In this document: positions 1 through 64,000 of the stretch, one piece after another | Layout of the letters: each line of letters starts with the position of its first letter | How positions within the stretch are numbered: the first letter of the stretch is position 1 | Assembly (NCBI GenBank): GCA_965231005.1 | Contig: OZ246405.1 | Span: 610,709 to 674,708, forward strand | Reading direction: 5' to 3' | DNA: 64,000 nt | Source: an uncultured Gammaproteobacteria bacterium | GTDB taxonomy: Bacteria > Patescibacteriota > Patescibacteriia > Magasanikbacterales > UBA922 | Notes under the pieces: model-generated | Told to the model about the DNA's origin: nothing | Seen by the model: the letters and a program-made list of their open reading frames with translations, nothing else | Databases searched by the model: none | Program-made: the position numbers and the translations under genes

Positions 1-8532: not shown

Positions 8533-8929
8533 TGGAGATGCCGGGAATTGAACCCGGGTCTAGACGGGTTAGCGTCATAATCTACATGCATAGCTGCTTT
8601 GTTGTTTCATATGATGCTAAAAAAGCAACAAAATAACATCATACTAAGCCTGAATTACTTCAGACAGCATTGTCAGGCAACAATGTTGTCCTACACTCGA
8701 AAAGTTGAGACCGCCGATCCACTATCGAGTATTATGGGGGCGATCGCCGTGGCACTTAAGCTACAGCAGTTGCGAGTGCTGGAGTGCTGAATGCGTTAGC
8801 AATAGCGCTCTTTACTCGATTGACTAAGTTTGCACTTATGTCTTGCCTTTGGGTATTTACGAGAACAAAGACATTCTCGACATGCATATGTACGATAACA
8901 AGATCCATCTATCGAATCCTGTCATCCCC
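8533..8929 (-). ncRNA. ssrA: tmRNA (ssrA), one-piece, with predicted tag ANLVNRVKSAIANAFSTPALATAVA
   Basis: Minus-strand 5' end GGGGATGACAGGATTCGATAG resembles the tmRNA 5' consensus. The 3' end GACCCGGGTTCAATTCCCGGCATCTCCA is a tRNA-like T-arm/acceptor. Resume context AUAAGU GCA AAC resembles E. coli AUAGUC GCA AAC. The tag ends Ala-Val-Ala-TAA (8833..8756). It lies adjacent to smpB. Confidence 0.75.
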
Positions 8930-9047
8930 TTAAAAGTGATGTTTGTAGAACACCACCGGAGCGTCACGTAAAATCCCGACGTTGTCGGGATCACATGACG
9001 AATCGGTGAAGTTCCAATCGTGCCATTTTCACAGAGATTTGTATCTT

Positions 9048-9069
9048 ACCTGCCTGCCGGCAGGCAGGT
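9048..9069. repeat. Perfect 22-bp GC-rich palindrome acctgcctgccggcaggcaggt between smpB and ssrA
   Basis: Self-complementary sequence. A related core gcctgcctgccggcagg recurs at 34777-34793. Confidence 0.5.
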
Positions 9070-9079
9070 GTCTTTCTAT

Positions 9080-9529
9080 TTATGATATTTCCTTTATAGA
9101 TCTTTGTGCCTCTCGTTCAATATCTCTTCTTTTCTTTGTTTCTTTTTTGTCATACTTCTTTTTTCCTTTTCCTACACCAATTTCAACCTTTATCCGGCGG
9201 CCCTTAGTATATACTGAAAGTGGGACGATTGTCAAGCCCTTTTCCTGCGATTTTCCTTGTAAATAAGCGATTTGTTTGGCTTTTAAGAGTAATTTTCTGC
9301 TTTTTGTAGGATCGTAAGAATCAAGGTTTCCAGCATTTTTATACTTGCTAATATGTGCATTTGTAAGCAATGCTTCATTCTTATGAAAGGTGACAAAGGC
9401 TCCTTTTAGGTTTATTTGTCCATTTCGTACTGATTTTACTTCTGCTCCAGACAATACTAAGCCAGCCTCAAGTGTATCAAGGATGTCATAATCAAATAGC
9501 GCTTTTTTGTTCTTTGCGTACGTTGGCAT
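9080..9529 (-). CDS. smpB: SsrA-binding protein SmpB
   Basis: KKALFDYDILDTLEAGLVLSGAEVKSVRNGQINLKGAFV...GKGKKKYDKKE matches SmpB. Confidence 0.9.
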   Translation of the reverse strand: MPTYAKNKKALFDYDILDTLEAGLVLSGAEVKSVRNGQINLKGAFVTFHKNEALLTNAHISKYKNAGNLDSYDPTKSRKLLLKAKQIAYLQGKSQEKGLTIVPLSVYTKGRRIKVEIGVGKGKKKYDKKETKKRRDIEREAQRSIKEIS

Positions 9530-9546
9530 ATGTTACGTTATAATCA

Positions 9547-10644
9547 TTGTACTACGAAAGATCTTTAGTGTATACTAAAATTGCTCTAATTTCAAGCCTT
9601 ATGCAAGAGGTCAAATTTACGATTAGCACAAAATCCTTATTTAAAATATTGGGTTTTATTTTATTTGTTTATGTAATTTATCTTATTTGGAATATTCTTT
9701 TACTGCTTTTCATCGCATTGATTCTTGCAGCACTTATAGATCCATTTGCAAGTTGGTTTCAAAAAAGAAAGATTCCTCGTTCCTTAGCAGTATTGATTAT
9801 CTATATAGTCGTCTTTGGATTAGTCAGTTTATCAATAATAGTAATTTCTCCTGTTGTCGTGCAGGACGCTCCGCAACTTGCTGACAATGTGATGAAGCTT
9901 GTTGAAGATTTACAACAAAATCCAACCATACAAAGTATTTGGGCAGGAGCACAAAATATTCCGCAAGCACTTGGTTTTGAAAACCAATCAAGTGCGCAAG
10001 TAGTAACAACACCTTCTACTGTTGCTCCAACAATTTCTGGTGTATTTTCAACAGTCTCAGGATTTTTTGGTGGGGTTTTTTCTGTTGTTCTTGTGCTTGT
10101 TATGACATTTTATATGGTGGCACAAGAAGATCCACTTAAAAAAATATTTCGAAATGTTGTTCCAGATGAATACGTTCCATATCTGACACAACTATTTAAA
10201 AAAATGCGTGACAAACTTGGAGCCTGGATGCGTGGACAAATTGTATTGAGTCTTATTATGGCAGCGCTTGTGTTTGTCGGTTTGGTTCTTTTAGATGTAC
10301 GATATGCAGCCGTACTTGCTCTTCTTGCAGCATTAACAGAATTTGTTCCATATCTTGGGCCAGTTTTTTCTGGATTACCAGCCCTCTTGCTTGCTTTCTC
10401 AGATGGTGGTATGGTGAAGTTCGCTATGGTACTGGTCATGTATGTTATTATTCATCAGTTTGAAAATCATGTCCTTGTTCCAAAGGTAATGCAACGGGCT
10501 GTTGGCCTGAATCCAATAGTCAGTATCACAGCTCTTTTAATAGGTGCACAGCTTGCTGGTTTTGTTGGAGTGCTTTTGGCAATTCCAGTTGCTACGGCTG
10601 GAAGTGTCTTTTTAAAAGATATATTTAGAAAACAAAAGGGATAA
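9547..10644 (+). CDS. AI-2E family (PerM/UPF0118) transporter; the true start may be the Met at 9601
   Basis: Multi-pass membrane protein. The FVPYLGPVFSGLPALLLAF and QFENHVLVPKVM motifs are typical of the AI-2E family. Confidence 0.7.
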   Translation: MYYERSLVYTKIALISSLMQEVKFTISTKSLFKILGFILFVYVIYLIWNILLLLFIALILAALIDPFASWFQKRKIPRSLAVLIIYIVVFGLVSLSIIVISPVVVQDAPQLADNVMKLVEDLQQNPTIQSIWAGAQNIPQALGFENQSSAQVVTTPSTVAPTISGVFSTVSGFFGGVFSVVLVLVMTFYMVAQEDPLKKIFRNVVPDEYVPYLTQLFKKMRDKLGAWMRGQIVLSLIMAALVFVGLVLLDVRYAAVLALLAALTEFVPYLGPVFSGLPALLLAFSDGGMVKFAMVLVMYVIIHQFENHVLVPKVMQRAVGLNPIVSITALLIGAQLAGFVGVLLAIPVATAGSVFLKDIFRKQKG

Positions 10645-10648
10645 TTGC

Positions 10649-11416
10649 ATGGCAAATATTGTACATAGATCAATTGGTGTAGGAGTAGGAATATTTACTG
10701 TTCTTGCACTATTTCTTATTGTGAAGTTCCCAATTTGGTGGGTTCTTCTTTTAGTATTTATCATTTGGTTACTTATTATTCGTGGTTTCCAACATATCTT
10801 AAGAAAAATTATTTTTAGAAAGGATATCCAAATTCTCACGGTAGTAACCATGCTTGCCTTTATTGGTCTTCTTTTATTTGTTGAATGGAATTTGTTGCGA
10901 TCACTTTTGGTATTGCTTGGTGGAACAGTCATTGCGTTATTGCATTCATGGTCTGTCCCTTCCAGTGGATATACAACACATATAGAAAAGTCATACAGGC
11001 GAATTTTAATGATGCTTTGGGTGTTTGACACATATGGTATTCTTACAACATTGTTTGCTATAGATGTGTTTTTCCAAGGCTTTTCGTTTTGGCTTCTTAG
11101 TATTTTTTCAGGAGCATTATTTGCATTTGTGTCTTTTATGATTTGGAGAATGTATTATGATATTAGTTTTCGTCGAGCAACTATTTGGATGTCGTGTATT
11201 GGATTTATAGGAATTGAGCTGGTGTGGGTATTCCGATTGCTCCCGCTTGGATACACTGCCCTTGGACTATTTGTAACGTGGATATGGTATATTGTACAAC
11301 TCTTGTTTCGTTTTCATTTTAGTAAGGCAGGCGTGCAATGGAAACGACAAAGAATATTCCTTGGAGTTAATTTAATATTGTTTGTGGCACTTATGTTTGT
11401 TGTCTCATGGATTTAA
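10649..11416 (+). CDS. Hypothetical polytopic membrane protein
   Basis: 255-aa ORF with about 6 hydrophobic helices. Confidence 0.45.
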   Translation: MANIVHRSIGVGVGIFTVLALFLIVKFPIWWVLLLVFIIWLLIIRGFQHILRKIIFRKDIQILTVVTMLAFIGLLLFVEWNLLRSLLVLLGGTVIALLHSWSVPSSGYTTHIEKSYRRILMMLWVFDTYGILTTLFAIDVFFQGFSFWLLSIFSGALFAFVSFMIWRMYYDISFRRATIWMSCIGFIGIELVWVFRLLPLGYTALGLFVTWIWYIVQLLFRFHFSKAGVQWKRQRIFLGVNLILFVALMFVVSWI

Positions 11417-11636
11417 AACAATTAACAACTAACAATTATCAATTACCAACTTAGTATAGGGTGTTTTTGGCAGAAAGGAATTAGTTATTAGTTACTAGTT
11501 ACTAGTTATTAGCTAACTAAGTCTAGATCTTTCTTGTATTGACTATTAACTATTAGCTAATAGCTAGTAATACCATTCTCAATATAAAGAGTCTTTCTGT
11601 ACTATTTTGCTAATTGTTAATTGCTAATTGTTAATT
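11417..11636. repeat. ~220-bp palindromic AT-rich intergenic element (copy 2 of the element at 3705-3903)
   Basis: Its start (caattaacaactaacaattatcaattaccaacttagtataggg) is the reverse complement of the end of copy 1. Same core ttagttattagttactagttactagttattagctaa. Ends in gctaattgttaattgctaattgttaattATG. Confidence 0.6.
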
Positions 11637-12701
11637 ATGAATGAATCACCACATCTTCCACCAAAAACCTGTCATGTTTCTTGGTATAGCCGTGTACAGT
11701 CCTTGCCAGGATTTTTTATTATTCTAGTAATTGCTGTTATTGCTGGTGCAAGTGCTGCACTCATTGCAACCAGTTGGATGCTTCCATCATTCCTCCCAGA
11801 GGAATCAGTTCGTGTTTACAATAAAGATGTGTTAAAAGACAAACAGATTGTTGATCCATTTATTGTAAGGCATGCAAACGAAAGAACAATTAAGATCTTT
11901 GATAAAAGAAGAAAAGTAGGACAAACATTTTATTCAGATGATGCATTAATTTTAGAGACGTCACTTCTTAGTTCAGATGGATGGGCAGTTGGAGCATACC
12001 CTTCGTATCTTTCAGGAGAAGAATGGTCTTGGGAAGCTGTTGATAGTGAAGGAAATGTATATGATATTGAGAAAAAAATATTTGATAGAACAACAGGTCT
12101 TCTTTATATAAAATATGAGGGGAGTGGATTTAGAATTTTTTCTTTTTTCCAATGGGATAATTTTCCAGATCATTTATTTGTTTGGGGATTAAAAAATAAA
12201 AGTGTCGCGCAAACATTTCTCCGAGATATAAAGAAAACAACTACAAATCGAATTTATTCCATTTCTGGGCAGCATTTTTTTTACAACACAGAATCATTTG
12301 TTAGTGGCGCAACTGTTCTTGATGAGCAGGGAGCACTTGTTGGGTTTGTAGGAAAGAATGGGAAAATTATTCCAAGTTTTTGGATAGAGAATCATCTCCC
12401 TGCAATTTTAAGTGGATCATCTATTAACCTAAAGGGGTTGCCTGTAACTGGTTCTTATATAGATGTTGGTTTACAAGATAAAGAAAATCAACGAACAGGC
12501 GATATAAGCGGTTTTTATGTCAGCCATAGAGGCTCTACACCACTAAGAACTGGTGATGTGATTATTTCTATAAATGATAAGAACATCCATTCAGTATTTA
12601 CGCCGTATCACATATTAGATGCACCAGACGATTTCTCATTGTCAGTACTTCGTGGCGGTAAGGAAATTGAACTTTCTGTAGACAAGACTTTCCTAAGATA
12701 G
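11637..12701 (+). CDS. Membrane-anchored protein with a C-terminal PDZ domain
   Basis: N-terminal TM helix. The C-terminal LRTGDVIISINDKNIHS...LSVLRGGKEIELSV is a PDZ-like signature. Confidence 0.5.
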   Translation: MNESPHLPPKTCHVSWYSRVQSLPGFFIILVIAVIAGASAALIATSWMLPSFLPEESVRVYNKDVLKDKQIVDPFIVRHANERTIKIFDKRRKVGQTFYSDDALILETSLLSSDGWAVGAYPSYLSGEEWSWEAVDSEGNVYDIEKKIFDRTTGLLYIKYEGSGFRIFSFFQWDNFPDHLFVWGLKNKSVAQTFLRDIKKTTTNRIYSISGQHFFYNTESFVSGATVLDEQGALVGFVGKNGKIIPSFWIENHLPAILSGSSINLKGLPVTGSYIDVGLQDKENQRTGDISGFYVSHRGSTPLRTGDVIISINDKNIHSVFTPYHILDAPDDFSLSVLRGGKEIELSVDKTFLR

Positions 12702-12837
12702 GTCCTTCATTTAATTGGGGAAATCAGCTATACTATAGTTAATTAGTTAATTGGTTGACTAGCAAATTAGGCTATAAAATTTTTGCTTGAAAATTAATTG
12801 ACTAATTACCATTTTACAAATTAACAGATTAACCAAT

Positions 12838-13437
12838 ATGTTTCATCGTCCTTTGAGTAACATAACAAAACATTGGAAATTACTACTTCTCCTTGGTATT
12901 GCAACGGCACTTGTTGTATCGTTGATTACACTTATATTTCCTCGTGAATATCGTGCAGATGCAGACGTGCTGATTATTTCTAAATCAAGATATGGAGTTG
13001 ATCCGTACACTGTTGTAAAATCTGCAGAACGTATTGGTGAAAACGTTGCGCAGGTTATGCAAACAAATGATTTTTTTGAAAAAGTCATGAGTCAGCCAGG
13101 ATACTCTATAGACCAGGCTCGATTCCAATATATCCCTGAGCGGAAAAAAAGAAAAAGATGGAATAAAGCACTACAGCCATCAATCGTATATGGAACCGGT
13201 GTGTTACACATTAGTGCATATAGTTTACAACCAGACCAAGCAGCACAATTGGCTGGCGCAAGTGCAGACGCCTTGGTTACTCATGGTTGGGAATATGTTG
13301 GCGGTGATGTTTCAATGAAAATTGTAAATCCTCCTGTTGTAACACAGTGGCCAGTACGTCCAAATATTATTATGAATGGAATTGCTGCATTTTTCATTAG
13401 CATTGGTCTTATGGGAGCAGTCATTGCAAGAAAATAG
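12838..13437 (+). CDS. Wzz-like (polysaccharide chain-length determinant) bitopic protein, tentative
   Basis: N- and C-terminal TM helices. A Pro-rich segment (PPVVTQWPVRPN) lies before the second helix. Confidence 0.35.
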   Translation: MFHRPLSNITKHWKLLLLLGIATALVVSLITLIFPREYRADADVLIISKSRYGVDPYTVVKSAERIGENVAQVMQTNDFFEKVMSQPGYSIDQARFQYIPERKKRKRWNKALQPSIVYGTGVLHISAYSLQPDQAAQLAGASADALVTHGWEYVGGDVSMKIVNPPVVTQWPVRPNIIMNGIAAFFISIGLMGAVIARK

Positions 13438-13538
13438 TTTAGTTAAATGGTTGATTGGTTAATTAGTTGATTAGTAAGAAGAATCATTACAATATCCCCA
13501 ATAAACCAATTAACAAATACACAAATTAACCAGTACGT

Positions 13539-13865
13539 ATGTCGAAAAATCAAACTCCTTTTCTTGAAGAATTTATCATAAATGTTCTCGAAGAAAACGG
13601 CATTAAAGATTTAACTCAAGAACAAAAGAATGTATACATTCCAGAATTTTCTTTGCGTGTGTATAGAAGAATGGGGGACACGCTTATTTCAGAATTGGAC
13701 GACAAACAACTTGATCAACTTTCAGATTTACTCAGCGATCCAAAAGCAACGCCAGAAACATGGTATCAGTTTTGGCAAGCAAGCATTGATGATTTTACAA
13801 AGCAGTTTATGAATGTCCTTATGGAATTCAGATCTGATGTTAGTTCAGCATTGGTGGCAGCATAG
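13539..13865 (+). CDS. Hypothetical protein
   Basis: 108-aa ORF. Confidence 0.35.
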   Translation: MSKNQTPFLEEFIINVLEENGIKDLTQEQKNVYIPEFSLRVYRRMGDTLISELDDKQLDQLSDLLSDPKATPETWYQFWQASIDDFTKQFMNVLMEFRSDVSSALVAA

Positions 13866-13869
13866 ATAT

Positions 13870-14067
13870 ATGTCCACAACAGTTCATCCAAAAGATAAAG
13901 ATACTAACAAACGTAATAAACGTTTGAATATTTTGATTGATGAATTACACAAAGAATTACGAGCAGTCCAAAAAGATGCGATTAGTCTCAGAATGAGTGC
14001 ACAAAAAGTTGTAGACAAGCAAAACATGAAGCACGTATTAGAGAAATTATTAGACAATGGTTCATAG
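13870..14067 (+). CDS. Small hypothetical protein (start placed after the upstream stop)
   Basis: Frame MSTTVHPKDKDTNKRNKR... follows the upstream stop. The ORF-track 13813 start overlaps the previous gene. Confidence 0.3.
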   Translation: MSTTVHPKDKDTNKRNKRLNILIDELHKELRAVQKDAISLRMSAQKVVDKQNMKHVLEKLLDNGS

Positions 14068-17000
14068 AATCATTCTTTTAACTATGAGTCCAGATGCAAA
14101 CAATGTAGTCGAGTTATTTCCTGAAAATGAATATGGTCCTGATCGAGGACCTGTTAGTGATGAACAAAAAGAAGCCAATCGTAAGGCAAAAGGTGAGCTT
14201 GGTGATATTTTGAGAAAACTAGAAGATCTCCAATCATTGCGCGATAAAGTTGAAACAACACTTATTGAAGATGTTGAAGCACTTATTCAGCATATTAATA
14301 ATAAGGAATATCACGATGAAGTTGTTGTTCAAGTAAAAGAACTTCGAGAAAAACTCGACGAAATTAATAAAAAAATGGAAGGGGTTTCAAAGTCGATTGA
14401 AACACGAGAAGTGCGAAAGCAACGAGAGAGTTTTGAGTTTACAGTGTCAGATGTTCTTGATGTCGTCGGAAGAGATAAGCTGCGAAATATTATGGTTCAT
14501 TTTCCTGATATGAATGCAGGCGAGCGGCAGCAGGTGTTTACAGGACTTTTTGATCACCTGGATGAAGAACAATCCAAAAATTTAAATAGAGTAAGAAGAA
14601 AAAAAGCGTTCGAGGTGTTTGAACCTTTTTTTCAAACTGCAAAACAAAAAAAAGCATTGGACGAAGCAAAGCGCGCACCAAATGATCAAGTGAGAGTGAA
14701 ACTATTTGAAGCAGCAGGGCTTATTGAAGATGAGACTGACAGAGAAAACGTGCTTCATACACTTTCAGAAATTTCTTTTTCTGATGATGACAATAAAGCA
14801 TTTATTAAAACATGGAAAGATAATATGGCCTTGCAAGCGCTTGATTCTGTTGAGTTTTATGAATATGGTGCTGCAGAGCAAAAAGTATTAGAACTTGCAG
14901 CTATAGAGGCAAAAAAAGGAAAAAAGAAAAAGAAATATAAACAAACCAGTCTAAAACAAAAGTTTGTAAATCTTGGAAAAGGAATAAAAAATTTGGCAGT
15001 TGCAGCTGGACAGCATGTTAAAAAAGAGTGGTGGGCTATGGCTCCAGCTGCGACATTGGGTCTTGTTGCAAGACACGCTGCATTGTCAACAACTCCTGAT
15101 TTTTATGCAAAGGCACTTGAATTAACAGGGGATGAATCTCAGTCTGCATTTTTAGCAGCTGGTGGTGCAGCAGCACTTGGGACATATGCACTTGCAGAAC
15201 ATGGGATTCGAGCATTGAAAACTCGTCTTTCCGTAAAGCCTGACAAAGCATTTGCAGAAGTTTCTGGTTTGGCAAAAGACATGTACGTCTCTGATCAGAA
15301 AAAGGGTGGAGAATGGGTCCTTGCAGGACATATTAGTCATATATTGCAACATGGAGGAAAAGAAGGACAGCAAACACATGAACGGCATGTAGAAGTCCTC
15401 AAAGTAATTGCAAAAGAATTGAGAAAAAATGGAGAAAAAGTTGAAGCAAATAGTGAGTTTATGAAAGCAGCACTACTTGCTATTGATGTAAAGGATAGAA
15501 AACGTGGTGGACAGTCAATTCTTTCAGAAAAATACCAGTCTCTTGGATTTATTCGTCGGACTATTGCAGAGGTTCGCGATCAATTTTATACAAAAAAGTG
15601 GAAAGACATTGGTGTTGGTGGTTCTGCGTTACAATGGATGTCCGGTGCTGCATTACATACATTACACAAAGGCTTGATTGGTGGAACAATTGCATGGCCA
15701 ATGCAGCGACCAGAAATTTTTGGTTTGTTTAGTGAGCGATTGGCAGCACGCTTTGGTGCAGCTGCAGTACCTGGCTGGTTACAAGAATTAGCAACAAAAA
15801 GAGGGGAACAAAAAGAAGATAAATGGGAAATTGAGAGAAAACGTCTTGAAAAAGCAGTAAGTCCTGAAGCATATGGAAAATTAACTTTATATAAAGCAAC
15901 AAAAGTTTCAGAAGATCAATTGTTAGATATTCAAAGAGAAATCACAGAATTGAATTATTACATTAGCACCTGGAGTGATGTAAGCTCTCTCTCATCAGAT
16001 GGGAATAAATTAAAGCGTGCTGGAAGAAAAATTACAACCAATGTGCGTAAACAATTTCAAAGTGATTTGCTCGATGTGTGGCCACGGTATAAAACTGCTG
16101 CACTTGGTTTGCATCAAGAATATGAACGACTATATGAAGAAAAAAGACAGGAACTGATTGAAAAACAGTTAGCAAAAGTTTCCAAAAGTTTGTCAGAGGC
16201 AGGCAAAACAAAGCAAAGAGAAAAAATGCAAGAAGCCTTGCCGGAAAAATTGAAGAAACGAGAGAAAAAGAGAAATAAGAATATTCCGAAAAAGACATTT
16301 GACATGAAATTGCCAGATGAAAAAACACCAACAGAGCGATTGTTAGGAAATTCAAAAGTTGAGGTTGCTGATAGAAGAAAAACATTAGTACAAGGGTTGA
16401 AAATGGGAATGCTTGCTGCAGCATTTGGAAAGGCATTTGATATGGCACGAGTTCATTTTCCACATATTTTTGATAGACCACCAGAAGTCATTCCGCATGG
16501 CGCGTTTGCAGGTTGGGATGAAGATCCATTTATTGATCATGATCGGTATGACCAATATGGAAATGAAATTTTTCCAGACGATGCGTATCCGTCACAAGGA
16601 GAAGAAGCATCTCCGCCTGCTGAAACACCACAAGAACCAACTGTTCCAAAAAGAGATAGGACAAAAGAAGAAATTCGACGTCTTGCAGGTTTGGGTGGTC
16701 GTTCTGGTCGAGTTGAAGATATTCCAGTGCAGGGCGAAGACGCACTCGTGACAGAAAAAGACGAAGTTGCAAAAGGAACAGGACTTGATTCAAGTAAGGA
16801 TGGAAGTGCTGCACTCATTGGTGAACCAAAAGAACCAACATGGGAAGAAAAGATTGCAGAGCGTGGAAGTCCTGCAGAATCACTTTCAAAAACAGAACAG
16901 TACATGAAATATTTGATGAGAGAAGAACCTAAAAAATATTCAAAAGCAGATTTTAAATTATTTCAACACATGCAATCTATTTTGGAAAAACAAAATGAAT

Positions 17001-17332
17001 TTGTTGGAATTCGAGGAGTTCAATTGGATTCGTATCTCAGAGGAAAGGGGATAGATATGTCACTTCCTGAGGTGAGAGAACAATTTGAAAAAGTAGTCAC
17101 ACAGCACTATGATACTGTTCAAACATTTGAAAAGGGGATTATGCGTGGAAATACTATGAATACGCTAGAGAAGAAAATGAGAGAAATTATGCTTGGTTCA
17201 GAAGCTCTTAGCACAGATACTGATTTGTCTCGTTTTACTGGTTGGTTTGAAAGGGAAGTCCTTCCTCTATTCAAAAAGGCTGTTCATGCTGCTGAAGTCC
17301 GAAAGAGTAAGGCTGCTTTTCCACTAGAATAA
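14057..17332 (+). CDS. Large (1091 aa) hypothetical coiled-coil/charged protein
   Basis: Long ORF with no recognisable catalytic motifs. Many Lys/Glu-rich heptad-like stretches. Confidence 0.5.
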   Translation: MVHRIILLTMSPDANNVVELFPENEYGPDRGPVSDEQKEANRKAKGELGDILRKLEDLQSLRDKVETTLIEDVEALIQHINNKEYHDEVVVQVKELREKLDEINKKMEGVSKSIETREVRKQRESFEFTVSDVLDVVGRDKLRNIMVHFPDMNAGERQQVFTGLFDHLDEEQSKNLNRVRRKKAFEVFEPFFQTAKQKKALDEAKRAPNDQVRVKLFEAAGLIEDETDRENVLHTLSEISFSDDDNKAFIKTWKDNMALQALDSVEFYEYGAAEQKVLELAAIEAKKGKKKKKYKQTSLKQKFVNLGKGIKNLAVAAGQHVKKEWWAMAPAATLGLVARHAALSTTPDFYAKALELTGDESQSAFLAAGGAAALGTYALAEHGIRALKTRLSVKPDKAFAEVSGLAKDMYVSDQKKGGEWVLAGHISHILQHGGKEGQQTHERHVEVLKVIAKELRKNGEKVEANSEFMKAALLAIDVKDRKRGGQSILSEKYQSLGFIRRTIAEVRDQFYTKKWKDIGVGGSALQWMSGAALHTLHKGLIGGTIAWPMQRPEIFGLFSERLAARFGAAAVPGWLQELATKRGEQKEDKWEIERKRLEKAVSPEAYGKLTLYKATKVSEDQLLDIQREITELNYYISTWSDVSSLSSDGNKLKRAGRKITTNVRKQFQSDLLDVWPRYKTAALGLHQEYERLYEEKRQELIEKQLAKVSKSLSEAGKTKQREKMQEALPEKLKKREKKRNKNIPKKTFDMKLPDEKTPTERLLGNSKVEVADRRKTLVQGLKMGMLAAAFGKAFDMARVHFPHIFDRPPEVIPHGAFAGWDEDPFIDHDRYDQYGNEIFPDDAYPSQGEEASPPAETPQEPTVPKRDRTKEEIRRLAGLGGRSGRVEDIPVQGEDALVTEKDEVAKGTGLDSSKDGSAALIGEPKEPTWEEKIAERGSPAESLSKTEQYMKYLMREEPKKYSKADFKLFQHMQSILEKQNEFVGIRGVQLDSYLRGKGIDMSLPEVREQFEKVVTQHYDTVQTFEKGIMRGNTMNTLEKKMREIMLGSEALSTDTDLSRFTGWFEREVLPLFKKAVHAAEVRKSKAAFPLE

Positions 17333-17539
17333 AAAATTAGCCCTTTGACTCGTCACTTCGTTCCTCGCTAAGGACAAGCAAAAAACAAAGAACAAAAAAC
17401 AAGTATTTTAATTGGTATTATTCTTGAAAAAAATTACTAAAATGGCTTAAATAAGTCATTTTTTTCATTTCTTTATGTTTCTTACCTTTTTACTTTTTAG
17501 CATTTTCGCTTTTTTGCATTTTTAGTGATTGCAAAGTAC

Positions 17540-17568
17540 TTGACAAAATGGTAAAAATATGGTACAGT
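17540..17568 (+). promoter_or_regulatory. Sigma70-like promoter TTGACA-17-(TGg)TACAGT, copy 1 of a duplicated promoter cassette
   Basis: tacttgacaaaatggtaaaaatatggtacagtttgc matches 21721-21756 except for 2 nt. Confidence 0.55.
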
Positions 17569-17720
17569 TTGCTGTTTACAGTGCCCATATTGTGTATGAG
17601 CAGCATTTGTTGTGATCTCTTAGATTGTGACAGTTGCCAAGCAATATTTTTTCGCTGAAGTAAGCTAAAAAGTGCTGTAAAAAAATGCACATTACAAATA
17701 CATGATGCACCTATGTGTAT

Positions 17721-17776
17721 TGGATTAGTCAATCAATGGATATTCTTTTTGCTGTCTTTTGATTGACTAACCCAAT
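17721..17776 (+). promoter_or_regulatory. 18-nt-arm inverted repeat ATTGGaTTAGTCAATCAA-N21-TTGATTGACTAAcCCAAT abutting the SD of the first island gene
   Basis: Arms match with one mismatch. The SD aaggagg follows 2 nt later. Confidence 0.5.
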
Positions 17777-17791
17777 CAAGGAGGTGCAGTC

Positions 17792-19882
17792 ATGTCACCA
17801 GATCAGAAAAAACCTGATGGTGGTGCACATGGTAGTGCACCGCCGAAACGATCAACACTCGAACTTCATGCTGACAAGATCGTCAGCTTGGTCCAACAAG
17901 ACGGGCCAGAGGAGAACCCCATGACCGACAAGAAGACTGATACAACAACGCCGGGTCATGAGGTTCATGATTCGAATTCTGAAACCCCACCCCCGCTGCC
18001 AAGTGTGCTCGACTCGCTTGCTCCTGAGGACATAGCAAGAATAATAAGAGGAGAATCACAACCACTGCGAAGTGAATTGGTGCGATGTCCGAACTGTGGT
18101 GCTGTCTACCCTATGGATCAGGGAAAGGTCCAGGGTGGTTCTGAAAAGGATCAACAGTGTGTGTTGTGCCTTCATGAATTCACCCTCGGTGATGACAATG
18201 AAGCACAAGCAACAGCACAGTCTGAAACCCCACCACCAGTGCCTTCTTCGAACGTTCCGGCGGACAATGAGAAAATCCAATGTCCGAACTGCAAAACCAC
18301 ATTTCGGTCCATTGAAATCCTGCTTTGGGATCGCAATTACAAGTACGTCGTCTGCAGCCACGGATTCACCATCGATAACGACACTGAAGCACAAGCAACA
18401 GCACAGTCTGAAACCCCACCCCCACCCCCACTTCCGCTTCTCATTGGGGACAATGCCCCAGGTGGGAAGAACGTGACTTGCCCAAACTGCGATAAGGTCT
18501 ATTCACTGGATCCAGCTGACTTTGTAGGTGGTTTCCCGAACGTCTTTCAGTGCGCCCTATGCAATCATTGCTTCACTATCGATGATGAAACTGACGCACA
18601 GGATGACACACCACCTGCAATTCCGACCGCGCAGCAGCGTGCAGACAGAACAGGACTGACTGAGCCGTACAAGCCACTCGCCGACATCAAAGATCCAGAT
18701 GCTGATACGTCCACGATTCGTGAAACCATGCCAAGTCACCCGGGCCAAGCTCGTCGCGCTGAAAGCGATCACTACACGCAGGATGAACTTCCTCGCGTGG
18801 AAGATGAACGTGAAACACGGCAAGACCTTCCTGTTGTCACTGGCGATGATCAAGACACCAAGCCTGACATGGACGTTGTCAAAGCCGAAGACCTCGATGA
18901 AGACGATGCTGCTGAACTGGAAAAGGATGATGGCAAGGAAGCTGAAGAGCTGCCCCCGCCGATTTCAAGTCCCATGTTCAGTCCGGAACTGCGCAAACCA
19001 AACCCTGGTTTTCAGCTGCCTCCTCATCTCGAAGAGGTCGTTCGACTCTCTGCTGCTTCAACTCCCGATTCTCTTGCTTCCGGCGATGACGATCCATTCG
19101 GCGACGGCGGAGATCCCTTTGCTGGCCCAGGCACGAATCCCTTTGCTGTTGACGCAGATGATCCCTTCGGTGCTGAAGTTCCGTTCGGTCCAGGAGATGA
19201 TCTTGGGATGAAGGACGAAGACTACGGTGGTCCGAATGATTCTGTCGACGATGGTGATGAATTGCCTCCTGTCATGCCGGCTGATTCCAGTAAGGCGGCT
19301 CCCAAGCCGTCGCTGATTACTGGTTCCAGACCAAGGTTTCGTCCGACTGGACCTGTGCCTTCGGTTCACGATCAAGACGACAAAAGTGGCCCCCCGCCTC
19401 CTCGTCGTCAAGATCATCGAAAGACAATCCGAGTTCCACGTCATCGGCCGACTGCTCGTCCAGTGCCACCACCACCTCCTGGCCCGGCTCCCATTCGAAC
19501 GCCGACGCCTAGTGGTGGTTCACCCATTCCTGCATCTGCACCTGTTTCTACTCCGCCTCCGGCTGCGAGTACAACAGGACCGTCTGCTGCACCAACCCAG
19601 GCTGCTGCGGCTCCGCCCGCACAGTCACAACCGCCGGCTCCAACTGGGCCAGTGGTTGGTCCGACGGCATCAAGTGGCAGTGCTACTACACCGGTCAAGA
19701 CCAACAAGACCGTTGTGTGGATCATCGCCATTCTGATTGTTGCATGCCTGGCTCTCAATGCCTTTAGCGTGTGGCAAAGCAGAAACATCAGAAAGAACGT
19801 CATCGCGGTTCTGAAACATCGCGCTGGCATCCAAAAGGTCATTCAGGCTCCAATGCCGAAGACCAAGGGGGAAGAGAAATGA
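17792..19882 (+). CDS. Hypothetical protein with N-terminal Cys4 zinc-ribbon-like repeats, an acidic/Pro-rich disordered region and a C-terminal TM anchor
   Basis: GC-rich ORF with a strong SD. Three recognisable CPNC-x15-24-C-x2-C units, each ending in an acidic linker with EAQATAQSETPPP in the first two. A near-identical 35-nt segment recurs at 18197 and 18381. C-terminal helix TVVWIIAILIVACLALNAFSVW. Confidence 0.55.
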   Translation: MSPDQKKPDGGAHGSAPPKRSTLELHADKIVSLVQQDGPEENPMTDKKTDTTTPGHEVHDSNSETPPPLPSVLDSLAPEDIARIIRGESQPLRSELVRCPNCGAVYPMDQGKVQGGSEKDQQCVLCLHEFTLGDDNEAQATAQSETPPPVPSSNVPADNEKIQCPNCKTTFRSIEILLWDRNYKYVVCSHGFTIDNDTEAQATAQSETPPPPPLPLLIGDNAPGGKNVTCPNCDKVYSLDPADFVGGFPNVFQCALCNHCFTIDDETDAQDDTPPAIPTAQQRADRTGLTEPYKPLADIKDPDADTSTIRETMPSHPGQARRAESDHYTQDELPRVEDERETRQDLPVVTGDDQDTKPDMDVVKAEDLDEDDAAELEKDDGKEAEELPPPISSPMFSPELRKPNPGFQLPPHLEEVVRLSAASTPDSLASGDDDPFGDGGDPFAGPGTNPFAVDADDPFGAEVPFGPGDDLGMKDEDYGGPNDSVDDGDELPPVMPADSSKAAPKPSLITGSRPRFRPTGPVPSVHDQDDKSGPPPPRRQDHRKTIRVPRHRPTARPVPPPPPGPAPIRTPTPSGGSPIPASAPVSTPPPAASTTGPSAAPTQAAAAPPAQSQPPAPTGPVVGPTASSGSATTPVKTNKTVVWIIAILIVACLALNAFSVWQSRNIRKNVIAVLKHRAGIQKVIQAPMPKTKGEEK

Positions 19883-21558
19883 ATACGTTTATCAAGGTGC
19901 TACTCGCCATTCTCATCGGGGTTGTGGTCGCTGTGTCCGGCTACTTCGCATGGGAAACCATGAACACGAACAAGGCGCTCCTCGCTGAACTGAACAAGAC
20001 CGACAACGGTGCCCAGGAGGACACCAAGGTCAAGCCGGCGCCGAAGAAGTCGGCTGTCAAGAAAGCTGACAAGGCTTCCACGTCCCAGGCCAAGACGGCC
20101 GGCGACAAGAACGACCCCAAGAAGGTCGAGGAAGCTGCGAAGGCTGCCGAAGCCAAGAAGAAGGCCGAGGCCGAAGCTGCTGCCAAGGCTGCTGAAGCGA
20201 AGAAGAAGGCTGACGAAGCTCGCAACGACTGGGATGAAATCAACTCCCGTGGCGACGACCAACTCAGAGCTGAGAAGTTCGACGAAGCGTTCAAGACCTT
20301 CAAATCCTTGATCGGACACGAGCATCAGAATCATGGACTGGCTTACTACAACATCGCCTGCCTGTTCTCGGTGCAGTCTGTGTCAGACAAGCTCAAGGGC
20401 AAGAAGAAGGCGATTCGCAAGAGCAAGAAGCAAGCCCTCCACTACCTGGCTCAGGCCTGGGTAGCCGGCTACGACGACCTCGAATGGATGGAGAAAGACG
20501 AGGATCTCGATTCGATCCGCAAGACCCGCGGCTACAAAGAGATCAAGCGTCTGGCAGTGGAAAAGGGACTGGTTCGGCTCCCTGCGCCGGCCACCGAAGA
20601 CGTCGCCAAGAAGGCCAAGGATGAGCAGAAGGAACCCACGCCCAAGCTGACCGGCATCCACGCCCTGCGTGCCATGCCGATCAAGGGAGTTGCCGATTCT
20701 GACGAAGCCAGCAAGGCTGACAAGGACGCCAAGCGCATCGCCAACGCCAACGCCAAGAAGGTCAAGGGCAAGAAGGTTCGCAAAGGCAGCCGCGGCATCT
20801 CGTTCCTGGCCAAGGCTCGAGCCGAAGCCAAGCGGATGTACGCCAAGCTCCACAAGGACCAGAAGGCTCGTCGTGCAGCGCTCAACCGTGCGATCGCCCG
20901 ACTCAAGCGTGGCTACAAGCGCAAGAGCGATCTTGACAAGCAGGACGTTGACGACGAGATCGCAGAGCTCAAGCGAAAGGAGCAGGAACAGTCCGACGAC
21001 GAGGATCGGAAAGCCAAGGAAGAGGCCGAAAGGATGCTCGCCGACGGCAAGACCCAAGACGAGGTCAAGGCTATGTACGATGCTCTGGAGCGCAAGCAAC
21101 AGGCTCGTCGTGCAGCGCTCCTCAGCAAGATCGCGGACGAGCAAAGGCAGGCACGACAGCAGCGTCAGGATGATGCAGTCGACCTTCGCGATGAGATCGC
21201 CAAGCTGCGCGAAGCCGACAAAAAGGCTGACACGCAGTCCGCGGCAGCTGCCAAGGATCACGTGCAAGCCTTGTTCGACAAAGCGCAAGCCGCGACCAAC
21301 CGCGCCAACGCAAAGCGCGCGCGTCAACAGCGTCAGCGTGCGGCAGCGCCCTCGCGTCCGAGCTCGCCGCCCAGCCGTCCGGCTTCGGGTGGTTCGTCCA
21401 GCCTCGCACATGCGCCTGCGGCAGTTTCCAGCTGTCCGTATGGTGGAGACGAGGCCAACTGCGTCAAGAAGACGGTCGCGTACTTGACCAAGTTCGGTAC
21501 GCCCCTGGCCGATGCCAAGGGGAGTGCCAAGGCCAAGTGCAGCGCGCGCTGTCTGTAG
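19879..21558 (+). CDS. Membrane-anchored TPR/coiled-coil protein ending in a four-Cys module
   Basis: The ATG overlaps the upstream TGA (ATGA), indicating translational coupling. N-terminal TM helix. TPR-like GLAYYNIACLFS. Lys/Ala/Glu-rich coiled coil. C-terminus SCPYGGDEANCVKKTVAYLTKFGTPLADAKGSAKAKCSARCL. Confidence 0.55.
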   Translation: MNTFIKVLLAILIGVVVAVSGYFAWETMNTNKALLAELNKTDNGAQEDTKVKPAPKKSAVKKADKASTSQAKTAGDKNDPKKVEEAAKAAEAKKKAEAEAAAKAAEAKKKADEARNDWDEINSRGDDQLRAEKFDEAFKTFKSLIGHEHQNHGLAYYNIACLFSVQSVSDKLKGKKKAIRKSKKQALHYLAQAWVAGYDDLEWMEKDEDLDSIRKTRGYKEIKRLAVEKGLVRLPAPATEDVAKKAKDEQKEPTPKLTGIHALRAMPIKGVADSDEASKADKDAKRIANANAKKVKGKKVRKGSRGISFLAKARAEAKRMYAKLHKDQKARRAALNRAIARLKRGYKRKSDLDKQDVDDEIAELKRKEQEQSDDEDRKAKEEAERMLADGKTQDEVKAMYDALERKQQARRAALLSKIADEQRQARQQRQDDAVDLRDEIAKLREADKKADTQSAAAAKDHVQALFDKAQAATNRANAKRARQQRQRAAAPSRPSSPPSRPASGGSSSLAHAPAAVSSCPYGGDEANCVKKTVAYLTKFGTPLADAKGSAKAKCSARCL

Positions 21559-21577
21559 TCTGATCTGGTGAGAACCT

Positions 21578-21645
21578 GGCTTCCCGGTGCTCGTACGTTT
21601 ATTCGTACTTGCATCGGGAAGCCTCCTCACTTTCTTCTTTTTCTT
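21578..21645 (+). terminator. Terminator hairpin ggcttcccggtgctcgtacgtttattcgtacttgcatcgggaagcc plus a T-rich tail
   Basis: Long near-perfect stem immediately after the stop at 21558. Confidence 0.5.
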
Positions 21646-21723
21646 GAAAAGAGGGGAAAGCAGGGAAAATACCTTATTTAAGCCAAAAAAGATAAGTTTT
21701 TATGGTCTATAAAGCCTAAATAC

Positions 21724-21752
21724 TTGACAAAATGGTCAAAATATGGTATAGT
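21724..21752 (+). promoter_or_regulatory. Sigma70 promoter TTGACA-17-TATAGT, copy 2 of the duplicated cassette
   Basis: Near-identical to 17540-17568. Confidence 0.55.
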
Positions 21753-21943
21753 TTCTGGTCAAAATTGATAAAATATATACCCTTATCTATTGGCGTGCCA
21801 GTGCATAATCCATGCAATATGCAGTGCGCGCGAGTGTGATAAGGTACAGAAAATGTACATCGTACATTCTTTGTGTGTCACACCGCTTTCCAGACGTTTT
21901 AACGTCATCCAACAGGTTCATTACATTACTACATCACTACAAC

Positions 21944-22074
21944 TGTTCGATCGGTAAACAAGTTCATAATATTTGTGTACTGCTTTACCGGTCGAACATT
22001 TCACATCGCCTTTCTGACCGGGGGCACAGTTAATTCCAAGGTACGTTACCAAGGAACAAATTGACTGCGCCTGG
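21944..22074 (+). promoter_or_regulatory. Conserved ~130-nt structured 5' leader element, copy 1
   Basis: About 90% identical to 24885-25014. It contains a 14-bp stem GTTCGATCGGTAAA/TTTACCGGTCGAAC and a variable sub-hairpin. Confidence 0.5.
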
Positions 22075-22112
22075 TTTTCTGGGCGACGTGAAACAACAGA
22101 AGGAGGTGCGCA

Positions 22113-23402
22113 ATGGCGTACGCCGTTCGAAAAACCCGATCCGGGGGTGCCGGACAATACGTTTCAGTTTTTTCCGACCGTGCTGCGGTTCTCCGAAAAA
22201 TCGCGCGAGGGATGATCCGCAAGGGTGCGTTCATTCGCGTGGTTCCGGACACGGCTGCTACCAACGATGGCGAGAAGGCCGCAGTCAAGGCTGATCTGGA
22301 TAACGCGGATTTCGTGCTCATCGAGAACCATCCGCATTTCGCTGGCATCAACTTCCCGGCGCCTGCTGACGCTTCGGCTGCTGCGACTGCGGATGCTGCG
22401 GCCACCCGTGCGAATGCCAATGCTGCTGCGGCCAATGTGACCGTTGCGGAGGCTACTGCTGCTCAGGCTCAAACCGAAGCCGACGCTGCTAACGCTCGTG
22501 CCAACGCTGCTGATGCCGCCACTGCTCAGGCCAACGCCGAGGCTACTGCTGCTCAGGCTCGTGTCGACGTTGCCAACGCTGCTGCTGCTCAGGCCAACGC
22601 CGAGGCTACTGCTGCTCAGGCTGCTGGGGATGCTGACGCTCAAGTTGCTGCTGCAGAGGCTGTTGCGGAGGCTGCTGCTGCTCAGGCCGATGCTGCTCAG
22701 GCACATGCCGACGCGGTTCAGGCTGCTGCGGATGCTGCTCAGGCTGCTGCGGATGCTGCTGACGCTGCTACCCAGGCTGGTGCTGCTGCCGGTCAGGCTC
22801 TGATCGCTACCAGTCAAGCTCGGGATGCTGCTGCTGAGGCTGAGGCTGAGGCGCTCGAGGCACAGGCCGATGCGGACGATGCTGCTGCCTTTGCTCAGGC
22901 TCAGGCCGACGAGCGGGCCAATCGCCGTTCGGTTCGGTTCGTCGCGTGGCTGCGTCGCAACTGGAAGAAGGTTCTGCTGGCTCTGCTGGTTCTCCTCCTT
23001 CTCGGTTGCGTGTGGTTCTTCTGGAGCAACATCAAGGCCCTGGTCACGGGGGGTGGTGGTTCGCCGCCGCCTTCGGTGGTGAACCCGCCGACCCCACCGA
23101 CGCCGCCCGTTCCGACGCCGCCCGTTCCGCCGCCGCCGGCTGCGACTCCGGTCGTTCCGCCGCCGACGGTGACGCCTCCGCCACCGCCCGCGACTCCGCC
23201 GGTTTCGCCGACGGTCACGCCTCCGCCGACCCCGCCGACTTCGGGGGGCACGGCAGCGCCGACTGGACAGCCTGGCTGTCCGTTCGGTGTGGGGTACACG
23301 GACTGTTACACCAAGACGGTGGCCTACCTGGTCAGCCATGGTGTGGCGACTTCGGACGCGCAGGACAAGGCGCGCGAGAAGTGCGGACCGCGTTGCAGGT
23401 GA
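22113..23402 (+). CDS. Bitopic protein with an Ala-rich repeat region, a Pro-rich linker and a C-terminal four-Cys module paralogous to the one at 19879
   Basis: SD aggagg. Repeats AATAAQANAEATAAQA. TM helix VLLALLVLLLLGCVWFFW preceded by a basic stretch. PPTPP linker. C-terminus GCPFGVGYTDCYTKTVAYLVSHGVATSDAQDKAREKCGPRCR. Confidence 0.55.
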   Translation: MAYAVRKTRSGGAGQYVSVFSDRAAVLRKIARGMIRKGAFIRVVPDTAATNDGEKAAVKADLDNADFVLIENHPHFAGINFPAPADASAAATADAAATRANANAAAANVTVAEATAAQAQTEADAANARANAADAATAQANAEATAAQARVDVANAAAAQANAEATAAQAAGDADAQVAAAEAVAEAAAAQADAAQAHADAVQAAADAAQAAADAADAATQAGAAAGQALIATSQARDAAAEAEAEALEAQADADDAAAFAQAQADERANRRSVRFVAWLRRNWKKVLLALLVLLLLGCVWFFWSNIKALVTGGGGSPPPSVVNPPTPPTPPVPTPPVPPPPAATPVVPPPTVTPPPPPATPPVSPTVTPPPTPPTSGGTAAPTGQPGCPFGVGYTDCYTKTVAYLVSHGVATSDAQDKAREKCGPRCR

Positions 23403-23824
23403 TGTAGCCTGTTGGAGGGAAGCCCGCTACCGGCGCATGCATTCGTGTGTGTGTCCGGTAGCCCTCCAACCGCTTTCTTTTATAAAAGAGAAAGAGGTTG
23501 GGGGAATACAAAATTAGAAATTGGAAATTAGGGATTAAGTGTATTGACATATTGAGTAATAGAGAAAAGAAATTTTCTTTAGTACTCAGGGTGTCATGTA
23601 GACATTATTGTAAAATTACAATGTGTCTCGTGTCCTGATTAGACAGGTTCATTATAATTTAGTTGAAGAATAACTATCTGGTGGGTAAAAAGATAATATA
23701 CATATGTTACTTTTTTTCTCACCAGATAGTGGCACGTGCCGCTTGTTTCTTCGTCGCCCTTGGGGCATTTCACAAATGGCCCCATCGGTGAGGAGGGGCA
23801 AGGCAACAACAACAGGAGGACGCG

Positions 23825-24724
23825 ATGAACATCCGTCTCGTTTCGTTCATGATCGTCGCATCGGTGACGGTCGGTTTCATTTCCATCAACTCATTCGCGC
23901 AGGCACCGGCCGACTACCCAGCCGTTCGCGACGATGCGCACAAGGGTGCTTCGCTCGCCGAGTCCAACGCCAAGCGCCTGACCGCCCTGGAGAAGCGGAT
24001 CAAGCGGCTCAAGCGCGCCAAGGCTGCGGCCAAGGCCAAGCACACGGCCAACCCGACCCCCGCCAACAACGTCGCTCTGAAGGCCGCGGTCCGCGCGCTC
24101 GACGAGGCCAAGAAGGCAGGTCTGTCCATGTGCGCCCTGAAGACTGGCGAGGATTTCCGGCACTGCATCGACGTCGTGGAAGGCAAGGTGTTCGAGGTGG
24201 AGAAGGACTCCATCCGGATGGCCGCGCTGCTCGCAGTCGGCTGCATCGTGAAGGAGAACAAGTCCACAGATCCTTCCAAGGGTTCGAAAAAGGGCGCATC
24301 CATCACGACCACCGAGCTCGTCTGCGACAAGGACAAGGCCAAGAAGGCGCCGCGCTGCATCCGGTTCAAGCGCTTCAGCAAGCACGCGCACACCTACTTC
24401 GACGTCGGCGGTGACAACTGCAAGGAAGAAGACAGCAACCCGCTGCCCAAGAAGCCGGCGACTCCGCCCAAGCCCAAGGCCGAACCGTGGTCCAAGGGCA
24501 AGCGTTTGCTGGCCAGCGCTGGCATGTGCCTGCTGGCCGGTGGTGTGCTCGCTGTTCCTGGTTACGTCATCGGCGACGCCATCGAGGGCGGTCACTGGGA
24601 GACCAATCCGGAGACCGGCAACGACGACTGGTATGCGCCCAAGGGTCCGCTCGGTGCTGGCATCGGCGGTCTGACCGGCTGCCTCAGCGCGTTCGCGGGC
24701 ACATGGAGTGCGACGAGCGAGTAG
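23825..24724 (+). CDS. Secreted Cys-containing hypothetical protein
   Basis: SD aggagg. Signal peptide MNIRLVSFMIVASVTVGFISINSFAQA. Seven Cys residues. Gly-rich hydrophobic C-terminal segment. Confidence 0.5.
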   Translation: MNIRLVSFMIVASVTVGFISINSFAQAPADYPAVRDDAHKGASLAESNAKRLTALEKRIKRLKRAKAAAKAKHTANPTPANNVALKAAVRALDEAKKAGLSMCALKTGEDFRHCIDVVEGKVFEVEKDSIRMAALLAVGCIVKENKSTDPSKGSKKGASITTTELVCDKDKAKKAPRCIRFKRFSKHAHTYFDVGGDNCKEEDSNPLPKKPATPPKPKAEPWSKGKRLLASAGMCLLAGGVLAVPGYVIGDAIEGGHWETNPETGNDDWYAPKGPLGAGIGGLTGCLSAFAGTWSATSE

Positions 24725-24884
24725 CCTTTCTTCAACTGCTGAATCTGTCGGGGGTTGGTAGCATGTTCATTCATGTCTGTCAACCCCCGTCGGAATATCT
24801 TTCTCTTTGTAAAAAGGGAGAGATGAACGATTATTGTTCATTACAATTGAGAAACTACTACAGAAACATCTTGAATACCTTTTG

Positions 24885-25014
24885 TGTTCGATCGGTAAAC
24901 AAGTACATAACATTTGTGTACTGCTTTACCGGTCGGACATTTCCACATCGCCTTTTTGACCGGGGGCACAGTTAATCCGTGGCGTGTTGCCGCGGACCAA
25001 ATTGACTGCGCCTG
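24885..25014 (+). promoter_or_regulatory. Conserved ~130-nt structured 5' leader element, copy 2
   Basis: See 21944-22074. The same position relative to the downstream SD and start. Confidence 0.5.
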
Positions 25015-25071
25015 AGAAATTGGGCGATTGTGGAATGATTCGGGCGAGACCCGAGAAAAGAGAGGTAACTC

Positions 25072-28000
25072 ATGAACAGCAAGCTCAACACGATTTCCGT
25101 TTGTTTCGTGGCGCTGATGATCGTTTTCGGGTGCAGCCCGGACGCGAGCTACAAGCCCAACGACCCCAAGAACCCCAACCCGGCCCGCAAGGCCGATGCC
25201 AACAACAGCGACACCAGCAGCGCGGATGCGGGTTCGAGCGCGGATACCGGTCAGCCGACCGATCCGTGCGCCGATCCCAAGTTCTGCAACGATGGCAAGG
25301 TCTGCACGGCCGACACCTGCAAGGACGGCAAGTGCAAGCACACCATCGACGCGACGCTCTGTGATGACGGCAACCCCTGCACACATGACCTGTGTGACGA
25401 CCTGGGGATCTGTGTGAACAAGGCTCACGAAGGTTCGTGCCAGGACGGGAATGCCTGTACTGTGGGTGATCATTGCAAGAATGGCACCTGCCAGTCGGGA
25501 AAGAACATGCCCTGTCCCAACGAGAACTCGTGTGTCATCGCAACCTGCAACCCGAAAGAAGGCAAGTGCAACTACGAGCCCAAGAGCGGTGACTGCAACG
25601 ACGGCAACAAGTGCACGGTTGGCGATTTCTGCATCAACCAGAAGTGCAAGAGCGGTTTCAAGAAGTTGGACTGTGATGACAAGAACGTGTGCACGACTGA
25701 CAGCTGCAATCCAGAAGACGGTTGTGTTCACAAGCCGATCGACCTTCCCTGCAGCGACAACAGCTCGTGTACCATCTCGGATAAGTGCAAGGACGGAAAA
25801 TGCGTGGGCCAGGTTGTCAACTGCGACGACAAGAACCCGTGCACGACCGACTCGTGCGATCCGGCGGCGCCCCCGGGCAAGGCATGCAAGCACGTGAACA
25901 ACACCAGCGAGTGCGACGACGGCAACAAGTGCACGTCCGGCGACGTTTGCCAGGATGGTCAGTGTAAGAAGGGAACCACGTCGGTCGATTGCGACGACGG
26001 GAACCCGTGCACTACCAATTCCTGCGACGCCAAGGTCGGCTGCCAGAAGCTCAACAACAACAACTCGTGCGACGACGGCAACAACTGCACCATCAATGAC
26101 AAGTGCTTTAACGGCAAGTGCAACTCCACTACCAAGAAGTGTGGCGACAGCAACAAGTGCGTCACCAACACGTGCGACCAGGCAACTGGCGCGTGTGTGA
26201 AAAAGGAGCTGTGCGACGACGGCAAGGCCTGCACCGAAAACACGTGCGACATCAACACCGGCAAGTGCGAAAACCCTGACAAGAAGTGCGACGACGGCAA
26301 GGCCTGCACCAAGGATAGCTGCAACACCACCACGGGCAAGTGCGAGTACGAGATGATCGTTGGTGCGAACTGCTTCTGCAAGTTCGACTCCAACTGTGAC
26401 GACGGAAACGAGTGCACTGTCAGCGCATGCGATAAGGCGACTGGCAAATGCGCGCTCGCGAAGAAGTACAGCGGGACCTCGTGTGACGACGGGAACCCGT
26501 GCACCACCTCGGACAAGTGCGACCCCAAGACCGGCAAGTGCTCGTCGGCAAAGGCCACGGCCTGCGACGACGGGAACCCCTGCACGGACGACTCCTGCGA
26601 CCCCACGGTCGTTGGCGGTTGTGTGGCGGTGAAGAACAACAAGCTGTGTGACGACGGTGACGCGTGCACCAAGGGTGATATCTGCCTGGACGGCGCGTGT
26701 AACCCCGGCAAGGCCCCGGTCTGCGACGACGGCAACATCTGCACGGATGACAGCTGTGACTCGAAGCTCGGATGCAAGAACACGGCCAACTCGGCCAGCT
26801 GCTCGGATGGGAGCGCCTGCACCTCAAACGACAAGTGCGAGGGCGGGAGCTGCAAGAGCGTTGCGGTGAAATGCGACGACTCCAACCCCTGTACCGACGA
26901 TAGCTGCGACGCGAAGGTCGGCTGCAAGTACGCCAAGAACACCAAGCCGTGTAACGACGGTGACGAGTGTACCATCAGCGAGGTGTGCAAAGACGGCAAG
27001 TGTGGTTCTGGCAAGGCCAAGTCGTGCGACGACAACAAGAAGTGTACCATCGACTCGTGCGACAAGGACAAGGGCTGCCAGCACAAGCAGATTTCCTCGG
27101 CGACCTGCTGCGCTTCGGACGCTGAGTGCGACGATAAAAAGCCGTGCACGGTGGACAAGTGCGATCCGAAGGAAGGTTGCAAGAACACCAAGAAGCTCTG
27201 CTCGGACAACAACCAGTGCACCGACGACGTGTGTGATCCCCAGTCTGGAGATTGCAAGCACACGAAGTTCAGTGGACCGGCCTGCGACGACGGCAACAGT
27301 TGTACCAAATCCGAGAAGTGCGAAAAGGGCAAGTGCGAAGCTGGCTTTACCATCAAGTGCAACGACAACAAACCCTGCACCAAGGATACGTGCGACACCA
27401 AGGGCGGATGCGTCTTCACCAAGACCGTGGATCCCTGCGACGACGGGGACGCGTGTACGAATGGAGACAAGTGCGCCAATGGCGAGTGCGTGTCTGGCAA
27501 GCAGATCGTCTGCGACGACAACAAGGTCTGCACGACCGACAGCTGTGACTCCAAGAAGGGGTGCGTGTTCGCGAACAATTCGGATGCCTGTACGGACGGA
27601 AACGCCTGTACACCGAATGACGTCTGCAAGGACGGCAAGTGCTCGTCGCAGCCTGAGAACTGTGACGACGCGAACGCGTGTACCAACGACAGTTGTGACA
27701 AGAGCAAGGGCTGCAAGCACATCAACAACACCAAGGTCTGCAACGACGGCAACAAGTGTACGGACAACGGAGTCTGCAGTGGCGGCGCCTGCAAGCCGGG
27801 CAAAGCCATCAACTGCGACGACGGCAAGAAGTGCACGACGGATAGCTGTGACCCGACCACGGGCAAGTGCAAGAACGTGGCGCTGGTGTGCGATGACGAC
27901 GCCTGTACGGATGGCGATGGCAAGTGTGACGAGAGCACGGGCAAGTGTGCAGTGGGTCTTCCCAAGAACTGCACTGACACCGACGTGTGTACCAAGAATT

Positions 28001-28593
28001 TCTGCTCGGAAGGAACCTGCAAGGTCTCTCCGAACTGCGATGACGGGAACGCATGCACGGCTGATAGCTGTGACCCAAAGAAGCCCGAGAAGGATCAGTG
28101 TTCGCACGTCCCGATCTCGGGTTGCAAGTCGGTCGAGGTCAAGCTCTCCGTGGTTTTTTCTGAGATGTTCAAGATGGAAGCCGCACCCAAGGGTGGCAAC
28201 TACGTCCGGTTCTTCGTCAAGAAGTGCGAGGCCAAGGCTGCTGACGGCTCGTCCGTCATGTTGCTCAAGCCTGGCTCCTTCTACGGAGGCGCTGAGATCA
28301 AGAACAGCTCGAAGCTCGAGTACACCAATCCTGCAAAGGTCCAGGACTTCGTGCAGATCCCGAAGAATGCCTGCTGCATCAACATCGTAGGGTACCAAAG
28401 CAGTAAGATCTCCAATCCTTACGGGGACTCGAAGATCTGGGCTTTCAGTACGACTCCCAATACCAAGACCCACAACATGGAGCCGGTCCTCACGACCAGC
28501 AATGGACTGACGTACAAGTTCACGTTGAAAGACGTCCATGACAACGGTGTGGGGGGATACGACGCGTGCAACAGCGAAGTCATCTCCAAGTAG
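25072..28593 (+). CDS. Giant lipoprotein with ~60 tandem Cys-rich repeats (CDDGNxCTxDxCD...) and a distinct ~170-aa C-terminal domain
   Basis: Signal/lipobox MNSKLNTISVCFVALMIVFGCS. Regular ~12-aa repeats with an invariant Cys-Asp-Asp-Gly-Asn-x-Cys-Thr pattern, reminiscent of Myxococcales-type Cys-rich repeats. The repeat register confirms the + frame. Confidence 0.65.
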   Translation: MNSKLNTISVCFVALMIVFGCSPDASYKPNDPKNPNPARKADANNSDTSSADAGSSADTGQPTDPCADPKFCNDGKVCTADTCKDGKCKHTIDATLCDDGNPCTHDLCDDLGICVNKAHEGSCQDGNACTVGDHCKNGTCQSGKNMPCPNENSCVIATCNPKEGKCNYEPKSGDCNDGNKCTVGDFCINQKCKSGFKKLDCDDKNVCTTDSCNPEDGCVHKPIDLPCSDNSSCTISDKCKDGKCVGQVVNCDDKNPCTTDSCDPAAPPGKACKHVNNTSECDDGNKCTSGDVCQDGQCKKGTTSVDCDDGNPCTTNSCDAKVGCQKLNNNNSCDDGNNCTINDKCFNGKCNSTTKKCGDSNKCVTNTCDQATGACVKKELCDDGKACTENTCDINTGKCENPDKKCDDGKACTKDSCNTTTGKCEYEMIVGANCFCKFDSNCDDGNECTVSACDKATGKCALAKKYSGTSCDDGNPCTTSDKCDPKTGKCSSAKATACDDGNPCTDDSCDPTVVGGCVAVKNNKLCDDGDACTKGDICLDGACNPGKAPVCDDGNICTDDSCDSKLGCKNTANSASCSDGSACTSNDKCEGGSCKSVAVKCDDSNPCTDDSCDAKVGCKYAKNTKPCNDGDECTISEVCKDGKCGSGKAKSCDDNKKCTIDSCDKDKGCQHKQISSATCCASDAECDDKKPCTVDKCDPKEGCKNTKKLCSDNNQCTDDVCDPQSGDCKHTKFSGPACDDGNSCTKSEKCEKGKCEAGFTIKCNDNKPCTKDTCDTKGGCVFTKTVDPCDDGDACTNGDKCANGECVSGKQIVCDDNKVCTTDSCDSKKGCVFANNSDACTDGNACTPNDVCKDGKCSSQPENCDDANACTNDSCDKSKGCKHINNTKVCNDGNKCTDNGVCSGGACKPGKAINCDDGKKCTTDSCDPTTGKCKNVALVCDDDACTDGDGKCDESTGKCAVGLPKNCTDTDVCTKNFCSEGTCKVSPNCDDGNACTADSCDPKKPEKDQCSHVPISGCKSVEVKLSVVFSEMFKMEAAPKGGNYVRFFVKKCEAKAADGSSVMLLKPGSFYGGAEIKNSSKLEYTNPAKVQDFVQIPKNACCINIVGYQSSKISNPYGDSKIWAFSTTPNTKTHNMEPVLTTSNGLTYKFTLKDVHDNGVGGYDACNSEVISK

Positions 28594-28776
28594 TTCTCAA
28601 GAAAATGATCACTCCCTCCTGCGCAATGTGATCTGCCGTGGACGGGCTCGAGCCTGAAACTCGAGTCCGTCCCGGCCGCGCAACTCCGAATATGATTCAC
28701 GTCTATTCGGAGCTCCCCAAGGTTCATTTTTCCTCAGAAAAGTGGACACTTGTAAGAGTTAAACATAGGTACAGGA

Positions 28777-28800
28777 AACAAGATATATATCTTGTTTTTT
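28777..28800 (+). terminator. AT-rich hairpin aaacaagatatatatcttgtttttt
   Basis: Palindromic stem plus T6. Host-like composition after the two GC-rich island hairpins at 28640-28720. Confidence 0.45.
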
Positions 28801-28802
28801 GT

Positions 28803-28831
28803 TTGAATAATAGTGTTTTTTCAAGTATACT
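28803..28831 (+). promoter_or_regulatory. Sigma70 promoter TTGAAT-17-TATACT placed for a leaderless transcript
   Basis: The -10 ends 6 nt before ATG 28838. The ORF-track GTG start at 28832 would lie inside the promoter. Confidence 0.45.
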
Positions 28832-28837
28832 GTGAAT

Positions 28838-30271
28838 ATGAAATCGCCAAATTTCTTATCTTATTTTTCACACAACCAGCTTAAAAAAACACATGTACTT
28901 GGTGTCTCTTTTATTATTATAATAATGACAGCCGCCCTTTTACTATTTTGGGATATATATCCTCTAGCAATTATATTCCTCATAGGATTAGTAGGAATAT
29001 CCACATTTGCTCTAAAACCAGAGTGGGGATTGTACAGTGTTCTCTTTCTTGGACTATTTCATGGATGGGTCATAGATTTTTCTACATATCAGAGCGTCAA
29101 ACATATTCCATATCTTCCTCAGATCAATGCTCCTTTGGTTGATTTCTTTGCGATTGTTTTATTCATTGGAGTTTTTCTTTTATATTTATTTCAATTTCAA
29201 AAATTAGCTATTTTGAAACGTCTAAGACACATCAAAACAGGAATAGTTATATATATTCTTTTTCTTATCACAGCACTTGCAGCTGTTTTTTTTGCATTTA
29301 ATAATTTTTTTACACCAAGTATAAAATATTTTATGCGACCGCTGGTGTTTGTGTTTGTTTTGTATTGGCTCTTGCCAATTATTCTTATTAGAACAAAAAA
29401 ACAATTTTCATCTGTAATGAAACTATGGTTCTGGACTGGTATTGGCATTGCAATATTTGGTTTGATATCTTTATTTGTTCTTGGGCAAACAGGATGGATT
29501 CGTGTTGTTCCATTTGGCATAAAAGGGTTTGCCCCACTTGGATACAATCATAATCAACTTGCAGAAGTATTAATTTCTTTATTTCCTGCTGGACTATTTC
29601 TTTTCTTACGAAGTTTTTCAAAAGAAGAAAAAAGATTGTATGGTTTTGGAACATTTTTTATTATTATCATTGCACTCCTAACACTTTCTCGGGCTGCTTG
29701 GGCTGCAGTACTTGTACAAGTAGGCTTTCTCTTTTGGTTTTTCCGTTCAGCAGTGCGTCCATTCATGTATAAATTTCAAAAGATAACCACGCTATTATTG
29801 ATAGCAATTATTCCAGCTATTCTTTACATGAGTGTTTTTCTTGGATCGTCCATTGTAAAAAGTTCAACAAATGCCCGAGTGGAAGCAACAAAAATCGCAT
29901 TATTTTATACTGTTCGTTCTCCAGTCGTTGGATATGGTCCTGGTATGTTTGGCTATGTTATGGATGACACGTTTTTGTACACGCTCGAATTTGGAGAGTC
30001 GCTTGATGCACATGGGTTTATTCAAAAAGTCATGTTAGAAGAAGGATTTCTTGGCTTGCTGTTCTTTGTTGGTTTTTTGGGTTGGATATTGTGGTATATA
30101 TATCAGGCAAGAGAACATGGCATGCAAAGAGATCTTGTTGAGGTATTATTTGTCATGGCAATAGGAGCAATTATTTTTCAACTATTTAATACGTCCTATT
30201 TTAATTCTGTAATGTGGTTGCCACTTGGGGTGGCCACTGCTGGAACGCTTCTTTTAAAAAATGATTCCTAG
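28838..30271 (+). CDS. O-antigen ligase-like (Wzy_C) polytopic membrane protein
   Basis: At least 10 hydrophobic helices. LTLSRAAWAAVL matches the O-antigen-ligase family motif. Confidence 0.55.
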   Translation: MKSPNFLSYFSHNQLKKTHVLGVSFIIIIMTAALLLFWDIYPLAIIFLIGLVGISTFALKPEWGLYSVLFLGLFHGWVIDFSTYQSVKHIPYLPQINAPLVDFFAIVLFIGVFLLYLFQFQKLAILKRLRHIKTGIVIYILFLITALAAVFFAFNNFFTPSIKYFMRPLVFVFVLYWLLPIILIRTKKQFSSVMKLWFWTGIGIAIFGLISLFVLGQTGWIRVVPFGIKGFAPLGYNHNQLAEVLISLFPAGLFLFLRSFSKEEKRLYGFGTFFIIIIALLTLSRAAWAAVLVQVGFLFWFFRSAVRPFMYKFQKITTLLLIAIIPAILYMSVFLGSSIVKSSTNARVEATKIALFYTVRSPVVGYGPGMFGYVMDDTFLYTLEFGESLDAHGFIQKVMLEEGFLGLLFFVGFLGWILWYIYQAREHGMQRDLVEVLFVMAIGAIIFQLFNTSYFNSVMWLPLGVATAGTLLLKNDS

Positions 30272-30281
30272 GTCTGTCATC

Positions 30282-31364
30282 ATGTCTTTAGAAAAAAAAA
30301 TACATATTGTACATATTATTCCGACACTAGATTTTGGTGGTGCTGAGCGTTTTGTCATTGATTTAGTAAATAATCTTGATTCAAAATTATTTCGATCAAC
30401 AATTATATTATTTTCAAAACATGCACCACTCCGTTCTTCTATTACAAACAAAGATGTTGATGTCCGCATTATTGAAAAAAAAGGAACACTTAGCTTTCAT
30501 CTCTTTTCTGATATAAAACAAGAATTGCAAACGTTAAAACCGGACGTTGTTCATACAAATTTATTTGGTGGAGATGTTTGGGGACGAATCGCAGCACAAA
30601 GAATGAATATTCCGATTGTGACGACTGAACATAATATCAATGTGGGTGAAGGCATGATAAAACATAAAGTGAAAAAAATGTTAAGGACATATAGCAATAT
30701 ATATACTTGTCCGTCAAAGGCAGTAAAAACATATATGCAATCAGCATACGCGATTAACAAACATATTCATGTTATTCGATATGGAATTGAATTAAAAACA
30801 TTTACATCACTTTCTTTGCCAAGGTTTCATAAACCCTTTCGTCTTCTCATTATCGGAAGGCTTGTGGAGCAAAAAGGACATATTACTGCACTACATGCAT
30901 TGTCTCAATTAAAACAGTACGACTGGACACTAGATATTGTAGGAGATGGTGAAAGTCGCCAATCAATCAAGCGAATGGTTACAGCATTAGAACTACAAGA
31001 TCGTGTAACCATGTATCCAGCAACGAGTAATACAGCCAAGGTTTACAGCAAATCTGATGTTGTCCTTGTTCCTTCTCACTGGGAAGGACTTGGAATTGTT
31101 GTTATGGAAGCAATGGCTGCTGGTCGTCTGGTTGTGGGGACAAAGACTGGTGGTATTCCTGAGATGATAGATCATAAGAAAAATGGAGTATTGGTAGATC
31201 CAAAAAGTGCACAGTCGTTGGTAAAAGGATTAGCATGGTGTTTTGATCATATAAAAGCGTGTGCGGTTCTTGCAAAAGTAGCGCGGGGAAAAGCAACACA
31301 TGAATTTGGTGTAGACGAAATGACAGTGGCGTATGAGAAAATATATACTTCTTTGGTGACGTAA
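30282..31364 (+). CDS. Glycosyltransferase family 4 (GT-B); an alternative start at 30261 is possible
   Basis: N-terminal IPTLDFGGAERFV. C-terminal PSHWEGLGIVVMEAMAAGRLVVGTKTGGIPEMI (E-x7-E-type motif). Confidence 0.75.
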   Translation: MSLEKKIHIVHIIPTLDFGGAERFVIDLVNNLDSKLFRSTIILFSKHAPLRSSITNKDVDVRIIEKKGTLSFHLFSDIKQELQTLKPDVVHTNLFGGDVWGRIAAQRMNIPIVTTEHNINVGEGMIKHKVKKMLRTYSNIYTCPSKAVKTYMQSAYAINKHIHVIRYGIELKTFTSLSLPRFHKPFRLLIIGRLVEQKGHITALHALSQLKQYDWTLDIVGDGESRQSIKRMVTALELQDRVTMYPATSNTAKVYSKSDVVLVPSHWEGLGIVVMEAMAAGRLVVGTKTGGIPEMIDHKKNGVLVDPKSAQSLVKGLAWCFDHIKACAVLAKVARGKATHEFGVDEMTVAYEKIYTSLVT

Positions 31365-31365
31365 T

Positions 31366-32583
31366 ATGAAAATAATTCAAGCACATAAATTTTATTGGCA
31401 GCGAGATGGTGCTTCAAATTATGCTTTGTATCTTAGTGCATTGCTAAAAGGTGAAAATCATACGGTTATTCCTTTTGCAACAAAACAATCAGAGAGTCTT
31501 GATACACCATACAAAAAGTATTTTCCAACATATTATGATTTGTCTTCACCAAAAAAACTTTCTTTTTTAAAAAAAGTCAAAGCAGTAACAAATATATTTT
31601 ATTCTTTTGAAGCAAAAAGGAAGTTTGCAGCATTGTTAAAAAAAGAAAAAGATGTTGATGTATTGCACATTCATAATATTTATCATCATATTTCACCTTC
31701 AATACTTGCTGTTGCAAAACAGCATGGGTTAAAGATTGTCATGACGCTACATGACTATAAATTACTCAGCCCAAATTACTCTTTATTTCACCATGGTCGT
31801 ATTCACGAAGATGATGCAAACGGGTTGTATCTTTCTTGTATAAAAAATAAATGCGTAAAAAATAGTCGAGTGCAAAGTGTTGTGTCAACCGCAGAAATGA
31901 TATTGCATCACAAGATAATGAAATACTATAAGCGATATGTTGATGTATTTATTGCACCAAGTCAGTTCATGATAGACATGTGTGTTCGTCATGGCTGGGA
32001 CAGAAAAAAATTTATTCATATTCGTCACCCGATTAATACAAAAACGTATAAACCATCAAAAGATAACGGGGAATATGTCACATATATTGGAAGATTGTCA
32101 GAAGAAAAAGGTCTGGACGTGCTCTTGTCAGCAGCAAAAAATACACCAAATATCCAATACAGAATTGTTGGAACAGGACCATTGGAACTAATGTTAAAAG
32201 CAAAAATTAAAAAACAAGGGTTGTCACATGTTCAAATGATGGGATTTAAAACAGGAGCTTCATTGAAAAAAATAATTGAGCAGTCAAGCATGCTTGTTTT
32301 GCCTTCTGTGTGGTATGAAAATTATCCATTGAGTATATTAGAAGCAAAAGCATCAGGAAAAATAGTCATTGGAAGTAATATTGGTGGAATCCCTGAAATG
32401 CTTCCAAAAAGTATGCTTGCAAAATCAGGAGATCCAGGCGATCTTGCAAAGAAAATTATCTCTTGGAATAATAAAGCAACATTTGAAAAACAGAAGTGGG
32501 GGAGAGTGCTTCGGTCTCAGGTAGAAGAGGTTAATGATCCAAAGAAGCACATGAAGGAAATGTTATCAGTATACAGTCGTTGA
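31366..32583 (+). CDS. Glycosyltransferase family 4
   Basis: LPSVWYENYPLSILEAKASGKIVIGSNIGGIPEM in the C-terminal half. Confidence 0.75.
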   Translation: MKIIQAHKFYWQRDGASNYALYLSALLKGENHTVIPFATKQSESLDTPYKKYFPTYYDLSSPKKLSFLKKVKAVTNIFYSFEAKRKFAALLKKEKDVDVLHIHNIYHHISPSILAVAKQHGLKIVMTLHDYKLLSPNYSLFHHGRIHEDDANGLYLSCIKNKCVKNSRVQSVVSTAEMILHHKIMKYYKRYVDVFIAPSQFMIDMCVRHGWDRKKFIHIRHPINTKTYKPSKDNGEYVTYIGRLSEEKGLDVLLSAAKNTPNIQYRIVGTGPLELMLKAKIKKQGLSHVQMMGFKTGASLKKIIEQSSMLVLPSVWYENYPLSILEAKASGKIVIGSNIGGIPEMLPKSMLAKSGDPGDLAKKIISWNNKATFEKQKWGRVLRSQVEEVNDPKKHMKEMLSVYSR

Positions 32584-32593
32584 TGTTTGCAGT

Positions 32594-34624
32594 ATGAAAT
32601 ACATGAAATTGATTAAAAATAATTATGTAGTGTATCTCTTGGTAACTCTTGTGACGTTCTTTGTATTAGGTATTGGTTTGAATGAGGTACGTGCATCCAA
32701 TACTGCACATCCTAAAAGAGCAAATTATTATTTGAGTTGGACATTAACAGAAACACAAGCAAGAGAGCTTGCGCGGTGGGATATGGTAATACTAGACATG
32801 GAAATTCAAGAACGCCATCCTGATTTGCTTGTAAAAATGAGACAGTGGAATCCCAATATAAAAATGTTGGTATATATCACTCCACAGGAAATCCGTCAGG
32901 ATGCACATAACTCATTTAGTATCATGAGAAAAAAATTAGCAGGCAATATTCACAGTGATTGGTACCTTACTAATATATTTAATACAAGATTGAGTTGGTG
33001 GCCAGAAACGTATTTGCTTAATGTTACAAATAAAAGTCCTCTCCGAAATGGAGGAAAACACTGGAATGATCGTCTTGTAGATTTTGTTGTAGATGATTTA
33101 CTTGCAACAGGTTATTGGGATGGTGTTTTTTATGACAATGCATGGGATAATATTACGTATTTTGTTGGGAATAACAATATTGACTTAGACAAAGATGGTG
33201 CAATTGATGCTGATGCTGACAATGAATGGAGAAAAGGAATGAAATATATTTATTCTCAGACACGGGAGAAAGCAGGGAAAGATATCATTATTATTGGGAA
33301 CGGGACAAGTCGTGAGTATCTCAAGGAATTGGATGGTCAAATGTTTGAAAATTTTCATCAATTTCCTTGGAACGATATCATGAATTGGTATGACAAGTTT
33401 TCTGATACTGAGCATCAATATAGCATTATCAATGCAAATACAGGAAATGTTGGTGACAATACATCATACAAAGATGTGCGGTTTTCTTTTGCAAGCACAT
33501 TGCTCGAAGATGGATATTATTCTTATGATTTTGGAGATAAAAGTCATGGACAACTCTGGTGGTACGATGAATATGACATGAACTTAGGACAGGCACAGGG
33601 TCCAGCTACCTCAAATTCTGGAAAACATACATATAGTCAAGATGTATGGAGAAGAAATTTCGAAAATGGGGCAGTACTTGTAAACAGTACAGCACAAAAC
33701 CAGACAGTAGATCTTGGTGCTGAGTTTGAAAAAATTCATGGGACACAAGATACAACTGTAAATGACGGTTCTATTATTTCAGAAGTCAGTGTTGCACCAT
33801 CAGATGGGATTGTTTTGTTAAAAGTTCTTTCTTCATTACAAGACGTTGTATTTCGCAATGGTGACTTTGTGCGTTTTCTTTTGCCAGATGGTTCTCGAAT
33901 AAAAAATGGTTTTTTTCTTTCTGATGCATTGTACAAAGGAGGAGATTATGTTTCAAAAATTGATCTCAATGGAGATAACCAGCGGGATGTTGTAGTGAGC
34001 TCTGGTGCTCGGCTCCGTTCATGGAGAAGTGATGGACAGCCATTCATGAACGTGTATCCATATACAGCAAACTACAGAGGCGAATTATACATAACCATTG
34101 GAGATGTAACCAATGATAATAAAAGTGAAATTATTGTGTCCCCAAGTTATGGATACAGAAATCCAATCAAAATATATAGCCATGATGGAGTACAAATACG
34201 GCCTGACTGGTATCCATTTGGAAGAGATTATAATGGTGGTTATAGTATTTCTGTCTCAGATATTCATGGAGATGGGAAGGCAAAAATCACTATAGGTGCT
34301 GGGCAGGGAAGTGAACCACTTGTTGCTATTTTTGGCAGTAACTTAGCATTTGAGCATGCATGGCATCCGTACGAAAAGAAGTTTTTAGGAGGAGCACGAC
34401 TTGCAACGGGTGATGTAACTGGAGATGGAAAAAAAGAAATTATTGTTGGTCCAGGACCAGGGAAGAAACCAATTATCAAAGTATTTGATCCATTTGGTTC
34501 TCTGCTATTTAAGCAATTTACTGCATTTACTTCTTTTCAAGACAATGGTGTACAGCTTCAGTCTGTTGATGTAAATTTTGATGGGAAAGATGATATTCTT
34601 GTATTCACAAATGATGTTCTCTAA
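32594..34624 (+). CDS. Secreted hypothetical protein with C-terminal FG-GAP/VCBS-like repeats
   Basis: N-terminal signal anchor. Repeated GDxxGDGKxEIIVGPG and DLNGDNQRDVVV motifs in the last ~250 aa. Confidence 0.4.
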   Translation: MKYMKLIKNNYVVYLLVTLVTFFVLGIGLNEVRASNTAHPKRANYYLSWTLTETQARELARWDMVILDMEIQERHPDLLVKMRQWNPNIKMLVYITPQEIRQDAHNSFSIMRKKLAGNIHSDWYLTNIFNTRLSWWPETYLLNVTNKSPLRNGGKHWNDRLVDFVVDDLLATGYWDGVFYDNAWDNITYFVGNNNIDLDKDGAIDADADNEWRKGMKYIYSQTREKAGKDIIIIGNGTSREYLKELDGQMFENFHQFPWNDIMNWYDKFSDTEHQYSIINANTGNVGDNTSYKDVRFSFASTLLEDGYYSYDFGDKSHGQLWWYDEYDMNLGQAQGPATSNSGKHTYSQDVWRRNFENGAVLVNSTAQNQTVDLGAEFEKIHGTQDTTVNDGSIISEVSVAPSDGIVLLKVLSSLQDVVFRNGDFVRFLLPDGSRIKNGFFLSDALYKGGDYVSKIDLNGDNQRDVVVSSGARLRSWRSDGQPFMNVYPYTANYRGELYITIGDVTNDNKSEIIVSPSYGYRNPIKIYSHDGVQIRPDWYPFGRDYNGGYSISVSDIHGDGKAKITIGAGQGSEPLVAIFGSNLAFEHAWHPYEKKFLGGARLATGDVTGDGKKEIIVGPGPGKKPIIKVFDPFGSLLFKQFTAFTSFQDNGVQLQSVDVNFDGKDDILVFTNDVL

Positions 34625-34969
34625 TTTAATATTTATTATCTAATATTTATTATTTAATAGTTACGGTATAGATAGATTATAGTAATGTAGACAAAATCAA
34701 GCTATACCAAAAATTGATGAGTAAAAAAATTAAGACCGAAGTAAAATCATCAACCAAGCCATACTGTCATTGCGAGCCTGCCTGCCGGCAGGAAGCGAAT
34801 GAAGAGAGCGACGAAGCAATCTTTAGTGGTGATAAGATCGCAAGATTGCCGCGGTCGCCCGGACGGGCTCCCTTGCAACGACAGTAAAGGTTAGAAAATG
34901 CAATGCTAAAATTCTATATAATAGATATTAAATATTAGATAATATAAAAACTGACCCGTAGGTCAGTTT

Positions 34970-36142
34970 TTATTTCGTTGCTGGAAGAATACGTCTTTCG
35001 TGCAGAGGAGTGGCAATCGGTTCTTCATAAATTGCAATAATATCTTTTACAATTTTTTTCCAGTGATAATATGTTTTGATTGTTTCTTTGTATGCAGAAG
35101 CTTGCGCAGTAAGAGTCTTTTTATCATTTGCTAACATTCGTTTTATTGTGTTTGCAAGTGAACGCGCATTTCCATGTGCAAAAAGATAATCAGGGTTGTG
35201 AATGAGTTCTCTGTGTTCTGGAATGTCAGAAAGAACCAGAGGAACTCCATAACTCATAGCTTCCAGTACATTGATTGGAAGCCCTTCTTGATCAGAAGGA
35301 TGAACCATAAATGATGCATGAGAAAAAAATTCTTGTAGTGCATCACCGGTTTGAAATCCAGTAAATACAATTTTCTGATTTTCTTCGGCCATGTCTTTTA
35401 ACTTGTGGACATATTCTTCTGTGTAGTATCCATCTCCAACAATAACAAGTTTTTTCTTTCCAAGAGTTTTTGGATATTTCTTTTGAAGATGTGTGAATGC
35501 TGCAATAAGATAATGCGCACCTTTGTGAGGGATAAGACGTGAAACCATTAAAATATATTCGTTTGGTTTTAATCCCCAGTTTTGAATGTGTTTTGTTTTT
35601 TTTGTCTTCTTTAATTCATTTACACCATTTGGAATGTAATCAGCATCTCTGTCGTATACATCACGAGCATACTGTGCAATGGTGTGTGACACAGCAATCG
35701 TGTTGTGTGCAAATGTACATGCTGCTTTTTCTCCAACTTTAAGAACAGCTCTTGCGAGAATATTCCATTTTTGATGTTTTCTATCAATAGAATGGAATGT
35801 TGAAACTACTTTAATGTGTGGTGTAAACAATCGTGGCATCCATGAAAGGAGTGATGGTCCAACACCGTGATAGTGGATCACATCATATCCTGTGTACATG
35901 GCATGAATTGTTGCCAAAAAAGTGTGCGTAATAGTATCAAGATGCTTTGTGTGAACAGAAGGAAGAATCTTTGATTTCACACCCTGAACAACCATGTTAT
36001 GTGCATCTGTATACCAAGAACGACCATACACAGTAACATTGTGGTCTTGTTTTGCCAGTCTCACACTAAGGTCATGAACATGACGTTCAACACCACCAAA
36101 GCGTGCTGGGATTCCTTTTTGTCCGATCATTGCAATATTCAT
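34970..36142 (-). CDS. Glycosyltransferase family 4
   Basis: N-terminal MNIAMIGQKGIPARFGGVERHVHDL. C-terminal PSDQEGLPINVLEAMSYGVPLVLSDIPEHRELI. Confidence 0.75.
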   Translation of the reverse strand: MNIAMIGQKGIPARFGGVERHVHDLSVRLAKQDHNVTVYGRSWYTDAHNMVVQGVKSKILPSVHTKHLDTITHTFLATIHAMYTGYDVIHYHGVGPSLLSWMPRLFTPHIKVVSTFHSIDRKHQKWNILARAVLKVGEKAACTFAHNTIAVSHTIAQYARDVYDRDADYIPNGVNELKKTKKTKHIQNWGLKPNEYILMVSRLIPHKGAHYLIAAFTHLQKKYPKTLGKKKLVIVGDGYYTEEYVHKLKDMAEENQKIVFTGFQTGDALQEFFSHASFMVHPSDQEGLPINVLEAMSYGVPLVLSDIPEHRELIHNPDYLFAHGNARSLANTIKRMLANDKKTLTAQASAYKETIKTYYHWKKIVKDIIAIYEEPIATPLHERRILPATK

Positions 36143-36302
36143 GGTTTTTTACCTAAAATAAGCTAAATTAGTGTACTCATAATAACATATAATTGTACCA
36201 CATTTAAGCGTTTTTGTCAAGTCCTCGGGCTGGTCTTTGAGATATAAAAAAATGGCTTAAATAAGCTATTTTTTAAAGACTGGAAATTTACATTTTTTTG
36301 TC

Positions 36303-36551
36303 TTATCTATACCTGATCATCAAATATAATATTGAAAGGGCAAGGAGGAGACCAATGCTATTCATAAGGGCAACTGGACCATTGTCAATAATAATGGCAT
36401 AGATAATCCATAGTACAAGCCCCACACAGTATATGATGTATCTCCATAATGATAAGTCTCGGACAAGCTTAGTTTTCCAAGTTTTAATTGTTTGTGGCAG
36501 TAGCGATATAACTACTAGGATGCCTGCTATGTAACCTAAAATGTCTATCAT
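36303..36551 (-). CDS. SemiSWEET-like PQ-loop sugar transporter (start taken at the internal Met; the ORF-track start at 36644 overlaps the upstream gene)
   Basis: ~82 aa with three helices and an LPQ motif (VISLLPQTIKTWKTK). Confidence 0.5.
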   Translation of the reverse strand: MIDILGYIAGILVVISLLPQTIKTWKTKLVRDLSLWRYIIYCVGLVLWIIYAIIIDNGPVALMNSIGLLLALSILYLMIRYR

Positions 36552-36570
36552 AAAAGAGTATGAAAATGTT

Positions 36571-37197
36571 TTACTTTTTAGCAAACAGCTTAATCCATCC
36601 ATATTTCGCTTCTGGCCATTCACTATCTTGAGTATAGGATTCAATAAGAGAAAAACCTGTATCTGCTACAGCTTTTTCAATATACTTTTTTTCAAAAAAA
36701 GACCAAAATTTTTTAACATCACCATATCTTTTGTCTGGTGCAATATGTTCTCCTTGCCCTTCTTTTCCTTCTTTCACAGAAGCATAAAAAATGCCATTCT
36801 TTTTTAATACTCTATGTGCCTCTTTTAGTGCGTTGGGTAAATCAGTTTTTGGAATATGCAAATAGCTTGCACTTGCCCAAATACCATCAAAATAATTATT
36901 TGGGAAATCAAGTTCTTTTAGATCCATGATTTTAAATTTTGCTTTGGGCACTCTTTTTGCAGCAGTCTCTATCATCTTTTCTGACAAGTCCACACCTATA
37001 ACATGAAAGCCTAATGCTGCAAAAATCTTTGCATCACGCCCTGGACCACATCCAAGATCTAAGATTAAAGCATTTGGTTTTAAAAATGAAAGGAATTTTT
37101 TTGCTTCTTTTGCAGGATGAAGGCTGTCAGTTTTTTGAATAAACGCATCAACGGTTTTATTGTAACTTTCAATAGTTATCTCTTGATTATTTTTCAT
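36571..37197 (-). CDS. Class I SAM-dependent methyltransferase
   Basis: ILDLGCGPGRDAKIFAALGFHVIGVDLSEKMIETA matches motif I. Confidence 0.75.
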   Translation of the reverse strand: MKNNQEITIESYNKTVDAFIQKTDSLHPAKEAKKFLSFLKPNALILDLGCGPGRDAKIFAALGFHVIGVDLSEKMIETAAKRVPKAKFKIMDLKELDFPNNYFDGIWASASYLHIPKTDLPNALKEAHRVLKKNGIFYASVKEGKEGQGEHIAPDKRYGDVKKFWSFFEKKYIEKAVADTGFSLIESYTQDSEWPEAKYGWIKLFAKK

Positions 37198-37205
37198 AGA
37201 TTGAT

Positions 37206-39056
37206 CTATTTCACTTTTGTTCCTTTTTGTTGTGCCTTTTTGTCATCTTTCAAAGAAATATCAAGAGCAGTATGTTTGGATAATAAATCTTTCTGAATAT
37301 GACTGTCTTTTCCAGTGATTCGTATGTTTTCTAGAAGTGTTGGCATGCTGTTTCGTTGTGAGTCTGTTGGAGTAAGTCCAAGTTCAAAATATATACCTGG
37401 TTTTGTATGCGCTTTTAACGATGGAATTGACCAAGAAATTGTTCTTGTTTTTTCATTAAATACTGGTTTTGACCCATGACTGACACTACTTTTCCCAGTC
37501 CATTCTACATAAGAAGGAAGTGTTGCAGAAAGTTGAAATCGTTCTACATCACTTGTTGTATTTTGAATAGAAATCAATGCCCAGTATTTTGTTTGTTTTC
37601 CAACCTGTGGTGGAAGTGGACCTCTTCCTAGTTGATCACCATCAACAGTATAATATCGTGATTCGGCATTCAAAGAAAGATTTGTTCCAAGTGCAATTGA
37701 AGGTGAGTTTATTTCTCTTGAATAAATTCCCTGAGTAATATTTGGAATGGATCCAGAAAGGGTTCCATCAAGTTCCAAAAAGATATCTGAACCTTTGTGA
37801 ATCAATTTATTTGTCGGTATTGATAGAGTCAATTCAGTTGACGCACCTGGTTCAAGACTGGCAAGATTGGCAGCATGTTTTTTTGAAACAGTAAATGATC
37901 CGTTGCTGTATTCTCCCTGATTGTTTGCAATAAGTGCTTGGCTATGTACAGTGTTTGGAATATCTATTGAAACCGATAGATCAGACAAGGCGGTTGATCC
38001 ATTATTCTTAATAAATACAATAAGTGGTTGAGCGCTTCCAGGATGAATGCCTTCAGTTCCATTTTGCCAATTCATGTGTGATTCAATATTAGGGTGAACA
38101 ACAGTAAATTGCTTGGTTATAGTTTTTTGGTCATACCAATTATTGTTCACTTTTATACGAGGTGTAATATGTAGAAATGCATGTTCTTTTTTATCTCGTA
38201 TATTGATTGTGAGGGTTCCATGAAGATTTGCTTTCACTTTAGATTGTATGCTGGATATATCTATCGTCCATACATTATTTATAATTGTTCCCAAAGATGG
38301 TTGTTTTCCAGTGAAAAGGAATTCATTATTTTGAGGCAAAGGAATAGCAATTTGCTTTATGTGCTGTGTATTGTCCATCATTATTTCAATATAAATAGGT
38401 ACTTCACTTTGTCCAAGAATATGTTTTGGAACATCTGCAGAAGCTTCAAGAAGCGATCCACGAAGTGTTGTGATAATAGATACTTTTTTGCTTTCCTGCA
38501 CTGGACGATCATGCTGATAATATGAGAGCTCAGCTTGAACACGATCTTCTATTTCAGGGATCCCATAAAATGTACCAGAAATTTCAACATTACCAGTCGC
38601 ACCTGGTGGAAGATTTCCCAAATCAAATGTACGAGTTTGAGGATTAAATATCTTTGTTGGTTTTGTATCTTGTAGGACAAATCCTTGTGGAAGGTGAAAA
38701 CTTAGATTCACACCTTTTATCTCTTCATGGTTTGTATTTCCATATGAGACAATGTAGGTTATATTTTCTCCTGATGCAATGCGCTGTTCTGATGCATCAA
38801 TAGAAAGAGTAATCTTATCTACAATTGATGGGTCATAAAGAAACCAAGCTGCTGTGATTGCTGACAATACAAATACTGACAACACAAGAAGAATATCAAA
38901 GAAGAAGAGTTTTTTCGCATGAACAAACGTAAGGTGGTATCTCTTTTTATAACGCATCTCACAAAAGTGAATAGGGGAGGAGAGAAACGCAAAAAACCAC
39001 TTGTGAGGTGCTTTGAAAAAATGATGTTTGTTCAAATAATCTTCAACGATTTTCAT
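37206..39056 (-). CDS. Large membrane-anchored hypothetical protein with a beta-rich extracytoplasmic region
   Basis: N-terminal TM helix LFFFDILLVLSVFVLSAITAAWF. Ser/Thr/Asn-rich repetitive beta-like segments. Confidence 0.45.
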   Translation of the reverse strand: MKIVEDYLNKHHFFKAPHKWFFAFLSSPIHFCEMRYKKRYHLTFVHAKKLFFFDILLVLSVFVLSAITAAWFLYDPSIVDKITLSIDASEQRIASGENITYIVSYGNTNHEEIKGVNLSFHLPQGFVLQDTKPTKIFNPQTRTFDLGNLPPGATGNVEISGTFYGIPEIEDRVQAELSYYQHDRPVQESKKVSIITTLRGSLLEASADVPKHILGQSEVPIYIEIMMDNTQHIKQIAIPLPQNNEFLFTGKQPSLGTIINNVWTIDISSIQSKVKANLHGTLTINIRDKKEHAFLHITPRIKVNNNWYDQKTITKQFTVVHPNIESHMNWQNGTEGIHPGSAQPLIVFIKNNGSTALSDLSVSIDIPNTVHSQALIANNQGEYSNGSFTVSKKHAANLASLEPGASTELTLSIPTNKLIHKGSDIFLELDGTLSGSIPNITQGIYSREINSPSIALGTNLSLNAESRYYTVDGDQLGRGPLPPQVGKQTKYWALISIQNTTSDVERFQLSATLPSYVEWTGKSSVSHGSKPVFNEKTRTISWSIPSLKAHTKPGIYFELGLTPTDSQRNSMPTLLENIRITGKDSHIQKDLLSKHTALDISLKDDKKAQQKGTKVK

Positions 39057-39081
39057 ATCGTGGTGGTCTGGATTTGATATG

Positions 39082-39444
39082 CTAATTTTTTAAAAGGTCA
39101 GCAGCCCGTAGGAGAAGCTGTGTTGTTGGATTGATTGCTATAGTTTTCTCTAGCTTTCTCATTATTGTTCTATTTTTGCGATGAATGTATGTCCACTCCA
39201 ATACAAGTTTCTCTTGCCCTTTAGATCGAATAAGACTTACCACTTTCTCAACATCCATACTTGGATCAACAATGATTCCTCGAATTCGCATCAGTTTTCT
39301 CATGTTGCCTTCATGCGAGAGGAGTTTGTTAAATTCATCTTCAGATGTAGGCATCTCCTCTTTGGGGATATCTATTGTATAGCCACTTTGATCAAGAAAT
39401 TTGTCTTCATCACTCCGTTGGTCATGTTTTCCGTTTTCCTTCAT
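39082..39444 (-). CDS. Hypothetical protein
   Basis: 120-aa ORF. Confidence 0.35.
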   Translation of the reverse strand: MKENGKHDQRSDEDKFLDQSGYTIDIPKEEMPTSEDEFNKLLSHEGNMRKLMRIRGIIVDPSMDVEKVVSLIRSKGQEKLVLEWTYIHRKNRTIMRKLEKTIAINPTTQLLLRAADLLKN

Positions 39445-39565
39445 ATTCTTATATTTATTTAAATAAAATTTGCATTAGACAAATGAAATGCTGCTTAGCT
39501 ATATGGTATCATTTTTTTTAGTGCAGTTCCATACAAAAAAAGGGCCTATGCCCTTTTTAATATCT

Positions 39566-39910
39566 TTATTGATTGTCTGTGTCTTCCTTATCTGGCTTAG
39601 CAATACTTTTCTTGCTTGGGGAATACAGCGTATTATTGATTTTCCACTTTCCAACATATTGGCCAATACCATGGGTATTGGACTTATTCTTTACAGTAGT
39701 TTTTGCTTGAGACCACTTTACAAGGCTTTCAAAGTTTATCTTATATCTTCCAGCAACAACAATATAGGTAATTTCTTGGTTTTTAATCGCTCTTCGGATT
39801 GTTTGTGCATTTACACCAAACAATCGAGCTGCCTCAGAAACAGAAACTCTTACCATTTGTTTTCCTTGTTGTTGGTCATTATTCATATTTGTATACAATT
39901 GTATATACAA
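39566..39910 (-). CDS. Excisionase-family helix-turn-helix DNA-binding protein
   Basis: VSVSEAARLFGVNAQTIRRAIKNQEITYIVVAGRYKI matches the excisionase/MerR-type HTH. Confidence 0.5.
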   Translation of the reverse strand: MYIQLYTNMNNDQQQGKQMVRVSVSEAARLFGVNAQTIRRAIKNQEITYIVVAGRYKINFESLVKWSQAKTTVKNKSNTHGIGQYVGKWKINNTLYSPSKKSIAKPDKEDTDNQ

Positions 39911-39992
39911 AATATACCAAATAAGCAGTAATTTGTCAAGGTAGTCATTATTCTCTTTTTTTGTGCCTTTTATCCTGATAAATGAGCATATT

Positions 39993-40079
39993 TGTATAGA
40001 CTAGTGTACACAAAATTTAGCATTCATATTTATTTATATTAAGGCAAAAACTTATAAAAAAGTATAGACTAGTCTATAC
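39993..40079. promoter_or_regulatory. Two palindromic operator-like sites TGTATAGACTAGTGTACA and TATAGACTAGTCTATA in the divergent region upstream of the ECF sigma gene
   Basis: Site 2 is a perfect 16-bp palindrome and site 1 has one substitution. A shorter TGTATATACA lies at 39893. Confidence 0.45.
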
Positions 40080-40362
40080 AAATTTATCTCATTCTAAGGA
40101 CAGGAAGAGAGCAGCTACTTATTGATTTGAGCCTTTTTGCCTTTTCGCTTTTTTGCGTTTTCAGATATTGACTTTTTTGTAATAATAGTGTTAAATATTG
40201 CACGATTATGGGATATCTTGGTTGTTTTTTGTCTATGATTCTGTTATACTCTTCCCGTATAAAAAGATATCTCTATTGGTTTTAGTGGTATTTTCAGTTT
40301 TTGATCAATATAACTCTAAATTTCGCGGGTGTAACATTTTTGTTATTTGCTCGTCTTCTTAT

Positions 40363-40920
40363 ATGAAGGAAAGACTTACTGAAAAATTTTTGCTCTATCA
40401 AGTTCAGGTCAAGAAGAATCCAGATTCATTTGGACACCTGTATGATAGATATATAGATAAGATATATCGCTTTGTTTATCTCAAGCTCTCCAATAAGCAC
40501 GAGGCAGAAGATGTAACAAGTGAAGTCTTCCTTAAGACATGGAACTATCTTACTGATAATTCAAAAGTCCATGTAAAAAGTTTTAGCGGCCTCATATATA
40601 AGATTGCAAGAAATGCAGTCATTGATATTTATAGAAGTCGTGCAAGAAATAAAGAAACCTCTTTGGAAGCAATGCCTGAACTGCCTCAAGACACAAGTAT
40701 TATAGATTCCATACATATCAATCAAGAAGTTCAAGCCCTTCTTCGTCAGGTAAAGAAAATGAAGAATGAATATCAAGAAGTGGTTGTACTCAGATATGTG
40801 GACAATTTACCAATTTCAGAAATAGCGCAGATTCTTGGAAAAAAGAAAACAAATGTGCGTGTTACCCTTCATCGGGCACTCAAAGTTCTAAAAAAATTGA
40901 CAGGGGAATCTCATGAGTAA
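40363..40920 (+). CDS. ECF-type RNA polymerase sigma factor
   Basis: Region 2 (IYRFVYLKLSNKHEAEDVTSEVFLKTWNYL). Region 4 (YQEVVVLRYVDNLPISEIAQILGKKKTNVRVTLHRALKVLKK). Confidence 0.8.
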   Translation: MKERLTEKFLLYQVQVKKNPDSFGHLYDRYIDKIYRFVYLKLSNKHEAEDVTSEVFLKTWNYLTDNSKVHVKSFSGLIYKIARNAVIDIYRSRARNKETSLEAMPELPQDTSIIDSIHINQEVQALLRQVKKMKNEYQEVVVLRYVDNLPISEIAQILGKKKTNVRVTLHRALKVLKKLTGESHE

Positions 40921-42199
40921 AAAACTCATCCAACAACTCAAATCATTTGAATATGACGGTCGGATCAATCCAGACCGTGTTTGGGTTTCAGAGACAAAAA
41001 AGGATCTAATGATGAGAATTAGAAATTCAGGTTCACAAAAAGTATCAAGAAAAATCCAACCAATGAAATTTGCAACATGGTTTATGCCTTCAAATATGGC
41101 ATATTTCACACGACCAGCTATGGCTCTTTTCATTATTGCAACACTAACTGTTGGTGGTTGGATTGCAGGTGTAAATGCATCATACAACAGTTTGCCAGGA
41201 GATACGTTGTATGGAGTAAAACTTGCAGCTGAAAAAACACAGGTTGCTTTTGCCGTTGTAACTCGAGATAAGCAAGTTGAAACACAATTACATCTTGAAT
41301 TTGCTTCACGTCGTTCAAAAGAAGCAAAAGATGTTATTGCAAATAATCCTCAAGCAAAAGAACAAGCACAAGTTGCAGTGAAGAAAATTAAAAAATCAAT
41401 TGACTCAGCAAAAAGTGCTATTGAAAAGGTTGGACAAAAAGATCTTGTAAAAGCTGTTGCTTTAGCAAAAGATATTAACACAACAAAAAAAGAAATCATT
41501 TCTGATCTAAAAGATTTATCAGAAGACGTTACATTGGCAAAGGAAGTTGTTGATGCAACATCTGCAGTAAACGATGCTGCACTTGATACAGTTGAAGATA
41601 TTGTAGAAAAGATTGTAGAAGACGATGCAAAAGAAGTTGTAGAAGAAAAGAAAGAGGAAAAAGAAAAAGTCGCAAAAGAAGTTGTAGAGTTAGTTACAGG
41701 TGTTATTGATGGAGCTACTGATGAAACAAAAGAAAATTTGGAAACAGGGGCAATTGATTTGAAAGAATTGTCAGATACTGTGCAATCTGAGACATTTGCT
41801 TCTTCAACAAAGGCTATTGATCCAAAAAAGACAGATACAACAGCTCTTATAAATGTTTCAGATGTGACATCAACTCCTCAAGTTGCAGAAAAAGTTGTGA
41901 AAGAAGCTGAGCAGCAAGTTGATGCAGCAACTGAATTGGTTGATGACATTTTAGAAGAAGCAAGAGATTTGGTTGAAGGACAACAGCTTGTTGAGGCAAT
42001 TAAAAAAGTTAAACAAGCAACTGAAGTGAATAAAGAAGCTGCAGAAGTCGTTGTAAAAACAAAAGAAGTTGTTCAAAAGGCGCAAGAAAATATTAAAGAT
42101 GTTTCAGAAGATGAACCTGCAGCAACTGATGCAACAGATGAGGACGAGGAAAAAAAGATAGAGACGAAAGATAATAGTAAACAAGAAATTTCAGAGTAA
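40913..42199 (+). CDS. Putative anti-sigma factor: single-pass membrane protein with a long acidic coiled-coil ectodomain
   Basis: Start overlaps the sigma stop (ATGAGTAA). TM helix AMALFIIATLTVGGWIAGV. Glu/Lys/Val-rich C-terminus. Confidence 0.45.
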   Translation: MSKKLIQQLKSFEYDGRINPDRVWVSETKKDLMMRIRNSGSQKVSRKIQPMKFATWFMPSNMAYFTRPAMALFIIATLTVGGWIAGVNASYNSLPGDTLYGVKLAAEKTQVAFAVVTRDKQVETQLHLEFASRRSKEAKDVIANNPQAKEQAQVAVKKIKKSIDSAKSAIEKVGQKDLVKAVALAKDINTTKKEIISDLKDLSEDVTLAKEVVDATSAVNDAALDTVEDIVEKIVEDDAKEVVEEKKEEKEKVAKEVVELVTGVIDGATDETKENLETGAIDLKELSDTVQSETFASSTKAIDPKKTDTTALINVSDVTSTPQVAEKVVKEAEQQVDAATELVDDILEEARDLVEGQQLVEAIKKVKQATEVNKEAAEVVVKTKEVVQKAQENIKDVSEDEPAATDATDEDEEKKIETKDNSKQEISE

Positions 42200-42584
42200 T
42201 CTTGAAGGCAGTGTTTTTTTCTCTAGCACTAACAGTAGAGAAAAGAACTGTGCCTTCTGTAGAATGCACAAGCAGTATATGAATATTAATTACCTATACT
42301 GTATGGCTCATGCCCTGAACTCTACCGCAAGTCGAGGGTAGTTCAGGGCAGAATGCCATATAGTATGACCGTTCGCGGTCTGTTATAGCTTTTGCTATAG
42401 CATGGGAACTCCGACGCAGTCGGAATGCCATTTTGCCTTTATAAAAGGTAATTGTGGCGTGTATATAGTCCAAGGTCGAGGCTCGATCCGAGTCGCTATA
42501 TACTTGTAGATAATAGTTTTATCTGTAGACACTTTCTTGCAACGCAGGAAAGGCGCGTTACGGATAAGACGAAAGAATGTATTT

Positions 42585-45500
42585 ATGAGTAATGTATTAC
42601 GCTTAACAAAAGATGCGTTTACATGGTCAGTTGTTGTATTGACAATCCTCTGGAGCATGGGTGTAGCTGCACTCGTTCCATTGGTAGCACAAGCAGCAAC
42701 ATGTCCTACACTGAATGCTGGTGACTTGTTCAAAGTTTCTGGAAATTCAGCTGTATATCTGGTTAACCCAGACATGAAACGCATGTACTTCCCAAACAGT
42801 GAAGTTTACCACTCATGGTATGAAAACTTCTCTGGAGTACAAACAATTGCCAACACATGTGTTGACAATTATCCAAGTGGTGGTGGTGTAAACTACCGTC
42901 CAGGTTCACAATTGATCAAAGTTGTTATTTCTCCAAATGTTTACGCAGTTGGACCAGACAACATGAAGCATAAAATTGCTAGCGAAGCAGTTGCAAAAGA
43001 TCTCTACGGAGCTGACTGGGCAAAACTTGTCCGTGATCTTCCAGATGTATTCGATGCAAACTACAGCGTTGGTGCTGAATTGAAAGATGCAACACCTCAC
43101 AATGGTCAATTGGTAAAGAAATCAGGTGATTCAAAAACTTACCATGTTGTAGGTGGAAAACTAACAGAAGTTAGTGGATCACTTTCAAAAGCTGCAAGCG
43201 GTGATGTTCGAACACTCTCAGCTACAACATTTGCAAAATTAGAAAAAGCAAGTGGTACAGCAACAGCAGCAAGTGTTCTTTCAAACCCTTCACAAAAAGC
43301 AGGCGGAAGTAGTTCTACTACTAAACCAACAGGTCCTGCAACTTCACCAGGTGCTGTAACAGTTGCTTTGGCAGCTGACACACCAGCAGCAGGATATGCT
43401 TTGAAGAATGCAACACGTGTTGGATTCACAAAGTTTAACTTGACAGCAGGTAGTGATCCTGTAACAATCAAATCTTTGAAGATTGAACGTACAGGTTCTC
43501 CTGCAAGTGATGGTGCATTTACAGGTGTTAACATCATGAAACCAAATGGTGACCTATTGAGTTCTTCATACAAGACATTGAACTCAGATCACCAAGCAAC
43601 CTTTACAGAAGATATTGTGGTTCCTGCAAACTCAACAGTATCTTACACATTGGTTGGTAAAATTGTTGACAACACAACATACAGTGGTGAAGTTCCAACA
43701 TTGACATTGGTATCATTGGATACAGATGCAACAGTGAGTGGTTCTCTTCCACTTGTAGGTAATGCACAAACAATTAACACAACAGTTAATGTTGCAGATC
43801 TTACAGTTGCTGAAGGAACAGACGTTGGTGCTAACACAGAAGAGGTTGGTACAGTCGGATATGACTTCACAGCAGTGAAATTGACAAACAGTGCATCAAA
43901 TGCTGACCTTCAAATTGAATCTATTAAGTTCAACAATGCTGGTTCAGCAGATGATGGAGACATTGATAATGCATCTTTGGTTATTGATGGTGAAGCAGTT
44001 GCCACAGCAAGCATGGATAAAAACTACATCTACTTTGACCTTTCAAAATGTGGTGACAAATGTAAGATTGAAGCTGGAAAGAATGAAACATTCACACTTC
44101 GTGCAGACATTATTGGTGGTTCAGGAAGAACTCTTGACTTTGACATTAAGAGAGCAGACGACATTGTCGCAAAAGATCTCTTAAACAATGTCTACGTTAC
44201 ACCAAGTGGAGCACTTAATGCTGGAAACATCATTACAGTTTCACGAGGTACATTGACAGTTAGCAAGACAAACACAGTTGCTGCTTCAAACATTCCATCA
44301 GACACAACTGATCTTGAGTTGGGTTCTTGGAATTTTAAAGTAGAAGGTGAGCCTATCACAGTTAGCACAATTAAGTTTGATATTGATGTAACAAACACTG
44401 TGTCTTCTTCAGACTTTACAAGTTTGAAACTTTATAACAAGACAACAGGTGCTACACTTACTGGTGGAACAGATGGTGCAGATGCAAGCACAAGTTCTAA
44501 AGATGGTAGTGTTTCATTTACAGATTCTTTCACACTTCCAATTGGTAATAATGAAATTATCCTTAAAGGTAACTTGAGCAGCGATGCTGCTTCAGATGAT
44601 ACTGTACAGTTCGCAGTTGACTTTACTGCTGCTTCTACAGATAACTTGGATGCAACTGGTAATGTAACAGGTGATGCAATTGCACTTAGTGCAACTGCAG
44701 CTGATAACTATGCAAATCCTTACGGATCAGAAGTTGATGCTAACCTTCTTACAGTGAAAGGACTTTCACTTGATGTTGTAACATTGTCTAACCCAGCAGC
44801 TCAAACAATCGCAGCTGGTTCAGCTGGTGTACACTTCAGCACAGTTTCCTTCGATGCTACAGATTCTTCTGAAGACATCAAGGTAACACAGTTCCACATC
44901 AATGTAACAACTACAGGTGCTGCTGCAAACGAATTACAGAACATTAAGTTCCAAGTAAATGATAAAGCAGACGGAAGTTACAGAGAATTGGGTATTTCAA
45001 AGAATGGTACTGATTCAACTTCTGGAAGTGACGAACGAATCAACGTTGCTTTGACTGGTAGTGATCAATTTATAGTCAAGAAAGGCACAAAGCTTAACTT
45101 GAAAGTATATGTTGATCTTAGCGCAAGCGCTACAGCAAACGGCACATTCCAAATCCAAATCAATAATGTAGCAAACAGTGACAGTGATACAACCACAGTA
45201 ACATCTCAAGGTGTTGTTAGTGGAAACGATATTACTGAAACATATGACGCTGCAACAGGTAGTGTTATGACAGTTGGTACAGCAGGTGGTAACCTAGAAG
45301 TTAGCCTTGACTCTTCCAACCCAACAGCACGATTGTTCGCAGCTGGTACAGAAGTTACATTGGGTGCATTCAACTTCTATGCTTCAAATACTGAAGACAT
45401 TGAACTTGATTACATGTACTTGACACAAGTTGTAACAACAGCTGGTTCATCATCATTCAAGGATTATGATGAAATCTGGTTTGTAGACGAAGCTGGTAAA

Positions 45501-46379
45501 GAAATTGCCGGAACAAGAACAAACCCAACAAGTACAGTTCCAAAAGTTGACTTCTCTGATGACGCATTTATCGTCAACATTGATGATACTGACGGAGAAA
45601 CACTCTACTTGAAGGCAAAATTAGCTGCAATTGGAAATGGTAAAAATGGTACTGCTGGAAATTACCTTGGATACAAGGTGAATGCTAAAGCAGACGTTGT
45701 TGCTAAAGGTAACCTAACAGGTAGTGGTACATATGAATTCCTTGGTTCTAGTGCAAATGCTCCAACAGGAAATACGCACTATGGATACAAAGGATACCCA
45801 GTTGTCACAATCAAGGATCTTACAAGCAAGACACTAACAGCCGGTGACTTTGAAATCTTTAGATTTGAAGTTGCTGCTGTCAACAGTGACATTGCATTGT
45901 ATGGATTCACCTTTGATGTTGCTACTACAGTTGTTACTGTAAGAGATCTACAATTGTACAAGATTGAAACAAACAAAGCAGAAACAATTGTTAATGACTC
46001 AAAGGGTGATGTAGGTCCTGATAAGACCTGGCAAACTGTTGGTACAGATTGGACATCCAACTTTGCATCAAGTGAAATCAACGTTTCAAAATCAACACCA
46101 GTTACCTTCTCATTGAAGGGTAACGTTAGTGCCCTAGCTAGTGGTGCTGCTGTTACAGTAAAACTTGCTGGTGATGCAGCTCACTTGCACGTAACAGGTG
46201 TAAATACTGTTATGGGTACTGCTGCGAATGTTGATGCTGATGTAAACGATGACTTTATCTGGTCAGACAAGAGTGCTGACGGTCATTCTACATCAAAGAC
46301 TGACTGGACAAACGGATTCCTCGTTTCAGGACTTCCAGCTACATCAAGTACTCCAAAGTCAGCATCATACACTACATAG
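42585..46379 (+). CDS. Giant (1264 aa) Thr/Ser/Ala-rich cell-surface protein (S-layer or adhesin-like)
   Basis: Signal peptide MSNVLRLTKDAFTWSVVVLTILWSMGVAALVPLVAQAATC. Long beta-rich low-complexity repeats. Confidence 0.55.
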   Translation: MSNVLRLTKDAFTWSVVVLTILWSMGVAALVPLVAQAATCPTLNAGDLFKVSGNSAVYLVNPDMKRMYFPNSEVYHSWYENFSGVQTIANTCVDNYPSGGGVNYRPGSQLIKVVISPNVYAVGPDNMKHKIASEAVAKDLYGADWAKLVRDLPDVFDANYSVGAELKDATPHNGQLVKKSGDSKTYHVVGGKLTEVSGSLSKAASGDVRTLSATTFAKLEKASGTATAASVLSNPSQKAGGSSSTTKPTGPATSPGAVTVALAADTPAAGYALKNATRVGFTKFNLTAGSDPVTIKSLKIERTGSPASDGAFTGVNIMKPNGDLLSSSYKTLNSDHQATFTEDIVVPANSTVSYTLVGKIVDNTTYSGEVPTLTLVSLDTDATVSGSLPLVGNAQTINTTVNVADLTVAEGTDVGANTEEVGTVGYDFTAVKLTNSASNADLQIESIKFNNAGSADDGDIDNASLVIDGEAVATASMDKNYIYFDLSKCGDKCKIEAGKNETFTLRADIIGGSGRTLDFDIKRADDIVAKDLLNNVYVTPSGALNAGNIITVSRGTLTVSKTNTVAASNIPSDTTDLELGSWNFKVEGEPITVSTIKFDIDVTNTVSSSDFTSLKLYNKTTGATLTGGTDGADASTSSKDGSVSFTDSFTLPIGNNEIILKGNLSSDAASDDTVQFAVDFTAASTDNLDATGNVTGDAIALSATAADNYANPYGSEVDANLLTVKGLSLDVVTLSNPAAQTIAAGSAGVHFSTVSFDATDSSEDIKVTQFHINVTTTGAAANELQNIKFQVNDKADGSYRELGISKNGTDSTSGSDERINVALTGSDQFIVKKGTKLNLKVYVDLSASATANGTFQIQINNVANSDSDTTTVTSQGVVSGNDITETYDAATGSVMTVGTAGGNLEVSLDSSNPTARLFAAGTEVTLGAFNFYASNTEDIELDYMYLTQVVTTAGSSSFKDYDEIWFVDEAGKEIAGTRTNPTSTVPKVDFSDDAFIVNIDDTDGETLYLKAKLAAIGNGKNGTAGNYLGYKVNAKADVVAKGNLTGSGTYEFLGSSANAPTGNTHYGYKGYPVVTIKDLTSKTLTAGDFEIFRFEVAAVNSDIALYGFTFDVATTVVTVRDLQLYKIETNKAETIVNDSKGDVGPDKTWQTVGTDWTSNFASSEINVSKSTPVTFSLKGNVSALASGAAVTVKLAGDAAHLHVTGVNTVMGTAANVDADVNDDFIWSDKSADGHSTSKTDWTNGFLVSGLPATSSTPKSASYTT

Positions 46380-46470
46380 TCTACGGAATTATATTTAGCA
46401 ATAATCTTATTGCCTAACATAACCCGTGTAGTGGTAAAGTAAGTACTATACTATCTTTATCAGACGTGCA

Positions 46471-46498
46471 AAGAGCCCGGCCATTTGGCCGGGCTCTT
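46471..46498 (+). terminator. Hairpin aagagcccggccatttggccgggctctt
   Basis: 12-bp perfect stem just after the giant surface gene. Confidence 0.5.
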
Positions 46499-46588
46499 GC
46501 TGTATTTGCAAATTTTTTGCTATTGATGCATTGCCTTTTTTGTGATAAAGTGGATAAAGAGTATTTGTAATCTTTCCATTTTTGTTAT

Positions 46589-47281
46589 ATGAAAAAGAAG
46601 CATATCATAAGCATTTCTGCAATTCTTGGTTTTGCTATTTTACTTATTTTTTTCTTTGTGCAGATTGAAAAAACCAAGACGTTTAATATTGAAAAGTGGA
46701 ACAATGAAGAGTGGGTGTTTGATATTTCAGCACCAGAAAGTTTTTCTGAATATCAAAAAGAGCGATATGAAGAAAAACTCTCACAATCAAAAGAGTTGTT
46801 CAGAGAAGATAATCAAGATAATTGGACTTGGTTTGTTATAGGAAATTTGTATGAATACATCCATGACTATGAGCGCGCAGCTGTTTTTTATAAAAGAGCT
46901 ATAGAAGTAAATGAGCATGACCTAGCCTCATATATAAATCTTGCTACAATATATCAAAATTATCTTCATGATTATCATGAAGCCGAAAAAAATTACATGG
47001 AATTTCTATCTCGGAAAACTGCTGATCCTGACGTATATATTCGTCTAGCTCGACTTTACAATCACAAAATGAATAGACTCAATGATGTAGAGAAAATTCT
47101 TTTAGACGGAATTGAAAAATCAGGGAATTATCCAGAGTTATTTGTTGAACTCATTTTATTGTATGAGAAGCAAGAAGGTGAGTTGTATAATGAGAAGAAG
47201 ATTAAAACAATAAAAAGAATGCTTGAACTCCATCCTGATAATGAGTTGTTGCAAAAAAAATACGGAAAGTTTTTAGAGTAG
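46589..47281 (+). CDS. Membrane-anchored TPR-repeat protein
   Basis: N-terminal helix. TPR-like WFVIGNLYEYIHDYERAAVFYKRAIEVN. Confidence 0.5.
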   Translation: MKKKHIISISAILGFAILLIFFFVQIEKTKTFNIEKWNNEEWVFDISAPESFSEYQKERYEEKLSQSKELFREDNQDNWTWFVIGNLYEYIHDYERAAVFYKRAIEVNEHDLASYINLATIYQNYLHDYHEAEKNYMEFLSRKTADPDVYIRLARLYNHKMNRLNDVEKILLDGIEKSGNYPELFVELILLYEKQEGELYNEKKIKTIKRMLELHPDNELLQKKYGKFLE

Positions 47282-47290
47282 AAAAAATAT

Positions 47291-49459
47291 ATGCTAGATA
47301 AATACGCTGAAAAATTTTTATACTGGGGACTTGGTCTTGTCCTTTTTATGCCTATATTATTGGGACGACGTCTTATTTTTCCACTTATAACCACCAAGAC
47401 GTACTTTTTTTATATTTTGGTAGATATTCTTTTCATCATCTATCTTTTCTTACTTACAAAAAAGAAGCTTTATCCTAAAAAGTCAACTTTGCTGTATATG
47501 TTTTTGGGTCTTTCAGGAGTCAAGTTGATTATTGATTTGTTTGGGATAAACGCATTGAATAGTTTTTGGGGAAATTACGAGCGTATGATGGGAGGGTATA
47601 CATTAATTCATCTGACAATATATTTGTGGATGCTTCTTGCTGTTTACAACACACCGAAAAAGTATATTCGTCTTTTGGATGTCAGTGTATTTGTGAGTTT
47701 TTTGATGAGCATATACGCGCTACTAGAAAAGTTTCAAGTCAGTATTCCTTATGTAATCCAGTCGTTTGATGCTCGTGTGCAGGGGACACTTGGAAATGCG
47801 GCTTTTCTTGCAAGCTTTTTATTGATTCATGTCTTTTTGTCAGCTTTTTTGCTTGCGAAAAGAAAAGATTCATATTGGTCAATTTGGTATGGGATTGTAT
47901 GTATACTCAATCTCACAGTGCTATTTTTTACAGGAACAAGAGGAGCACTTGTGGGTCTGTTTTTTGGATTAATTGGAATGGTTTCCCTTATACTGTTTAG
48001 GTCAAAAAATAAAAAAGTCGGCCTATTAGCGGCCGGTGTTGTCGGTCTTGTTCTTTTGTCTGCTATTTCGTTATTTTCAATGAAAGACAGTTCTTTTGTG
48101 CAAAGCAGTGAATTGTTGAGAAGAGTCAGTTCTTTCAGTATTTCAGAAGGAACTGGGTATAATAGGTTGCTTCTTTGGAAGATGAGTATTGGTGCAATGA
48201 AAGACAGGCCTCTTTTGGGATATGGTGGAAATAATATAAGAATCCCTTTGGACAAGCATCATGATTATCGGCTTGAAGAAGAGTGGTATGATAGTTCACA
48301 TAGTCAATTTTTTGATGAATTACTAGCTCATGGCGTTGTTGGTTTTTTGTTTTATATTTCATTCTTGGTTTTATTGATGAAGAACATCGTACAAGCGTAT
48401 CATAAGAATCCCATGTTCAGTATTTTTTTCACAGGACTATTTACTTCTTATATTATTCAAAGTTTTTTCATTTTTGATTCTATTGCCGTAAGTTTTATTT
48501 TCTTTTCTGTGTTGGGGTTTGTGTTGGTTACTATTGAAACGGACACAGATACAATAAAACGCTTGCTTCCAAAATATGTTTCTTATCCGTTAATGGTGCT
48601 ATTAGTCATGTTTTTAAGTGTTGTATATTTACGAAGTATCCCTGTTGCAGCAAAGGTCTTAGATGGGTACAGGTTGGTGAGTACAAATCCTGATGCAGCA
48701 ACAGAAACATTTTTAGATGCAGATCAACAGGCAATTTTTGGATATGATATTATCGCTCCTTCAATGGCTGAGGGATATGTAGAAGTATTTAAACAAAGGC
48801 AAAAATTTTCAAAGGAACAATTCATAACGTACATTGAAGCGATTGAAAAAATTTACAAGCATGCAGAGGAAAAATCCAATGGATATTCTAAGTTTCAAAT
48901 GAATTTGGCAAAGATGTATCAGCTCGCTGGTTTTGTAAGTCCAGAGTACTCAGAAAAATCTACTGCCATTCTAGAAGAGCTCATTGAAACTGCGCCTACA
49001 AGAGTAGATCCATATTATGCACTTGCGCAGGAATACTACAACAAAGATGATTTCGCGACTGCTGAAAAAATTATGGTGGATGCATTGAAGTTTGAAGCAA
49101 AGCATGGGCGCACCTATAGAAATCTAGCTCAAATGAGACTTGGGAAAGGTGATCCTATATTGGCAGCAGACAATATTATCAAAGCGCATAGTCTGGGTGG
49201 TATGCAAGATACTGATTATGGTTTGCTAGAAAAATTTTCAAAAATGCTAGTAGAAAAAGAAGACTGGGACCGTTTGCTGCAGGTACTATTTATTATGAAT
49301 GACGTGTATCCGGAAACGCCGTATGTATATTCAAACATAAGTGTGACATACAAAAAAATGGGTAACGAGGAATTGAACAAAGAATGGAAAGAAAAAACAA
49401 AAAGTCTTATTCAAAAAAGGGGAGGAAAAGAAAAAAGAACTAATTTTCTAGATTTATGA
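47291..49459 (+). CDS. O-antigen ligase-like polymerase fused to a C-terminal TPR domain
   Basis: Polytopic membrane protein with the FTGTRGALVGL motif. A ~250-aa TPR-like C-terminus. Confidence 0.55.
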   Translation: MLDKYAEKFLYWGLGLVLFMPILLGRRLIFPLITTKTYFFYILVDILFIIYLFLLTKKKLYPKKSTLLYMFLGLSGVKLIIDLFGINALNSFWGNYERMMGGYTLIHLTIYLWMLLAVYNTPKKYIRLLDVSVFVSFLMSIYALLEKFQVSIPYVIQSFDARVQGTLGNAAFLASFLLIHVFLSAFLLAKRKDSYWSIWYGIVCILNLTVLFFTGTRGALVGLFFGLIGMVSLILFRSKNKKVGLLAAGVVGLVLLSAISLFSMKDSSFVQSSELLRRVSSFSISEGTGYNRLLLWKMSIGAMKDRPLLGYGGNNIRIPLDKHHDYRLEEEWYDSSHSQFFDELLAHGVVGFLFYISFLVLLMKNIVQAYHKNPMFSIFFTGLFTSYIIQSFFIFDSIAVSFIFFSVLGFVLVTIETDTDTIKRLLPKYVSYPLMVLLVMFLSVVYLRSIPVAAKVLDGYRLVSTNPDAATETFLDADQQAIFGYDIIAPSMAEGYVEVFKQRQKFSKEQFITYIEAIEKIYKHAEEKSNGYSKFQMNLAKMYQLAGFVSPEYSEKSTAILEELIETAPTRVDPYYALAQEYYNKDDFATAEKIMVDALKFEAKHGRTYRNLAQMRLGKGDPILAADNIIKAHSLGGMQDTDYGLLEKFSKMLVEKEDWDRLLQVLFIMNDVYPETPYVYSNISVTYKKMGNEELNKEWKEKTKSLIQKRGGKEKRTNFLDL

Positions 49460-51483
49460 CGAATCGAATAAAGTTTATAATTAAATGTCTTACAGGCGCA
49501 ACGTTTCTTGCTCCTTTGGTGTTATTACCACAACATTTTGTCTTTCCATTCATTGTCGGGAAGATTTTTTTGTTTCGTTCAATTGTGTTATTAATGCTTG
49601 GTACATACATTGTCCTCTTTTTGAATGACCCAGATCGTTATAAGATTCGTCTAAATCCAGTACATATCGCTGTTATCCTTTTTTTGGTAAGTTTTACAGT
49701 TTCGTCCTTTGTAGGGGTTGATTGGTACAAAAGTTTTTGGGATAGTCATGAGCGTATGCTTGGTCTATTTACTATTATTCATTATATTATTTATTATTTC
49801 ATTATTTCCACGGTACTGTCTGGATGGAAGGACTGGCATTGGATGTTTCGGATCTTTTTGTTTCTCGGTGGAATTGTCATGGTTTTGGGTATTTGGCAAA
49901 AAGTTGTTGATCCACAAGCATTTCTCAATAATGGAAATAACAGGGTCTCTTCAACACTTGGTAATCCTATATATTTTAGTGGATACGGTTTGTTTTTATT
50001 CTTCAGCGGTTTATTATCTACCTTTTTAGAAGAAAAAAAATCTTGGAAATTTTACTCATTACTCGTATGTTTTCTTGGTTTTTTGGGAATTTTCTTAGGT
50101 GGGACAAGAGGAACATTGATTGGTTTGATTGCTGGAATTGTCGCAGCAGGGGTTGGTTATTTTTTTGGTTTGAAAAAAAATAAGATGGTGAGAAGATCTT
50201 TAATTACAGTTGGAGTTTTGGTTTTAGTAGTGGCTGGTTTGTTATTTTCGTTTAGAAAAACAAATGTTGTAAACAACATCCCGACTATTGGAAGGCTGCT
50301 GAATAGCTCGATAATTGAAGGTACTGGTAGTACACGTCTTATGGCATGGAGTATCGCAATTGATGCGTGGAAAGAAAAACCGATATTTGGTTCAGGTCCT
50401 AATAATTTTTATTATAGTTTTAATAAATTTTATAATCCGAAGTTCTTGGAGTATGGGATAGGGGAGACATGGTTTGATAATGCACATAGCGCACTTCTCA
50501 ATACCCTTGCTGTCCAAGGAGTGTTGGGCTTTGTTACATATATTGGTTTATTTTTTTCTGCCGTACTTGTATTGTGGAGGAAAACAAAACAAGGTGATTT
50601 TCTGTTAAACATTCATATTATAAGTATATCTTCGGGATTTTTGATTGCTCATTTTTTCCACAATGCATTTGTGTTTGAAAATCCTACGTCGTTTTTATAT
50701 TTTTTCTTTTTCTTAGCTTTTGTCAGTAGCATTACTTCAAAAGATATTGCTGTTGAAAAAAACAAGAAAACAAAAAATGTAACATTAAGTTTTGTTTCTA
50801 TTGTTGCTATTATCATTCTTTTACTGATATATACGACAAACGTCAATCCAGCAAGGGCTAATAATAGAACATTAGATATGATACGAAATGCCTACAGTGG
50901 TGGAGACGTGACATTGCTTTATGAGGATATGATAGGTATTCCTTCACCTCATATAGATGATATGCGAATTGATTTTAGCAGAACCGTGTATAGGATTATA
51001 CCTGAATTGGTTAAGCGAGGTCGCTCTGAAGAAGCAAAAAAAATATTTGAACTTGCGTATAACGAGTTAGGAAAAAATTTAGACCTTCACCCGCTAGATA
51101 TTAGGGTACATATTTTAAGATCACAATTGGCAGAGGCTGTTGCAGATCTGACAAAGAGTGTGCCACTTTTGATTGAGTCAGAAAAAATGTTAGAGCAAGC
51201 GTTGGTGCATTCACCAAAGAGACAGCAAATCCAATATATGCTTTCCATTATTAAGTTAAAGTTACAAAAATTTGACGAAGCCATCGTCTTGTTAGAGACA
51301 ACAATAAATAATAATGAAGTGTTAGGTGAGGGGTGGTGGAGACTTGCTCTTATCTATAGAGAGTTGGGAGATGAAGAAAAAGCAAGATCTATAATTGAAA
51401 AAGCAGTTGAGCGTAATGTGTTCTTTGATTATGGAATTGGTAGGCAAATTGCAGAAGAAATTTTACCAGGTTCTACTCAGTAA
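49456..51483 (+). CDS. Paralogous O-antigen ligase-like polymerase with a C-terminal TPR domain
   Basis: Same architecture (LGGTRGTLIGL motif, C-terminal TPR). Overlaps the previous gene by 4 nt. Confidence 0.55.
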   Translation: MTNRIKFIIKCLTGATFLAPLVLLPQHFVFPFIVGKIFLFRSIVLLMLGTYIVLFLNDPDRYKIRLNPVHIAVILFLVSFTVSSFVGVDWYKSFWDSHERMLGLFTIIHYIIYYFIISTVLSGWKDWHWMFRIFLFLGGIVMVLGIWQKVVDPQAFLNNGNNRVSSTLGNPIYFSGYGLFLFFSGLLSTFLEEKKSWKFYSLLVCFLGFLGIFLGGTRGTLIGLIAGIVAAGVGYFFGLKKNKMVRRSLITVGVLVLVVAGLLFSFRKTNVVNNIPTIGRLLNSSIIEGTGSTRLMAWSIAIDAWKEKPIFGSGPNNFYYSFNKFYNPKFLEYGIGETWFDNAHSALLNTLAVQGVLGFVTYIGLFFSAVLVLWRKTKQGDFLLNIHIISISSGFLIAHFFHNAFVFENPTSFLYFFFFLAFVSSITSKDIAVEKNKKTKNVTLSFVSIVAIIILLLIYTTNVNPARANNRTLDMIRNAYSGGDVTLLYEDMIGIPSPHIDDMRIDFSRTVYRIIPELVKRGRSEEAKKIFELAYNELGKNLDLHPLDIRVHILRSQLAEAVADLTKSVPLLIESEKMLEQALVHSPKRQQIQYMLSIIKLKLQKFDEAIVLLETTINNNEVLGEGWWRLALIYRELGDEEKARSIIEKAVERNVFFDYGIGRQIAEEILPGSTQ

Positions 51484-52639
51484 GGTATATTTTTTCGGTT
51501 GAAATTATCATTTTTTCAAGAGAATATGCTTGCACATCCTTGTATGCTTGGGATGCCAAGGTCTCCAAGGTTTTTTTGTGCTCAATTGCGTATATAATAT
51601 TTTTTGATAAATGTTCAATATCTTGAGATTTGGTCAGTAGACCATTTTTTTTGTCTTTTACCAAAGAACTGACTCCTCCTACATCTGAAGCAATAACTGG
51701 AATATGTGAAGACATGGCTTCTAGAATCACATAGGGAAGTCCTTCTTTTCTAGATGGAAGAATAAAGAGGTCAAATGAGGGGAGCAAATTTGCAGCATTA
51801 TCGATATTTCCAGTAAGGTGGACAATCTGCGTTAGCCCTTTTTGTAATATTATTTTTTCAAGTTTCTTTCGATGGGGTCCATCTCCAATAATGATACATT
51901 GGATTTTTTCCTTTGTTTTTTTGTCTAATTTGGCAATTGCATAAAGTAATATATCCACCCCCTTTGTATTATAGAAATTTGCAATTGTTCCGAGCCAGAT
52001 TTTTTGGATGTCTACATGTTGTTTAGTATATTTGGACAGTTCTTTTTTTGCATCATCTTGATTTAGGATGGTTTTTTCATTAATCATTGATATTCCAAGG
52101 GGGACCAGGTGTATTTTTTTTGTACTAATACGGAGTTTTTTTTGTGCGTCTTTTTCGTCTTGTGGAGATAGTACAATAACAGCATCTTTTAGTTTTGATG
52201 TTATGTATTCTAAAAATATATATGTGCTTTTCAATAATGTACTGATTTGTTCGTTAAAGACCCATCCATGAGCTGTATAGACGATTTTTAATGGTTTTCT
52301 ATAGAATATTTTTACAAGAGAACCAAGCACGCCTGCTTTAGAGCTATTAAGATGAATGATATTTGGTTGAATCTTTCTACATAGCAATATTATTTCTACA
52401 AGTGCAAGAAGATCGTTACTAGGGGATAGTCTTCTAAGAAGAAAATTTAGCTTAAATAAGGAGATTTTTGTCTTTTTTTCTTTATTGGAGTGCATGATTT
52501 TCATTGAAAGGTCTCCTTTTTTCCCTTTTTTTCCAAATGCAACAAAGATTTTATGCTCTCTTTTGGAGAGATGAATTGCAGTATCAAAAACATATCTCTG
52601 GGCACCTCCCCAGGTATCTTGCGTTATAATATATAGAAT
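51473..52639 (-). CDS. Glycosyltransferase family 4 with no canonical start codon
   Basis: The frame stays open upstream of Met 52504 to a TAG at 52688-52690. It encodes KILYIITQDTWGGAQRYVFDTAIHL, a typical GT4 N-terminus, with no ATG/GTG/TTG. An ATT at 52637-52639 is a possible start. Confidence 0.55.
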   Translation of the reverse strand: MLYIITQDTWGGAQRYVFDTAIHLSKREHKIFVAFGKKGKKGDLSMKIMHSNKEKKTKISLFKLNFLLRRLSPSNDLLALVEIILLCRKIQPNIIHLNSSKAGVLGSLVKIFYRKPLKIVYTAHGWVFNEQISTLLKSTYIFLEYITSKLKDAVIVLSPQDEKDAQKKLRISTKKIHLVPLGISMINEKTILNQDDAKKELSKYTKQHVDIQKIWLGTIANFYNTKGVDILLYAIAKLDKKTKEKIQCIIIGDGPHRKKLEKIILQKGLTQIVHLTGNIDNAANLLPSFDLFILPSRKEGLPYVILEAMSSHIPVIASDVGGVSSLVKDKKNGLLTKSQDIEHLSKNIIYAIEHKKTLETLASQAYKDVQAYSLEKMIISTEKIYLTE

Positions 52640-52878
52640 TTTTAGCGTGTTGTCTTTTTTGATATTTTTATTTAAACACTTTTTTCGCTAAATGTAGTAT
52701 AGTATGGTTGCAAGAAATTTTCAAATTCAGCAAGAATCTGTAGATATAGGCTTAGTTATCCACATATGGTGCACTATTAGTGCAAAAGTATAGATAGTGT
52801 GGTATAATTTATGTATGAACTGTACGCAGTCCATATTTGTGTAATGCAGTCATAGTTTTTAAAAAGAAGAATTACGTT

Positions 52879-53337
52879 ATGAAGAAACAAAAGAGTGGTG
52901 CATTAGTTGAGAACGAAACCTTGCTTAAAATAATAGCAGGTTTACTAGTGGTAATTACTTTAATTGTACTTTGGTATGCATTTGATTTTTCACCAAACTC
53001 AGATGATGTGGATGGGGGTCAGATTCAACCAGGTTTAGGTCAGGAAATAGGAAGTGTTTCTTCAGGAGACAAAAGTGACAAGAAAGCAGCAGTTGGTCAA
53101 AATAATAATGAAGCAGATATGATTGTCAAAGCTGTGCGGAAACACATGCTTCTTCCAAAGGGAGCAGTCAAAGTATCAAATGTTGTAGATCCTGTCCCAC
53201 TTCAAAATGAAAATCCTCTTGCTTTTCAATATTTGAAAAAAGATCATAAATTGTTGTACTACCCCAATGGATTGATCATTTATGATATGAGTCTTGATAG
53301 AATTGTTGATGTAATTCGGGCTCCGGTATTTAACTAA
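52879..53337 (+). CDS. Hypothetical membrane-anchored protein
   Basis: MKKQKSG... followed by helix LLKIIAGLLVVITLIVLWYAF. Confidence 0.35.
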   Translation: MKKQKSGALVENETLLKIIAGLLVVITLIVLWYAFDFSPNSDDVDGGQIQPGLGQEIGSVSSGDKSDKKAAVGQNNNEADMIVKAVRKHMLLPKGAVKVSNVVDPVPLQNENPLAFQYLKKDHKLLYYPNGLIIYDMSLDRIVDVIRAPVFN

Positions 53338-53456
53338 AAATTATTAATTATTTTATTTATTTTTGAAATATTTCTTTCCTCAGAAGTAAGGAGGTTTTGC
53401 AGGAGACCCCACTGGTATTTTTGAGAAAGTAATATTTTCTAATTTAACATTTAAGT

Positions 53457-54524
53457 ATGATAAATTCCAAAGCATTGGAAAATAGCAGAAAGAGCATCTT
53501 GTCCGCTTTCTACTGTTTTCTTTTAGCCATGGCAGTGGCACTAATACTGTTTGTTCCTACGAGTTTTGCCTCAGCAGCCTCAACATTCGGAAACAATGTC
53601 TCGATAGGTGGGACTCTTACCCAGACAGGAGCAGCAACATTTGACGGAGTAATTCAACCAGCGTCAAACAATGGTGAAGACATTGGAGCATATGGTGCAG
53701 CATGGAGTGAAGTGTTTGCATCAGGAACAGTTCACATTGGTGAAGTAACAAGCGCAAATGAATCTACAACAGCAGGAGATGTAAACATTGGTGGACAGCT
53801 TGTCGTAGACGATGAAATTTTTGCAAGTAGTACGATTACAGTACAAACATCTATTCTTCCATATTCACACGATGGAGCTGACATTGGTACAAATGGTACA
53901 GCAGCATGGAATGACCTGTACACATCAGGAACAGCATTCATAGGTGATGTAAATAGTTCCAATCAGGCAACAACAGCAGGAGATGTGAATATTGGTGGAC
54001 AACTTGTAGTAGATGATGAGATTTATGCAAGTAGTACAATTACCGTACAAACATCAATTTTGCCATATTCACATGATGGAGCTGACATTGGTACAAATGG
54101 AACAGCAGCATGGAATGACCTGTACACATCAGGAACAGCATTCATAGGTGATGTAAATAGTTCCAATCAGGCAACAACAGCAGGAGATGTGAATATTGGT
54201 GGACAACTTGTAGTAGATGATGAGATTTATGCAAGTAGTACAATTACCGTACAAACATCAATTTTGCCATATTCACATGATGGAGTTGACGTTGGTGGAT
54301 GGACTCAGGCATTTAACGATGTATTTGCATCAGGAACTATGAGGAATGCAACTAGCACGACACATAATACAACTGGATCAAGTACATTGTACATAAAGAG
54401 TGGTTTAGCTAATGTGGGCGGAAGGATAGTTATTGAGGATCTTGATGGAGCCGGCTGTAGTCAACTTATGGTTTTGAACGGAACACTTACAACAAGATCA
54501 GTTACATGTCCTGATGATAAGTAA
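53457..54524 (+). CDS. Secreted protein built of 68-aa tandem repeats
   Basis: Signal peptide. Repeats GDVNSSNQATTAGDVNIGGQLVVDDEIYASSTITVQTSILPYSHDGADIGTNGTAAWNDLYTSGTAFI. Confidence 0.5.
   Translation: MINSKALENSRKSILSAFYCFLLAMAVALILFVPTSFASAASTFGNNVSIGGTLTQTGAATFDGVIQPASNNGEDIGAYGAAWSEVFASGTVHIGEVTSANESTTAGDVNIGGQLVVDDEIFASSTITVQTSILPYSHDGADIGTNGTAAWNDLYTSGTAFIGDVNSSNQATTAGDVNIGGQLVVDDEIYASSTITVQTSILPYSHDGADIGTNGTAAWNDLYTSGTAFIGDVNSSNQATTAGDVNIGGQLVVDDEIYASSTITVQTSILPYSHDGVDVGGWTQAFNDVFASGTMRNATSTTHNTTGSSTLYIKSGLANVGGRIVIEDLDGAGCSQLMVLNGTLTTRSVTCPDDK
53737..54284 (+). repeat. 204-bp tandem repeat, ~2.7 copies; copies 2 and 3 are essentially identical at the nucleotide level
   Basis: 53941-54144 equals 54145-54284 base for base. 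Copy 1 (53737-53940) is diverged. Confidence 0.6.
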
Positions 54525-54642
54525 TCAGCACTTAATTAATTTGTTGAACCATCCTTACTAAACTAATGTTAGTACCTATGAAAAGTTTACACATTATAAT
54601 TTTAAAGATGATCAACAGTCAATTATCTAAATTAACAAATCT

Positions 54643-56040
54643 ATGATGAACAAACTAAAGCATTATATAGTCTTGTTCTCAGTTCTAGTGCTGGTGGTTC
54701 CTGCTGTTACACTATCCGCGAATGATGTCACCTTTGAGAGTGGTGCCTCCATTCAGCTATCTGGGGATTCGTCTAATTATATCGTTGGTACAGACACGAC
54801 TTTTCAGTCCATGACCGCAAATCCAACAAATTTCAGCTTTGTTGTTGTGGGAAGCTCGTATATTGATCTAACATCTTCTGATAAAAGATCTTTTACAGTT
54901 ACGGGAAATACAAGCTGTGCGTTAGTTCGTACTTGTGGTGAATCAAGTTCACAAATAACGCTCGATTGTCCAGGTAGTATATCTGAGACTACGATAACTG
55001 TGACACCTGGGGAAACCTGTGTTCAAGGTACATCAGGAAGTTATACTGATCCTGCACCTGCACCTTCGTCTTCTGGATCATCATCTGGTTCAACTTCATC
55101 TGGCAGTTCAGCAACAAAAAAAGATGAGCCAAAGAAAACAGAGACCAAAACAACAGAGACAAAAACAACAAATGTTGTGAGACAAACATACTCAACAGGA
55201 TCAAGCACAAAGACGACTATTGCAAACACAACACATACTGTGAAAGTTATCACAGCTGGTACAAATGAAGCCACAGTTTCTATTCAGTCTGATCCAATAA
55301 CATTGGAGCTTATCAAAAATATTGCACAAGATATCGATACTGATGGTAATGGAATGAATGATCTTCGTGTAACATATTTTGGTCTTGTTGATGGCAAAGC
55401 AGACATTAAACTTGAAGCCATTACAGAAAAACCAGGTGATACAGCAAAAAGCACTGTCTGTCCATTGCAAGAGAAAAAAGCCTATAAGCATCCTGGATCT
55501 AGAGCAGTATATTTTGTAACAGCAAAGTGTACAAAGCGAGCATTTAAGAATCCAAATATTTTCTTCTCATACTTTACGTCATGGAAGGATGTTCGTGGTG
55601 CAACAAAAGCAACACTAGACAAGATTCCAAATGATGCATTGTCATTTATGCCATGGGGTCCAAAATATGATCCACAGTATGGAGCACTAGTAAAGATTAC
55701 TTCTGATCCAAAAGTATACTTACTGCTTGGAACTGAAAAATATTGGATTACTTCAGAGTCAGTATTTAATGCTCTAAAATATTCATGGAATTGGATAGAA
55801 GATGTAGCAGAAGATCTTTTGGATAAATACACAACTGGATCTGAGATCACTGATACAAGCAAACATCCAAATCACACACTCATTAAATATGCAGATAGTC
55901 CAAAAGTTTACAAACTTATGGACGGCAAGAAACGGCATATTAAGAATGAGGCTGCATTCAACAAGTTGAAATATAGATGGGATAGAATAGTTACGATTGA
56001 TAAGTCAGAGACATATCCAGATGGAGCAGAGTTGAAGTAG
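54643..56040 (+). CDS. Secreted hypothetical protein with a Ser/Thr-rich linker
   Basis: Signal peptide MMNKLKHYIVLFSVLVLVVPAVTLSA. SSSGSSSGSTSSGSS linker. Confidence 0.45.
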   Translation: MMNKLKHYIVLFSVLVLVVPAVTLSANDVTFESGASIQLSGDSSNYIVGTDTTFQSMTANPTNFSFVVVGSSYIDLTSSDKRSFTVTGNTSCALVRTCGESSSQITLDCPGSISETTITVTPGETCVQGTSGSYTDPAPAPSSSGSSSGSTSSGSSATKKDEPKKTETKTTETKTTNVVRQTYSTGSSTKTTIANTTHTVKVITAGTNEATVSIQSDPITLELIKNIAQDIDTDGNGMNDLRVTYFGLVDGKADIKLEAITEKPGDTAKSTVCPLQEKKAYKHPGSRAVYFVTAKCTKRAFKNPNIFFSYFTSWKDVRGATKATLDKIPNDALSFMPWGPKYDPQYGALVKITSDPKVYLLLGTEKYWITSESVFNALKYSWNWIEDVAEDLLDKYTTGSEITDTSKHPNHTLIKYADSPKVYKLMDGKKRHIKNEAAFNKLKYRWDRIVTIDKSETYPDGAELK

Positions 56041-56054
56041 TAAAACCTGTATAT

Positions 56055-56084
56055 AAAAAACCCGACCAAACGGTCGGGTTTTTC
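56055..56084 (+). terminator. Rho-independent terminator aaaaaacccgaccaaacggtcgggtttttc
   Basis: 9-bp stem and T-run. Confidence 0.55.
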
Positions 56085-56086
56085 TT

Positions 56087-56115
56087 TTGACAAATTGACA
56101 AATATGATGTATGAT
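56087..56115 (+). promoter_or_regulatory. Sigma70 promoter TTGACA-17-TATGAT upstream of the UXS-GT operon
   Basis: TTGACA at 56087-56092. TATGAT at 56110-56115. Confidence 0.5.
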
Positions 56116-56144
56116 ACAGCAAAAAGACAATATTTTGCTAAAAT

Positions 56145-57098
56145 ATGCAAAAAAAGAAGACAATTTTAGTCACAGGTGGCGCAGGATTTATTGGATCTCA
56201 TTTATGTGATTCTTTACTGGAAAAAGGTCATGATGTAATTTGTGTTGACAATTTTTTTACTGGATCAAGAGACAACATTTCTCACCTTCTTGAAAGATCA
56301 GATTTTACATTTGTTGAACATGATATTATTGATCCATTTTTTATAGATAAAAAAGTAGACCAGGTCTACAATCTTGCTTGCCCTGCAAGTCCAATTCATT
56401 ATCAAGTAAATCCAGTTAGGACAATTAAGGCAAACACAATAGGAATGATTAATGTCCTTGGGCTTGCGCGAAAGCATGATGCTAGAATACTCCAAGCATC
56501 TACTTCTGAAGTATATGGTGATCCCAAAGTTCATCCTCAGGCAGAAGATTATAAAGGAAGTGTTAGTACTACTGGACCGCGAGCATGTTATGACGAAGGA
56601 AAGCGATGTGCAGAAACACTTTGTTTTGATTATCATCGCATGCATGGAATGGAAATAAAAGTTGTAAGAATTTTTAATACCTATGGACCACGAATGGCTT
56701 TTGATGATGGTAGAGTTGTTTCAAATTTTATTCTTCAAGCCTTGCAAGGAGAGAACATAACAATGTATGGAGATGGTAGTCAGACACGAAGTTTTTGTTA
56801 TGTAGATGATTTGGTTCGCGGGTTAATTGCAATGATGAATAGTGAGGCTGCGTTTATGGGTCCAGTTAATCTTGGAAATCCAGATGAATATTCTATGCTT
56901 CAGCTTGCTGAAAAAATACTAGCGCTTTCAAATTCCTCTAGTAGCCTTGTTTACAAACCACTTCCAGAAGATGATCCAAAAAGACGAAAACCAGACATTA
57001 CTCTCGCAAAGAAAATTCTTAGCTGGGAACCAACAATTTTACTTGAAGAAGGATTAAAGAAAACAATTGAAAATTTCAGAGCTAGACTGAATGTATGA
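56145..57098 (+). CDS. uxs: UDP-glucuronate decarboxylase (UDP-xylose synthase), SDR family
   Basis: [59 protein letters not shown]. Confidence 0.85.
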
Positions 57099-58240
57099 AG
57101 CGGATACTAATTTTTTCCACTGCCTATATTCCATTTATTGGAGGGGCAGAGGTTGCTGTTAAAGAAATTACTGATCGTATTGAATCATATTCATTCGACA
57201 TGATAACAGCAAAAATGGATAGAGCACTTCCTGCTCACGAACGAGTTGGAAATATAGATGTATATCGTATCGGTATTGGAATTCCAATTATCGATAAATT
57301 TTTTTTAGCATTATTTGGTCATCGAAAAGCGTTGCAACTTCACAAGAAAAATCACTATGATCTTGTATGGTCCATTATGGCAAGTTATAGTGGTTTTGCA
57401 GCATCAACTTTTAAGAAAAAAAGTGGCGTAAAATTGTTGCTAACGCTTCAAGAAGGAGATCCATTTGAATATATTCTAAAGAAAGTTCGTTTTGTAAGAA
57501 AACGATTTGATGACATTTTTGGTCGTGCAGATGGCTTGCAAGCAATTAGTAATTATCTTATGAAGTGGGGGAAAGAGATGGGGTTTACAGGAAGTATTGC
57601 ACAGGTTGTTCCAAATGGTGTTGACGTAAAAAGGTTTCGTGTTGAAATATCAAAAGAACAAATAGCGACGCAGCGGCAAGGATTTGGTTTTGATGACAAT
57701 GCGTATATTCTTGTAACTGCTTCACGATTAGTAAAGAAAAATGGTGTTGAGCATGTTATCCAATCACTTGAACAACTTCCAACTCATGTTTGTTTTGTTG
57801 TTTGCGGTACAGGAGAACTACAACCTCAATTAGAAACATTGGTTAGAAAATTAAATCTTTCATCTCGCGTTTTGTTTTTGGGAAATGTTTCACATAAGAA
57901 TCTTCCAACAATTTTAAAGGCAAGTGATGTCTTTATTCGCCCTTCGCTCAGTGAAGGATTGGGAAATGCCTTTCTTGAGGGAATGGCTGCGGGGCTTCCA
58001 ACAATTGGCACACCAGTCGGGGGTATTCCTGATTTTCTTGAAGACAGAAAAACAGGATTTTTATGTAAACCTGAAAATCCAGAGTCAATTGTGAATGCAG
58101 TTAAAAATATTATGAGTCTTTCAGCACAAGAATGGGAACAGATTCAACAAAATGCATTTCAGACTATTGAAGAAGCATATACATGGGCATCTGTTCATAA
58201 CAAAATGAAACAAATATTTAATACTATATGCGCCTCTTAA
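57095..58240 (+). CDS. Glycosyltransferase family 4
   Basis: [34 protein letters not shown]. Confidence 0.75.
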
Positions 58241-59364
58241 TTGCTGCTGACATTTTTCCTCCGCAAAGTGGTGGACCAGCAACATATTCTGTTGCGATGG
58301 CCAATGCCTTTGAAAAAGAAGGTGCGCCTGTTAAGATTGTTTCTTTGAATAAGGATTCAGACACGAGTTTAGTACAGTGTCCTATTTTTCCTGTGAAATA
58401 TGGCAATAAAATACTTCGCTATATTCACTTTGCATATTTATTAATTAGACATGCTAGTGATGTAGATGTTATATATGCAATGGGGCCAGTAAATGCTGGA
58501 TTTCCTGGATTATTTGCCGCAAAGCTAAGAGGAAAAAAATTTACTACAAAAGTTGTTGGCGATTATGCATGGGAACAGGGGAAACAGCGTTTTGGTGTGA
58601 AAGAAATGATTGATGAGTTTCAAAAGCGAAGTGATTATAGTTGGAAGGTAAAGATTCTAAAGAAAATTGAGTCATTTGTTGTGCGAAATGCAGACAAAGT
58701 AATAGTTCCAAGTAAATATTTAAAAGGAATTGTCCATGGGTGGGGAGCAGAAAAACAATCGATTGATGTTGTGTACAATGCAATTAAATTCAAGTCAGTT
58801 GAATCTGCGAAAAAAAATCATGAAGAAAAGTGGATTGTGTCTGTTGCTCGTCTTGTTCCTTGGAAGGGGATGGATACACTAATTGATGTTGCATCAAAAT
58901 TATCTAAAACAGACCCGTCTATTCGCCTCAAAATTGTCGGAGATGGACCTGAATTTAATCATTTAGAAAAAAAGGTAAAGGATCTAGGACTTGAACACAT
59001 GGTTGAGTTAACTGGGAAACTTCCAAGAGAGAAGACACTGTCATATATTGCTGGTGCAAGTGTTTTCGTTCTTAATAGTGGGTATGAAGGACTTCCACAT
59101 GTAGTACTTGAGGCAATGAGTTATTCTGTCCCAGTAATTGCAAGTGATGCAGGAGGAAATTCAGAAATCGCACAGCCATATAAAACAGGACTTCTTTTTG
59201 AGTATGACAATGCAAGCGATATTGAAGAAAAATTAAAAACAGTTCTTTATACTGATGCAGTTATTAATCCAATCTTACATTCTGCAGAAAAAGATGAGTG
59301 GTTGAATAATTTTACATTTGAAACAATGTTTTCAAGAACAAAAAAAGTACTAGAAGAGCTATGA
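58228..59364 (+). CDS. Glycosyltransferase family 4
   Basis: GYEGLPHVVLEAMSYSVPVIASDAGGNSEI. Confidence 0.75.
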   Translation: MRLLIAADIFPPQSGGPATYSVAMANAFEKEGAPVKIVSLNKDSDTSLVQCPIFPVKYGNKILRYIHFAYLLIRHASDVDVIYAMGPVNAGFPGLFAAKLRGKKFTTKVVGDYAWEQGKQRFGVKEMIDEFQKRSDYSWKVKILKKIESFVVRNADKVIVPSKYLKGIVHGWGAEKQSIDVVYNAIKFKSVESAKKNHEEKWIVSVARLVPWKGMDTLIDVASKLSKTDPSIRLKIVGDGPEFNHLEKKVKDLGLEHMVELTGKLPREKTLSYIAGASVFVLNSGYEGLPHVVLEAMSYSVPVIASDAGGNSEIAQPYKTGLLFEYDNASDIEEKLKTVLYTDAVINPILHSAEKDEWLNNFTFETMFSRTKKVLEEL

Positions 59365-60353
59365 AAAAGTTGATGATTAGTTTGGACAAAAAGATGTTAG
59401 ATAAGGAGTCACGCGTTGCAAAACGTATGATTGAGTATGGAAAAGAAGATGAATTATTCATTTTAATCCCTTCATCAGAAAAAAAATCCGTTGAATTGAG
59501 CAACACAGTTCATGTTCAGAGTACTGGAGGAAATAAATTGCAGCAGTATTTTCGTTTGAAAAAAGAAGCTTTGAAAGTAATAAAAAAGAACAAAATTATA
59601 TCTATCACTGTTCAAGATCCATTCTTTACTGCAAATATTGGAATTTGGCTTAAGAAAAAAACAGGATCAGTATTAGAAATTCAGGTCCATGGAGATTTTT
59701 TTGGTTCTCGGTTTTACAAGACAAAAAGTCTGAAACATATTGTTAAATTTTTTATTGGAAAAAGAAATGTACTTTCTGCAGATTCGGTTCGTGTTGTTGG
59801 GATGCGGATTGCTGAAAGCCTAAAGAAAATTGGAGTAGAGAAATCAAAAATTTATATAAAATCAATTGATTCTTTCTTAAGTGAGGGATCTATTATTGCA
59901 AACGATTCAATTAATTTAAAAAAAGAATATAATGCAGAAAGGATATTTGTCTGGGCTGGAAGAATGGAGCCAGTAAAGAATTTATCTTGGTTAATTGACA
60001 TTTTTTCTGAGGTAGCTAAAAAAGAACCAACATTCAAATTGCTCCTGATTGGAAATGGTTCAGAAAAATTAACTCTTGTGCGTAAGGTAAAGCAACTACA
60101 CATTGGAAAGCAAGTACACATTCTTTCATGGAAAGAAGATGTCATTTCATACTTAGCAGATGCTGATTGCATACTCTTTCCAAGTTTGAGTGAAGGATAT
60201 GGTTTAGTCCCGATGGAGGCTCATGAAGTAGGAACATGCATTATTATGAATGACGTTGGTGTTGCTAATTATGAGTTGCAACCATCAAAAAACGTACAGA
60301 TTATTCCTGTTTCAAATAGGCAAAAGTGGATTGATGCAATACTACATATATGA
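59361..60353 (+). CDS. Glycosyltransferase, GT4-like
   Basis: FPSLSEGYGLVPMEAHEVGTCIIMNDVGVA. Confidence 0.55.
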   Translation: MKKLMISLDKKMLDKESRVAKRMIEYGKEDELFILIPSSEKKSVELSNTVHVQSTGGNKLQQYFRLKKEALKVIKKNKIISITVQDPFFTANIGIWLKKKTGSVLEIQVHGDFFGSRFYKTKSLKHIVKFFIGKRNVLSADSVRVVGMRIAESLKKIGVEKSKIYIKSIDSFLSEGSIIANDSINLKKEYNAERIFVWAGRMEPVKNLSWLIDIFSEVAKKEPTFKLLLIGNGSEKLTLVRKVKQLHIGKQVHILSWKEDVISYLADADCILFPSLSEGYGLVPMEAHEVGTCIIMNDVGVANYELQPSKNVQIIPVSNRQKWIDAILHI

Positions 60354-61393
60354 AATTACTCATCCTTACACAAAAAGTAAATCAGGACGATGATGTCCTT
60401 GGTTTTTTTCATGGTTGGATAAAGGAATTTGCAACGCACTGTGATTCTATTCTCGTTGTTTGTTTGCAACAGGGAAGTTTTGATTTGCCAGAGAATGTAA
60501 AAGTAAAAAGTCTAGGAAAGGAAAAAAATGTATCTAAATTTGCATATATAAGAAATTTTTATAAATATATTTGGAAAGAAAAAAATGAGTACGACACTGT
60601 TTTTGTTCATATGAATCCGGAGTATGTTGTTTTAGGTGGATTGCTCTGGAGACTTATGAAAAAACGTGTATCGCTTTGGTATGTTCATAGACAAGTAAAT
60701 ATAAAGCTAAGAATTGCCAGCATGTTTGCTCATGACATTTTTACTGCGGCCAAGGAAAGTTTTAGACTAAAAAGTAAAAAACTTCATATTGTAGGACATG
60801 GGATTGATACAGAATTGTTTCGTTGTAGAGAAAAAAAGAAAAATCAAGATTTAACAAAAATTATATCTGTTGGGCGAATAACAAAGATAAAGAATCTAGA
60901 TACATTGATTCATGCTGCTGCAAAATTAAAAAATTTGACGAAGCAGAAATTTTCTATTGATATTATTGGCTCTCCTACAAGTGATGAAGATAAAGAGTAT
61001 TTTAGCTATCTTCAAAAAGAGATTCGAGATAAAAAAGTCAAAGATGTTATCCATTTTGTTGGCTCTGTTTCACATAAGGAAATTGTTGATATATATTGTC
61101 AGAGTGATTTTTCTGTAAATCTTACTCCAACTGGCGGCATTGACAAAGCAGTCCTTGAGTCCATGTCCTGCGGTGTTCCTGCTCTTGTTTCAAATAGAGC
61201 ATTTGAGAGCATATTAGGAGAATATGCTGGGAATTTATTATTTTCTTTTCAAGATTCTAGTGATCTTGCTAAAAAAATGGATCATCTTATAGGGAGCAGT
61301 GCTGATAGTCTATCTTCCCAGCTGAGAACAATAGTATCTCAGCAGTTTGATTATCGTGTGTTGATAAACGAAATTGTCCTAATTCTACGATAA
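60350..61393 (+). CDS. Glycosyltransferase, GT4-like
   Basis: GGIDKAVLESMSCGVPALVSNRAFESILGEY. Confidence 0.65.
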   Translation: MKLLILTQKVNQDDDVLGFFHGWIKEFATHCDSILVVCLQQGSFDLPENVKVKSLGKEKNVSKFAYIRNFYKYIWKEKNEYDTVFVHMNPEYVVLGGLLWRLMKKRVSLWYVHRQVNIKLRIASMFAHDIFTAAKESFRLKSKKLHIVGHGIDTELFRCREKKKNQDLTKIISVGRITKIKNLDTLIHAAAKLKNLTKQKFSIDIIGSPTSDEDKEYFSYLQKEIRDKKVKDVIHFVGSVSHKEIVDIYCQSDFSVNLTPTGGIDKAVLESMSCGVPALVSNRAFESILGEYAGNLLFSFQDSSDLAKKMDHLIGSSADSLSSQLRTIVSQQFDYRVLINEIVLILR

Positions 61394-61476
61394 AATTCTG
61401 GTTATCATTTTCTTGAAAAGTAAGCGAATTTGTGGTAATCTATGATCTAGTCTACATTTAAATTATTCTGAAATAT

Positions 61477-61707
61477 ATGAAGCAATATCTTGTAAAAGCA
61501 AAGAAAAAGTGGATGAAATTTGTTTATATTCTTGGAGAAGTAAATAGTAAAGTTATTTTTACTATTCTGTTTTACCTTATGTTCGGAATATATGCTATTA
61601 TTACGAAAATCATAAAATTCTTTTTTAGAAAAGCCTCTCCTGATTCTTTTTGGATAGAAAAAAAATATACTGATCCAGACATTGAATTTCTTAAAAGACA
61701 GTTTTAA
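61477..61707 (+). CDS. Small hypothetical membrane protein
   Basis: 76-aa ORF with one helix. Confidence 0.3.
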   Translation: MKQYLVKAKKKWMKFVYILGEVNSKVIFTILFYLMFGIYAIITKIIKFFFRKASPDSFWIEKKYTDPDIEFLKRQF

Positions 61708-61709
61708 AT

Positions 61710-63497
61710 ATGGAAAACAAAAAAAGAACAATTATTCTTGGCATCTCATGTTTTTATCATGATTCTGCAGCAGCCTTGTTAGTTGATGGAAAGATTGTGG
61801 TCTCTGCTCAAGAGGAGCGTTTTACAAGAAAGAAACATGATTCAGATTTTCCAGAAAACGCTGTAAAGTACTGCTTTGATGAATTTGGTATCACAATAAA
61901 AGATGTAGATCATGTAGTATTTTATGATAAGCCAATTTTAAAATTTGAACGCTTGCTCCAAACATATGTGAATGTTTGGCCGAAAGGTCTGAAATCATTT
62001 CTAATGGCAATGAAAAGTTTTTTCAAGGAGAAGCTATGGATAGAAAGTATTATTTCAAAAAATTTAGATTTTGATGGCGATGTATTATTTACCCAACATC
62101 ATTATTCACATGCTGCTAGTGCATATTATTGTTCAAATTTTGATGATGCTGTGGTTGTTACTATGGATGGAGTAGGGGAATGGGAGACGACTACTATTGG
62201 ATATGGAAAAGATAATAGTCTCAAGTTAACGCACGCAATTCATTTTCCACATTCTCTTGGACTTTTGTATTCTGCGTTGACGTATTATTTGGGTTTCAAG
62301 GTAAATAGTGCGGAATACAAGGTGATGGGATTATCTCCATATGGCAATCCAGATTTATTTTATGACAAGATTCTTGAATTGATAACCATTGAAGAGGACG
62401 GAAGTTTTACATTGAATATGGATTATTTTGCTTATGAGTATGATTTAAAAATGACAAGCAAAAAATTTGAAGAATTGTTTGGTGCACCGCCAAGACAGCC
62501 AGAATCAAAGATTAGTCAGCGAGAAATGGATATTGCAGCAGCCTTGCAAAGAGTTATAGAAGAAGTTGTTTCTAAAATTGTTCGACATGCACACAAACTT
62601 CATCCTTCAAAAAATCTTTGTCTTGCAGGAGGTGTTGCTCTAAATTGTGTTTCTAATGGTAAACTCCTAAAAGAAGGTCTTTTTGAAAATATATATATTC
62701 AACCAGCTTCAGGAGACTGTGGAGGTGCTGTTGGTGCAGCATGTTATGTGTATTTTGATGCGTTAAAGAATGAAAGGACTAAAGATGTGATGAAAAGCAT
62801 ATATCTTGGTCCAGAGTTTTCAAATGAATCAATAAAAAAGTTTTTAGATAGTTCTTCAGAACATCTCGGTGTAAAAGATTTAACATATCATTACTTTGGT
62901 GATAATGATATTTTTGGTCACATCGCAAGACTTATTGCTGATAACCATGTGATTGGACTTTTTCAAGGTAAAATGGAGTTTGGCCCTCGTGCCTTGGGTA
63001 ATAGATCTATTATTGCAGACGCAAGAAATAAAGAGAATTGGCAGCGAGTAAATTTAAAAATAAAGTTTAGAGAGAGTTTTAGACCCTTTGCTCCAAGTGT
63101 TCTTGAAGATAATGCGCAAGAGTATTTTGATCTTGAAGGAGCTGCCAGCCCTCATATGTTGCTTGTTGCACAAGTAAAAAAAGATACTGTACCTGCAGTT
63201 ACACATGTAGATAATTCTGCTCGTATACAAACTGTCACAGAAGAACAAAATTCTCGCTATTATAATATTATAAAAGAATTTTCAAATTTGACAGGTTGTC
63301 CTGTGATAATAAATACATCGTTTAATGTAAGAGGGGAGCCTATTGTTTGTTCACCGGAAGATGCATTCAATTGTTTCATTAATACAGATATGGATTATCT
63401 TATTCTACAAAATTATATTATTTCAAAGAAAGACAACCCAGCTCTTGCAGATATTAAAGATACAAATATGTACTTAACTAATTTTACACTTGATTAG
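61710..63497 (+). CDS. Carbamoyltransferase (NodU/CmcH family)
   Basis: ILGISCFYHDSAAALLVDGKIVVSAQEERFTRKKHD at the N-terminus. Full-length ~595 aa. Confidence 0.85.
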   Translation: MENKKRTIILGISCFYHDSAAALLVDGKIVVSAQEERFTRKKHDSDFPENAVKYCFDEFGITIKDVDHVVFYDKPILKFERLLQTYVNVWPKGLKSFLMAMKSFFKEKLWIESIISKNLDFDGDVLFTQHHYSHAASAYYCSNFDDAVVVTMDGVGEWETTTIGYGKDNSLKLTHAIHFPHSLGLLYSALTYYLGFKVNSAEYKVMGLSPYGNPDLFYDKILELITIEEDGSFTLNMDYFAYEYDLKMTSKKFEELFGAPPRQPESKISQREMDIAAALQRVIEEVVSKIVRHAHKLHPSKNLCLAGGVALNCVSNGKLLKEGLFENIYIQPASGDCGGAVGAACYVYFDALKNERTKDVMKSIYLGPEFSNESIKKFLDSSSEHLGVKDLTYHYFGDNDIFGHIARLIADNHVIGLFQGKMEFGPRALGNRSIIADARNKENWQRVNLKIKFRESFRPFAPSVLEDNAQEYFDLEGAASPHMLLVAQVKKDTVPAVTHVDNSARIQTVTEEQNSRYYNIIKEFSNLTGCPVIINTSFNVRGEPIVCSPEDAFNCFINTDMDYLILQNYIISKKDNPALADIKDTNMYLTNFTLD

Positions 63498-63524
63498 TTA
63501 GCTTTACTATTAATATTTATCTCT

Positions 63525-63689
63525 ATGGCAAAATCAAAATTTCGAGTTTTTGGACAAATGTGGCAATTTCTTAAAGTAAATAAAAAGTTTTGGCTTTTGC
63601 CAATGATGGTAGTATTAATTTTGTTTGGGATTTTATTGGCTGTGGCACAGGGCTCAGCATTTGCTCCATTTATTTATGCAATTTTTTAA
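63525..63689 (+). CDS. Small membrane protein of the kind usually found after carbamoyltransferase genes (DUF5989-like)
   Basis: 54-aa ORF MAKSKFRVFGQMWQFLKVNKKFWLLPMMVVLILFGILLAVAQG... Not in the ORF track because it is shorter than 60 aa. Confidence 0.45.
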   Translation: MAKSKFRVFGQMWQFLKVNKKFWLLPMMVVLILFGILLAVAQGSAFAPFIYAIF

Positions 63690-63734
63690 TTAGTTTTTTA
63701 GAGGATTGTGATTTTTTGTTGCTAGAATGGGCCT

Positions 63735-64000
63735 ATGGAAAAGATACAATGTTCAGTACCGATTTTAACATTGAATTCAGAAAAATTTTTAGCTCGATGT
63801 TTAGAAAGTGTCAGAAATTTTGATGATGTTTTTTTGTTTGATGGAAATAGCACAGATAGAACATTAGAGATTGCAAAAGAGTACGGTATTCCTGTTTTTA
63901 GTCAGACAGATACAGAAGAAAAAAATGTTGAGATTAAAAATTTTACAGAAGTTCGCATAAAATCTATTGAACGATGCAAACATGATTGGATTTTTTTTCT
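63735..64000 (+). CDS. Glycosyltransferase family 2-like, N-terminal fragment (runs off the window)
   Basis: Frame MEKIQCSVPILTLNSEKFLARCLESVRNFDDVFLFDGNSTDRTLEIAKEYGIPVF is open to the window end. Typical GT2 N-terminus. Confidence 0.5.
   Translation, partial: MEKIQCSVPILTLNSEKFLARCLESVRNFDDVFLFDGNSTDRTLEIAKEYGIPVFSQTDTEEKNVEIKNFTEVRIKSIERCKHDWIFF

Follow-up and report, generated by a model that had tools for sequence, protein, structure and literature searches.

A GC-rich block of five genes in an AT-rich genome, which the preliminary description had taken for an island that this genome gained by horizontal transfer, is best explained as a vertically inherited, lineage-wide and very fast-evolving surface module that has its own expression signals and whose GC-rich coding is held by selection, a reading to which we give a probability of roughly 0.6. 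The block lies on a 1,232,850 bp contig; the coordinates below are those of the window, i.e., the whole 64,000-nucleotide stretch of DNA that was analyzed.

Host, locus and assembly support

Judged by its sequence, the host belongs to Candidatus Magasanikbacteria (CPR/Patescibacteria) and has an AT-rich genome; the named best matches of its IF3 are all Magasanikbacteria. The native neighbors of the block, Wzz-like on its upstream side and Wzy and GT4 on its downstream side, constitute a surface-polysaccharide locus. The left junction is 100% identical in two MEGAHIT assemblies from separate runs (ERR2281800 and ERR2281801), and the right junction is 100% identical in a third contig and a Logan contig; since both junctions are identical in independent assemblies, the block is not chimeric. 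Short-read contigs end within genes B and C. The five genes of the block are:

17792-19882, + strand: gene A, 696 aa, three CxxC...CxxC zinc ribbons (MJ0042/Zn_ribbon_4)
19879-21558, + strand: gene B, 559 aa, its ATG overlapping the TGA of gene A (ATGA)
22113-23402, + strand: gene C, 429 aa, TM segment 286-308
23825-24724, + strand: gene D, 299 aa, signal-peptide-like N-terminus, 8 Cys
25072-28593, + strand: gene E, 1173 aa lipoprotein, lipobox VFGC, Cys21

Composition and codon usage

The GC content in 1-kb bins is 0.52-0.62 at 18-28 kb vs. 0.31-0.41 in nearly all remaining bins, and genes A-E (17792-28593) have a GC content of 54-66% compared with ~35% in native genes. These bins and the GC3 of 33 native genes (0.17-0.31) agree with the earlier claim of a GC-rich coding block in AT-rich flanks. 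Within the block, GC3 is 0.45 in A, the least GC-biased of the five with only weak bias, 0.75 in B, 0.60 in C, 0.84 in D and 0.82 in E; GC1 and GC2 are elevated too. In B, D and E, codons ending in G or C are favored for every amino acid (AAG 0.90-0.97, CAG 0.69-1.0, ATC ~0.9), opposite to native usage, and such codons make up 70-100% in the island vs. 3-30% in native genes. The non-repetitive B and D are biased as strongly as E. As had been described, the island spacers are AT-rich (GC 0.32 before A; 0.42, 0.42 and 0.45 between genes; 0.43 past E). Ordinary translational optimization for high expression was considered as the cause of the bias and rejected, because the ribosomal-protein and IF3 genes are written with A/T-ending codons (IF3 GC3 = 0.24). 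Unrelated GC-rich genes are scattered elsewhere in these genomes (window 4596-5423; locus L013 11360-12826; L026 277-3139; L033 3267-4977), and single GC-rich genes that stand alone show sharp edges.

Predicted products

Besides its zinc ribbons, gene A encodes a long acidic, Pro-rich disordered stretch and a C-terminal TM segment (641-663) that makes the protein tail-anchored. The gene B product runs from a TM anchor (5-27) through a Lys/Ala-rich region, a TPR_END_plus domain (~125-237), a coiled coil and a Ser/Pro linker to a C-terminal 4-Cys module; relatives of its TPR_END region are found on contigs of 65-70% GC. Gene C combines a ~77-aa N-terminal domain, Ala-rich repeats, the TM segment, a Pro-rich linker and a C-terminal 4-Cys module that is shared with B (43% over 47 aa, E 5e-8), and gene D ends in hydrophobic Gly-rich segments (227-253). 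No detectable homolog of D was present among 5.8e9 proteins, and neither C nor D had a match outside the lineage in searches of 1.8-5.8 billion proteins. The domain assignments proposed beforehand for these four genes, i.e., a zinc-ribbon tail-anchored A, a B coupled to A with TPR, coiled-coil and 4-Cys regions, a paralogous copy of the B Cys module in C and a secreted Cys protein D, all agree with these predicted features.

Gene E had been described as a lipoprotein with ~60 Cys-rich repeats; the lipobox stands, and the repeats number ~36, of 24 aa each, with 156 Cys in the protein and many internal repeats at the sequence level. The expected TIGR02232-like match did not appear, as none of the NCBIfam/TIGR Cys-repeat models match, and the repeats instead belong to Pfam Dicty_CTDC (PF00526; 1.5e-92, 303 bits). 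The C-terminal domain of ~155 aa is Cys-poor and beta-rich and matches no Pfam family, and the four homologs that were read have different C-terminal regions; gene E has no sequence relative in the PDB and no solved structure. Lys makes up 11.9% of the protein (92% of it AAG), the highest content among gene E and its 120 best homologs. Bacterial homologs number in the thousands at 34-45% identity, the named ones come from Myxococcales and Deltaproteobacteria MAGs, and the best match is 44% identical and without synteny.

The earlier view that membrane proteins, secreted proteins and a lipoprotein here belong together as one set, and that their composition looks foreign, was supported. Together, the signal peptide, lipobox, TM and repeat features suggest that the products may constitute an extracytoplasmic coat or adhesion module, in which gene E would be a long, disulfide-rich, lipid-anchored repeat stalk, B and C would be bitopic membrane proteins presenting the shared small 4-Cys module on long linkers, D would be a small secreted or membrane protein, and A, translationally coupled to B, would be tail-anchored with its zinc ribbons on the cytoplasmic side.

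Expression signals

The expression signals of the cluster differ from those of the rest of the genome in motif, structured leaders, Shine-Dalgarno (SD) sites, paired 3' hairpins and G/C-ending codons. The elements along the block are:

17333-17791, + strand: spacer upstream of A, AT-rich (GC 0.32), ~224-nt leader, SD AAGGAGGT
17439-17464, + strand: host-type terminator-like hairpin with T-run, AAAATGGCTTAAATAAGTCATTTTTT, in the spacer before A
17540-17568, + strand: sigma70-like promoter before A, TTGACA-17-TACAGT with TG
21578-21660, + strand: paired 3' hairpins after B, read from sequence (GC-rich hairpin 21578-21623, then CUUUCUU...AGAGGGGAAAG hairpin 21630-21660)
21724-21752, + strand: sigma70-like promoter before C, TTGACA-17-TATAGT with TG
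21916-21928, + strand: island motif copy GTTCATTACATTA, 2 mismatches to GTTCWTTACAATT, 197 nt before the C ATG
21940-22100, + strand: structured 5' leader of C with two domains, the first a long near-perfect hairpin and the second branched
23411-23494, + strand: two-hairpin layout after C, like that after B
23647-23659, + strand: island motif GTTCATTATAATT, 178 nt before the D ATG
24749-24823, + strand: two-hairpin layout after D, like that after B
24836-24848, + strand: island motif GTTCATTACAATT, exact, 236 nt before the E ATG
24881-25042, + strand: structured 5' leader of E, repeating the leader of C (92 nt, 94.6% identity)
28635-28800, + strand: island 3' end, GC-rich hairpin 28635-28676 and second hairpin 28684-28712
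28774-28800, + strand: AT-type intrinsic terminator GGAAACAAGATATATATCTTGTTTTTTG at the island 3' end
28803-28831, + strand: promoter-like site of the native Wzy gene, directly past the island terminator

A 34-nt repeat (17537-17570 and 21721-21754, 94% identical) spans both sigma70-like promoters; the near-consensus sigma70 promoters reported for the spacers were found before A and C, with none before D or E. The motif reported as shared with a native spacer near 36250 was recovered, TGGCTTAAATAAG being exact at 17443 (+), 21673 (-) and 36253 (+). The proposed rewiring onto host promoters does not hold, as the island genes have their own conserved, island-specific promoter-like motif: GTTCWTTACAATT, 13 nt long and containing TACAAT, precedes almost all island genes of the different species at a distance of 80-260 nt, does not occur in native DNA and is present in 14 loci, with conservation limited to the 13-nt core. 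Two exact matches to the degenerate motif occur in the window vs. 0.04 expected, both inside the island, and 20 of the 22 evaluable matches with at most one mismatch precede DNA of at least 50% GC in sense orientation (background 10.7%). Gene C has candidate tandem promoter sites, one sigma70-like and one the island motif. The D-E spacer segment CCCGTCGGAATATCTTT...AACGATTATTGTTCATTACAAT around the motif shows DNA-level conservation with its D'-E' counterpart in a relative, though the D proteins barely align.

Leaders in the island are 80-360 nt long, and those of C and E fold far more stably than shuffled sequences (z -7.4 and -10.0, respectively), with helices preserved despite differences between the copies (e.g., GGUA/UACC vs. 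GGC/GCC); no copy of this RNA repeat was detected in other species. Canonical SD sites, previously ascribed to all five genes, are present in three, A and C (AAGGAGGT) and D (CAGGAGGA), whereas B has GGGGG and E has GAGAGGT. The claim that native genes mostly lack them is upheld: an SD-like site (for native genes, GGAG, GAGG or AGGA at -20 to -4) precedes 5 of 6 GC-rich genes vs. 2 of 40 native genes in the window, and 4 of 4 vs. 0 of 17 in the relative L010.

Conservation across Magasanikbacteria

Syntenic blocks, which the preliminary description had suggested looking for, were found. Such conservation of genes and composition in relatives is what the preliminary description itself had named as contradicting its transfer hypothesis. 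In at least 13 other Magasanikbacteria species (GTDB), the DNA downstream of this native Wzz-like gene contains a GC-rich block (55-70% GC); among 22 GTDB loci anchored on this gene, 13-14 have such a block 1-8 kb downstream and five have none within 10 kb. These blocks usually encode, in this order, a Zn-ribbon protein, a ~230-aa secreted protein and a Cys-rich lipoprotein, and GC3 is 0.7-0.87; depending on the species, the lipoprotein slot holds Dicty_CTDC, TSP_3 (TSP3) or EGF/MopE repeats. The repeats themselves obscure orthology among the Cys-repeat genes, and the differing lipoprotein families could also mean replacement by transfer. In the closest relative, L010 (IF3 75% and Wzz-like protein 56% identical), GC is 50-65% over positions 1-3500 vs. 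34-39% elsewhere, and the syntenic site holds C', D' and a Dicty-repeat E', GC-rich and in the order seen here; genes A and B were not found there. The N-terminal domain of C' is 31% identical to that of gene C (E 3e-5) in a matching architecture. Island families connect between species at 25-64% identity, and the pair L028/L032 shares 91% identity in the Wzz-like protein vs. 43% in the Zn-ribbon protein; by such comparisons the island proteins evolve much faster than their native neighbors.

At four-fold sites of conserved residues (36-86 sites per pair), three ortholog pairs have the same third base at frequencies of 0.38 vs. 0.34 expected, 0.44 vs. 0.37 and 0.43 vs. 0.43, whereas the L019/L016 pair is unsaturated (0.56 vs. 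0.29). Both partners of the near-saturated island pairs nevertheless have GC3 of 0.78-0.86, and across seven species within-island spacers have GC of 0.38-0.49 vs. 0.55-0.65 in coding sequence. Synonymous turnover with GC3 kept at ~0.8, combined with AT-rich island spacers, suggests that the GC-richness is held by selection and is not a relic of recent transfer.

Alternative explanations

Recent acquisition by this genome of an unameliorated five-gene module from a GC-rich, Myxococcota-like donor is very improbable. Codon usage like that of a high-GC bacterium, SD sites that native genes lack, the MJ0042 zinc ribbons, the GC-rich contigs carrying TPR_END relatives of B and the Myxococcales and Deltaproteobacteria sources of the best named homologs of E would all fit it; however, at least 13 other species have a GC-rich cluster of this kind at the syntenic position, the motif and D-E spacer are conserved between species, synonymous sites are saturated, C and D have no homologs beyond the lineage, E has only a distant, non-syntenic best match and is more Lys-rich than its 120 best homologs, and neither an integrase nor a flanking direct repeat was found. 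What stands of the suggested donor is that GC-rich bacteria, Myxococcota among them, commonly have Dicty_CTDC, MJ0042 and TPR_END domains, while the import itself does not; an ancient foreign origin of these domain families is possible and compatible with vertical descent. Fusion of a foreign GC-rich contig to an AT-rich CPR contig during assembly or binning has a negligible probability: the abrupt composition switch and the short-read breaks within B and C are outweighed by junctions identical in independent per-run and Logan assemblies, by the recurrence of this mosaic in many species whose MAGs come from unrelated studies and by host-type terminator and promoter elements inside the block.

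A recombination hotspot at which lineages independently import or replace surface genes from GC-rich bacteria, perhaps their hosts, so that the block would always look new, is unlikely, although it would account for the variable lipoprotein slot and the scattered GC-rich genes, and islands are reportedly numerous in CPR genomes (PMC12455944). Gene order, the Zn-ribbon and secreted families, the per-gene 13-nt motif and part of a spacer are common to the species, which fits vertical descent; no homologs of C or D were found in 1.8-5.8 billion proteins, viral scans were empty and no mobility genes were found. A regional mutation or repair bias, or GC-biased gene conversion, without selection on the genes is more doubtful still. 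It would explain why an entire block of at least five genes is affected with GC1 and GC2 raised too, and the internal repeats of E could undergo conversion, but spacers of 230-550 bp within the block remain near background GC in seven species, gene A inside the block has a GC3 of just 0.45, single GC-rich genes elsewhere have sharp edges, and B and D match E in bias without being repetitive.

Comparison with known systems

Dicty_CTDC-type proteins are extracellular, disulfide-rich and rod-like. With its tandem 24-residue 4-Cys repeats, gene E resembles the Cys-rich matrix proteins of Dictyostelium (EcmA/EcmB type) and bacterial Dicty_CTDC proteins of Myxococcota-like MAGs; it differs in being lipid-anchored, shorter (1173 aa vs. 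1500-2000) and unusually Lys-rich, in its private C-terminal domain and in being encoded in an AT-rich CPR genome. Like the classical genomic islands to which the amelioration model of Lawrence and Ochman applies, the block is atypical in GC, codon usage and regulatory signals and encodes surface proteins. Unlike them, it is GC-rich at one locus across many species with saturated synonymous sites, has no integrase, tRNA border or direct repeats, and carries a conserved lineage-specific cis motif.

The bldA/TTA system of Streptomyces is a rare-codon regulon. By analogy, the island is a gene set in genome-rare codons whose translation could be tied to particular tRNAs; the analogy is one of mechanism, as the island bias spans all amino acids and bldA/TTA concerns one codon. 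S-layer and ompA-type genes have long, structured, mRNA-stabilizing 5' UTRs, multiple promoters and strong terminators, to which the stable 5' hairpins, the tandem promoter-like sites of C, the strong SD sites and the double 3' hairpins of the island are similar; outside that paradigm are gene E, a Cys-repeat lipoprotein and not a self-assembling S-layer protein, and the extreme codon bias. In SD-poor genomes, such as those of Bacteroidetes and part of the Parcubacteria, few genes retain an SD. The near absence of SD sites from native genes here is similar, whereas the retention of strong SDs by a specific, conserved gene set is not; the rRNA lies outside the window, and anti-SD loss has been described in Parcubacteria (PMC9297842).

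Conclusions

If the block is a vertically inherited surface module under selection, that selection would act on the coding sequence or the mRNA. One candidate purpose is the production of very stable, SD-dependent mRNAs, comparable to those of S-layer and ompA-type surface genes; another is slow or tRNA-gated translation via genome-rare codons, which would be a mirror image of bldA/TTA control. The odd composition of the island appears to be actively maintained across many species rather than being a private recent import.

Composition and integrity of the GC-rich block

The mean GC content of the window is approximately 35%, whereas 1-kb bins reach 52-62% across approximately 17.8-28.7 kb, where five genes (A to E) lie on the forward strand.

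Table. GC-rich genes of the block, with third-position GC (GC3) and Shine-Dalgarno (SD) sequence
17792-19882, +, gene A, GC3 0.45, SD AAGGAGGT
19879-21558, +, gene B, GC3 0.75, SD GGGGG; coupled to A, its ATG overlapping the TGA of A
22113-23402, +, gene C, GC3 0.60, SD AAGGAGGT
23825-24724, +, gene D, GC3 0.84, SD CAGGAGGA
25072-28593, +, gene E, GC3 0.82, SD GAGAGGT

The GC3 of 33 native genes (window genes outside the GC-rich set) is 0.17-0.31. In B, D and E, G/C-ending codons dominate for every amino acid (Lys AAG 0.90-0.97, Gln CAG 0.69-1.0, Ile ATC approximately 0.9, Leu CTG/CTC), the opposite of native usage, which rules out amino-acid content as the cause of the bias. The GC bins, GC3 values and codon usage therefore bear out the preliminary description of a GC-rich five-gene block in AT-rich surroundings. 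The GC content of the spacers is 0.32 upstream of A and then 0.42, 0.42, 0.45 and 0.43. Within C, GC3 rises from 0.40-0.64 ahead of the transmembrane (TM) segment to 0.68-0.80 after it, and in A it stays low along the whole gene, giving only a hint that extracytoplasmic parts tend toward higher GC3.

A chimeric assembly was ruled out, with both junctions of the block identical across independent assemblies. In two MEGAHIT assemblies from different PRJEB17505 runs, the stretch from the native 1091-aa gene through the spacer, A and B into the start of C is 100% identical to the window; E with its 3' region and the native Wzy and GT4 genes likewise match at 100% on a third contig and on a Logan contig. 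Additionally, a single recorded contig of 1,232,850 bp bears A, B and several native proteins. Short-read assemblies break inside these GC-rich clusters. On L007, the third of these contigs, the public ENA gene call for 111-3809 (window 24841-28539) replaces E with two antisense ORFs (350 and 571 aa), which accounts for the exact protein look-up of E finding no record.

The best named matches of the native IF3 are all from Candidatus Magasanikbacteria (59-66% identity), and the DUF5667, DUF11, GT4 and Wzy genes, together with the contig size of 1.23 Mb, are consistent with a CPR bacterium. Seven TPA MAG records titled 'uncultured Gammaproteobacteria bacterium' (L012, L013, L015, L021, L022, L025 and L031) hold Magasanikbacteria-type loci, with a Wzz-like protein 45-62% identical and matching synteny; their label is probably wrong.

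The same cluster in related Magasanikbacteria

The closest other species, at 75% identity for IF3, 56% for the Wzz-like protein and 69% for a further native protein, retains the native order PPDK...L20-L35-IF3-SmpB-AI-2E...Wzz. At the position matching the island, its DNA has 50-65% GC versus 34-39% elsewhere and encodes three genes ordered and oriented as C, D and E. The C-like protein has a low-complexity region, a TM segment and a Cys-rich C-terminus starting GCPF, as in C. A scan of GTDB species representatives anchored on the native Wzz-like gene, which lies upstream of the island, returned 22 loci, nearly all labelled Magasanikbacteria; 13-14 of these show a block of 55-70% GC 1-8 kb downstream of this gene, set against a background of 30-45% GC. 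For the five loci lacking a GC block, the native genes downstream of the Wzz-like gene are too divergent to distinguish absence of the island from a more distant position. Syntenic GC-rich clusters of like kind are found in L010/L022 and at least 12 further species, with a recurrent trio of genes at GC3 0.7-0.87.

Table. Counterparts of the island genes in related species
C-like gene of the closest species: 250 aa; N-terminal 77 residues 31% identical to C (E 3e-5)
D-like gene of the closest species: 427 aa; signal peptide, Gly-rich C-terminal hydrophobic segments; similarity not significant (E 0.09)
E-like gene of the closest species: Dicty-repeat lipoprotein
Recurrent trio, member 1: 200-300 aa, beginning with a zinc ribbon
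Recurrent trio, member 2: approximately 210-250 aa, secreted, final residue often aromatic
Recurrent trio, member 3: Cys-rich lipoprotein

The preliminary description had read the island as horizontally acquired. Recent acquisition is refuted by the relatives, which carry comparable genes of comparable composition at the syntenic site, an observation that the same description had named as evidence against itself. The block shows the atypical base composition and codon usage of a genomic island; it is not absent from the syntenic site of related genomes. No integrase, transposase or other mobility domain was found in A-E with Pfam and PHROG, and no repeats link the two island borders. The nearest tRNA and tmRNA genes lie 8-10 kb from the island and thus not at its borders:

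6726-6799, -, tRNA-Asp(GTC)
8530-8929, -, tmRNA gene, tag ANLVNRVKSAIANAFSTPALATAVA

The public gene call sets a spurious 50-aa ORF inside the tmRNA. An integron cassette array was also rejected: the window has no integrase by Pfam, the motif GTTCWTT is unlike the attC core GTTRRRY, and gene order is conserved between species. A prophage or phage-derived module was not supported: the sole PHROGs signal was weak, a Zot-like match in the TM/Pro-rich portion of C, and viral scans with A, C and E returned no matches.

The composition of protein E points the same way. Its Lys content (11.9%) is the highest among E and its 120 best homologues (median 3.2%), and 92% of its Lys codons are AAG, a combination at odds with recent arrival from a GC-rich genome. 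The best E homologue, P0001, sits in an ordinary GC-rich proteobacterial neighbourhood that does not include A-D. An ancient import of the island domains is plausible, since the recognisable ones are widespread among GC-rich bacteria; outside the lineage, no relatives of C or D were detected.

Combined, these results favor a conserved, fast-evolving surface-gene cluster of the Magasanikbacteria that carries its own expression signals and keeps its coding sequence GC-rich (probability approximately 0.6). The main rival is a hotspot repeatedly refilled by imports, which we regard as unlikely. The lipoprotein slot varies by species, holding Dicty_CTDC, thrombospondin type 3 or EGF/MopE repeats; the lipoproteins share 38-45% identity among themselves and with E, the zinc-ribbon proteins of five species 25-64%, and the secreted proteins of two species 52%. 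Island proteins change far faster than neighbouring native ones; in one species pair, for example, the identities are 43% and 91%, respectively.

Other GC-rich genes and duplicated genes in these loci

A second, isolated GC-rich gene with sharp edges is present in the window, also found on the independent contig k127_29052. It is preceded by a consensus promoter, TTGACA-17-TATACT with a TG extension (4484-4512), a leader of approximately 85 nt and the SD GGAGG; it had no Pfam, NCBIfam, PHROG or PADLOC match and lacks the 13-nt island motif GTTCWTTACAATT described below. Further scattered GC-rich genes (GC3 0.54-0.85), mutually unrelated by BLAST, occur in the AT-rich loci of related species.

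Table. GC-rich genes outside the island
Window 4596-5423: 275 aa, GC 0.59, GC3 0.70
L013 11360-12826: scattered GC-rich gene, preceded by the motif variant GTTCTTTAAAATT
L026 277-3139: scattered GC-rich gene
L033 3267-4977: scattered GC-rich gene
L010 12095-12595: scattered GC-rich gene
L032 3385-4629: scattered GC-rich gene

In one assembly of the L010 species, a 159-aa native gene is tandemly duplicated with identical upstream sequence (12937-13416 and 13714-14193); other assemblies of the species (L009, L011) have one copy or none. The PEP-utilising enzyme of the window (567-3704; PPDK_N, mobile and PEP-binding domains) is extended at its C-terminus by approximately 240 further aa that include a hydrophobic segment and a domain containing Cys, and the proteins of relatives are equally long (1010-1036 aa).

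Protein features

Pfam, NCBIfam and TM/Cys features showed the earlier protein descriptions to be largely correct, apart from the repeats of E. Protein A combines MJ0042-type zinc ribbons (CxxC...CxxC, scoring above cut-off: 48.1 bits against PF13717, cut-off 30.3, and 28.9 bits against TIGR02098, cut-off 20.9) with a C-terminal TM segment. In protein B, an N-terminal anchor is followed by a TPR end-of-group domain (NF047558, 37.9 bits, cut-off 32, residues 178-222) and a C-terminal four-Cys module that recurs in C (43% over 47 residues, E 5e-8). Protein D has a signal-like N-terminus and eight Cys. Protein E begins MNSKLNTISVCFVALMIVFGC|SPD, a signal peptide with a lipobox ([LVI][ASTVI][GAS]C) at its end, and is a predicted lipoprotein; it matches Pfam Dicty_CTDC (PF00526) at 303.2 bits (cut-off 27, E 1.5e-92) over 18 scored stretches. 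By motif count it has 156 Cys and approximately 36 tandem, Cys-rich repeats of 24 residues, fewer than the approximately 60 first estimated, and the anticipated TIGR02232-like match did not materialise, with no NCBIfam/TIGR family at E <= 0.01.

Searches for relatives of D returned none among GTDB genomes and none among 5.8e9 proteins. For C, a search of 1.84e9 representatives gave 27 weak matches, none at 1e-10 or better, all falling on its Ala-rich, TM and Pro-rich low-complexity parts. No defence protein model matched in PADLOC, and the PDB sequence search gave no useful relatives. AlphaFold2 models built without an alignment were too poor for use (pLDDT 51 for D, 43 for the C-terminal domain of E).

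Expression signals

All five island genes had been credited with a canonical GGAGG Shine-Dalgarno sequence; this holds for A, C and D, and not for B and E. The accompanying claim that native genes mostly have no such sequence was confirmed, with just 2 of 40 carrying an SD-like site (GGAG, GAGG or AGGA at -20 to -4, starts taken from independent public gene calls). The same split was seen in a relative (0/17 native versus 4/4 GC-rich genes). The anti-SD is reported to be missing in about half of Parcubacteria in a published survey (PMC9297842).

Repeated modules make up the island spacers. The sigma70-like promoters reported for them were recovered before A and C, as a 34-nt repeat (TTGACA-17-TAYAGT with a TG extension), and before no other island gene. 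Most telling is the 13-nt motif GTTCWTTACAATT, copies of which precede the start codons of C, D and E by 178-236 nt and which is absent from the 52 kb of native DNA; degenerate matches in the window number 2 versus 0.04 expected. Among relatives it stands on the sense strand upstream of almost every island gene. At one mismatch or fewer, 20 of the 22 evaluable matches, from 14 loci, precede DNA of at least 50% GC (background 10.7%), for a nominal binomial probability of approximately 1e-17, the sites not being independent. Since its core contains TACAAT, the motif is read as a putative promoter element. A sigma70-type promoter has a -10 hexamer, a -35 hexamer at 16-18 nt and a downstream transcription start; here the 13-nt core alone is conserved, with no conserved -35 in 30 aligned sites. 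Part of the D-E spacer including the motif is conserved as DNA between the window and a relative, although the D proteins barely align.

A leader of approximately 150 nt is repeated upstream of C and E (92 nt at 94.6% identity). Both copies fold far better than shuffled sequences (z -7.4 and -10.0), and their helices are preserved despite the differences between copies. Rfam 15 gave no spacer or leader match at gathering score (chance-level matches at E <= 1), and a covariance model of the leader found no convincing copies in 24 other loci, with a single weak match in L025. After the stops of B, C and D, a GC-rich hairpin is followed by a CUUUCU...AGAAAG hairpin.

At 28803-28840, the native Wzy gene starting at 28838 is preceded by a promoter-like TTGAAT-17-TATACT that ends 6 nt before the ATG, which is consistent with the leaderless mRNA previously proposed for this gene. 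General leaderless translation of native genes was not supported: no enrichment of -10-like hexamers was seen 5-12 nt before the starts of 57 native genes, and Wzy alone among those tested fits the pattern.

Two further repeated elements were noted. AAAAATGGCTTAAATAAGNTATTTTTT, a small hairpin with a T-run, resembles a terminator of the host type. The window holds three exact 13-mer copies of it, plus weaker ones at 4453-4465 (-) and 52448-52460; it was not found in the loci of relatives. Near-identical copies of TTGCTAATTGTTARTTGCTAA stand directly upstream of two unrelated native ORFs (starting at 3904 and 11628), and L023 has a comparable run of TAATTAG repeats around 10170-10210.

17439-17464, +, AAAAATGGCTTAAATAAGNTATTTTTT
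21666-21685, -, AAAAATGGCTTAAATAAGNTATTTTTT
36249-36274, +, AAAAATGGCTTAAATAAGNTATTTTTT
3879-3903, TTGCTAATTGTTARTTGCTAA
11603-11627, TTGCTAATTGTTARTTGCTAA

Probable maintenance of the GC-rich composition

Third bases were compared at four-fold degenerate codons of conserved residues in island orthologue pairs. Observed identities were 0.38, 0.44 and 0.43 versus 0.34, 0.37 and 0.43 for independent draws, with GC3 at 0.78-0.86 in both partners of each pair; the L019/L016 pair is not saturated (0.56 versus 0.29). Even at 91% protein identity, the native Wzz-like gene also approaches saturation (0.37 versus 0.31). Because third-base identity is near the independent expectation, the synonymous sites have turned over, and with turnover complete, neutral drift to the AT bias of the genome should have wiped out the GC signal. 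The evidence that selection keeps the island composition is strong but not conclusive, owing to small counts and relatedness among the sequences.

Regional mutation or conversion bias alone, as a source of the GC enrichment, is argued against by seven species in which island spacers have a GC content of 0.38-0.49 versus 0.55-0.65 for the coding sequence, in backgrounds of 0.31-0.41; the enrichment is therefore tied to coding sequence. Ordinary optimization for high expression is also unlikely, because the IF3 and ribosomal-protein genes use A/T-ending codons. The composition could instead belong to mRNAs built for stability and SD-dependent initiation, as in S-layer or ompA-type genes, to which the 5' hairpins, GC-rich body and double 3' hairpins would correspond. 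Alternatively, translation may be slowed or gated by codons that this genome otherwise seldom uses, in a mirror image of bldA/TTA control. A far more remote idea, to which we give very little credence, is that the codon and translation style is matched to a partner cell and not to the CPR cell itself, for example through DNA or mRNA delivered to and expressed in a GC-rich host in a T-DNA-like manner, or through translation dependent on host-type tRNAs or ribosome features. If true, the episymbiont would have a second, host-directed expression code for envelope-type proteins: the lipoprotein, the Cys-rich matrix repeats and the aromatic-ending secreted proteins of relatives, whose terminal residue is a feature shared with outer-membrane barrels.

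Inferred role and significance

The island is embedded in a surface-polysaccharide locus: the Wzz-like gene precedes it, and Wzy, three GT4, GHL15 and methyltransferase genes follow. Sequence features mark all of the A-E products as membrane-anchored, secreted or lipid-anchored. Fast evolution is typical of exposed, interacting proteins. Based on the locus, the anchoring features and the fast evolution, an extracellular coat or attachment module is the favored role. E is reminiscent of the Cys-rich matrix proteins defining PF00526; B and C would display one small four-Cys module outside the membrane on long linkers, and A, coupled to B, is predicted to be the sole mainly cytoplasmic member.

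No description of GC-rich clusters in Magasanikbacteria was found in the literature searched, nor anything on PRJEB17505. The conserved surface-gene cluster proposed here would be a compositional island maintained without recent transfer, with GC3 of approximately 0.8 in genomes of 31-41% GC despite complete synonymous turnover; its persistence runs counter to the usual expectation of amelioration and offers a clean natural test case for selection at synonymous sites. Composition-based detectors of horizontal transfer will flag such clusters as foreign. GC-rich genes in CPR MAGs are likely under-represented or mis-annotated, since they look foreign, assemblies break within them and gene calls err. 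The 13-nt motif, the long structured leaders and the Shine-Dalgarno sequences amid native genes that lack them suggest a candidate regulon in an uncultivated CPR lineage, with two modes of gene expression in effect side by side within one small genome. As CPR attachment to partners is expected to proceed via fast-evolving surface proteins of this kind, the motif provides a handle for finding them.

Follow-up and report, generated by a model that had tools for sequence, protein, structure and literature searches.

Putative paralogous promoters of a lineage-specific extended −10 class precede genes of a high-GC surface-protein block in Magasanikbacteria

Introduction

Why do two nearly identical promoter-like sequences stand before unrelated genes of a high-GC block in a patescibacterial genome? 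The window analyzed here, a 64,000-nt stretch of contig OZ246405.1, contains such a repeat together with a second motif that recurs upstream of both copies. The original prediction interpreted the pair as a portable host promoter with an UP-like or factor-binding module, placed in front of acquired genes. To our knowledge, transcription signals in the Patescibacteria (CPR), which are ultra-small, have remained almost uncharacterized because these organisms are uncultured.

Results

The repeat has a 34-nt core in which the two copies, P1 and P2 (Table 1), agree at 32 of 34 positions (two mismatches, versus zero such repeats expected). The core pattern TACTTGACAAAATGGT[A/C]AAAATATGGTA[C/T]AGTTT matched only at 17537-17570 and 21721-21754 and in 0 of 100 shuffles. 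Previously described as a verbatim 36-nt duplicate, the repeat holds up to its last base, where P1 ends in ..TTTG and P2 in ..TTTC. Both copies, 4184 nt apart, also occur on an independently assembled ENA metagenome contig (L003/L005), and P1 was found in a second sample (L004/L006); an assembly artifact is, therefore, unlikely.

Both copies have the anatomy of sigma-70/sigma-A promoters, with hexamers 17 nt apart, within the 17 ± 1 nt range of that type (TTGACA-17-TACAGT in P1, TTGACA-17-TATAGT in P2) and an extended −10 element (ATATGG-TACAGT and ATATGG-TATAGT). The promoter scan flagged the TG in each and scored P1 at 10/12 and P2 at 11/12 consensus positions. On the basis of a conserved Y-G step, transcription starts are predicted at G17574 (GTTTA) and G21758 (GTCAA). 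Both near-consensus promoters are intergenic and co-oriented with their genes, 218 nt before isl1 and 355 nt before isl3, which bears out the earlier placement of the two copies ahead of island transcription units. The ‘−16 region’ TRTG is reportedly a feature of extended −10 sigma-A/sigma-70 promoters in Gram-positive bacteria. P1 and P2 resemble these in TTGACA, the 17-nt spacer, T-R-T-G, TAnnnT and their intergenic position on the gene strand; they differ from sigma-A/sigma-70 promoters generally in a lineage-conserved c in front of the −35 hexamer, AAAAT behind it and GTYM where transcription is predicted to begin, and in having the whole spacer in common.

Table 1 Features of the promoter regions and the high-GC block in the window
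Feature	Position (nt)	Strand	Description
Element and promoter before isl0	4452-4512	+	Degenerate direct-repeat element CCTTATTTTAGCAAAATATTAGCAAAAA (4452-4479); promoter TTGACAAAAGGGGTTTTTTGTGCTATACT (4484-4512), gtgttGTTA
Upstream element copy 1	17439-17465	+	AAAATGGCTTAAATAAGTCATTTTTTT; dyad with A and T arms
T-rich tract just 5′ of P1	17495-17531	+	84% identical to 40134-40170 (5′ of native ECF sigma gene)
P1 core promoter	17537-17572	+	−35 TTGACA 17540-17545, 17-nt spacer, TGg + TACAGT (−10) 17560-17568
Leader of isl1-isl2 operon	17574-17791	+	Predicted; 218 nt, AT-rich
High-GC block, five genes	17792-28593	+	GC3 0.45-0.84 versus 0.23-0.25 in flanking genes
isl1	17792-19882	+	Zinc ribbons, Pro-rich, C-terminal TM segment
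isl2	19879-21558	+	
Terminator of isl2	21573-21640	+	Strong, GC-rich; −41 kcal/mol, T-rich tail; directly before element copy 2
Upstream element copy 2	21666-21690	−	Inverted relative to copy 1; plus strand AAAATACCTTATTTAAGCCAAAAAA; degenerate dyad
P2 core promoter	21721-21756	+	−35 TTGACA 21724-21729, 17-nt spacer, TGg + TATAGT 21744-21752
Leader of isl3	21758-22112	+	Predicted; 355 nt; GTTCATTACA (21916), then long hairpin
isl3	22113-23402	+	
isl4	23825-24724	+	
isl5	25072-28593	+	Lipoprotein signal, Cys-rich repeat (15 matched stretches)
P3, native strong promoter	36192-36220	−	TTGACAAAAACGCTTAAATGTGGTACAAT, then tatatGTTA; 11/12 with TG
Upstream element copy 3	36246-36274	+	AAAAAAATGGCTTAAATAAGCTATTTTTT; 32 nt 5′ of minus-strand P3

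The likeness of P1 and P2 might reflect convergence on the lineage's optimal promoter without common descent. The lineage consensus indeed fixes much of the sequence (TTGACAAAA, T-R-TG, TA..T), and the same 25-mer occurs on four unrelated metagenome contigs, which by our own estimate could itself be convergence given the millions of consensus promoters in the collection. We simulated 200,000 pairs from the profile of 147 lineage promoters. These averaged 17.5 matches over 34 positions with a maximum of 29; under the position profile, the probability that a pair has at least 28/34 matches was 3e-5, and no simulated pair had 32/34. The 3 nt flanking the core on each side (TAC, TTT) match too, and among the top real promoter pairs P1/P2 was the sole pair from one genome, the others being orthologues. 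Convergence is thus very improbable. Being closer than any simulated pair, P1 and P2 are truly homologous, paralogous copies, beyond what a shared consensus would give.

This homology is confined to 34-36 nt, with flanks that do not align, and the genes that follow are non-homologous (isl1 versus isl3, BLASTP E = 1.3). We rejected the idea that everything upstream of P1 had been copied colinearly into the intergenic region IG2: the upstream 13-mer described below is inverted there, and the stretch between it and the promoter is unalignable. Putative mobile promoters, highly similar upstream sequences before non-paralogous genes of one genome, are known, some of them common to distant taxa (PMC3575422; NAR 40:10032); how they are mobilized was not known to Nijveen, Matus-Garcia and van Passel in 2012 (PMC3575422). 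Their definition asks for no less than 80% identity across 50 nt or more, located between −150 and −50 of the start codon (PMC3575422). P1 and P2 resemble them in that isl1 and isl3 are not paralogous but are too short (34-36 nt) and too distant from the start codons (220-390 nt). The isl3 leader contains a 145-nt repeat, 21940-22085, which shares ~90% identity with 24880-25025 in front of isl5, an unrelated gene. This repeat reaches the identity and length but not the positional window, as it extends to about −170. An exact-pattern scan for the promoter gave no matches in the GTDB representative genomes, a set that does not contain the source genome. Viral contigs scanned for the promoter and the leader repeat also gave none and, hence, no sign of a phage vehicle.

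Further strong promoters lie elsewhere in the window. P3 serves a GT4 glycosyltransferase gene (34970-36142), and a fourth stands in front of the high-GC gene isl0 (4596-5423). No convincing sigma-70 promoter was found by the promoter scan directly 5′ of isl4 or isl5. The ECF sigma gene at 40198 presumably has a different promoter type. No regulator gene adjoins the upstream element. A sigma-54 reading of TGGC..GC was discarded, its spacing being one base short of the generally known consensus.

The block itself is compositionally atypical (58% versus 35% GC; GC3 up to 0.84 versus 0.24 in the host). Among 5.8 billion proteins, isl4 has no homologue and isl1 matches only itself; isl0 has one homologue, and protein homology searches point to no nameable donor lineage. 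In the isl1-isl2 leader, a hairpin, TTAGTCAATCAA..TTGATTGACTAA, can be read just 5′ of the ribosome-binding site. Rfam searches of the window and one relative's leader, at gathering and permissive thresholds, gave only tmRNA, a tRNA and sub-threshold noise. The word GTTCATTA is not generally enriched (28 observed versus ~25 expected by our own estimate); in the leaders, only the longer GTTCWTTACA-plus-hairpin module is meaningful. Aligning the block's five intergenic regions together was uninformative except for IG2/IG4, and literature searches on PRJEB17505 and on high-GC islands in these phyla gave nothing relevant.

Relatives' loci were gathered by a scan for wzz-like proteins followed by GC profiling, with a step defined as at least 10 GC points downstream of wzz. 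Of the 36 evaluable relatives, from Magasanikbacteria and Uhrbacteria, 20 have a high-GC block 3′ of the wzz-like gene. In the three checked (L027, L047 and L060), Wzy_C follows the block, whose proteins carry MopE, collagen or Big domains or are orphans. Blocks represent 12.8% of the DNA, yet 46 of the 136 strict promoters fall within them, a density of 0.44 per kb versus 0.13 elsewhere. With promoters treated as independent, some being orthologues, and with a non-block control set that includes some misclassified or false promoters, block promoters were closer to P1/P2 than others (mean Hamming distance 9.1 versus 11.9; Mann-Whitney p 1.6e-6) and carried TG in 100% of cases versus 58% elsewhere; among TG promoters, GTY was present in 40/44 in blocks (91%) versus 18/39 elsewhere (46%; p 1e-5). 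At +6 to +8 after the −10 hexamer, block promoters have G, T and Y in 87, 96 and 100%, respectively. The class consensus is c-TTGACAAAAT, 8 nt, T-R-T-G-n-TAtAnT, 5 nt, GTYM, which in block promoters reads cTTGACAAAAT, TRTG, −10 and GTY.

Two relatives deserve separate mention. L008, with 34% identity in the flanking Wzz-like protein, has the identical 25-nt core inside a syntenic high-GC block. Because this core served as the search pattern, it is identical by construction; synteny and core placement inside the block are what is informative. L064 is an independent case, in which two further high-GC orphan genes are preceded by TTAGCCAA, 10 nt, TTGACAAAATGACTATTTTATGATATGTT and attttGTCT, and by TTGACAAAACGCCATTTTTATGGTATTTT and aatacGTTG. 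With one promoter class in the relatives' blocks and in L064, the promoter belongs with the lineage's block or cassette system. Since the design recurs at one genomic position across the lineage, it is a control module of the whole lineage, not a one-off promoter capture.

These data bear directly on the originally proposed scenario of a block recently acquired by horizontal transfer, with a native promoter module copied before its transcription units. The deviant GC3 (0.45-0.84 versus 0.24) and the lack of homologues for isl1 and isl4 speak for it, as do the flank of P1, which looks host-like in its GC content (32%) and in the similarity of its T-rich tract to the region 5′ of the ECF sigma gene, and P3, where the same module serves a native gene. 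However, 20 of the 36 evaluable relatives have a comparable block with the same promoter class in this position after wzz, the block of the distant L008 carries the (searched-for) identical core and the module also occurs at high-GC genes elsewhere (isl0, L064). Beyond composition, the hallmarks of a genomic island were not seen: we found no integrase or transposase domain, no tRNA at the block borders and no flanking direct repeat among the best 20 of at least 60 repeat families, and many relatives (20 of 36) have a block at the corresponding site. We consider recent acquisition improbable. The original prediction is partly supported: both promoters stand ahead of block genes, but the block is not a private acquisition.

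We then turned to the second motif. Its 13-mer TGGCTTAAATAAG occurs exactly three times in the window, always between genes (shuffle expectation 0.00), at 17443-17455 (+), 21673-21685 (−) and 36253-36265 (+), not counting a one-mismatch copy inside a coding region at 52448. It was found at all three predicted sites (17438-17465, the reverse complement at 21672-21697 and native 36250-36277), although the longer form AAAATGGCTTAAATAAG(TC/CT)ATTTTTT is common to copies 1 and 3 only, copy 2 having just the 13-mer plus ..TATTTT. The distances first given for copies 1 and 2 were about right, at 72 and 24 nt to the 34-mer, equivalent to 84 and 38 nt to the −35 hexamer; copy 1 is centered ~89 nt 5′ of the P1 −35 and 107 nt past the stop of a 1091-aa gene. 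Orientation relative to the promoter differs among copies and distance varies from 32 to 84 nt, so motif and promoter do not form a fixed cassette. Over the window as a whole, the half-site shows no enrichment (9 observed versus 17.6 expected).

Across the lineage, the 13-mer is one form of an upstream word, (C)TTATTTWAGCCA(AAA), with an enrichment of ~11-fold in the 110 nt 5′ of strict promoters. In an unbiased 6-mer scan of the 100 nt 5′ of 87 promoters, TTAGCC, TAGCCA and AGCCAA ranked first, second and fourth (11-16 observed versus 1.2-3.0 expected). TWAGCCA occurred 12 times forward and 11 times reverse versus 1.04 expected per orientation, a total of 23 versus 2.1 ± 1.5 in 2000 shuffles (maximum 8), with only 19/87 strict promoters bearing the word. 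Orthologous first-block promoters carry it in L013, L019, L020, L022, L030, L055 and L060, and P1-like promoters found independently (L007, L009) have TTATTTAGC or TTTAAGCAA..TGGCTT upstream. Spacing to the −35 clusters at ~17, 27.5, 37 and 48 nt; for these 14 proximal sites, which include orthologues, R was 0.65 at 10.5 nt (nominal Rayleigh p 0.0015; 3/14 off-phase). The fear that the motifs are ubiquitous AT-rich words lacking positional bias was, thus, not borne out. Upstream enrichment and an apparent ~10.5-nt phasing favor a factor-binding or UP-like site. Word arrangement is heterogeneous (head-to-head, tail-to-tail, direct or single), and a classical dimeric regulator would show more regularity, which counts against such a site.

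Alternatively, the 13-mer could be the core of a weak bidirectional intrinsic terminator (A-tract, GGCTTA/TAAGYY stem, T-tract) that insulates upstream genes. Its proximity to promoters would then follow only from the compact genome, and the three copies would stem from duplication of a single terminator-promoter spacer. Hairpins are predicted in copy 1 (−7.6 kcal/mol; z −4.8) and copy 3 (−10.3 kcal/mol; z −3.9); both copies have flanking A and T runs and lie just after gene ends (17332 and 36303). The lineage has ~100 A-tract/hairpin/T-tract terminators per 840 kb, including AATGGCTgaaataAGCCATT (L041) and AATATGGCtaaaataaGCCATATT (L055), and a terminator followed immediately by a −35 is a local norm (4475-4512, 56058-56115). 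Copy 1, with its T7 run, fits an intrinsic terminator weakly. Against this reading, copy 2 has no significant fold and sits behind a −41 kcal/mol terminator, and an A-C mismatch interrupts the stem of copy 3 on the strand that matters (−5.5 kcal/mol). None of the three was listed by a simple terminator scan. In L055 and L060, the dyad follows another hairpin or lies 310 nt beyond the gene end. Many relatives have single or direct-repeat half-sites, which cannot pair into hairpins; spacing to the −35 appears phased; and a generic terminator would not share stem and loop sequence across genomes ~33% identical in protein. We regard a terminator, a rival reading for copies 1 and 3, as unlikely.

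Discussion

As the best overall explanation, and with some confidence, we favor P1 and P2 as paralogous strong promoters of a lineage class that serve surface-protein genes of the block, with a putative docking word upstream. A housekeeping sigma factor of the sigma-70/sigma-A type would read both as extended −10 promoters, P1 driving isl1-isl2 and P2 driving isl3, each with a long leader that probably starts at the conserved G of GTY. The class, common to Magasanikbacteria and Uhrbacteria, would mark genes of a hypervariable high-GC surface-protein block embedded in a cell-envelope glycan locus, with a wzz-like gene upstream and, where checked, a Wzy-like gene at the end. The 13-mer would be this genome's version of a word that lies tens of nucleotides 5′ of the −35, facing either way and arranged singly, as a dyad or as a direct repeat, and would most likely be a docking site for an activator-like protein or the RNA polymerase alpha subunit that would boost or gate these promoters. 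The sequence features, paralogy, enrichment and positional bias of promoters and word are direct observations; promoter activity, transcription start and protein binding are deduced from sequence.

Known systems offer partial parallels. Class I activator sites of the CRP type are centered near −61.5, −72.5, −82.5 and −92.5, and UP elements are A/T-only sequences at about −38 to −59 bound by the RNA polymerase alpha C-terminal domain. The word resembles both in lying 5′ of the −35 in both orientations, at spacings apparently about one helical turn apart and with an A-tract after the core. It departs from class I sites in its irregular half-site arrangement and from UP elements in the GCC of its core (TWAGCCA) and in window copies centered ~40-89 nt 5′ of the −35. 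Copies 1 and 3 share with bidirectional intrinsic terminators the A-tract/hairpin/T-tract anatomy after gene ends; the word differs in its weak stems with G-U pairs, a sequence kept across genomes and the frequent lack of a partner arm. With its positional bias across the lineage, the word fits the predicted factor-binding or UP-like role better than chance or low complexity, with the UP-element part not upheld and copies 1 and 3 retaining terminator anatomy.

Enterobacterial O-antigen and capsule clusters have atypical GC between conserved flanks, with a JUMPStart/ops leader element and RfaH. The block is similar as a hypervariable segment of atypical composition at a fixed position in an envelope-glycan locus and in the conserved non-coding elements of its long leaders, a likeness that does not so far extend to a NusG paralogue or ops-like function. 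Unlike those loci, its GC lies above rather than below that of the genome, its cargo is secreted or anchored repeat proteins instead of sugar enzymes, and each gene has its own promoter and terminator.

A bolder and rather doubtful reading is a dedicated expression system in Magasanikbacteria and Uhrbacteria for hypervariable GC-rich surface-protein cassettes, each traveling as a five-part unit of docking word, invariant strong promoter, GUY start, leader and GC-rich ORF with terminator. The leader, GUUCWUUACAAU plus a long hairpin, would be an undescribed regulatory or antitermination-type RNA. The short promoter and leader sequences would double as homology handles that shuffle cassettes within and between genomes, which would account for two duplications in front of unrelated genes, that of the promoter (verbatim) and that of the 145-nt leader segment.

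The locus yields an explicit promoter grammar for the lineage (−35, TRTG, −10 and start motif) and a candidate factor-binding word whose spacing appears phased. It ties these signals to a compositionally anomalous, hypervariable block that lies within an envelope-glycan locus and encodes secreted proteins rich in Cys, Pro and Ala. It also corrects a tempting inference, as atypical GC here does not mean that the block was acquired privately and recently. Two explanations are left: repeated exchange of cassettes, promoters included, at a fixed hotspot, or a force specific to coding sequences that keeps the ORFs GC-rich. The block proteins are the likeliest mediators of the attachment of these episymbionts to their hosts.

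P1 and P2 are duplicated putative promoters

The 34-nt core shared by P1, the predicted promoter of isl1-isl2, and P2, that of isl3, occurs only at 17537-17570 and 21721-21754, with two mismatches between the copies and no matches in shuffles. Both copies are also present in an independent assembly with an identical spacing of 4184 nt, confirming the promoter duplication of the original prediction. Each consists of TTGACA (-35), 17 nt and TGG-TAYAGT (extended -10), an optimal spacing, and both were among the region's best-ranked sites in a consensus scan. The same TTGACA..TGnTAnAnT design was found at the rplT, tRNA, isl0 and GT4 gene promoters of the window. P1 lies 218 nt before isl1-isl2 and P2 355 nt before isl3.

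Similarity between P1 and P2 was assessed with a position profile built from 147 TTGACA-N17-TAnnnT sites found over 840 kb, comprising the window and related loci. Promoter pairs simulated from this profile (200,000 draws) agreed on average at 17.5 of 34 positions and at 29 at most, as compared to 32 of 34 for P1 and P2; all other real pairs scoring at least 29 were orthologous pairs between genomes. P1 and P2 are paralogous. Because their homology ends at the core edges, with unalignable flanks, and the first genes downstream are unrelated, they read at the sequence level as promoter reuse as meant by Nijveen et al. (PMC3575422), although the core is shorter than the 50-nt criterion used there. 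A second case in the window is the 40-nt isl0 promoter, an 80% inverted copy of the rplT promoter; its -35 TTGACA sits inside the loop of an A-tract/CCCC..GGGG/T-tract terminator hairpin.

Coordinates of features in the window and in loci of relatives or metagenomes (L numbers).
Feature	Location	Strand	Description
P1	17537-17572	+	predicted promoter
P2	21721-21756	+	predicted promoter
P3	36192-36220	-	native promoter of GT4 gene 34970-36142
Upstream element, copy 1	17443-17455	+	13-mer
Upstream element, copy 2	21673-21685	-	13-mer
Upstream element, copy 3	36253-36265	+	13-mer
Upstream word, head-to-head dyads	L029, L034, L041, L055, L060, L018 (TGGCTTAAATTAAGCTA)
Upstream word, tail-to-tail dyads	L013, L063
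Upstream word, direct repeats	L022, window 4452-4479
Upstream word, single sites	L017, L019, L020, L039
isl0 promoter	4475-4519
rplT promoter	7174-7213
isl0	4596-5423		lone second high-GC gene
High-GC block	17792-28593	+	five genes (isl1-isl5), 58% GC
isl1 product			three zinc ribbons, Pro-rich region, C-terminal TM segment
isl5 product			1173-aa lipoprotein with Cys-rich repeat (15 matched stretches)
Shared C-terminal domain	21412-21555 (isl2); 23256-23399 (isl3)
Equivalent blocks	L008, L011, L027, L034, L041, L044, L047, L049, L051, L053-L056, L060
High-GC orphan genes in L064	6001-6978; 7999-9369
Leader module, window	21916-22085; 23647-23730; 24836-25025
Leader module, relatives	L012 16267; L013 16444, 18625; L019 10922; L020 15901; L029 16099; L030 16561; L034 19537; L053 14449; L059 18456
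Terminator-bearing first block leaders	L012 about 16090-16200; L013 about 16290-16400; L019, L020, L030, L059
128-nt inverted repeat	3780-3907 / 11418-11545
255-aa ORF	10649-11416
Regions listed with the inverted repeat	12702-12837; 13438-13538
ORF with tandem repeats	53457-54524		repeats at 53697-54308
tmRNA	8532-8929
Wzy-like gene start	28826-28840
ECF sigma gene start	40188-40200

An upstream word is enriched at promoters across the lineage

Three copies, no more, of the 13-mer TGGCTTAAATAAG are present in the window (expected, 0.00), which bears out the shared upstream motif proposed alongside the duplication; both the repeat and the motif are real and non-random. Copies 2 and 3, located 38 nt upstream of P2 and 32 nt upstream of the native P3, are oriented alike relative to the promoter (..TTATTTAAGCCA, then -35), while copy 1 has the opposite orientation and lies 84 nt from P1. 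Copy 2, an inverted and degenerate form, comes after a strong terminator. Copies 1 and 3 are dyads centred on the 13-mer and bounded by A and T arms (AAAATGGCTTAAATAAGYYATTTTTT); they fold as a modest hairpin and may still act as terminators, a role compatible with docking.

In an unbiased ranking of hexamers from the 100-nt regions preceding 87 strict TG promoters of the lineage, TTAGCC, TAGCCA and AGCCAA came first, second and fourth. TWAGCCA was present in these regions 23 times (12 forward, 11 reverse), against ~1 per orientation expected from overall frequency and 2.1 +/- 1.5 in shuffles. This word takes the form of dyads, direct repeats or single sites and is frequent at the block's first promoter, the position orthologous to P1. 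Its distances to the -35 cluster at 16-18, 27-28, 36-38 and 48 nt, with a phasing of R = 0.65 at a 10.5-nt period (nominal p 0.0015), and variants also precede the P1-like promoters of L007 and L009, both found blind. Enrichment, phased gaps, varied forms and the L007 and L009 variants together make a generic terminator less likely than a docking site for a protein or for RNA polymerase. The earlier guess of a factor-binding or UP-like module was a reasonable one. DnaA-box-like words (TTATCCACA / TGTGGATAA) are likewise overrepresented ahead of strict promoters (TTATCC, 13 occurrences against 2.2 expected), as seen in L018, L031, L044, L050, L051 and L059; in L044 and L050 this applies to the first promoter of the block.

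The high-GC block recurs in relatives

The window is a bacterial segment of 35% GC encoding pyruvate-phosphate dikinase, tRNA-Asp, rplT-rpmI-infC, tmRNA and smpB, plus a long envelope-glycan region with a wzz-like gene, three Wzy_C proteins, many GT4 glycosyltransferases, an epimerase, a carbamoyltransferase, an ECF sigma factor and a DUF5667 protein. Its proteins are also recorded on two ENA metagenome contigs. Judged by the wzz-like protein, the nearest relatives are MAGs titled Candidatus Magasanikbacteria/Magasanikiibacteriota (<=50% amino-acid identity), followed by more distant matches in Uhrbacteria and other Patescibacteria.

Genes of the block have a GC3 of 0.45-0.84 versus 0.23-0.25 in adjacent genes and encode low-complexity, secreted or membrane-anchored proteins. 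A -41 kcal/mol terminator follows the overlapping genes isl1-isl2, and further terminators lie at 23416-23470 and 24745-24790. The proteins of isl2 and isl3 have a 47-aa four-Cys C-terminal domain in common (43% identity, E 1e-9; CP[YF]G..C..KTVAYL...G....A.....KC..RC) and are otherwise unrelated.

Searching metagenomes with the 25-nt promoter core yielded four contigs, one of which, L008 (FLOH01000142.1), is syntenic with the window: genes for a 254-aa membrane protein, a 355-aa PDZ protein and a wzz-like protein (34% identity, E 6e-37) precede high-GC genes. These encode MopE-type Cys-repeat lipoproteins (60-67% GC against a 47-49% GC background), and every one of them has a long leader behind a TTGACAAAA-type promoter. 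Among species-representative genomes, the wzz-like protein identified 53 loci. In 20 of the 36 loci with sufficient flank, GC climbs by 10 points or more in the 10 kb downstream of wzz; of the others, several are cut off just as GC begins to increase, and three belong to uniformly high-GC genomes. Where visible, the far border is a Wzy_C gene, as in the window, and the contents vary by genome (MopE, collagen, somatomedin-B and Big domains, orphans). With such blocks in 20 of 36 loci and genome-specific contents, the block is, therefore, 'foreign' by composition and not by history, and the idea of a host promoter placed before acquired genes is too simple. We read the locus as either a hotspot that is conserved or an anomaly that is maintained; the high GC of its ORFs could stem from repeated import of cassettes with their own AT-rich promoter and leader or from a coding-sequence-specific force. 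Across the window and relatives, block proteins are secreted and Cys-, Asp-, Gly-, Pro- and Ala-rich (GC3 0.6-0.84; host genomes, 0.24-0.5), the intergenic promoters and leaders remain AT-rich and the contents are hypervariable.

Several further features were observed in the window. The 128-nt inverted repeat (90% complementary), composed of the stop-codon-rich words TTAGTTA, CTAACTA and TAATTAG, brackets a 7.5-kb segment with isl0, tRNA-Asp, rplT, infC, tmRNA, smpB, an AI-2E transporter gene and the 255-aa ORF; similar words fill nearby intergenic regions. One ORF contains three tandem 204-nt repeats (77-83% identity), and the tag peptide predicted for the tmRNA, ANLVNRVKSAIANAFSTPALATAVA, is unusually long.

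Block genes share a promoter class and structured leaders

Block sequence accounts for 12.8% of the sampled DNA yet contains 46 of 136 strict promoters, and these are closer to P1/P2 (mean Hamming distance 9.1 versus 11.9 for others; p 1.6e-6). Their logo is c-TTGACAAAAT, N8, T-R-T-G(100%)-n-TAtAnT, N5, G(87%)-T(96%)-Y(100%)-M(89%). Considering TG-containing sites only, GTY stood at the predicted start offset in 40 of 44 block promoters but 18 of 39 others (p 1e-5), several of the latter being block promoters of uniformly GC-rich genomes. The start motif fits P1 (ttgctGTTTA), P2 (ttctgGTCAA), the isl0 promoter (gtgttGTTAG) and P3 (tatatGTTAT), and the starts predicted for the last two fall near 4518 and near 36186 (-). 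A pyrimidine-G step six bases past the -10 agrees with the usual start-site preference, and we infer that transcripts would start with GUY. This promoter grammar is tied lineage-wide to block genes.

isl0 has a sole homologue among 5.8 billion proteins (49% identity), a 55%-GC gene within 35-40% GC DNA (L064). It is preceded by TTAGCCAA, 10 nt, TTGACAAAATGACTATTTTATGATATGTT and attttGTCT, and a second high-GC gene nearby by TTGACAAAACGCCATTTTTATGGTATTTT and aatacGTTG, an independent case of the block promoter class. Isolated high-GC orphans in low-GC DNA (isl0 and the two L064 genes) each carry this class.

Block genes are also preceded by a conserved leader module: a single-stranded GTTCWTTACA(A)T, a 15-45-nt gap and a long two-part hairpin. 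Stem sequences vary by locus (z-scores -3.8 to -9.1), whereas 21940-22085 and 24880-25025 in the window are ~90% identical, though isl3 and isl5 are unrelated. The module had no Rfam match and could represent a cis-regulatory or antitermination-type RNA not yet described. About 100 nt past the predicted start, some first block leaders bear a GAGAGAGACC ... CTCTCTCACCCnGGAGAG-TTTTTT terminator whose 5' arm could pair with an upstream copy, an attenuator-like layout. The Wzy-like and ECF sigma gene starts lie a few nucleotides from the -10-like boxes TATACT and TTAAAT, respectively, which suggests leaderless mRNAs, unlike the 200-350-nt leaders of block genes.

Discussion

In the mechanism we propose, the housekeeping holoenzyme would start transcription at G17574 (P1) and G21758 (P2), the upstream word would act via an activator or the alpha subunit to recruit or stabilise polymerase and the long structured leaders would add a second control layer. 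P1 and P2 are ordinary extended -10 promoters, copied before unrelated genes in the pattern of promoter reuse. The upstream word would behave like a class I activator site or UP-like element but has a GCC core and irregular architecture. Overall, the locus is reminiscent of variable surface-antigen loci that carry conserved leader elements, with its composition and cargo inverted. Rfam and the searchable literature held no description of the word, start motif, leader module or high-GC block in these phyla, an absence that is no proof of novelty. The promoter itself is ordinary; the undescribed and directly testable part comprises the lineage-wide grammar and the upstream word, together with the link of both to an anomalous surface-protein block of uncultured bacteria.

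Follow-up and report, generated by a model that had tools for sequence, protein, structure and literature searches.

Two otherwise unrelated membrane-anchored proteins, here termed B and C, were found to end in a common 41-residue module that carries four cysteines at the spacing C-x8-C-x25-C-x3-C and stops, in each copy, one residue past the final Cys. Both proteins are encoded within the window, i.e. the whole 64,000-nucleotide stretch of DNA that was analysed. We consider, at a probability of roughly 0.45, that the module represents a lineage-restricted helical hairpin that is located outside the cytoplasm, held by two nested disulfides and displayed on B and C as a shared terminal docking knob. 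The genes and their parts are as follows (window coordinates).

19879..21558, + strand: gene B, an open reading frame of 559 aa comprising an N-terminal TM segment or signal anchor, a Lys/Ala/Glu-rich region, a TPR end-of-group domain, a Pro/Ser linker and the four-Cys module
19885..19941, + strand: TM segment or signal anchor of B, aa 3-21 (Kyte-Doolittle 19-residue window, mean 2.43)
20410..20544, + strand: TPR end-of-group domain of B, aa 178-222 (NCBIfam NF047558, 37.9 bits, cut-off 32, E=1.2e-9)
21340..21432, + strand: Pro/Ser-rich linker of B, about aa 488-518, read from the translation as AAAPSRPSSPPSRPASGGSSSLAHAPAAVSS
21433..21555, + strand: four-Cys module, copy 1, B aa 519-559, with Cys 519, 528, 554 and 558; B ends in ...SCPYGGDEANCVKKTVAYLTKFGTPLADAKGSAKAKCSARCL, with its stop codon at 21556-21558
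22113..23402, + strand: gene C, an open reading frame of 429 aa comprising a small N-terminal region, Ala-rich repeats, a TM segment, a Pro-rich stalk and the four-Cys module
22971..23027, + strand: TM segment of C, aa 287-305 (Kyte-Doolittle mean 2.63), preceded by RSVRFVAWLRRNWKK
23049..23276, + strand: Gly/Pro-rich stalk of C, about aa 313-388, from the translation
23277..23399, + strand: four-Cys module, copy 2, C aa 389-429, with Cys 389, 398, 424 and 428; C ends in ...GCPFGVGYTDCYTKTVAYLVSHGVATSDAQDKAREKCGPRCR, with its stop codon at 23400-23402

The ATG of B overlaps the stop codon of the preceding gene A (ATGA at 19879-19882), and ENA contig ERZ930065 k127_29052 has the identical 559-aa protein among its gene calls. 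The start of C, which has a GGAGG 7 nt upstream of its ATG, is similarly called on an ENA contig (L001 12235, equivalent to window position 22113). Compared with 5.8 billion protein clusters, full-length B matched itself only and stood as a singleton, while whole C has no record as a called protein and a homologue search with its N-terminal 96 residues returned no match. A weak 'Zot-like' PHROG match of C was dismissed as compositional, since it covers only the TM and Pro-rich region. The stalk of C additionally contains Pro-codon DNA repeats (family D11).

The first-pass annotation had proposed that B and C share a C-terminal module, and pairwise comparison bears this out. The sole BLASTP match between the full-length proteins was their C-terminal segment (20/47 residues identical, ungapped, composition-adjusted E=1e-9), and the Smith-Waterman score of the two modules, 110, was never reached in 20,000 shuffles (23 +/- 4.7, maximum 54). 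With all Cys masked, the score was 71 as against 20 +/- 4.1, again reached by 0 of 20,000 shuffles. The overall motif given in that annotation also stands, with the correction that five residues, not six, separate C-P-[YF]-G from the second Cys. An HMM built from both modules and run against the six-frame translation of the window identified these two copies only. Each carrier has a single Cys outside the module (i.e. four of its five Cys lie within), and the net charge of the module is +4 in B and +2 in C.

At the DNA level, the two copies are 54% identical (80/147 positions) and their flanks differ. Different codons are used at 10 of the 20 identical residues, and identity amounts to 59%, 63% and 41% at the first, second and third codon positions, respectively. 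The differing codons and the lower third-position identity point to old conservation at the protein level rather than recent duplication of DNA, and indicate that the module is under purifying selection as a protein; since the comparison is limited to two copies from a single genome, the pattern of conservation is weakly sampled and is without covariation. These figures also bear on the explanation that the similarity is an artefact of chance in Ala/Lys-rich tails, of recent duplication or gene conversion, or of misassembly. Both genes are compositionally biased and rich in repeats, and an ENA assembly from the same sample breaks within the Ala repeat of C. However, the composition-adjusted E value, the shuffles (even when Cys-masked), the divergence of the DNA and its flanks, and the synonymous changes at half of the conserved residues all argue against it, and the B copy is present on a separately deposited ENA contig, which stops before the module of C. 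This explanation was therefore rejected as scarcely credible.

The annotation did not recognise the module as a named domain, and the searches were all negative in this respect: neither copy matched Pfam or PDB sequences at E<=10, nor were matches obtained in NCBIfam, PHROGs or PADLOC, while Foldseek against PDB and BFVD returned a best E of about 1. When the two-sequence alignment was searched by word index against 5.8 billion protein clusters, no candidate emerged. The seeded profile search that had been suggested was performed as an exhaustive hmmsearch of 1.84 billion representatives and retrieved B itself and no true relative; four further matches were set aside as multi-repeat proteins (ankyrin and others), whose scores sum 5-8 partial stretches and which produce many spurious Pfam matches. 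Scanning of GTDB genome contigs with the module alignment, by means of over-specific peptide patterns, gave no match. The degenerate DNA patterns for CP[YF]G-x5-C-x2-KTVAYL and C-x2-KTVAYL-x3-G-x4-DA each had 0 matches in JGI metagenome contigs, the core DNA pattern had 0 matches in viral contigs, and tblastn of the module against plasmids yielded no match. Judged by these sequence comparisons, the module is a real orphan domain, present as two copies in one metagenomic genome and without homologues in the collections searched.

It is conceivable, though in our estimation very improbable, that the module instead belongs to a known family, such as an ankyrin-like helix-turn cap or a CHCH-type hairpin, but has diverged so far that the profiles miss it. 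The two-sequence profile drew ankyrin-repeat proteins by way of a TVAWLVxHGA helix-Gly turn (P0002), and CHCH domains and alpha-hairpinins combine a helical hairpin with four Cys in an overall architecture similar to that of the module. The ankyrin matches, however, span 14-27 profile positions, have no equivalent Cys and become significant only by the summing of 5-8 repeats, and the same proteins give many spurious summed matches to unrelated Pfam families. The likeness to ankyrin is local, extending over only about 14 residues (KTVAYLVSHGV versus ankyrin xxVxxLLxxGA); the module has neither a tandem repeat nor a Pfam ANK match (E<=10), and the ankyrin repeat lacks the Cys. Furthermore, the Cys spacing is neither twin CX9C nor twin CX3C, and the empty Pfam and PDB sequence searches and the poor Foldseek values weigh against any such family.

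An AlphaFold check had likewise been suggested for the module, and a helix-turn-helix hairpin was predicted for both B and C in two independent AlphaFold2 runs, each based on a very shallow alignment. For the B module within a 48-aa segment (two-sequence alignment), helices were predicted at residues 14-27 and 32-46 with a core pLDDT of 84-93, and for C aa 323-429 (single sequence) the same two helices were predicted with a pLDDT of 79-93. The four Cys are predicted to lie at the open end of the hairpin. The conservation is compatible with an antiparallel arrangement, which, in the numbering of the 48-aa segment, would bring positions summing to about 60 face to face, so that V22/L25 would oppose A35/A39 and C17 would oppose C43, leaving C8 and C47 for a second bond. 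Conservation extends to all faces of helix 1 in KTVAYL but is restricted to a single face of helix 2, which suggests that the module possesses an exposed functional surface in addition to its structural core.

In the hairpin that we favour, helix 1 would thus carry Cys2 together with the invariant KTVAYL, and helix 2 would bear the C-x3-C pair as well as a packing face formed by the conserved Ala35/Ala39. The C-P-[YF]-G loop ahead of helix 1, in which Cys1 lies, would turn back to meet the hairpin at its open end, and two nested disulfides, Cys1-Cys4 and Cys2-Cys3, would lock the structure.

The hydropathy profile and translation of C agree with the earlier description of its module as following a TM helix and a PPTPP linker, the Pro-rich stretch being a long one, and Pro/Ser-rich linkers precede the module in both proteins. 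The single predicted TM segment of C is flanked by six Lys/Arg on its N-terminal side versus one on its C-terminal side, so an N-in/C-out orientation is indicated. B has a single N-terminal hydrophobic segment with a weak charge bias (net 0 on the C-flank), and may be secreted with a cleaved signal peptide rather than being strictly bitopic; were B oriented N-out/C-in, its module would be cytoplasmic. It is therefore plausible that the module is extracytoplasmic and caps a flexible stalk rich in Pro/Ser, the positive-inside signal being clear for C and weak for B. Disulfide bonding is also plausible, given this topology and the predicted clustering of the Cys at the end of the hairpin. Genes D and E, located nearby, specify exported proteins rich in Cys (that of E contains 13% Cys and 19 Dicty_CTDC repeats, along with a lipoprotein-like signal), hence the organism evidently folds disulfide-rich proteins outside the cytoplasm. 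No disulfide-forming enzyme was seen in the window; small-genome CPR bacteria have been reported to possess Cys-rich extracellular proteins as well as a disulfide-forming protein (PMC4736985), which provides a lead.

The same cysteines could alternatively form a metal site, i.e. a structural Zn(Cys)4 or small Fe-S centre, with the module being cytoplasmic in at least one of the two proteins. The convergence of four invariant Cys at one end of a tiny predicted fold would suit such a site, as would the zinc-knuckle-like C-P-x-G context of the first Cys, the lack of a firmly predicted orientation for B and the three MJ0042 zinc ribbons of the adjoining gene A. We nevertheless regard it as unlikely: the clear positive-inside signal of C places its module outside, the x8 and x3 spacings on helices differ from CxxC knuckle pairs, the model is all-helical rather than a beta-ribbon, and zinc-ribbon and Fe-S families remained unmatched even at E<=10. 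Compared with zinc ribbons and knuckles of the MJ0042 type (PF13717, TIGR02098), the module lacks CxxC and a profile match and is modelled as all-alpha, whereas gene A does match.

The position of the module at the extreme C-terminus of both proteins, behind a protease-accessible Pro/Ser linker, also raises the idea of a released or processed element, either a hairpin peptide stabilised by Cys that is cut from the stalk and serves as a toxin, inhibitor or signal, or a tag recognised by a dedicated enzyme of sorting or attachment. The module is small, basic and Cys-stabilised, as are the alpha-hairpinin defence peptides. This idea is quite unlikely, since the hydrophobic helix and basic tail typical of LPXTG, PEP-CTERM and MYXO-CTERM are absent, no sorting-signal model matches, no sortase-like or protease gene was seen in the block, and, apart from an A-P that precedes the first Cys by seven residues, no cleavage motif is conserved. 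In contrast to sorting signals (LPXTG, PEP-CTERM, MYXO-CTERM and GlyGly-CTERM), the last 41 residues have no TM peak and no NCBIfam match.

The transcriptional context of the two carriers was also inspected, and the following elements were located.

17539..17568, + strand: promoter-like site upstream of the A-B operon (TTGACA-17-TACAGT, TG-extended)
21567..21631, + strand: terminator-like hairpin and U-tract after B (fold -41.6 kcal/mol, z=-8.2)
21723..21752, + strand: second promoter copy, upstream of C (TTGACA-17-TATAGT, TG-extended, 11/12 consensus matches)
23411..23470, + strand: terminator-like hairpin after C (fold -43.7 kcal/mol, z=-6.5)

The 26-mer CTTGACAAAATGGTNAAAATATGGTA occurs in the window only upstream of the A-B operon and upstream of C, and this common promoter core suggests that the operon and C are co-expressed. 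The window has a GC content of ~35% (GC3 about 0.24), and its host is probably CPR-like. The orphan genes A-E and a solitary gene at 4596-5423 display a GC3 of 0.45-0.84 as against 0.23-0.31 for the host, the switch in GC coinciding with the edges of transcription units: AT-rich spacer parts have 31-36% GC, and only GC-rich terminator hairpins (55-67%) lie between these and the coding sequences. The promoters of the units are AT-rich and native-looking, with one of them present as an exact duplicate, and the units also have strong terminators and conserved leader hairpins. No support was obtained for the GC-rich genes being of phage or plasmid origin. The hairpins behind the genes were also considered as integron cassette sites, with attC core sites inspected by eye, and this was dropped in view of the length of the units and their own promoters and leaders.

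This arrangement could be read as a surface-protein cassette system of which the module is a shuffled part, acting as a partner-specific adhesin tip. Either the coding sequences would derive by capture from a partner or donor of high GC, or an unknown process would maintain their GC richness, and terminal domains such as the four-Cys knob would be swapped among units along with regulatory leaders, thereby diversifying attachment proteins. We consider this improbable.

In the favoured reading of a docking hairpin, domain shuffling would have added the module to two membrane-anchored proteins that are unrelated but co-regulated. There it may bind a common component of the envelope or of a partner cell, or the module of the other protein, thus linking the two carriers within a single surface structure. 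Such docking is conjectural, and a basic 41-residue hairpin could equally bind acidic polymers or membranes. The module occurs twice in a single metagenomic genome, without relatives or a functional handle, and is of limited practical value. Its genomic context is more striking and may merit more attention: orphan coding sequences that are GC-rich only within their transcription units, in an AT-rich genome, and that have promoters and leader hairpins in common. This context bears on how surface proteins are acquired and expressed in reduced-genome symbionts.

Cys-stapled alpha-hairpins are best known from proteins of the mitochondrial intermembrane space and from plant peptides. If the model is right, the module represents a bacterial, membrane-tethered variant of this design and a case of domain shuffling among the surface proteins of an uncultured small-genome bacterium. 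CHCH domains (Cox17, Cox19 and Mia40 substrates; PF06747) are hairpins of ~40 residues with two nested disulfides (C1-C4 and C2-C3) that form outside the cytoplasm in an oxidising compartment, and the predicted helix-turn-helix and putative nested disulfides of the module resemble them. In contrast, the module has C-x8-C and C-x3-C instead of CX9C and CX9C, a Pro/Gly loop ahead of helix 1 contains its first Cys, it is bacterial and located at the C-terminus of large membrane-anchored proteins rather than being a free small protein, and neither copy matches the PF06747 profile at E<=10. Similarly, alpha-hairpinins and twin-CX3C proteins (plant defence peptides and small Tim chaperones) share with the predicted structure a short Cys-stapled alpha-hairpin and a C-x3-C on one helix; the module, however, has one CX3C only, its partner Cys are 8 residues apart with one of them helical, and homology is undetectable. 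As regards the organism, the closest comparison is with CPR bacteria of the Peribacteria type (PMC4736985), which it resembles in its ~1.2 Mb contig, its many glycosyltransferase and envelope genes, its FG-GAP proteins and its large exported Cys-repeat proteins reminiscent of the Myxococcus/Dictyostelium Cys repeat. The published description differs in that it deals with long Cys-repeat proteins, such as that encoded by gene E, rather than with a 41-residue terminal helical module.

The module under study, a C-terminal segment of 41 residues with four cysteines (Cys1-Cys4 in order; motif C-x8-C-x25-C-x3-C), is carried by two genes of the window, B and C, whose features are as follows.

19879-21558 (+): gene B, 559 aa, with a start codon (ATG) that overlaps the stop codon of the upstream gene A
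B, aa 3-21: hydrophobic segment, N-terminal and the only one
B, after this segment: long Lys/Ala/Glu/Arg-rich region
B, aa 178-222: TPR end-of-group domain (NF047558, 37.9 bits, cut-off 32)
B, directly before the module: Pro/Ser linker
22113-23402 (+): gene C, 429 aa
C, N-terminal ~95 residues: region for which searches found no homologues
C, ~170 residues (window 22419-22900): Ala-rich repeats, degenerate, 9/27-nt periodic and GCT-rich
C, aa 287-305: single TM helix, preceded by RSVRFVAWLRRNWKK, with six Lys/Arg on its N-side versus one on its C-side
C, ~75 residues between TM helix and module: Gly/Pro-rich stalk

The module holds four of the five cysteines of B and likewise four of five in C (a protein with 30% Ala overall); in both it follows a Pro/Ser-rich linker, and its last Cys plus one residue forms the end of the protein. 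The first-pass annotation had claimed that B and C share this ending, and comparison of the full proteins by BLASTP bears this out, as the C-terminal tails alone align (20/47 identities, ungapped, E=1e-9) and the rest is noise. For tails of 48 residues (the module plus preceding residues) the Smith-Waterman score was 110 versus 23 +/- 4.7 in shuffles, with none of 20,000 shuffles attaining 110, and masking of all cysteines left a score of 71 versus 20 +/- 4.1. The residue pattern first proposed stands overall, save that five residues rather than six lie between CP[YF]G and the second Cys. When the window was translated in all six frames and scanned with an HMM of the two tails, no further copy came up.

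At the DNA level the two copies are ~54% identical, codons differ at 10 of the 20 conserved residues, and identity is 41% at third codon positions, versus 59% at first and 63% at second positions. These values indicate that the copies diverged long ago under protein-level selection, and they count against a recent repeat, gene conversion or an assembly artefact, so that an artefactual origin is scarcely credible. The identical 559-aa B product and the start of C are also called on an ENA contig (ERZ930065; run ERR2281800, k127_29052, 21.6 kb), which is 100% identical to the window over the shared part and ends within the Ala-rich repeat of C; it derives from the same organism and represents no independent lineage. 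No record of C as a called protein was found. We conclude that the module is a real, as yet unnamed, domain.

The earlier statement that no named domain is recognisable was upheld by searches against Pfam and NCBIfam (E<=10 and E<=1), PHROGs, PADLOC and PDB sequences (E<=10), none of which returned a match, while Foldseek against PDB and BFVD gave generic hairpins at best E>1. The profile search that had been proposed, run exhaustively against 1.84 billion representative proteins, recovered B at 98.9 bits and four multi-repeat proteins. The latter were rejected, each score being the total of 5-8 partial stretches; among them is an ankyrin protein aligned via TVAWLVxHGA, and two others (P0003 and P0004), when rescanned against Pfam, gave strings of spurious matches to unrelated families, for which reason all four were discounted. 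A word-indexed protein search, DNA-pattern scans of genome, metagenome and viral sequences, and tblastn against plasmids yielded nothing for the module, and B forms a singleton in a set of 5.8 billion clusters. On these results the module is an orphan present in two copies. A two-sequence, 48-position profile is blind at this database size to relatives below ~35-40% identity. That the module is a diverged offshoot of some known family we regard as very improbable, given the absence of matches in the domain collections.

Two AlphaFold2 runs, the fold check suggested at the outset, were performed on the B tail with a two-sequence alignment and, in single-sequence mode, on C aa 323-429. Both predicted the same two helices (core pLDDT 79-93), numbered here along the 48-residue segment.

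Positions 14-27: predicted helix 1, including Cys2 and the invariant KTVAYL
Positions 32-46: predicted helix 2, with D34, A35, A39, K42, C43, R46 and C47

In the proposed antiparallel hairpin, facing positions would sum to ~60, placing V22/L25 opposite A35/A39 and C17 opposite C43, while C8 of the CP[YF]G loop would meet the remaining C47; from this pairing we infer a nested C1-C4/C2-C3 connectivity, and disulfides in the module are plausible on the predicted models. Conservation is confined to one face of helix 2 and runs all round helix 1 for KTVAYL, which hints at an exposed functional surface.

The arrangement described for C, in which a TM helix and a Pro-rich linker precede the module, was confirmed, and by the positive-inside rule the six versus one flanking Lys/Arg would place the module of C outside the membrane. 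In B the N-terminal segment is most simply read as either a signal anchor or a signal peptide, and the module would then lie outside as well; the charge bias of this segment is weak. An extracytoplasmic location is thus plausible from sequence. Were the module cytoplasmic, its four cysteines could be envisaged as a metal site, Zn(Cys)4 or Fe-S, a reading that the predicted topology of C makes unlikely. Its position at the extreme C-terminus after a linker would also suit a cleaved hairpin peptide or a sorting tag, which we consider less likely still.

B and C belong to a block whose composition differs from its surroundings.

17792-28593 (+): GC-rich block (17.8-28.6 kb) of five genes, A-E
17792-19882 (+): gene A, 696 aa, translationally coupled to B
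18156-18238 and 18342-18424: 83-nt DNA repeat in gene A
21942-22000, 23673-23730 and 24883-24941: conserved ~24-bp 5' leader hairpin, upstream of C, D and E, respectively
21567-21631, 23411-23470, 24744-24794 and 28620-28682: strong GC-rich hairpins 3' of B, C, D and E, respectively (z -4.9 to -8.2)
4596-5423: solitary sixth GC-rich gene

GC3 is 0.45, 0.75, 0.60, 0.84 and 0.82 in A to E versus 0.23-0.31 in surrounding genes, and coding GC is 54-66% versus ~0.35 in neighbouring genes. The shift coincides with the boundaries of the individual transcription units: the spacers (42-45% GC as a whole, 31-36% in their AT-rich parts) contain sigma-70-like promoters, and the terminator hairpins just beyond the stops have 55-67% GC. 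Behind the hairpins of B, C and D lie a U-rich tract and another palindrome, this one AT-rich (CTTTCTyTTT...AAAAGAGrAAAG). The leaders of C and E are similar over ~150 nt (59-nt core 95% identical; C fold z=-8.2), six compensatory double changes keep the helix in D, and no Rfam family matched; the leader of A has an unrelated 17-bp hairpin directly before the ribosome-binding site. Gene D and the solitary gene had no match in viral and plasmid scans. Judged from composition, the block is a mosaic in which the coding sequences look foreign and the regions that control them look native, and we deem this of more interest than the module, which is restricted to two genes in one metagenomic genome, gives no handle on function and is of modest novelty.

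A 26-nt promoter core, CTTGACAAAATGGTNAAAATATGGTA (TTGACA, 17-nt spacer, TG-extended -10), lies upstream of the A-B operon (17539-17564) and of C (21723-21748) and nowhere else in the window, from which the two module-bearing proteins are probably co-expressed. The product of A has three zinc ribbons of the MJ0042 type (PF13717/TIGR02098) with repeated 'ETPPP' linkers between them, then a long Pro-rich stretch and, at the C-terminus, a TM. D encodes a protein with a signal peptide and an exported part that contains six Cys, and E (25072-28593, 1173 aa) one with a lipoprotein-like signal (…MIVFGC), 13% Cys, 19 Dicty_CTDC (Dictyostelium-type Cys) repeats (PF00526, E=1.5e-92) and ~150 C-terminal residues free of repeats. 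Since these adjoining genes encode exported Cys-rich proteins, the cell must be able to oxidise exported cysteines. Our best guess is a disulfide-locked helical hairpin, displayed outside the membrane at the tip of a flexible stalk, that would act as a docking knob common to B and C.

As further context in favour of this guess, host genes on the flanks are of the envelope/polysaccharide type (GT4 glycosyltransferases, Wzy_C, Wzz, FG-GAP/GHL15, DUF11), a content that, taken with a contig of 1.23 Mb, resembles CPR-type small genomes. Further features of the window were recorded.

28832-63497: large envelope/polysaccharide region with Wzy_C-like proteins (some with TPR), several GT4 glycosyltransferases, a GHL15 plus FG-GAP protein, a DUF11 protein, a NodU-like carbamoyltransferase, and an ECF sigma factor with a DUF5667 protein
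8530-8929 (-): tmRNA of standard type (Rfam 137.7 bits), whose predicted tag, ANLVNRVKSAIANAFSTPALATAVA, is unusual
6723-6799 (-): tRNA-Asp, near the tmRNA
567-3704: phosphoenolpyruvate synthase, 1045 aa; the family model spans residues 17-802, outside which lies a C-terminal extension of ~240 residues
64-558: ORF with a pyruvate-kinase C-terminal domain, directly upstream of the synthase

Small-genome CPR bacteria are reported to have extracellular proteins rich in Cys, with a presumed role in attachment, and a disulfide-forming protein (PMC4736985); this parallel may serve as a lead only. As to known families, membership tests rejected three assignments of the module: to the zinc ribbons, to the ankyrin repeats and to the C-terminal sorting signals. 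It may be likened to the CHCH/twin-CX9C and alpha-hairpinin class, in which a nested pair of disulfides staples a helical hairpin, whereas the Cys spacings and profile matches that define these are absent from it. The module thus belongs to no known family, and we would file it as a variant of the Cys-stapled small helical hairpin type.

What the first reader, a model, noticed from the sequence alone, without database searches (positions are those of the whole stretch)
21944..25014. Duplicated ~130-nt structured 5' leader upstream of two unrelated island genes (candidate cis-regulatory RNA)
Segments 21944-22074 and 24885-25014 are about 90% identical. They sit at the same distance upstream of the SD/ATG of genes C (22113) and E (25072). 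Both contain a 14-bp stem GTTCGATCGGTAAA...TTTACCGGTCGAAC with a 25-nt loop. The second copy changes one pair to G-U, so the stem is preserved. Each has a second hairpin at the one position where the sequences diverge (ggtacgttacc versus ccgtggcgtgttgccgcgg), which looks like compensatory variation. A conserved tail ACAAATTGACTGCGCCTG follows. There is no U-tract, so it is not a plain terminator. The spurious ORF-track peptides across the two copies fall in different frames, so the element is non-coding.
Basis: seen in the sequence. Interest (0 to 1): 0.7.

Follow-up and report, generated by a model that had tools for sequence, protein, structure and literature searches.

The report
Shared folded leader before three genes
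Three neighbouring foreign-looking surface-protein genes each sit behind a related copy of a strongly folded, non-coding leader; it most likely steadies or processes their mRNAs, it is a new example of a known kind of element, and nothing like it turned up outside this genome.

Summary
The repeat is real. 21944-22034 matches 24885-24976 at 94.6%, and 22053-22073 matches 24994-25014 at 95%.

It is larger than reported. Each copy is about 155 nt (21944-22097; 24885-25039). It has a 55-nt hairpin 1 and a 95-nt long hairpin (domain 2).

A third, diverged copy precedes gene D (23673-23802). It sits in the same register behind the shared motif ACAGGTTCATTAYAWT.

Structure is selected. Five of 15 hairpin-1 pairs changed on both sides and still pair. 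The 26 substitutions and 4 indels between the C and E copies leave folding intact (-81 kcal/mol, against -41±6 for random placement). The + strand folds better than the - strand in all three copies.

There is no Rfam match, no U-tract and no conserved uORF. No helix hiding the Shine-Dalgarno site is shared by all three. Domain 2 of D shares shape but not sequence with C/E.

Best reading: a paralogous promoter-leader module, the "mobile promoter" type, whose structured 5' UTR stabilises or processes the mRNAs of GC-rich, horizontally acquired genes. This is more likely than a ligand-sensing switch.

No copies were found in the other roughly 34 kb of this genome that could be read, nor in the genome, metagenome or viral scans.

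Function is inferred, not shown. Moderate interest.

The parts
21912..21927 (+). Shared motif ACAGGTTCATTACATT upstream of gene C. It contains a -10-like TACATT at 21922-21927 and is the candidate proximal promoter.
   Evidence: GTTCATTAYAWT occurs exactly three times in the window, once ahead of each leader. It is the best local match between the C and D upstream regions.
21944..21998 (+). C leader, hairpin 1: 15-bp lower stem, 2x2 internal loop, 8-bp upper stem.
   Evidence: Fold; pair counts.
21999..22093 (+). C leader, domain 2: long irregular hairpin closed by UUUCACAUCGCC/GGGCGACGUGAAA, with a variable apical hairpin at 22035-22057.
22099..22115 (+). Shine-Dalgarno GAAGGAGGU and ATG (22113) of gene C. 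This lies outside the repeat.
   Evidence: Sequence; alignments.
23643..23658 (+). Shared motif ACAGGTTCATTATAAT upstream of gene D, with a -10-like TATAAT at 23653-23658.
23673..23730 (+). D leader, hairpin 1: diverged homolog of the C/E hairpin 1, at the same 26-nt offset from the motif as in C.
   Evidence: Ungapped identity 51/101 in the same register, against a best of 46 among 63,092 other registers. Five double-compensated pairs. Fold. Inverted repeat I2.
23731..23802 (+). D leader: mini-hairpin (23731-23740) plus a long hairpin (23742-23802). It has the same shape as domain 2 of C/E but a different sequence.
   Evidence: MAFFT aligns it poorly, and the full-length model R1 does not detect it with default filters.
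24836..24847 (+). Shared motif GTTCATTACAAT upstream of gene E, with a -10-like TACAAT at 24842-24847.
24884..24940 (+). E leader, hairpin 1: 16-bp lower stem, 2x2 loop, 9-bp upper stem.
24941..25035 (+). E leader, domain 2, closed by UUUCCACAUCGCC/GGGCGAUUGUGGAA. The indel relative to C is compensated.
25040..25074 (+). E-specific small hairpin (25040-25054), SD GAGAGG (25060-25065) and ATG (25072).
21721..21754 (+). Strong sigma-70-type promoter module (TTGACA-17-TATAGT with TG) about 190 nt upstream of the C leader. It is itself a 94% duplicate of 17537-17570, which lies upstream of gene A.

Best explanation
The element is a structured, non-coding 5' leader read on the + strand. It belongs to a small paralogous family of promoter-leader modules that precede three adjacent, unrelated genes for surface or secreted proteins (C, D, E). 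These genes lie in a GC-rich, horizontally acquired island within an AT-rich small genome.

Each module has the same order of parts:
1. the motif ACAGGTTCATTAYAWT, a probable -10 region;
2. a hairpin 1 of about 55 nt;
3. a long second hairpin;
4. a short single-stranded stretch carrying the Shine-Dalgarno site.

The module spread by local duplication. The cores of the C and E copies were later homogenised, probably by gene conversion.

I infer that the folded leader acts generically and after transcription. It would protect or process the 5' end of the mRNA, either as a 5' stem-loop stabiliser or as an RNase III-type double-stranded substrate. It would also keep the leader folded on itself, so that it does not interfere with the ribosome-binding site of the GC-rich coding sequences. 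I do not think it senses a specific ligand.

Shown: the repeat, its architecture, selection on its structure, its strand bias and its distribution. Inferred: that it is transcribed as part of the mRNA, and that it stabilises or processes that mRNA.
For: - **Repeat and extent:**
- **Very stable folds:** z = -7.2, -8.1 and -7.7 for the C, E and D leaders.
- **Structure preserved between C and E:** the 26 substitutions and 4 indels leave the MFE at -81.0. The same number of changes placed at random on the C leader gives -41.0 ± 6.4, with 0 of 1000 mutants as stable as E. The reverse test gives 1 of 1000.
- **D is a homolog.** It has the same motif at the same 26-nt offset, and 51/101 ungapped identity against a maximum of 46 among 63,092 control registers.
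- **Covariation in hairpin 1.** On a sequence-only MAFFT alignment, 5 of 15 lower-stem pairs changed on both sides and 96% of cells are paired. Slid registers give 0-1 such pairs and 20-46% paired.
- **Strand bias.** The MFE is -72.4/-81.0/-65.6 on the + strand and -64.6/-64.4/-43.0 on the - strand. G.U pairs number 6/8/7 against 4/4/0.
- **Against a specific sensor.** Domain 2 of D has the same shape as C/E but no recognisable sequence similarity. No terminator or shared anti-SD helix exists. There is no Rfam match even at E <= 5.
- **Each gene looks like its own unit.** B, C and D are each followed by a GC-rich hairpin and a U-rich tract.
- **Highly structured upstream regions mark the GC-rich genes.** Median z is -5.3, against -1.25 for native genes with intergenic upstream regions (p = 0.002).
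- **The genes are foreign.** GC3 is 0.45-0.84 against 0.22-0.25 for the flanking genes.
- **Precedents.** Duplicated 5' regions before non-homologous genes are the 'putative mobile promoters' of PMC3488235. A 5' UTR stem-loop stabilises the vacA mRNA (PMC4843948).
Against: - No transcript data exist, so the TSS is unknown. If transcription starts at the -10-like motif, 8-11 nt (C, D) or about 30 nt (E) of single strand would precede hairpin 1. That is longer than is ideal for a 5'-end protector.
- The -35 regions ahead of the motif are poor and not conserved, and the promoter scan did not call them.
- Predicted SD accessibility is about the same for C and D, and lower for E, with the leader than without it. 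The 'insulator' part has no computational support.
- There are only three members, all in one locus of one genome. The C-E similarity may simply be recent. The covariation rests mostly on one diverged sequence (D).
- Template-switch repair of quasi-palindromes at the DNA level could mimic some compensatory changes.
Confidence: 0.5

Rival explanations
1. It is a specific cis-regulatory RNA: a binding site for a protein, small RNA or ligand, or a thermosensor. It would co-regulate the surface-protein genes C, D and E as a small regulon.
For: - The same structured element precedes three functionally similar (envelope or secreted) but unrelated genes.
- Structure is under selection.
- C and E are 94-95% identical in unpaired internal loops as well as in stems.
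- In E, UACCUUUU just 5' of hairpin 1 can pair with the SD.
Against: - The anti-SD pairing is absent from C and D.
- No terminator or expression platform is present.
- Domain 2 of D shares no loop or junction sequence with C/E. The only thing common to all three is helix shape plus part of the hairpin-1 sequence.
- There is no Rfam match.
- High C-E identity is equally explained by recent gene conversion.
Confidence: 0.2
2. The hairpins are RNase III-type processing sites in a polycistronic A-E (or C-E) transcript driven by the strong upstream sigma-70 promoters. They would cut the transcript into separately stable cistrons, as between early genes of phage T7.
For: - Hairpin 1 is about 24-26 bp of nearly continuous duplex with a central 2x2 internal loop. 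Domain 2 is a second long duplex.
- Strong consensus promoters exist only at 17540 and 21724.
- The intergenic 'terminators' have long loops and offset U-tracts and were not called by the terminator scan.
Against: - The motif conserved ahead of each hairpin looks like a -10 box (TATAAT in D), which suggests separate promoters.
- No RNase III gene or cleavage data were examined.
- The shape is compatible with such a substrate but not specific to it.
Confidence: 0.15
3. It is a DNA-level element: a palindromic operator, a recombination site (attC-like), a MITE-like mobile repeat, or direct repeats that mediate deletion or duplication of the C-D segment.
For: - Hairpin 1 is an inverted repeat.
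- Two direct copies of about 155 bp flank a 2.9-kb segment.
- Weak minus-strand promoter-like matches fall inside hairpin 1 of C and D.
Against: - The + strand is 8-23 kcal/mol more stable than the - strand, with 21 against 8 G.U pairs. That is unexpected for a symmetric DNA site.
- The whole 155-nt unit has no terminal inverted repeats or target-site duplication.
- The arm ends read GTTCGA...TCGAAC, the opposite order to attC R''/R' boxes.
- No integrase or transposase was found among the 16 window proteins scanned.
- Only three copies occur in 98 kb.
- A 55-nt palindrome is far longer than a typical operator.
Confidence: 0.08
4. It is a functionless by-product: a recent segmental duplication or gene-conversion tract whose hairpins are incidental.
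For: - There are only two close copies.
- No homolog was found outside this genome.
- Two-member, about 92%-identical 'mobile promoter' pairs are common in genomes (PMC3488235).
Against: - The differences between the copies avoid or compensate stems far more than chance allows.
- The diverged D copy keeps hairpin 1 through five double changes.
- All three fold 7-8 SD better than shuffles.
Confidence: 0.07

Closest known systems
Putative mobile promoters (PMPs; Matus-Garcia et al. 2012, PMC3488235)
   Same: A stretch of at least 50 nt at 80% identity or more, upstream of non-homologous genes in one genome. Both the upstream and the downstream coding sequences are unrelated. Most PMP families have two members at about 92% identity. 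Here 92 columns match at 94.6%, C is unrelated to E and B is unrelated to D.
   Different: PMP is an operational class with no mechanism attached. Here the shared part is mainly the transcribed, highly structured leader, not the promoter hexamers. There is also a third, diverged member with compensatory changes.
5' UTR stem-loop mRNA stabilisers. Examples: H. pylori vacA (PMC4843948); E. coli ompA, B. subtilis aprE and S-layer gene leaders (from my own knowledge).
   Same: A stable hairpin near the presumed 5' end of a long leader of a secreted or surface-protein gene, with the SD outside the hairpin. The vacA stem-loop raises mRNA level and half-life.
   Different: Those elements are usually single short stem-loops within a few nt of a mapped TSS. 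Here there are two long hairpins totalling about 155 nt, no mapped TSS, and a predicted 8-30 nt single-stranded 5' tail.
RNase III processing hairpins between genes of phage T7, and in bacterial leaders such as rnc and pnp (from my own knowledge)
   Same: An irregular duplex of 20 bp or more with a central internal loop, placed between cistrons or in a leader.
   Different: No cleavage evidence exists. The island has no phage-family hits apart from one weak low-complexity match.
Riboswitches and other Rfam cis-regulatory leaders
   Same: A conserved structured RNA between promoter and SD.
   Different: No Rfam family matches. There is no multi-helix junction with conserved unpaired nucleotides across all members. 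There is no terminator or shared SD-sequestering expression platform.
Correia/ERIC-type MITEs that bring promoters and RNase III sites upstream of genes (cited in PMC3488235)
   Same: A short repeat with inverted-repeat arms upstream of genes, which may be transcribed into a hairpin.
   Different: The inverted repeat is internal (hairpin 1 only) and not at the ends of the repeated unit. There is no target duplication. Only three local copies exist.

Membership tests
Any Rfam family (riboswitch, leader, sRNA) | Covariance-model match at the family's gathering score | tested here: not met
   The gathering-score scan of the window finds only tmRNA and tRNA. An E <= 5 scan of 17300-25200 gives no hit on the leaders.
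Putative mobile promoters (PMC3488235) | At least 50 nt at 80% identity or more in the upstream regions of two genes of one genome | tested here: met
   92 columns at 94.6%. Criterion quoted.
Putative mobile promoters (PMC3488235) | Downstream and upstream coding sequences are not homologous | tested here: met
   C vs E gives E = 2.2. B vs D gives E = 3.3.
Intrinsic (Rho-independent) terminator or attenuator | G+C-rich stem followed directly by a U-tract | tested here: not met
   Hairpin 1 is followed by ACAUUUCAC (C), ACAUUUCCAC (E) and GGCACG (D). No terminator-like site is reported there.
Riboswitch | Conserved unpaired nucleotides (ligand pocket) shared by all members | tested here: not met
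   Domain 2 of D shares no sequence with C/E. Only helix shape and parts of hairpin 1 are common.
Riboswitch | Expression platform: alternative helix sequestering the SD, or a terminator | tested here: not met
   An anti-SD pairing is predicted only in E. None is predicted in C or D, and there is no terminator.
5' stem-loop mRNA stabiliser | Stable stem-loop in the 5' UTR with the SD left outside it | tested here: met
   the SD lies 6-25 nt 3' of the last helix of the leader.
5' stem-loop mRNA stabiliser | Stem-loop within a few nt of the mapped 5' end; its disruption shortens mRNA half-life | not testable with these tools
   No transcript data are available. A TSS predicted from the -10-like motif would leave 8-30 nt unpaired.
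RNase III substrate | About 20 bp or more of (near-)continuous dsRNA | tested here: met
   Hairpin 1 has 15-16 + 8-9 bp around a 2x2 loop. Domain 2 has more than 30 pairs.
RNase III substrate | Cleavage by RNase III | not testable with these tools
   Needs an in vitro cleavage assay or 5'-monophosphate end mapping.
Integron attC site | R'' (RYYYAAC) at the 5' end and R' (GTTRRRY) at the 3' end of an imperfect palindrome, with an integron integrase nearby | tested here: not met
   The arms read 5'-GTTCGA...TCGAAC-3', the reverse order. No integrase was found among the 16 window proteins scanned.
MITE (Correia/ERIC-like) | Terminal inverted repeats at both ends of the repeat unit, a target-site duplication, and many dispersed copies | tested here: not met
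   The unit ends (TGTTCGATC... / ...GACGTGAAA) are not inverted repeats and no duplication flanks them. There are 3 copies in 98 kb, all in one locus.

The most novel reading that the evidence does not exclude
The leader would be one part of a portable expression cassette: a promoter module, a structured leader module and a terminator module, each duplicated within this locus. This reduced AT-rich genome would copy the cassette onto GC-rich ORFs acquired from other bacteria (Myxococcota-like for gene E). The leader itself would be a new, lineage-specific cis-regulatory RNA recognised by a dedicated factor that coordinates expression of the acquired surface proteins.
Probability: 0.15. Interest if true: 0.7.

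Novelty: new member of a known kind. Interest (0 to 1): 0.4.

Why it matters
If the reading is right, the locus shows concretely how a small AT-rich genome puts foreign GC-rich genes to work. It would do so by duplicating ready-made promoter, leader and terminator modules rather than evolving signals anew.

It also adds an unannotated structured-leader family with internal covariation support.

Its practical value is modest. The two covariance models can be used to scan the complete genome and sister MAGs. The three leaders make a compact test set for 5' UTR stabiliser or processing function.

It does not overturn anything known.

Tried and rejected
**Searches for homologs that found nothing:**
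- Exact-pattern scans: TGACCGGGGGCACAGTTAA in species-representative genomes and in IMG/VR.
- TTTACCGGTCG-N20-40-ACCGGGGGCAC and GTTCGATCGGTAAACAAGT in JGI metagenomes.
- GTACTGCTTTACCGGTCG in IMG/VR.
- CAAATTGACTGCGCCTG in IMG/VR gave 3 loci. None matched model R1, so they are chance 17-mer hits.
- Exact-match scans are insensitive below about 95% identity, so absence is weak evidence.

**Protein routes to orthologous loci:**
- Protein D has no homolog by either search.
- Protein A matches only itself.
- The 1091-aa flanking host protein has no relative in the genome collection.
- E has only repeat-level homologs, at most 44% identity, mostly in Myxococcales MAGs. The upstream regions of two of them (L005, L006) are GC-rich and carry no leader.

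**Walking out of the window.** I obtained 10 kb on each side (L003, L004). Neither holds a copy.

**Other negatives:**
- Model R1 (full length) does not detect the D leader with default filters. The link to D rests on the register test and the hairpin-1 alignment.
- The hairpin-1 model R2 with filters off finds only weak AT-rich hairpins elsewhere, at most 24 bits.
- A stringent local alignment of the C and D upstream regions recovers only the 12-nt motif.
- The SD-accessibility calculation showed no benefit from the leader.
- A PHROGs scan of the island gave no real phage signal.
- A literature search for the ENA project accession found nothing.

**Readings rejected:** terminator, attC site, MITE, leader peptide/uORF (the only GTG-started frame is broken by indels between the copies), and stand-alone sRNA (no terminator 3' of domain 2).
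Full report
**Setting**

The window comes from a genome of about 35% G+C. Two window proteins are recorded on a 1,232,850-bp NCBI contig. The window carries a tmRNA gene and a tRNA-Asp gene.

Between 17792 and 28593 lies an island of 54-66% G+C with five + strand genes:

| Gene | Coordinates | Features |
|---|---|---|
| A | 17792-19882 | zinc-ribbon protein |
| B | about 19912-21558 | Lys/Ala-rich |
| C | 22113-23402 | Ala- and Pro-rich, with a hydrophobic segment |
| D | 23825-24724 | signal peptide |
| E | 25072-28593 | lipoprotein signal, 18 Dicty_CTDC repeats |

Domain assignments are; the other features were read from the translations. Third-codon G+C is 0.45-0.84 in the island and 0.22-0.25 in the flanking genes, so the island is foreign in composition. 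E's nearest relatives are repeat proteins of Myxococcales-type MAGs at 44% identity or less. A and D have no detectable homologs. The spacers between the island genes are 42-45% G+C.

**Checking the observation**

The repeat is real.
- 21944-22034 aligns to 24885-24976 at 94.6% over 92 columns.
- 22053-22073 aligns to 24994-25014 at 95%.
- The roughly 18 nt in between have diverged.
- Core words occur nowhere else in the window, and shuffles expect 0.03-0.19 matches.

The stem, the G-U change in copy 2, the divergent second hairpin and the conserved 'tail' are all as described.

Four corrections are needed.
1. The distance to the ATG is 169 nt for C and 187 nt for E. E has an extra small hairpin at 25040-25054.
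2. The '25-nt loop' folds into an 8-9 bp upper stem.
3. The 'tail' is the 3' strand of a second, long hairpin (domain 2). Its closing helix is UUUCACAUCGCC/GGGCGACGUGAAA in C and UUUCCACAUCGCC/GGGCGAUUGUGGAA in E. It reaches 22093 and 25035.
4. There is a third member upstream of D.

**The third member**

The motif GTTCATTAYAWT occurs exactly three times in 64 kb, at 21916, 23647 and 24836. Each copy lies just ahead of a leader.

In C and D the first base of hairpin 1 lies at the same 26-nt offset from the motif. An ungapped comparison in that register gives 51/101 identities. The best of 63,092 other registers in the window gives 46, around a mean of 26.4 with SD 4.5.

The D leader folds into the same architecture. 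It has a 58-nt hairpin 1 (23673-23730), a mini-hairpin, a long hairpin (23742-23802), and then the SD, with z = -7.7.

**Is the structure selected, and on which strand?**

All three leaders fold 7-8 SD better than dinucleotide shuffles.

Between C and E there are 26 substitutions and 4 indels. RNAalifold keeps 54 pairs with none broken. One pair is changed on both sides, three change to G-U, two A.A mismatches become pairs, and one indel in the closing stem is compensated.

Placing the same number and type of changes at random on the C leader gives an MFE of -41.0 ± 6.4 kcal/mol (minimum -66.3). The real E leader folds at -81.0, and 0 of 1000 random mutants reach it. The reverse test gives 1 of 1000.

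I also counted hairpin-1 pairs across C, E and D on a MAFFT alignment made from sequence alone.
- 5 of 15 lower-stem pairs changed on both sides.
- 96% of cells are standard pairs.
- Registers slid by 1-3 columns give 0-1 such pairs and 20-46% paired.

The sense strand is more stable than the antisense strand in every case, and it has more G.U pairs.

| Leader | + strand MFE | - strand MFE | G.U pairs (+/-) |
|---|---|---|---|
| C | -72.4 | -64.6 | 6/4 |
| E | -81.0 | -64.4 | 8/4 |
| D | -65.6 | -43.0 | 7/0 |

This favours a structure read as + strand RNA over a symmetric DNA site.

Caveat: there are only three members from one locus, and the covariation signal rests largely on D.

**What it is not**

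- It matches no Rfam family, at gathering score or at E <= 5.
- It is not an intrinsic terminator: no U-tract follows either hairpin.
- It is not coding: the only GTG-started frame is shifted by indels between the copies.
- It is not an attC site: the arms read GTTCGA...TCGAAC, and no integrase was found among the 16 window proteins scanned.
- It is not a MITE: the repeat unit has no terminal inverted repeats or target duplication, and there are only three copies in 98 kb.
- A stand-alone sRNA is unlikely, because nothing terminates transcription between domain 2 and the SD.

**How it most likely works**

The three modules share the same order of parts: motif (with TACATT, TATAAT or TACAAT as a -10-like box), hairpin 1, a long hairpin, and a single-stranded SD.

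Genes B, C and D are each followed by a GC-rich hairpin and a U-rich tract. C, D and E therefore look like separate transcription units that need a promoter in the short spacer. The motif is the only conserved candidate.

Several results argue against a ligand- or factor-specific switch and for a generic structural role.
- Domain 2 of D keeps the shape of C/E but none of its sequence.
- No SD-sequestering helix is shared. An 8-bp anti-SD pairing is predicted only in E.
- There is no terminator.

That generic role could be protection of the mRNA 5' end, or an RNase III-type processing site. Both are established functions of long 5' UTR hairpins. One example is the vacA stem-loop, which raises mRNA level and half-life (PMC4843948). 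My own knowledge adds ompA, aprE, S-layer leaders and T7 intergenic sites.

Very structured upstream regions are typical of the GC-rich genes here. Their median z is -5.3, against -1.25 for native genes with intergenic upstream regions (p = 0.002).

The idea that the leader insulates the SD from the GC-rich coding sequence found no support. Predicted SD pairing is about the same for C and D, and higher for E, with the leader than without it.

**Origin**

The locus is a mosaic of duplicated regulatory modules.
- A 34-nt consensus sigma-70 promoter is shared by A and C at 94% (17537-17570 and 21721-21754).
- The leader is shared by C, D and E.
- A pyrimidine/purine hairpin after the terminator is shared by the spacers after B, C and D.
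- C resembles D in the motif and in the SD-proximal AACAACAG-AGGAGG-GCG-ATG. C resembles E in hairpin 1 and domain 2.

This pattern suggests an old triplication followed by gene conversion between the C and E cores.

The arrangement meets the operational definition of 'putative mobile promoters'. That definition requires at least 50 nt at 80% or more upstream of non-homologous genes, with unrelated upstream genes (PMC3488235).

**Distribution**

No copy was found in any of these:
- the 10 kb on either side of the window;
- the upstream regions of two Myxococcota-type homologs of E;
- exact-word scans of the genome, metagenome and viral collections.

Two independent metagenome assemblies of the same strain carry host genes joined to A and B; one of them (L001) extends into the start of C and carries an identical C leader. 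The junction is therefore not an assembly artefact.

Exact-word scans miss anything below about 95% identity. The source lineage is also absent from the genome collection. Absence elsewhere is therefore weak evidence.

**Verdict**

The interpretation as a structured, non-coding sense-strand leader is supported. 'Regulatory' is unproven, and a generic stabilising or processing role is more likely than a switch.

It is a new, locally confined member of a known kind: a duplicated promoter-leader module with a structured 5' UTR. Interest is moderate at 0.4. The more unusual aspect is the cassette-like reuse of promoter, leader and terminator modules on foreign GC-rich genes.

Noticed in passing
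17537-17570 and 21721-21754: A 34-nt consensus sigma-70 promoter module (TACTTGACAAAATGGTmAAAATATGGTAyAGTTT; TTGACA-17-TAyAGT with an upstream TG) is duplicated at 94% upstream of genes A and C. It is a second 'mobile promoter' pair in the same island.
   Followed up: partly
17792-28593 and 4596-5423: These are GC-rich genes in a genome of about 35% GC. GC3 is 0.45-0.84 against 0.22-0.25 for the neighbours. The solitary gene at 4596-5423 has the same layout as the island genes: a TTGACA/TATACT promoter-like pair read at about 4485-4513 (this region was not scanned), a hairpin leader, an SD and a downstream hairpin. This looks like repeated horizontal acquisition with native-style expression signals.
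   Followed up: partly
21625-21665, 23470-23500, 24795-24825: After the GC-rich hairpin that follows each of genes B, C and D comes a second, related hairpin of the form CTTTCTyTTT..AAAAGrGrrAAAG. The 3' ends of the gene units are therefore paralogous modules too.
   Followed up: no
24876-24883 with 25060-25067: In E only, UACCUUUU immediately 5' of hairpin 1 can pair with the SD GAGAGGUA (8 bp, 2 G.U). This would close a multi-branch loop around the whole leader. C and D have no counterpart.
   Followed up: partly
28826-28840: The native Wzy_C/O-antigen-ligase-like gene downstream of the island has a -10 box TATACT at 28826-28831 and an in-frame ATG at 28838. It may therefore be translated from a leaderless mRNA, in contrast to the long leaders of the island genes.
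   Followed up: no
22360-22900 (gene C) and L001/L002: Gene C contains a long degenerate Ala-rich (GCT-rich) repeat region followed by a Pro-rich tract. One of the two metagenome assemblies (L001) ends inside this repeat; the other (L002) ends earlier, in gene B.
   Followed up: no
17792-19882 (A), 23825-24724 (D): Proteins A and D are orphans. A matches only itself among 5.8 billion clustered proteins. D has no full-length homolog in 1.84 billion representatives. The exact sequences of C, D and E are not in the protein collection.
   Followed up: partly
21759-21943: The 185 nt between the strong promoter at 21724-21752 and the C leader is itself structured (z = -4.0). It is unrelated to the leader of A. 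If the upstream promoter is used, C has a leader of about 350 nt with four hairpin domains.
   Followed up: no
whole window; L003, L004: The host lineage is poorly represented. Five of eight large host proteins had no NCBIfam match. The 1091-aa flanking protein has no relative in 185,579 species-representative genomes. The island sits among envelope-polysaccharide genes: Wzz-like, Wzy_C, GT4 glycosyltransferases and a carbamoyltransferase.
   Followed up: no
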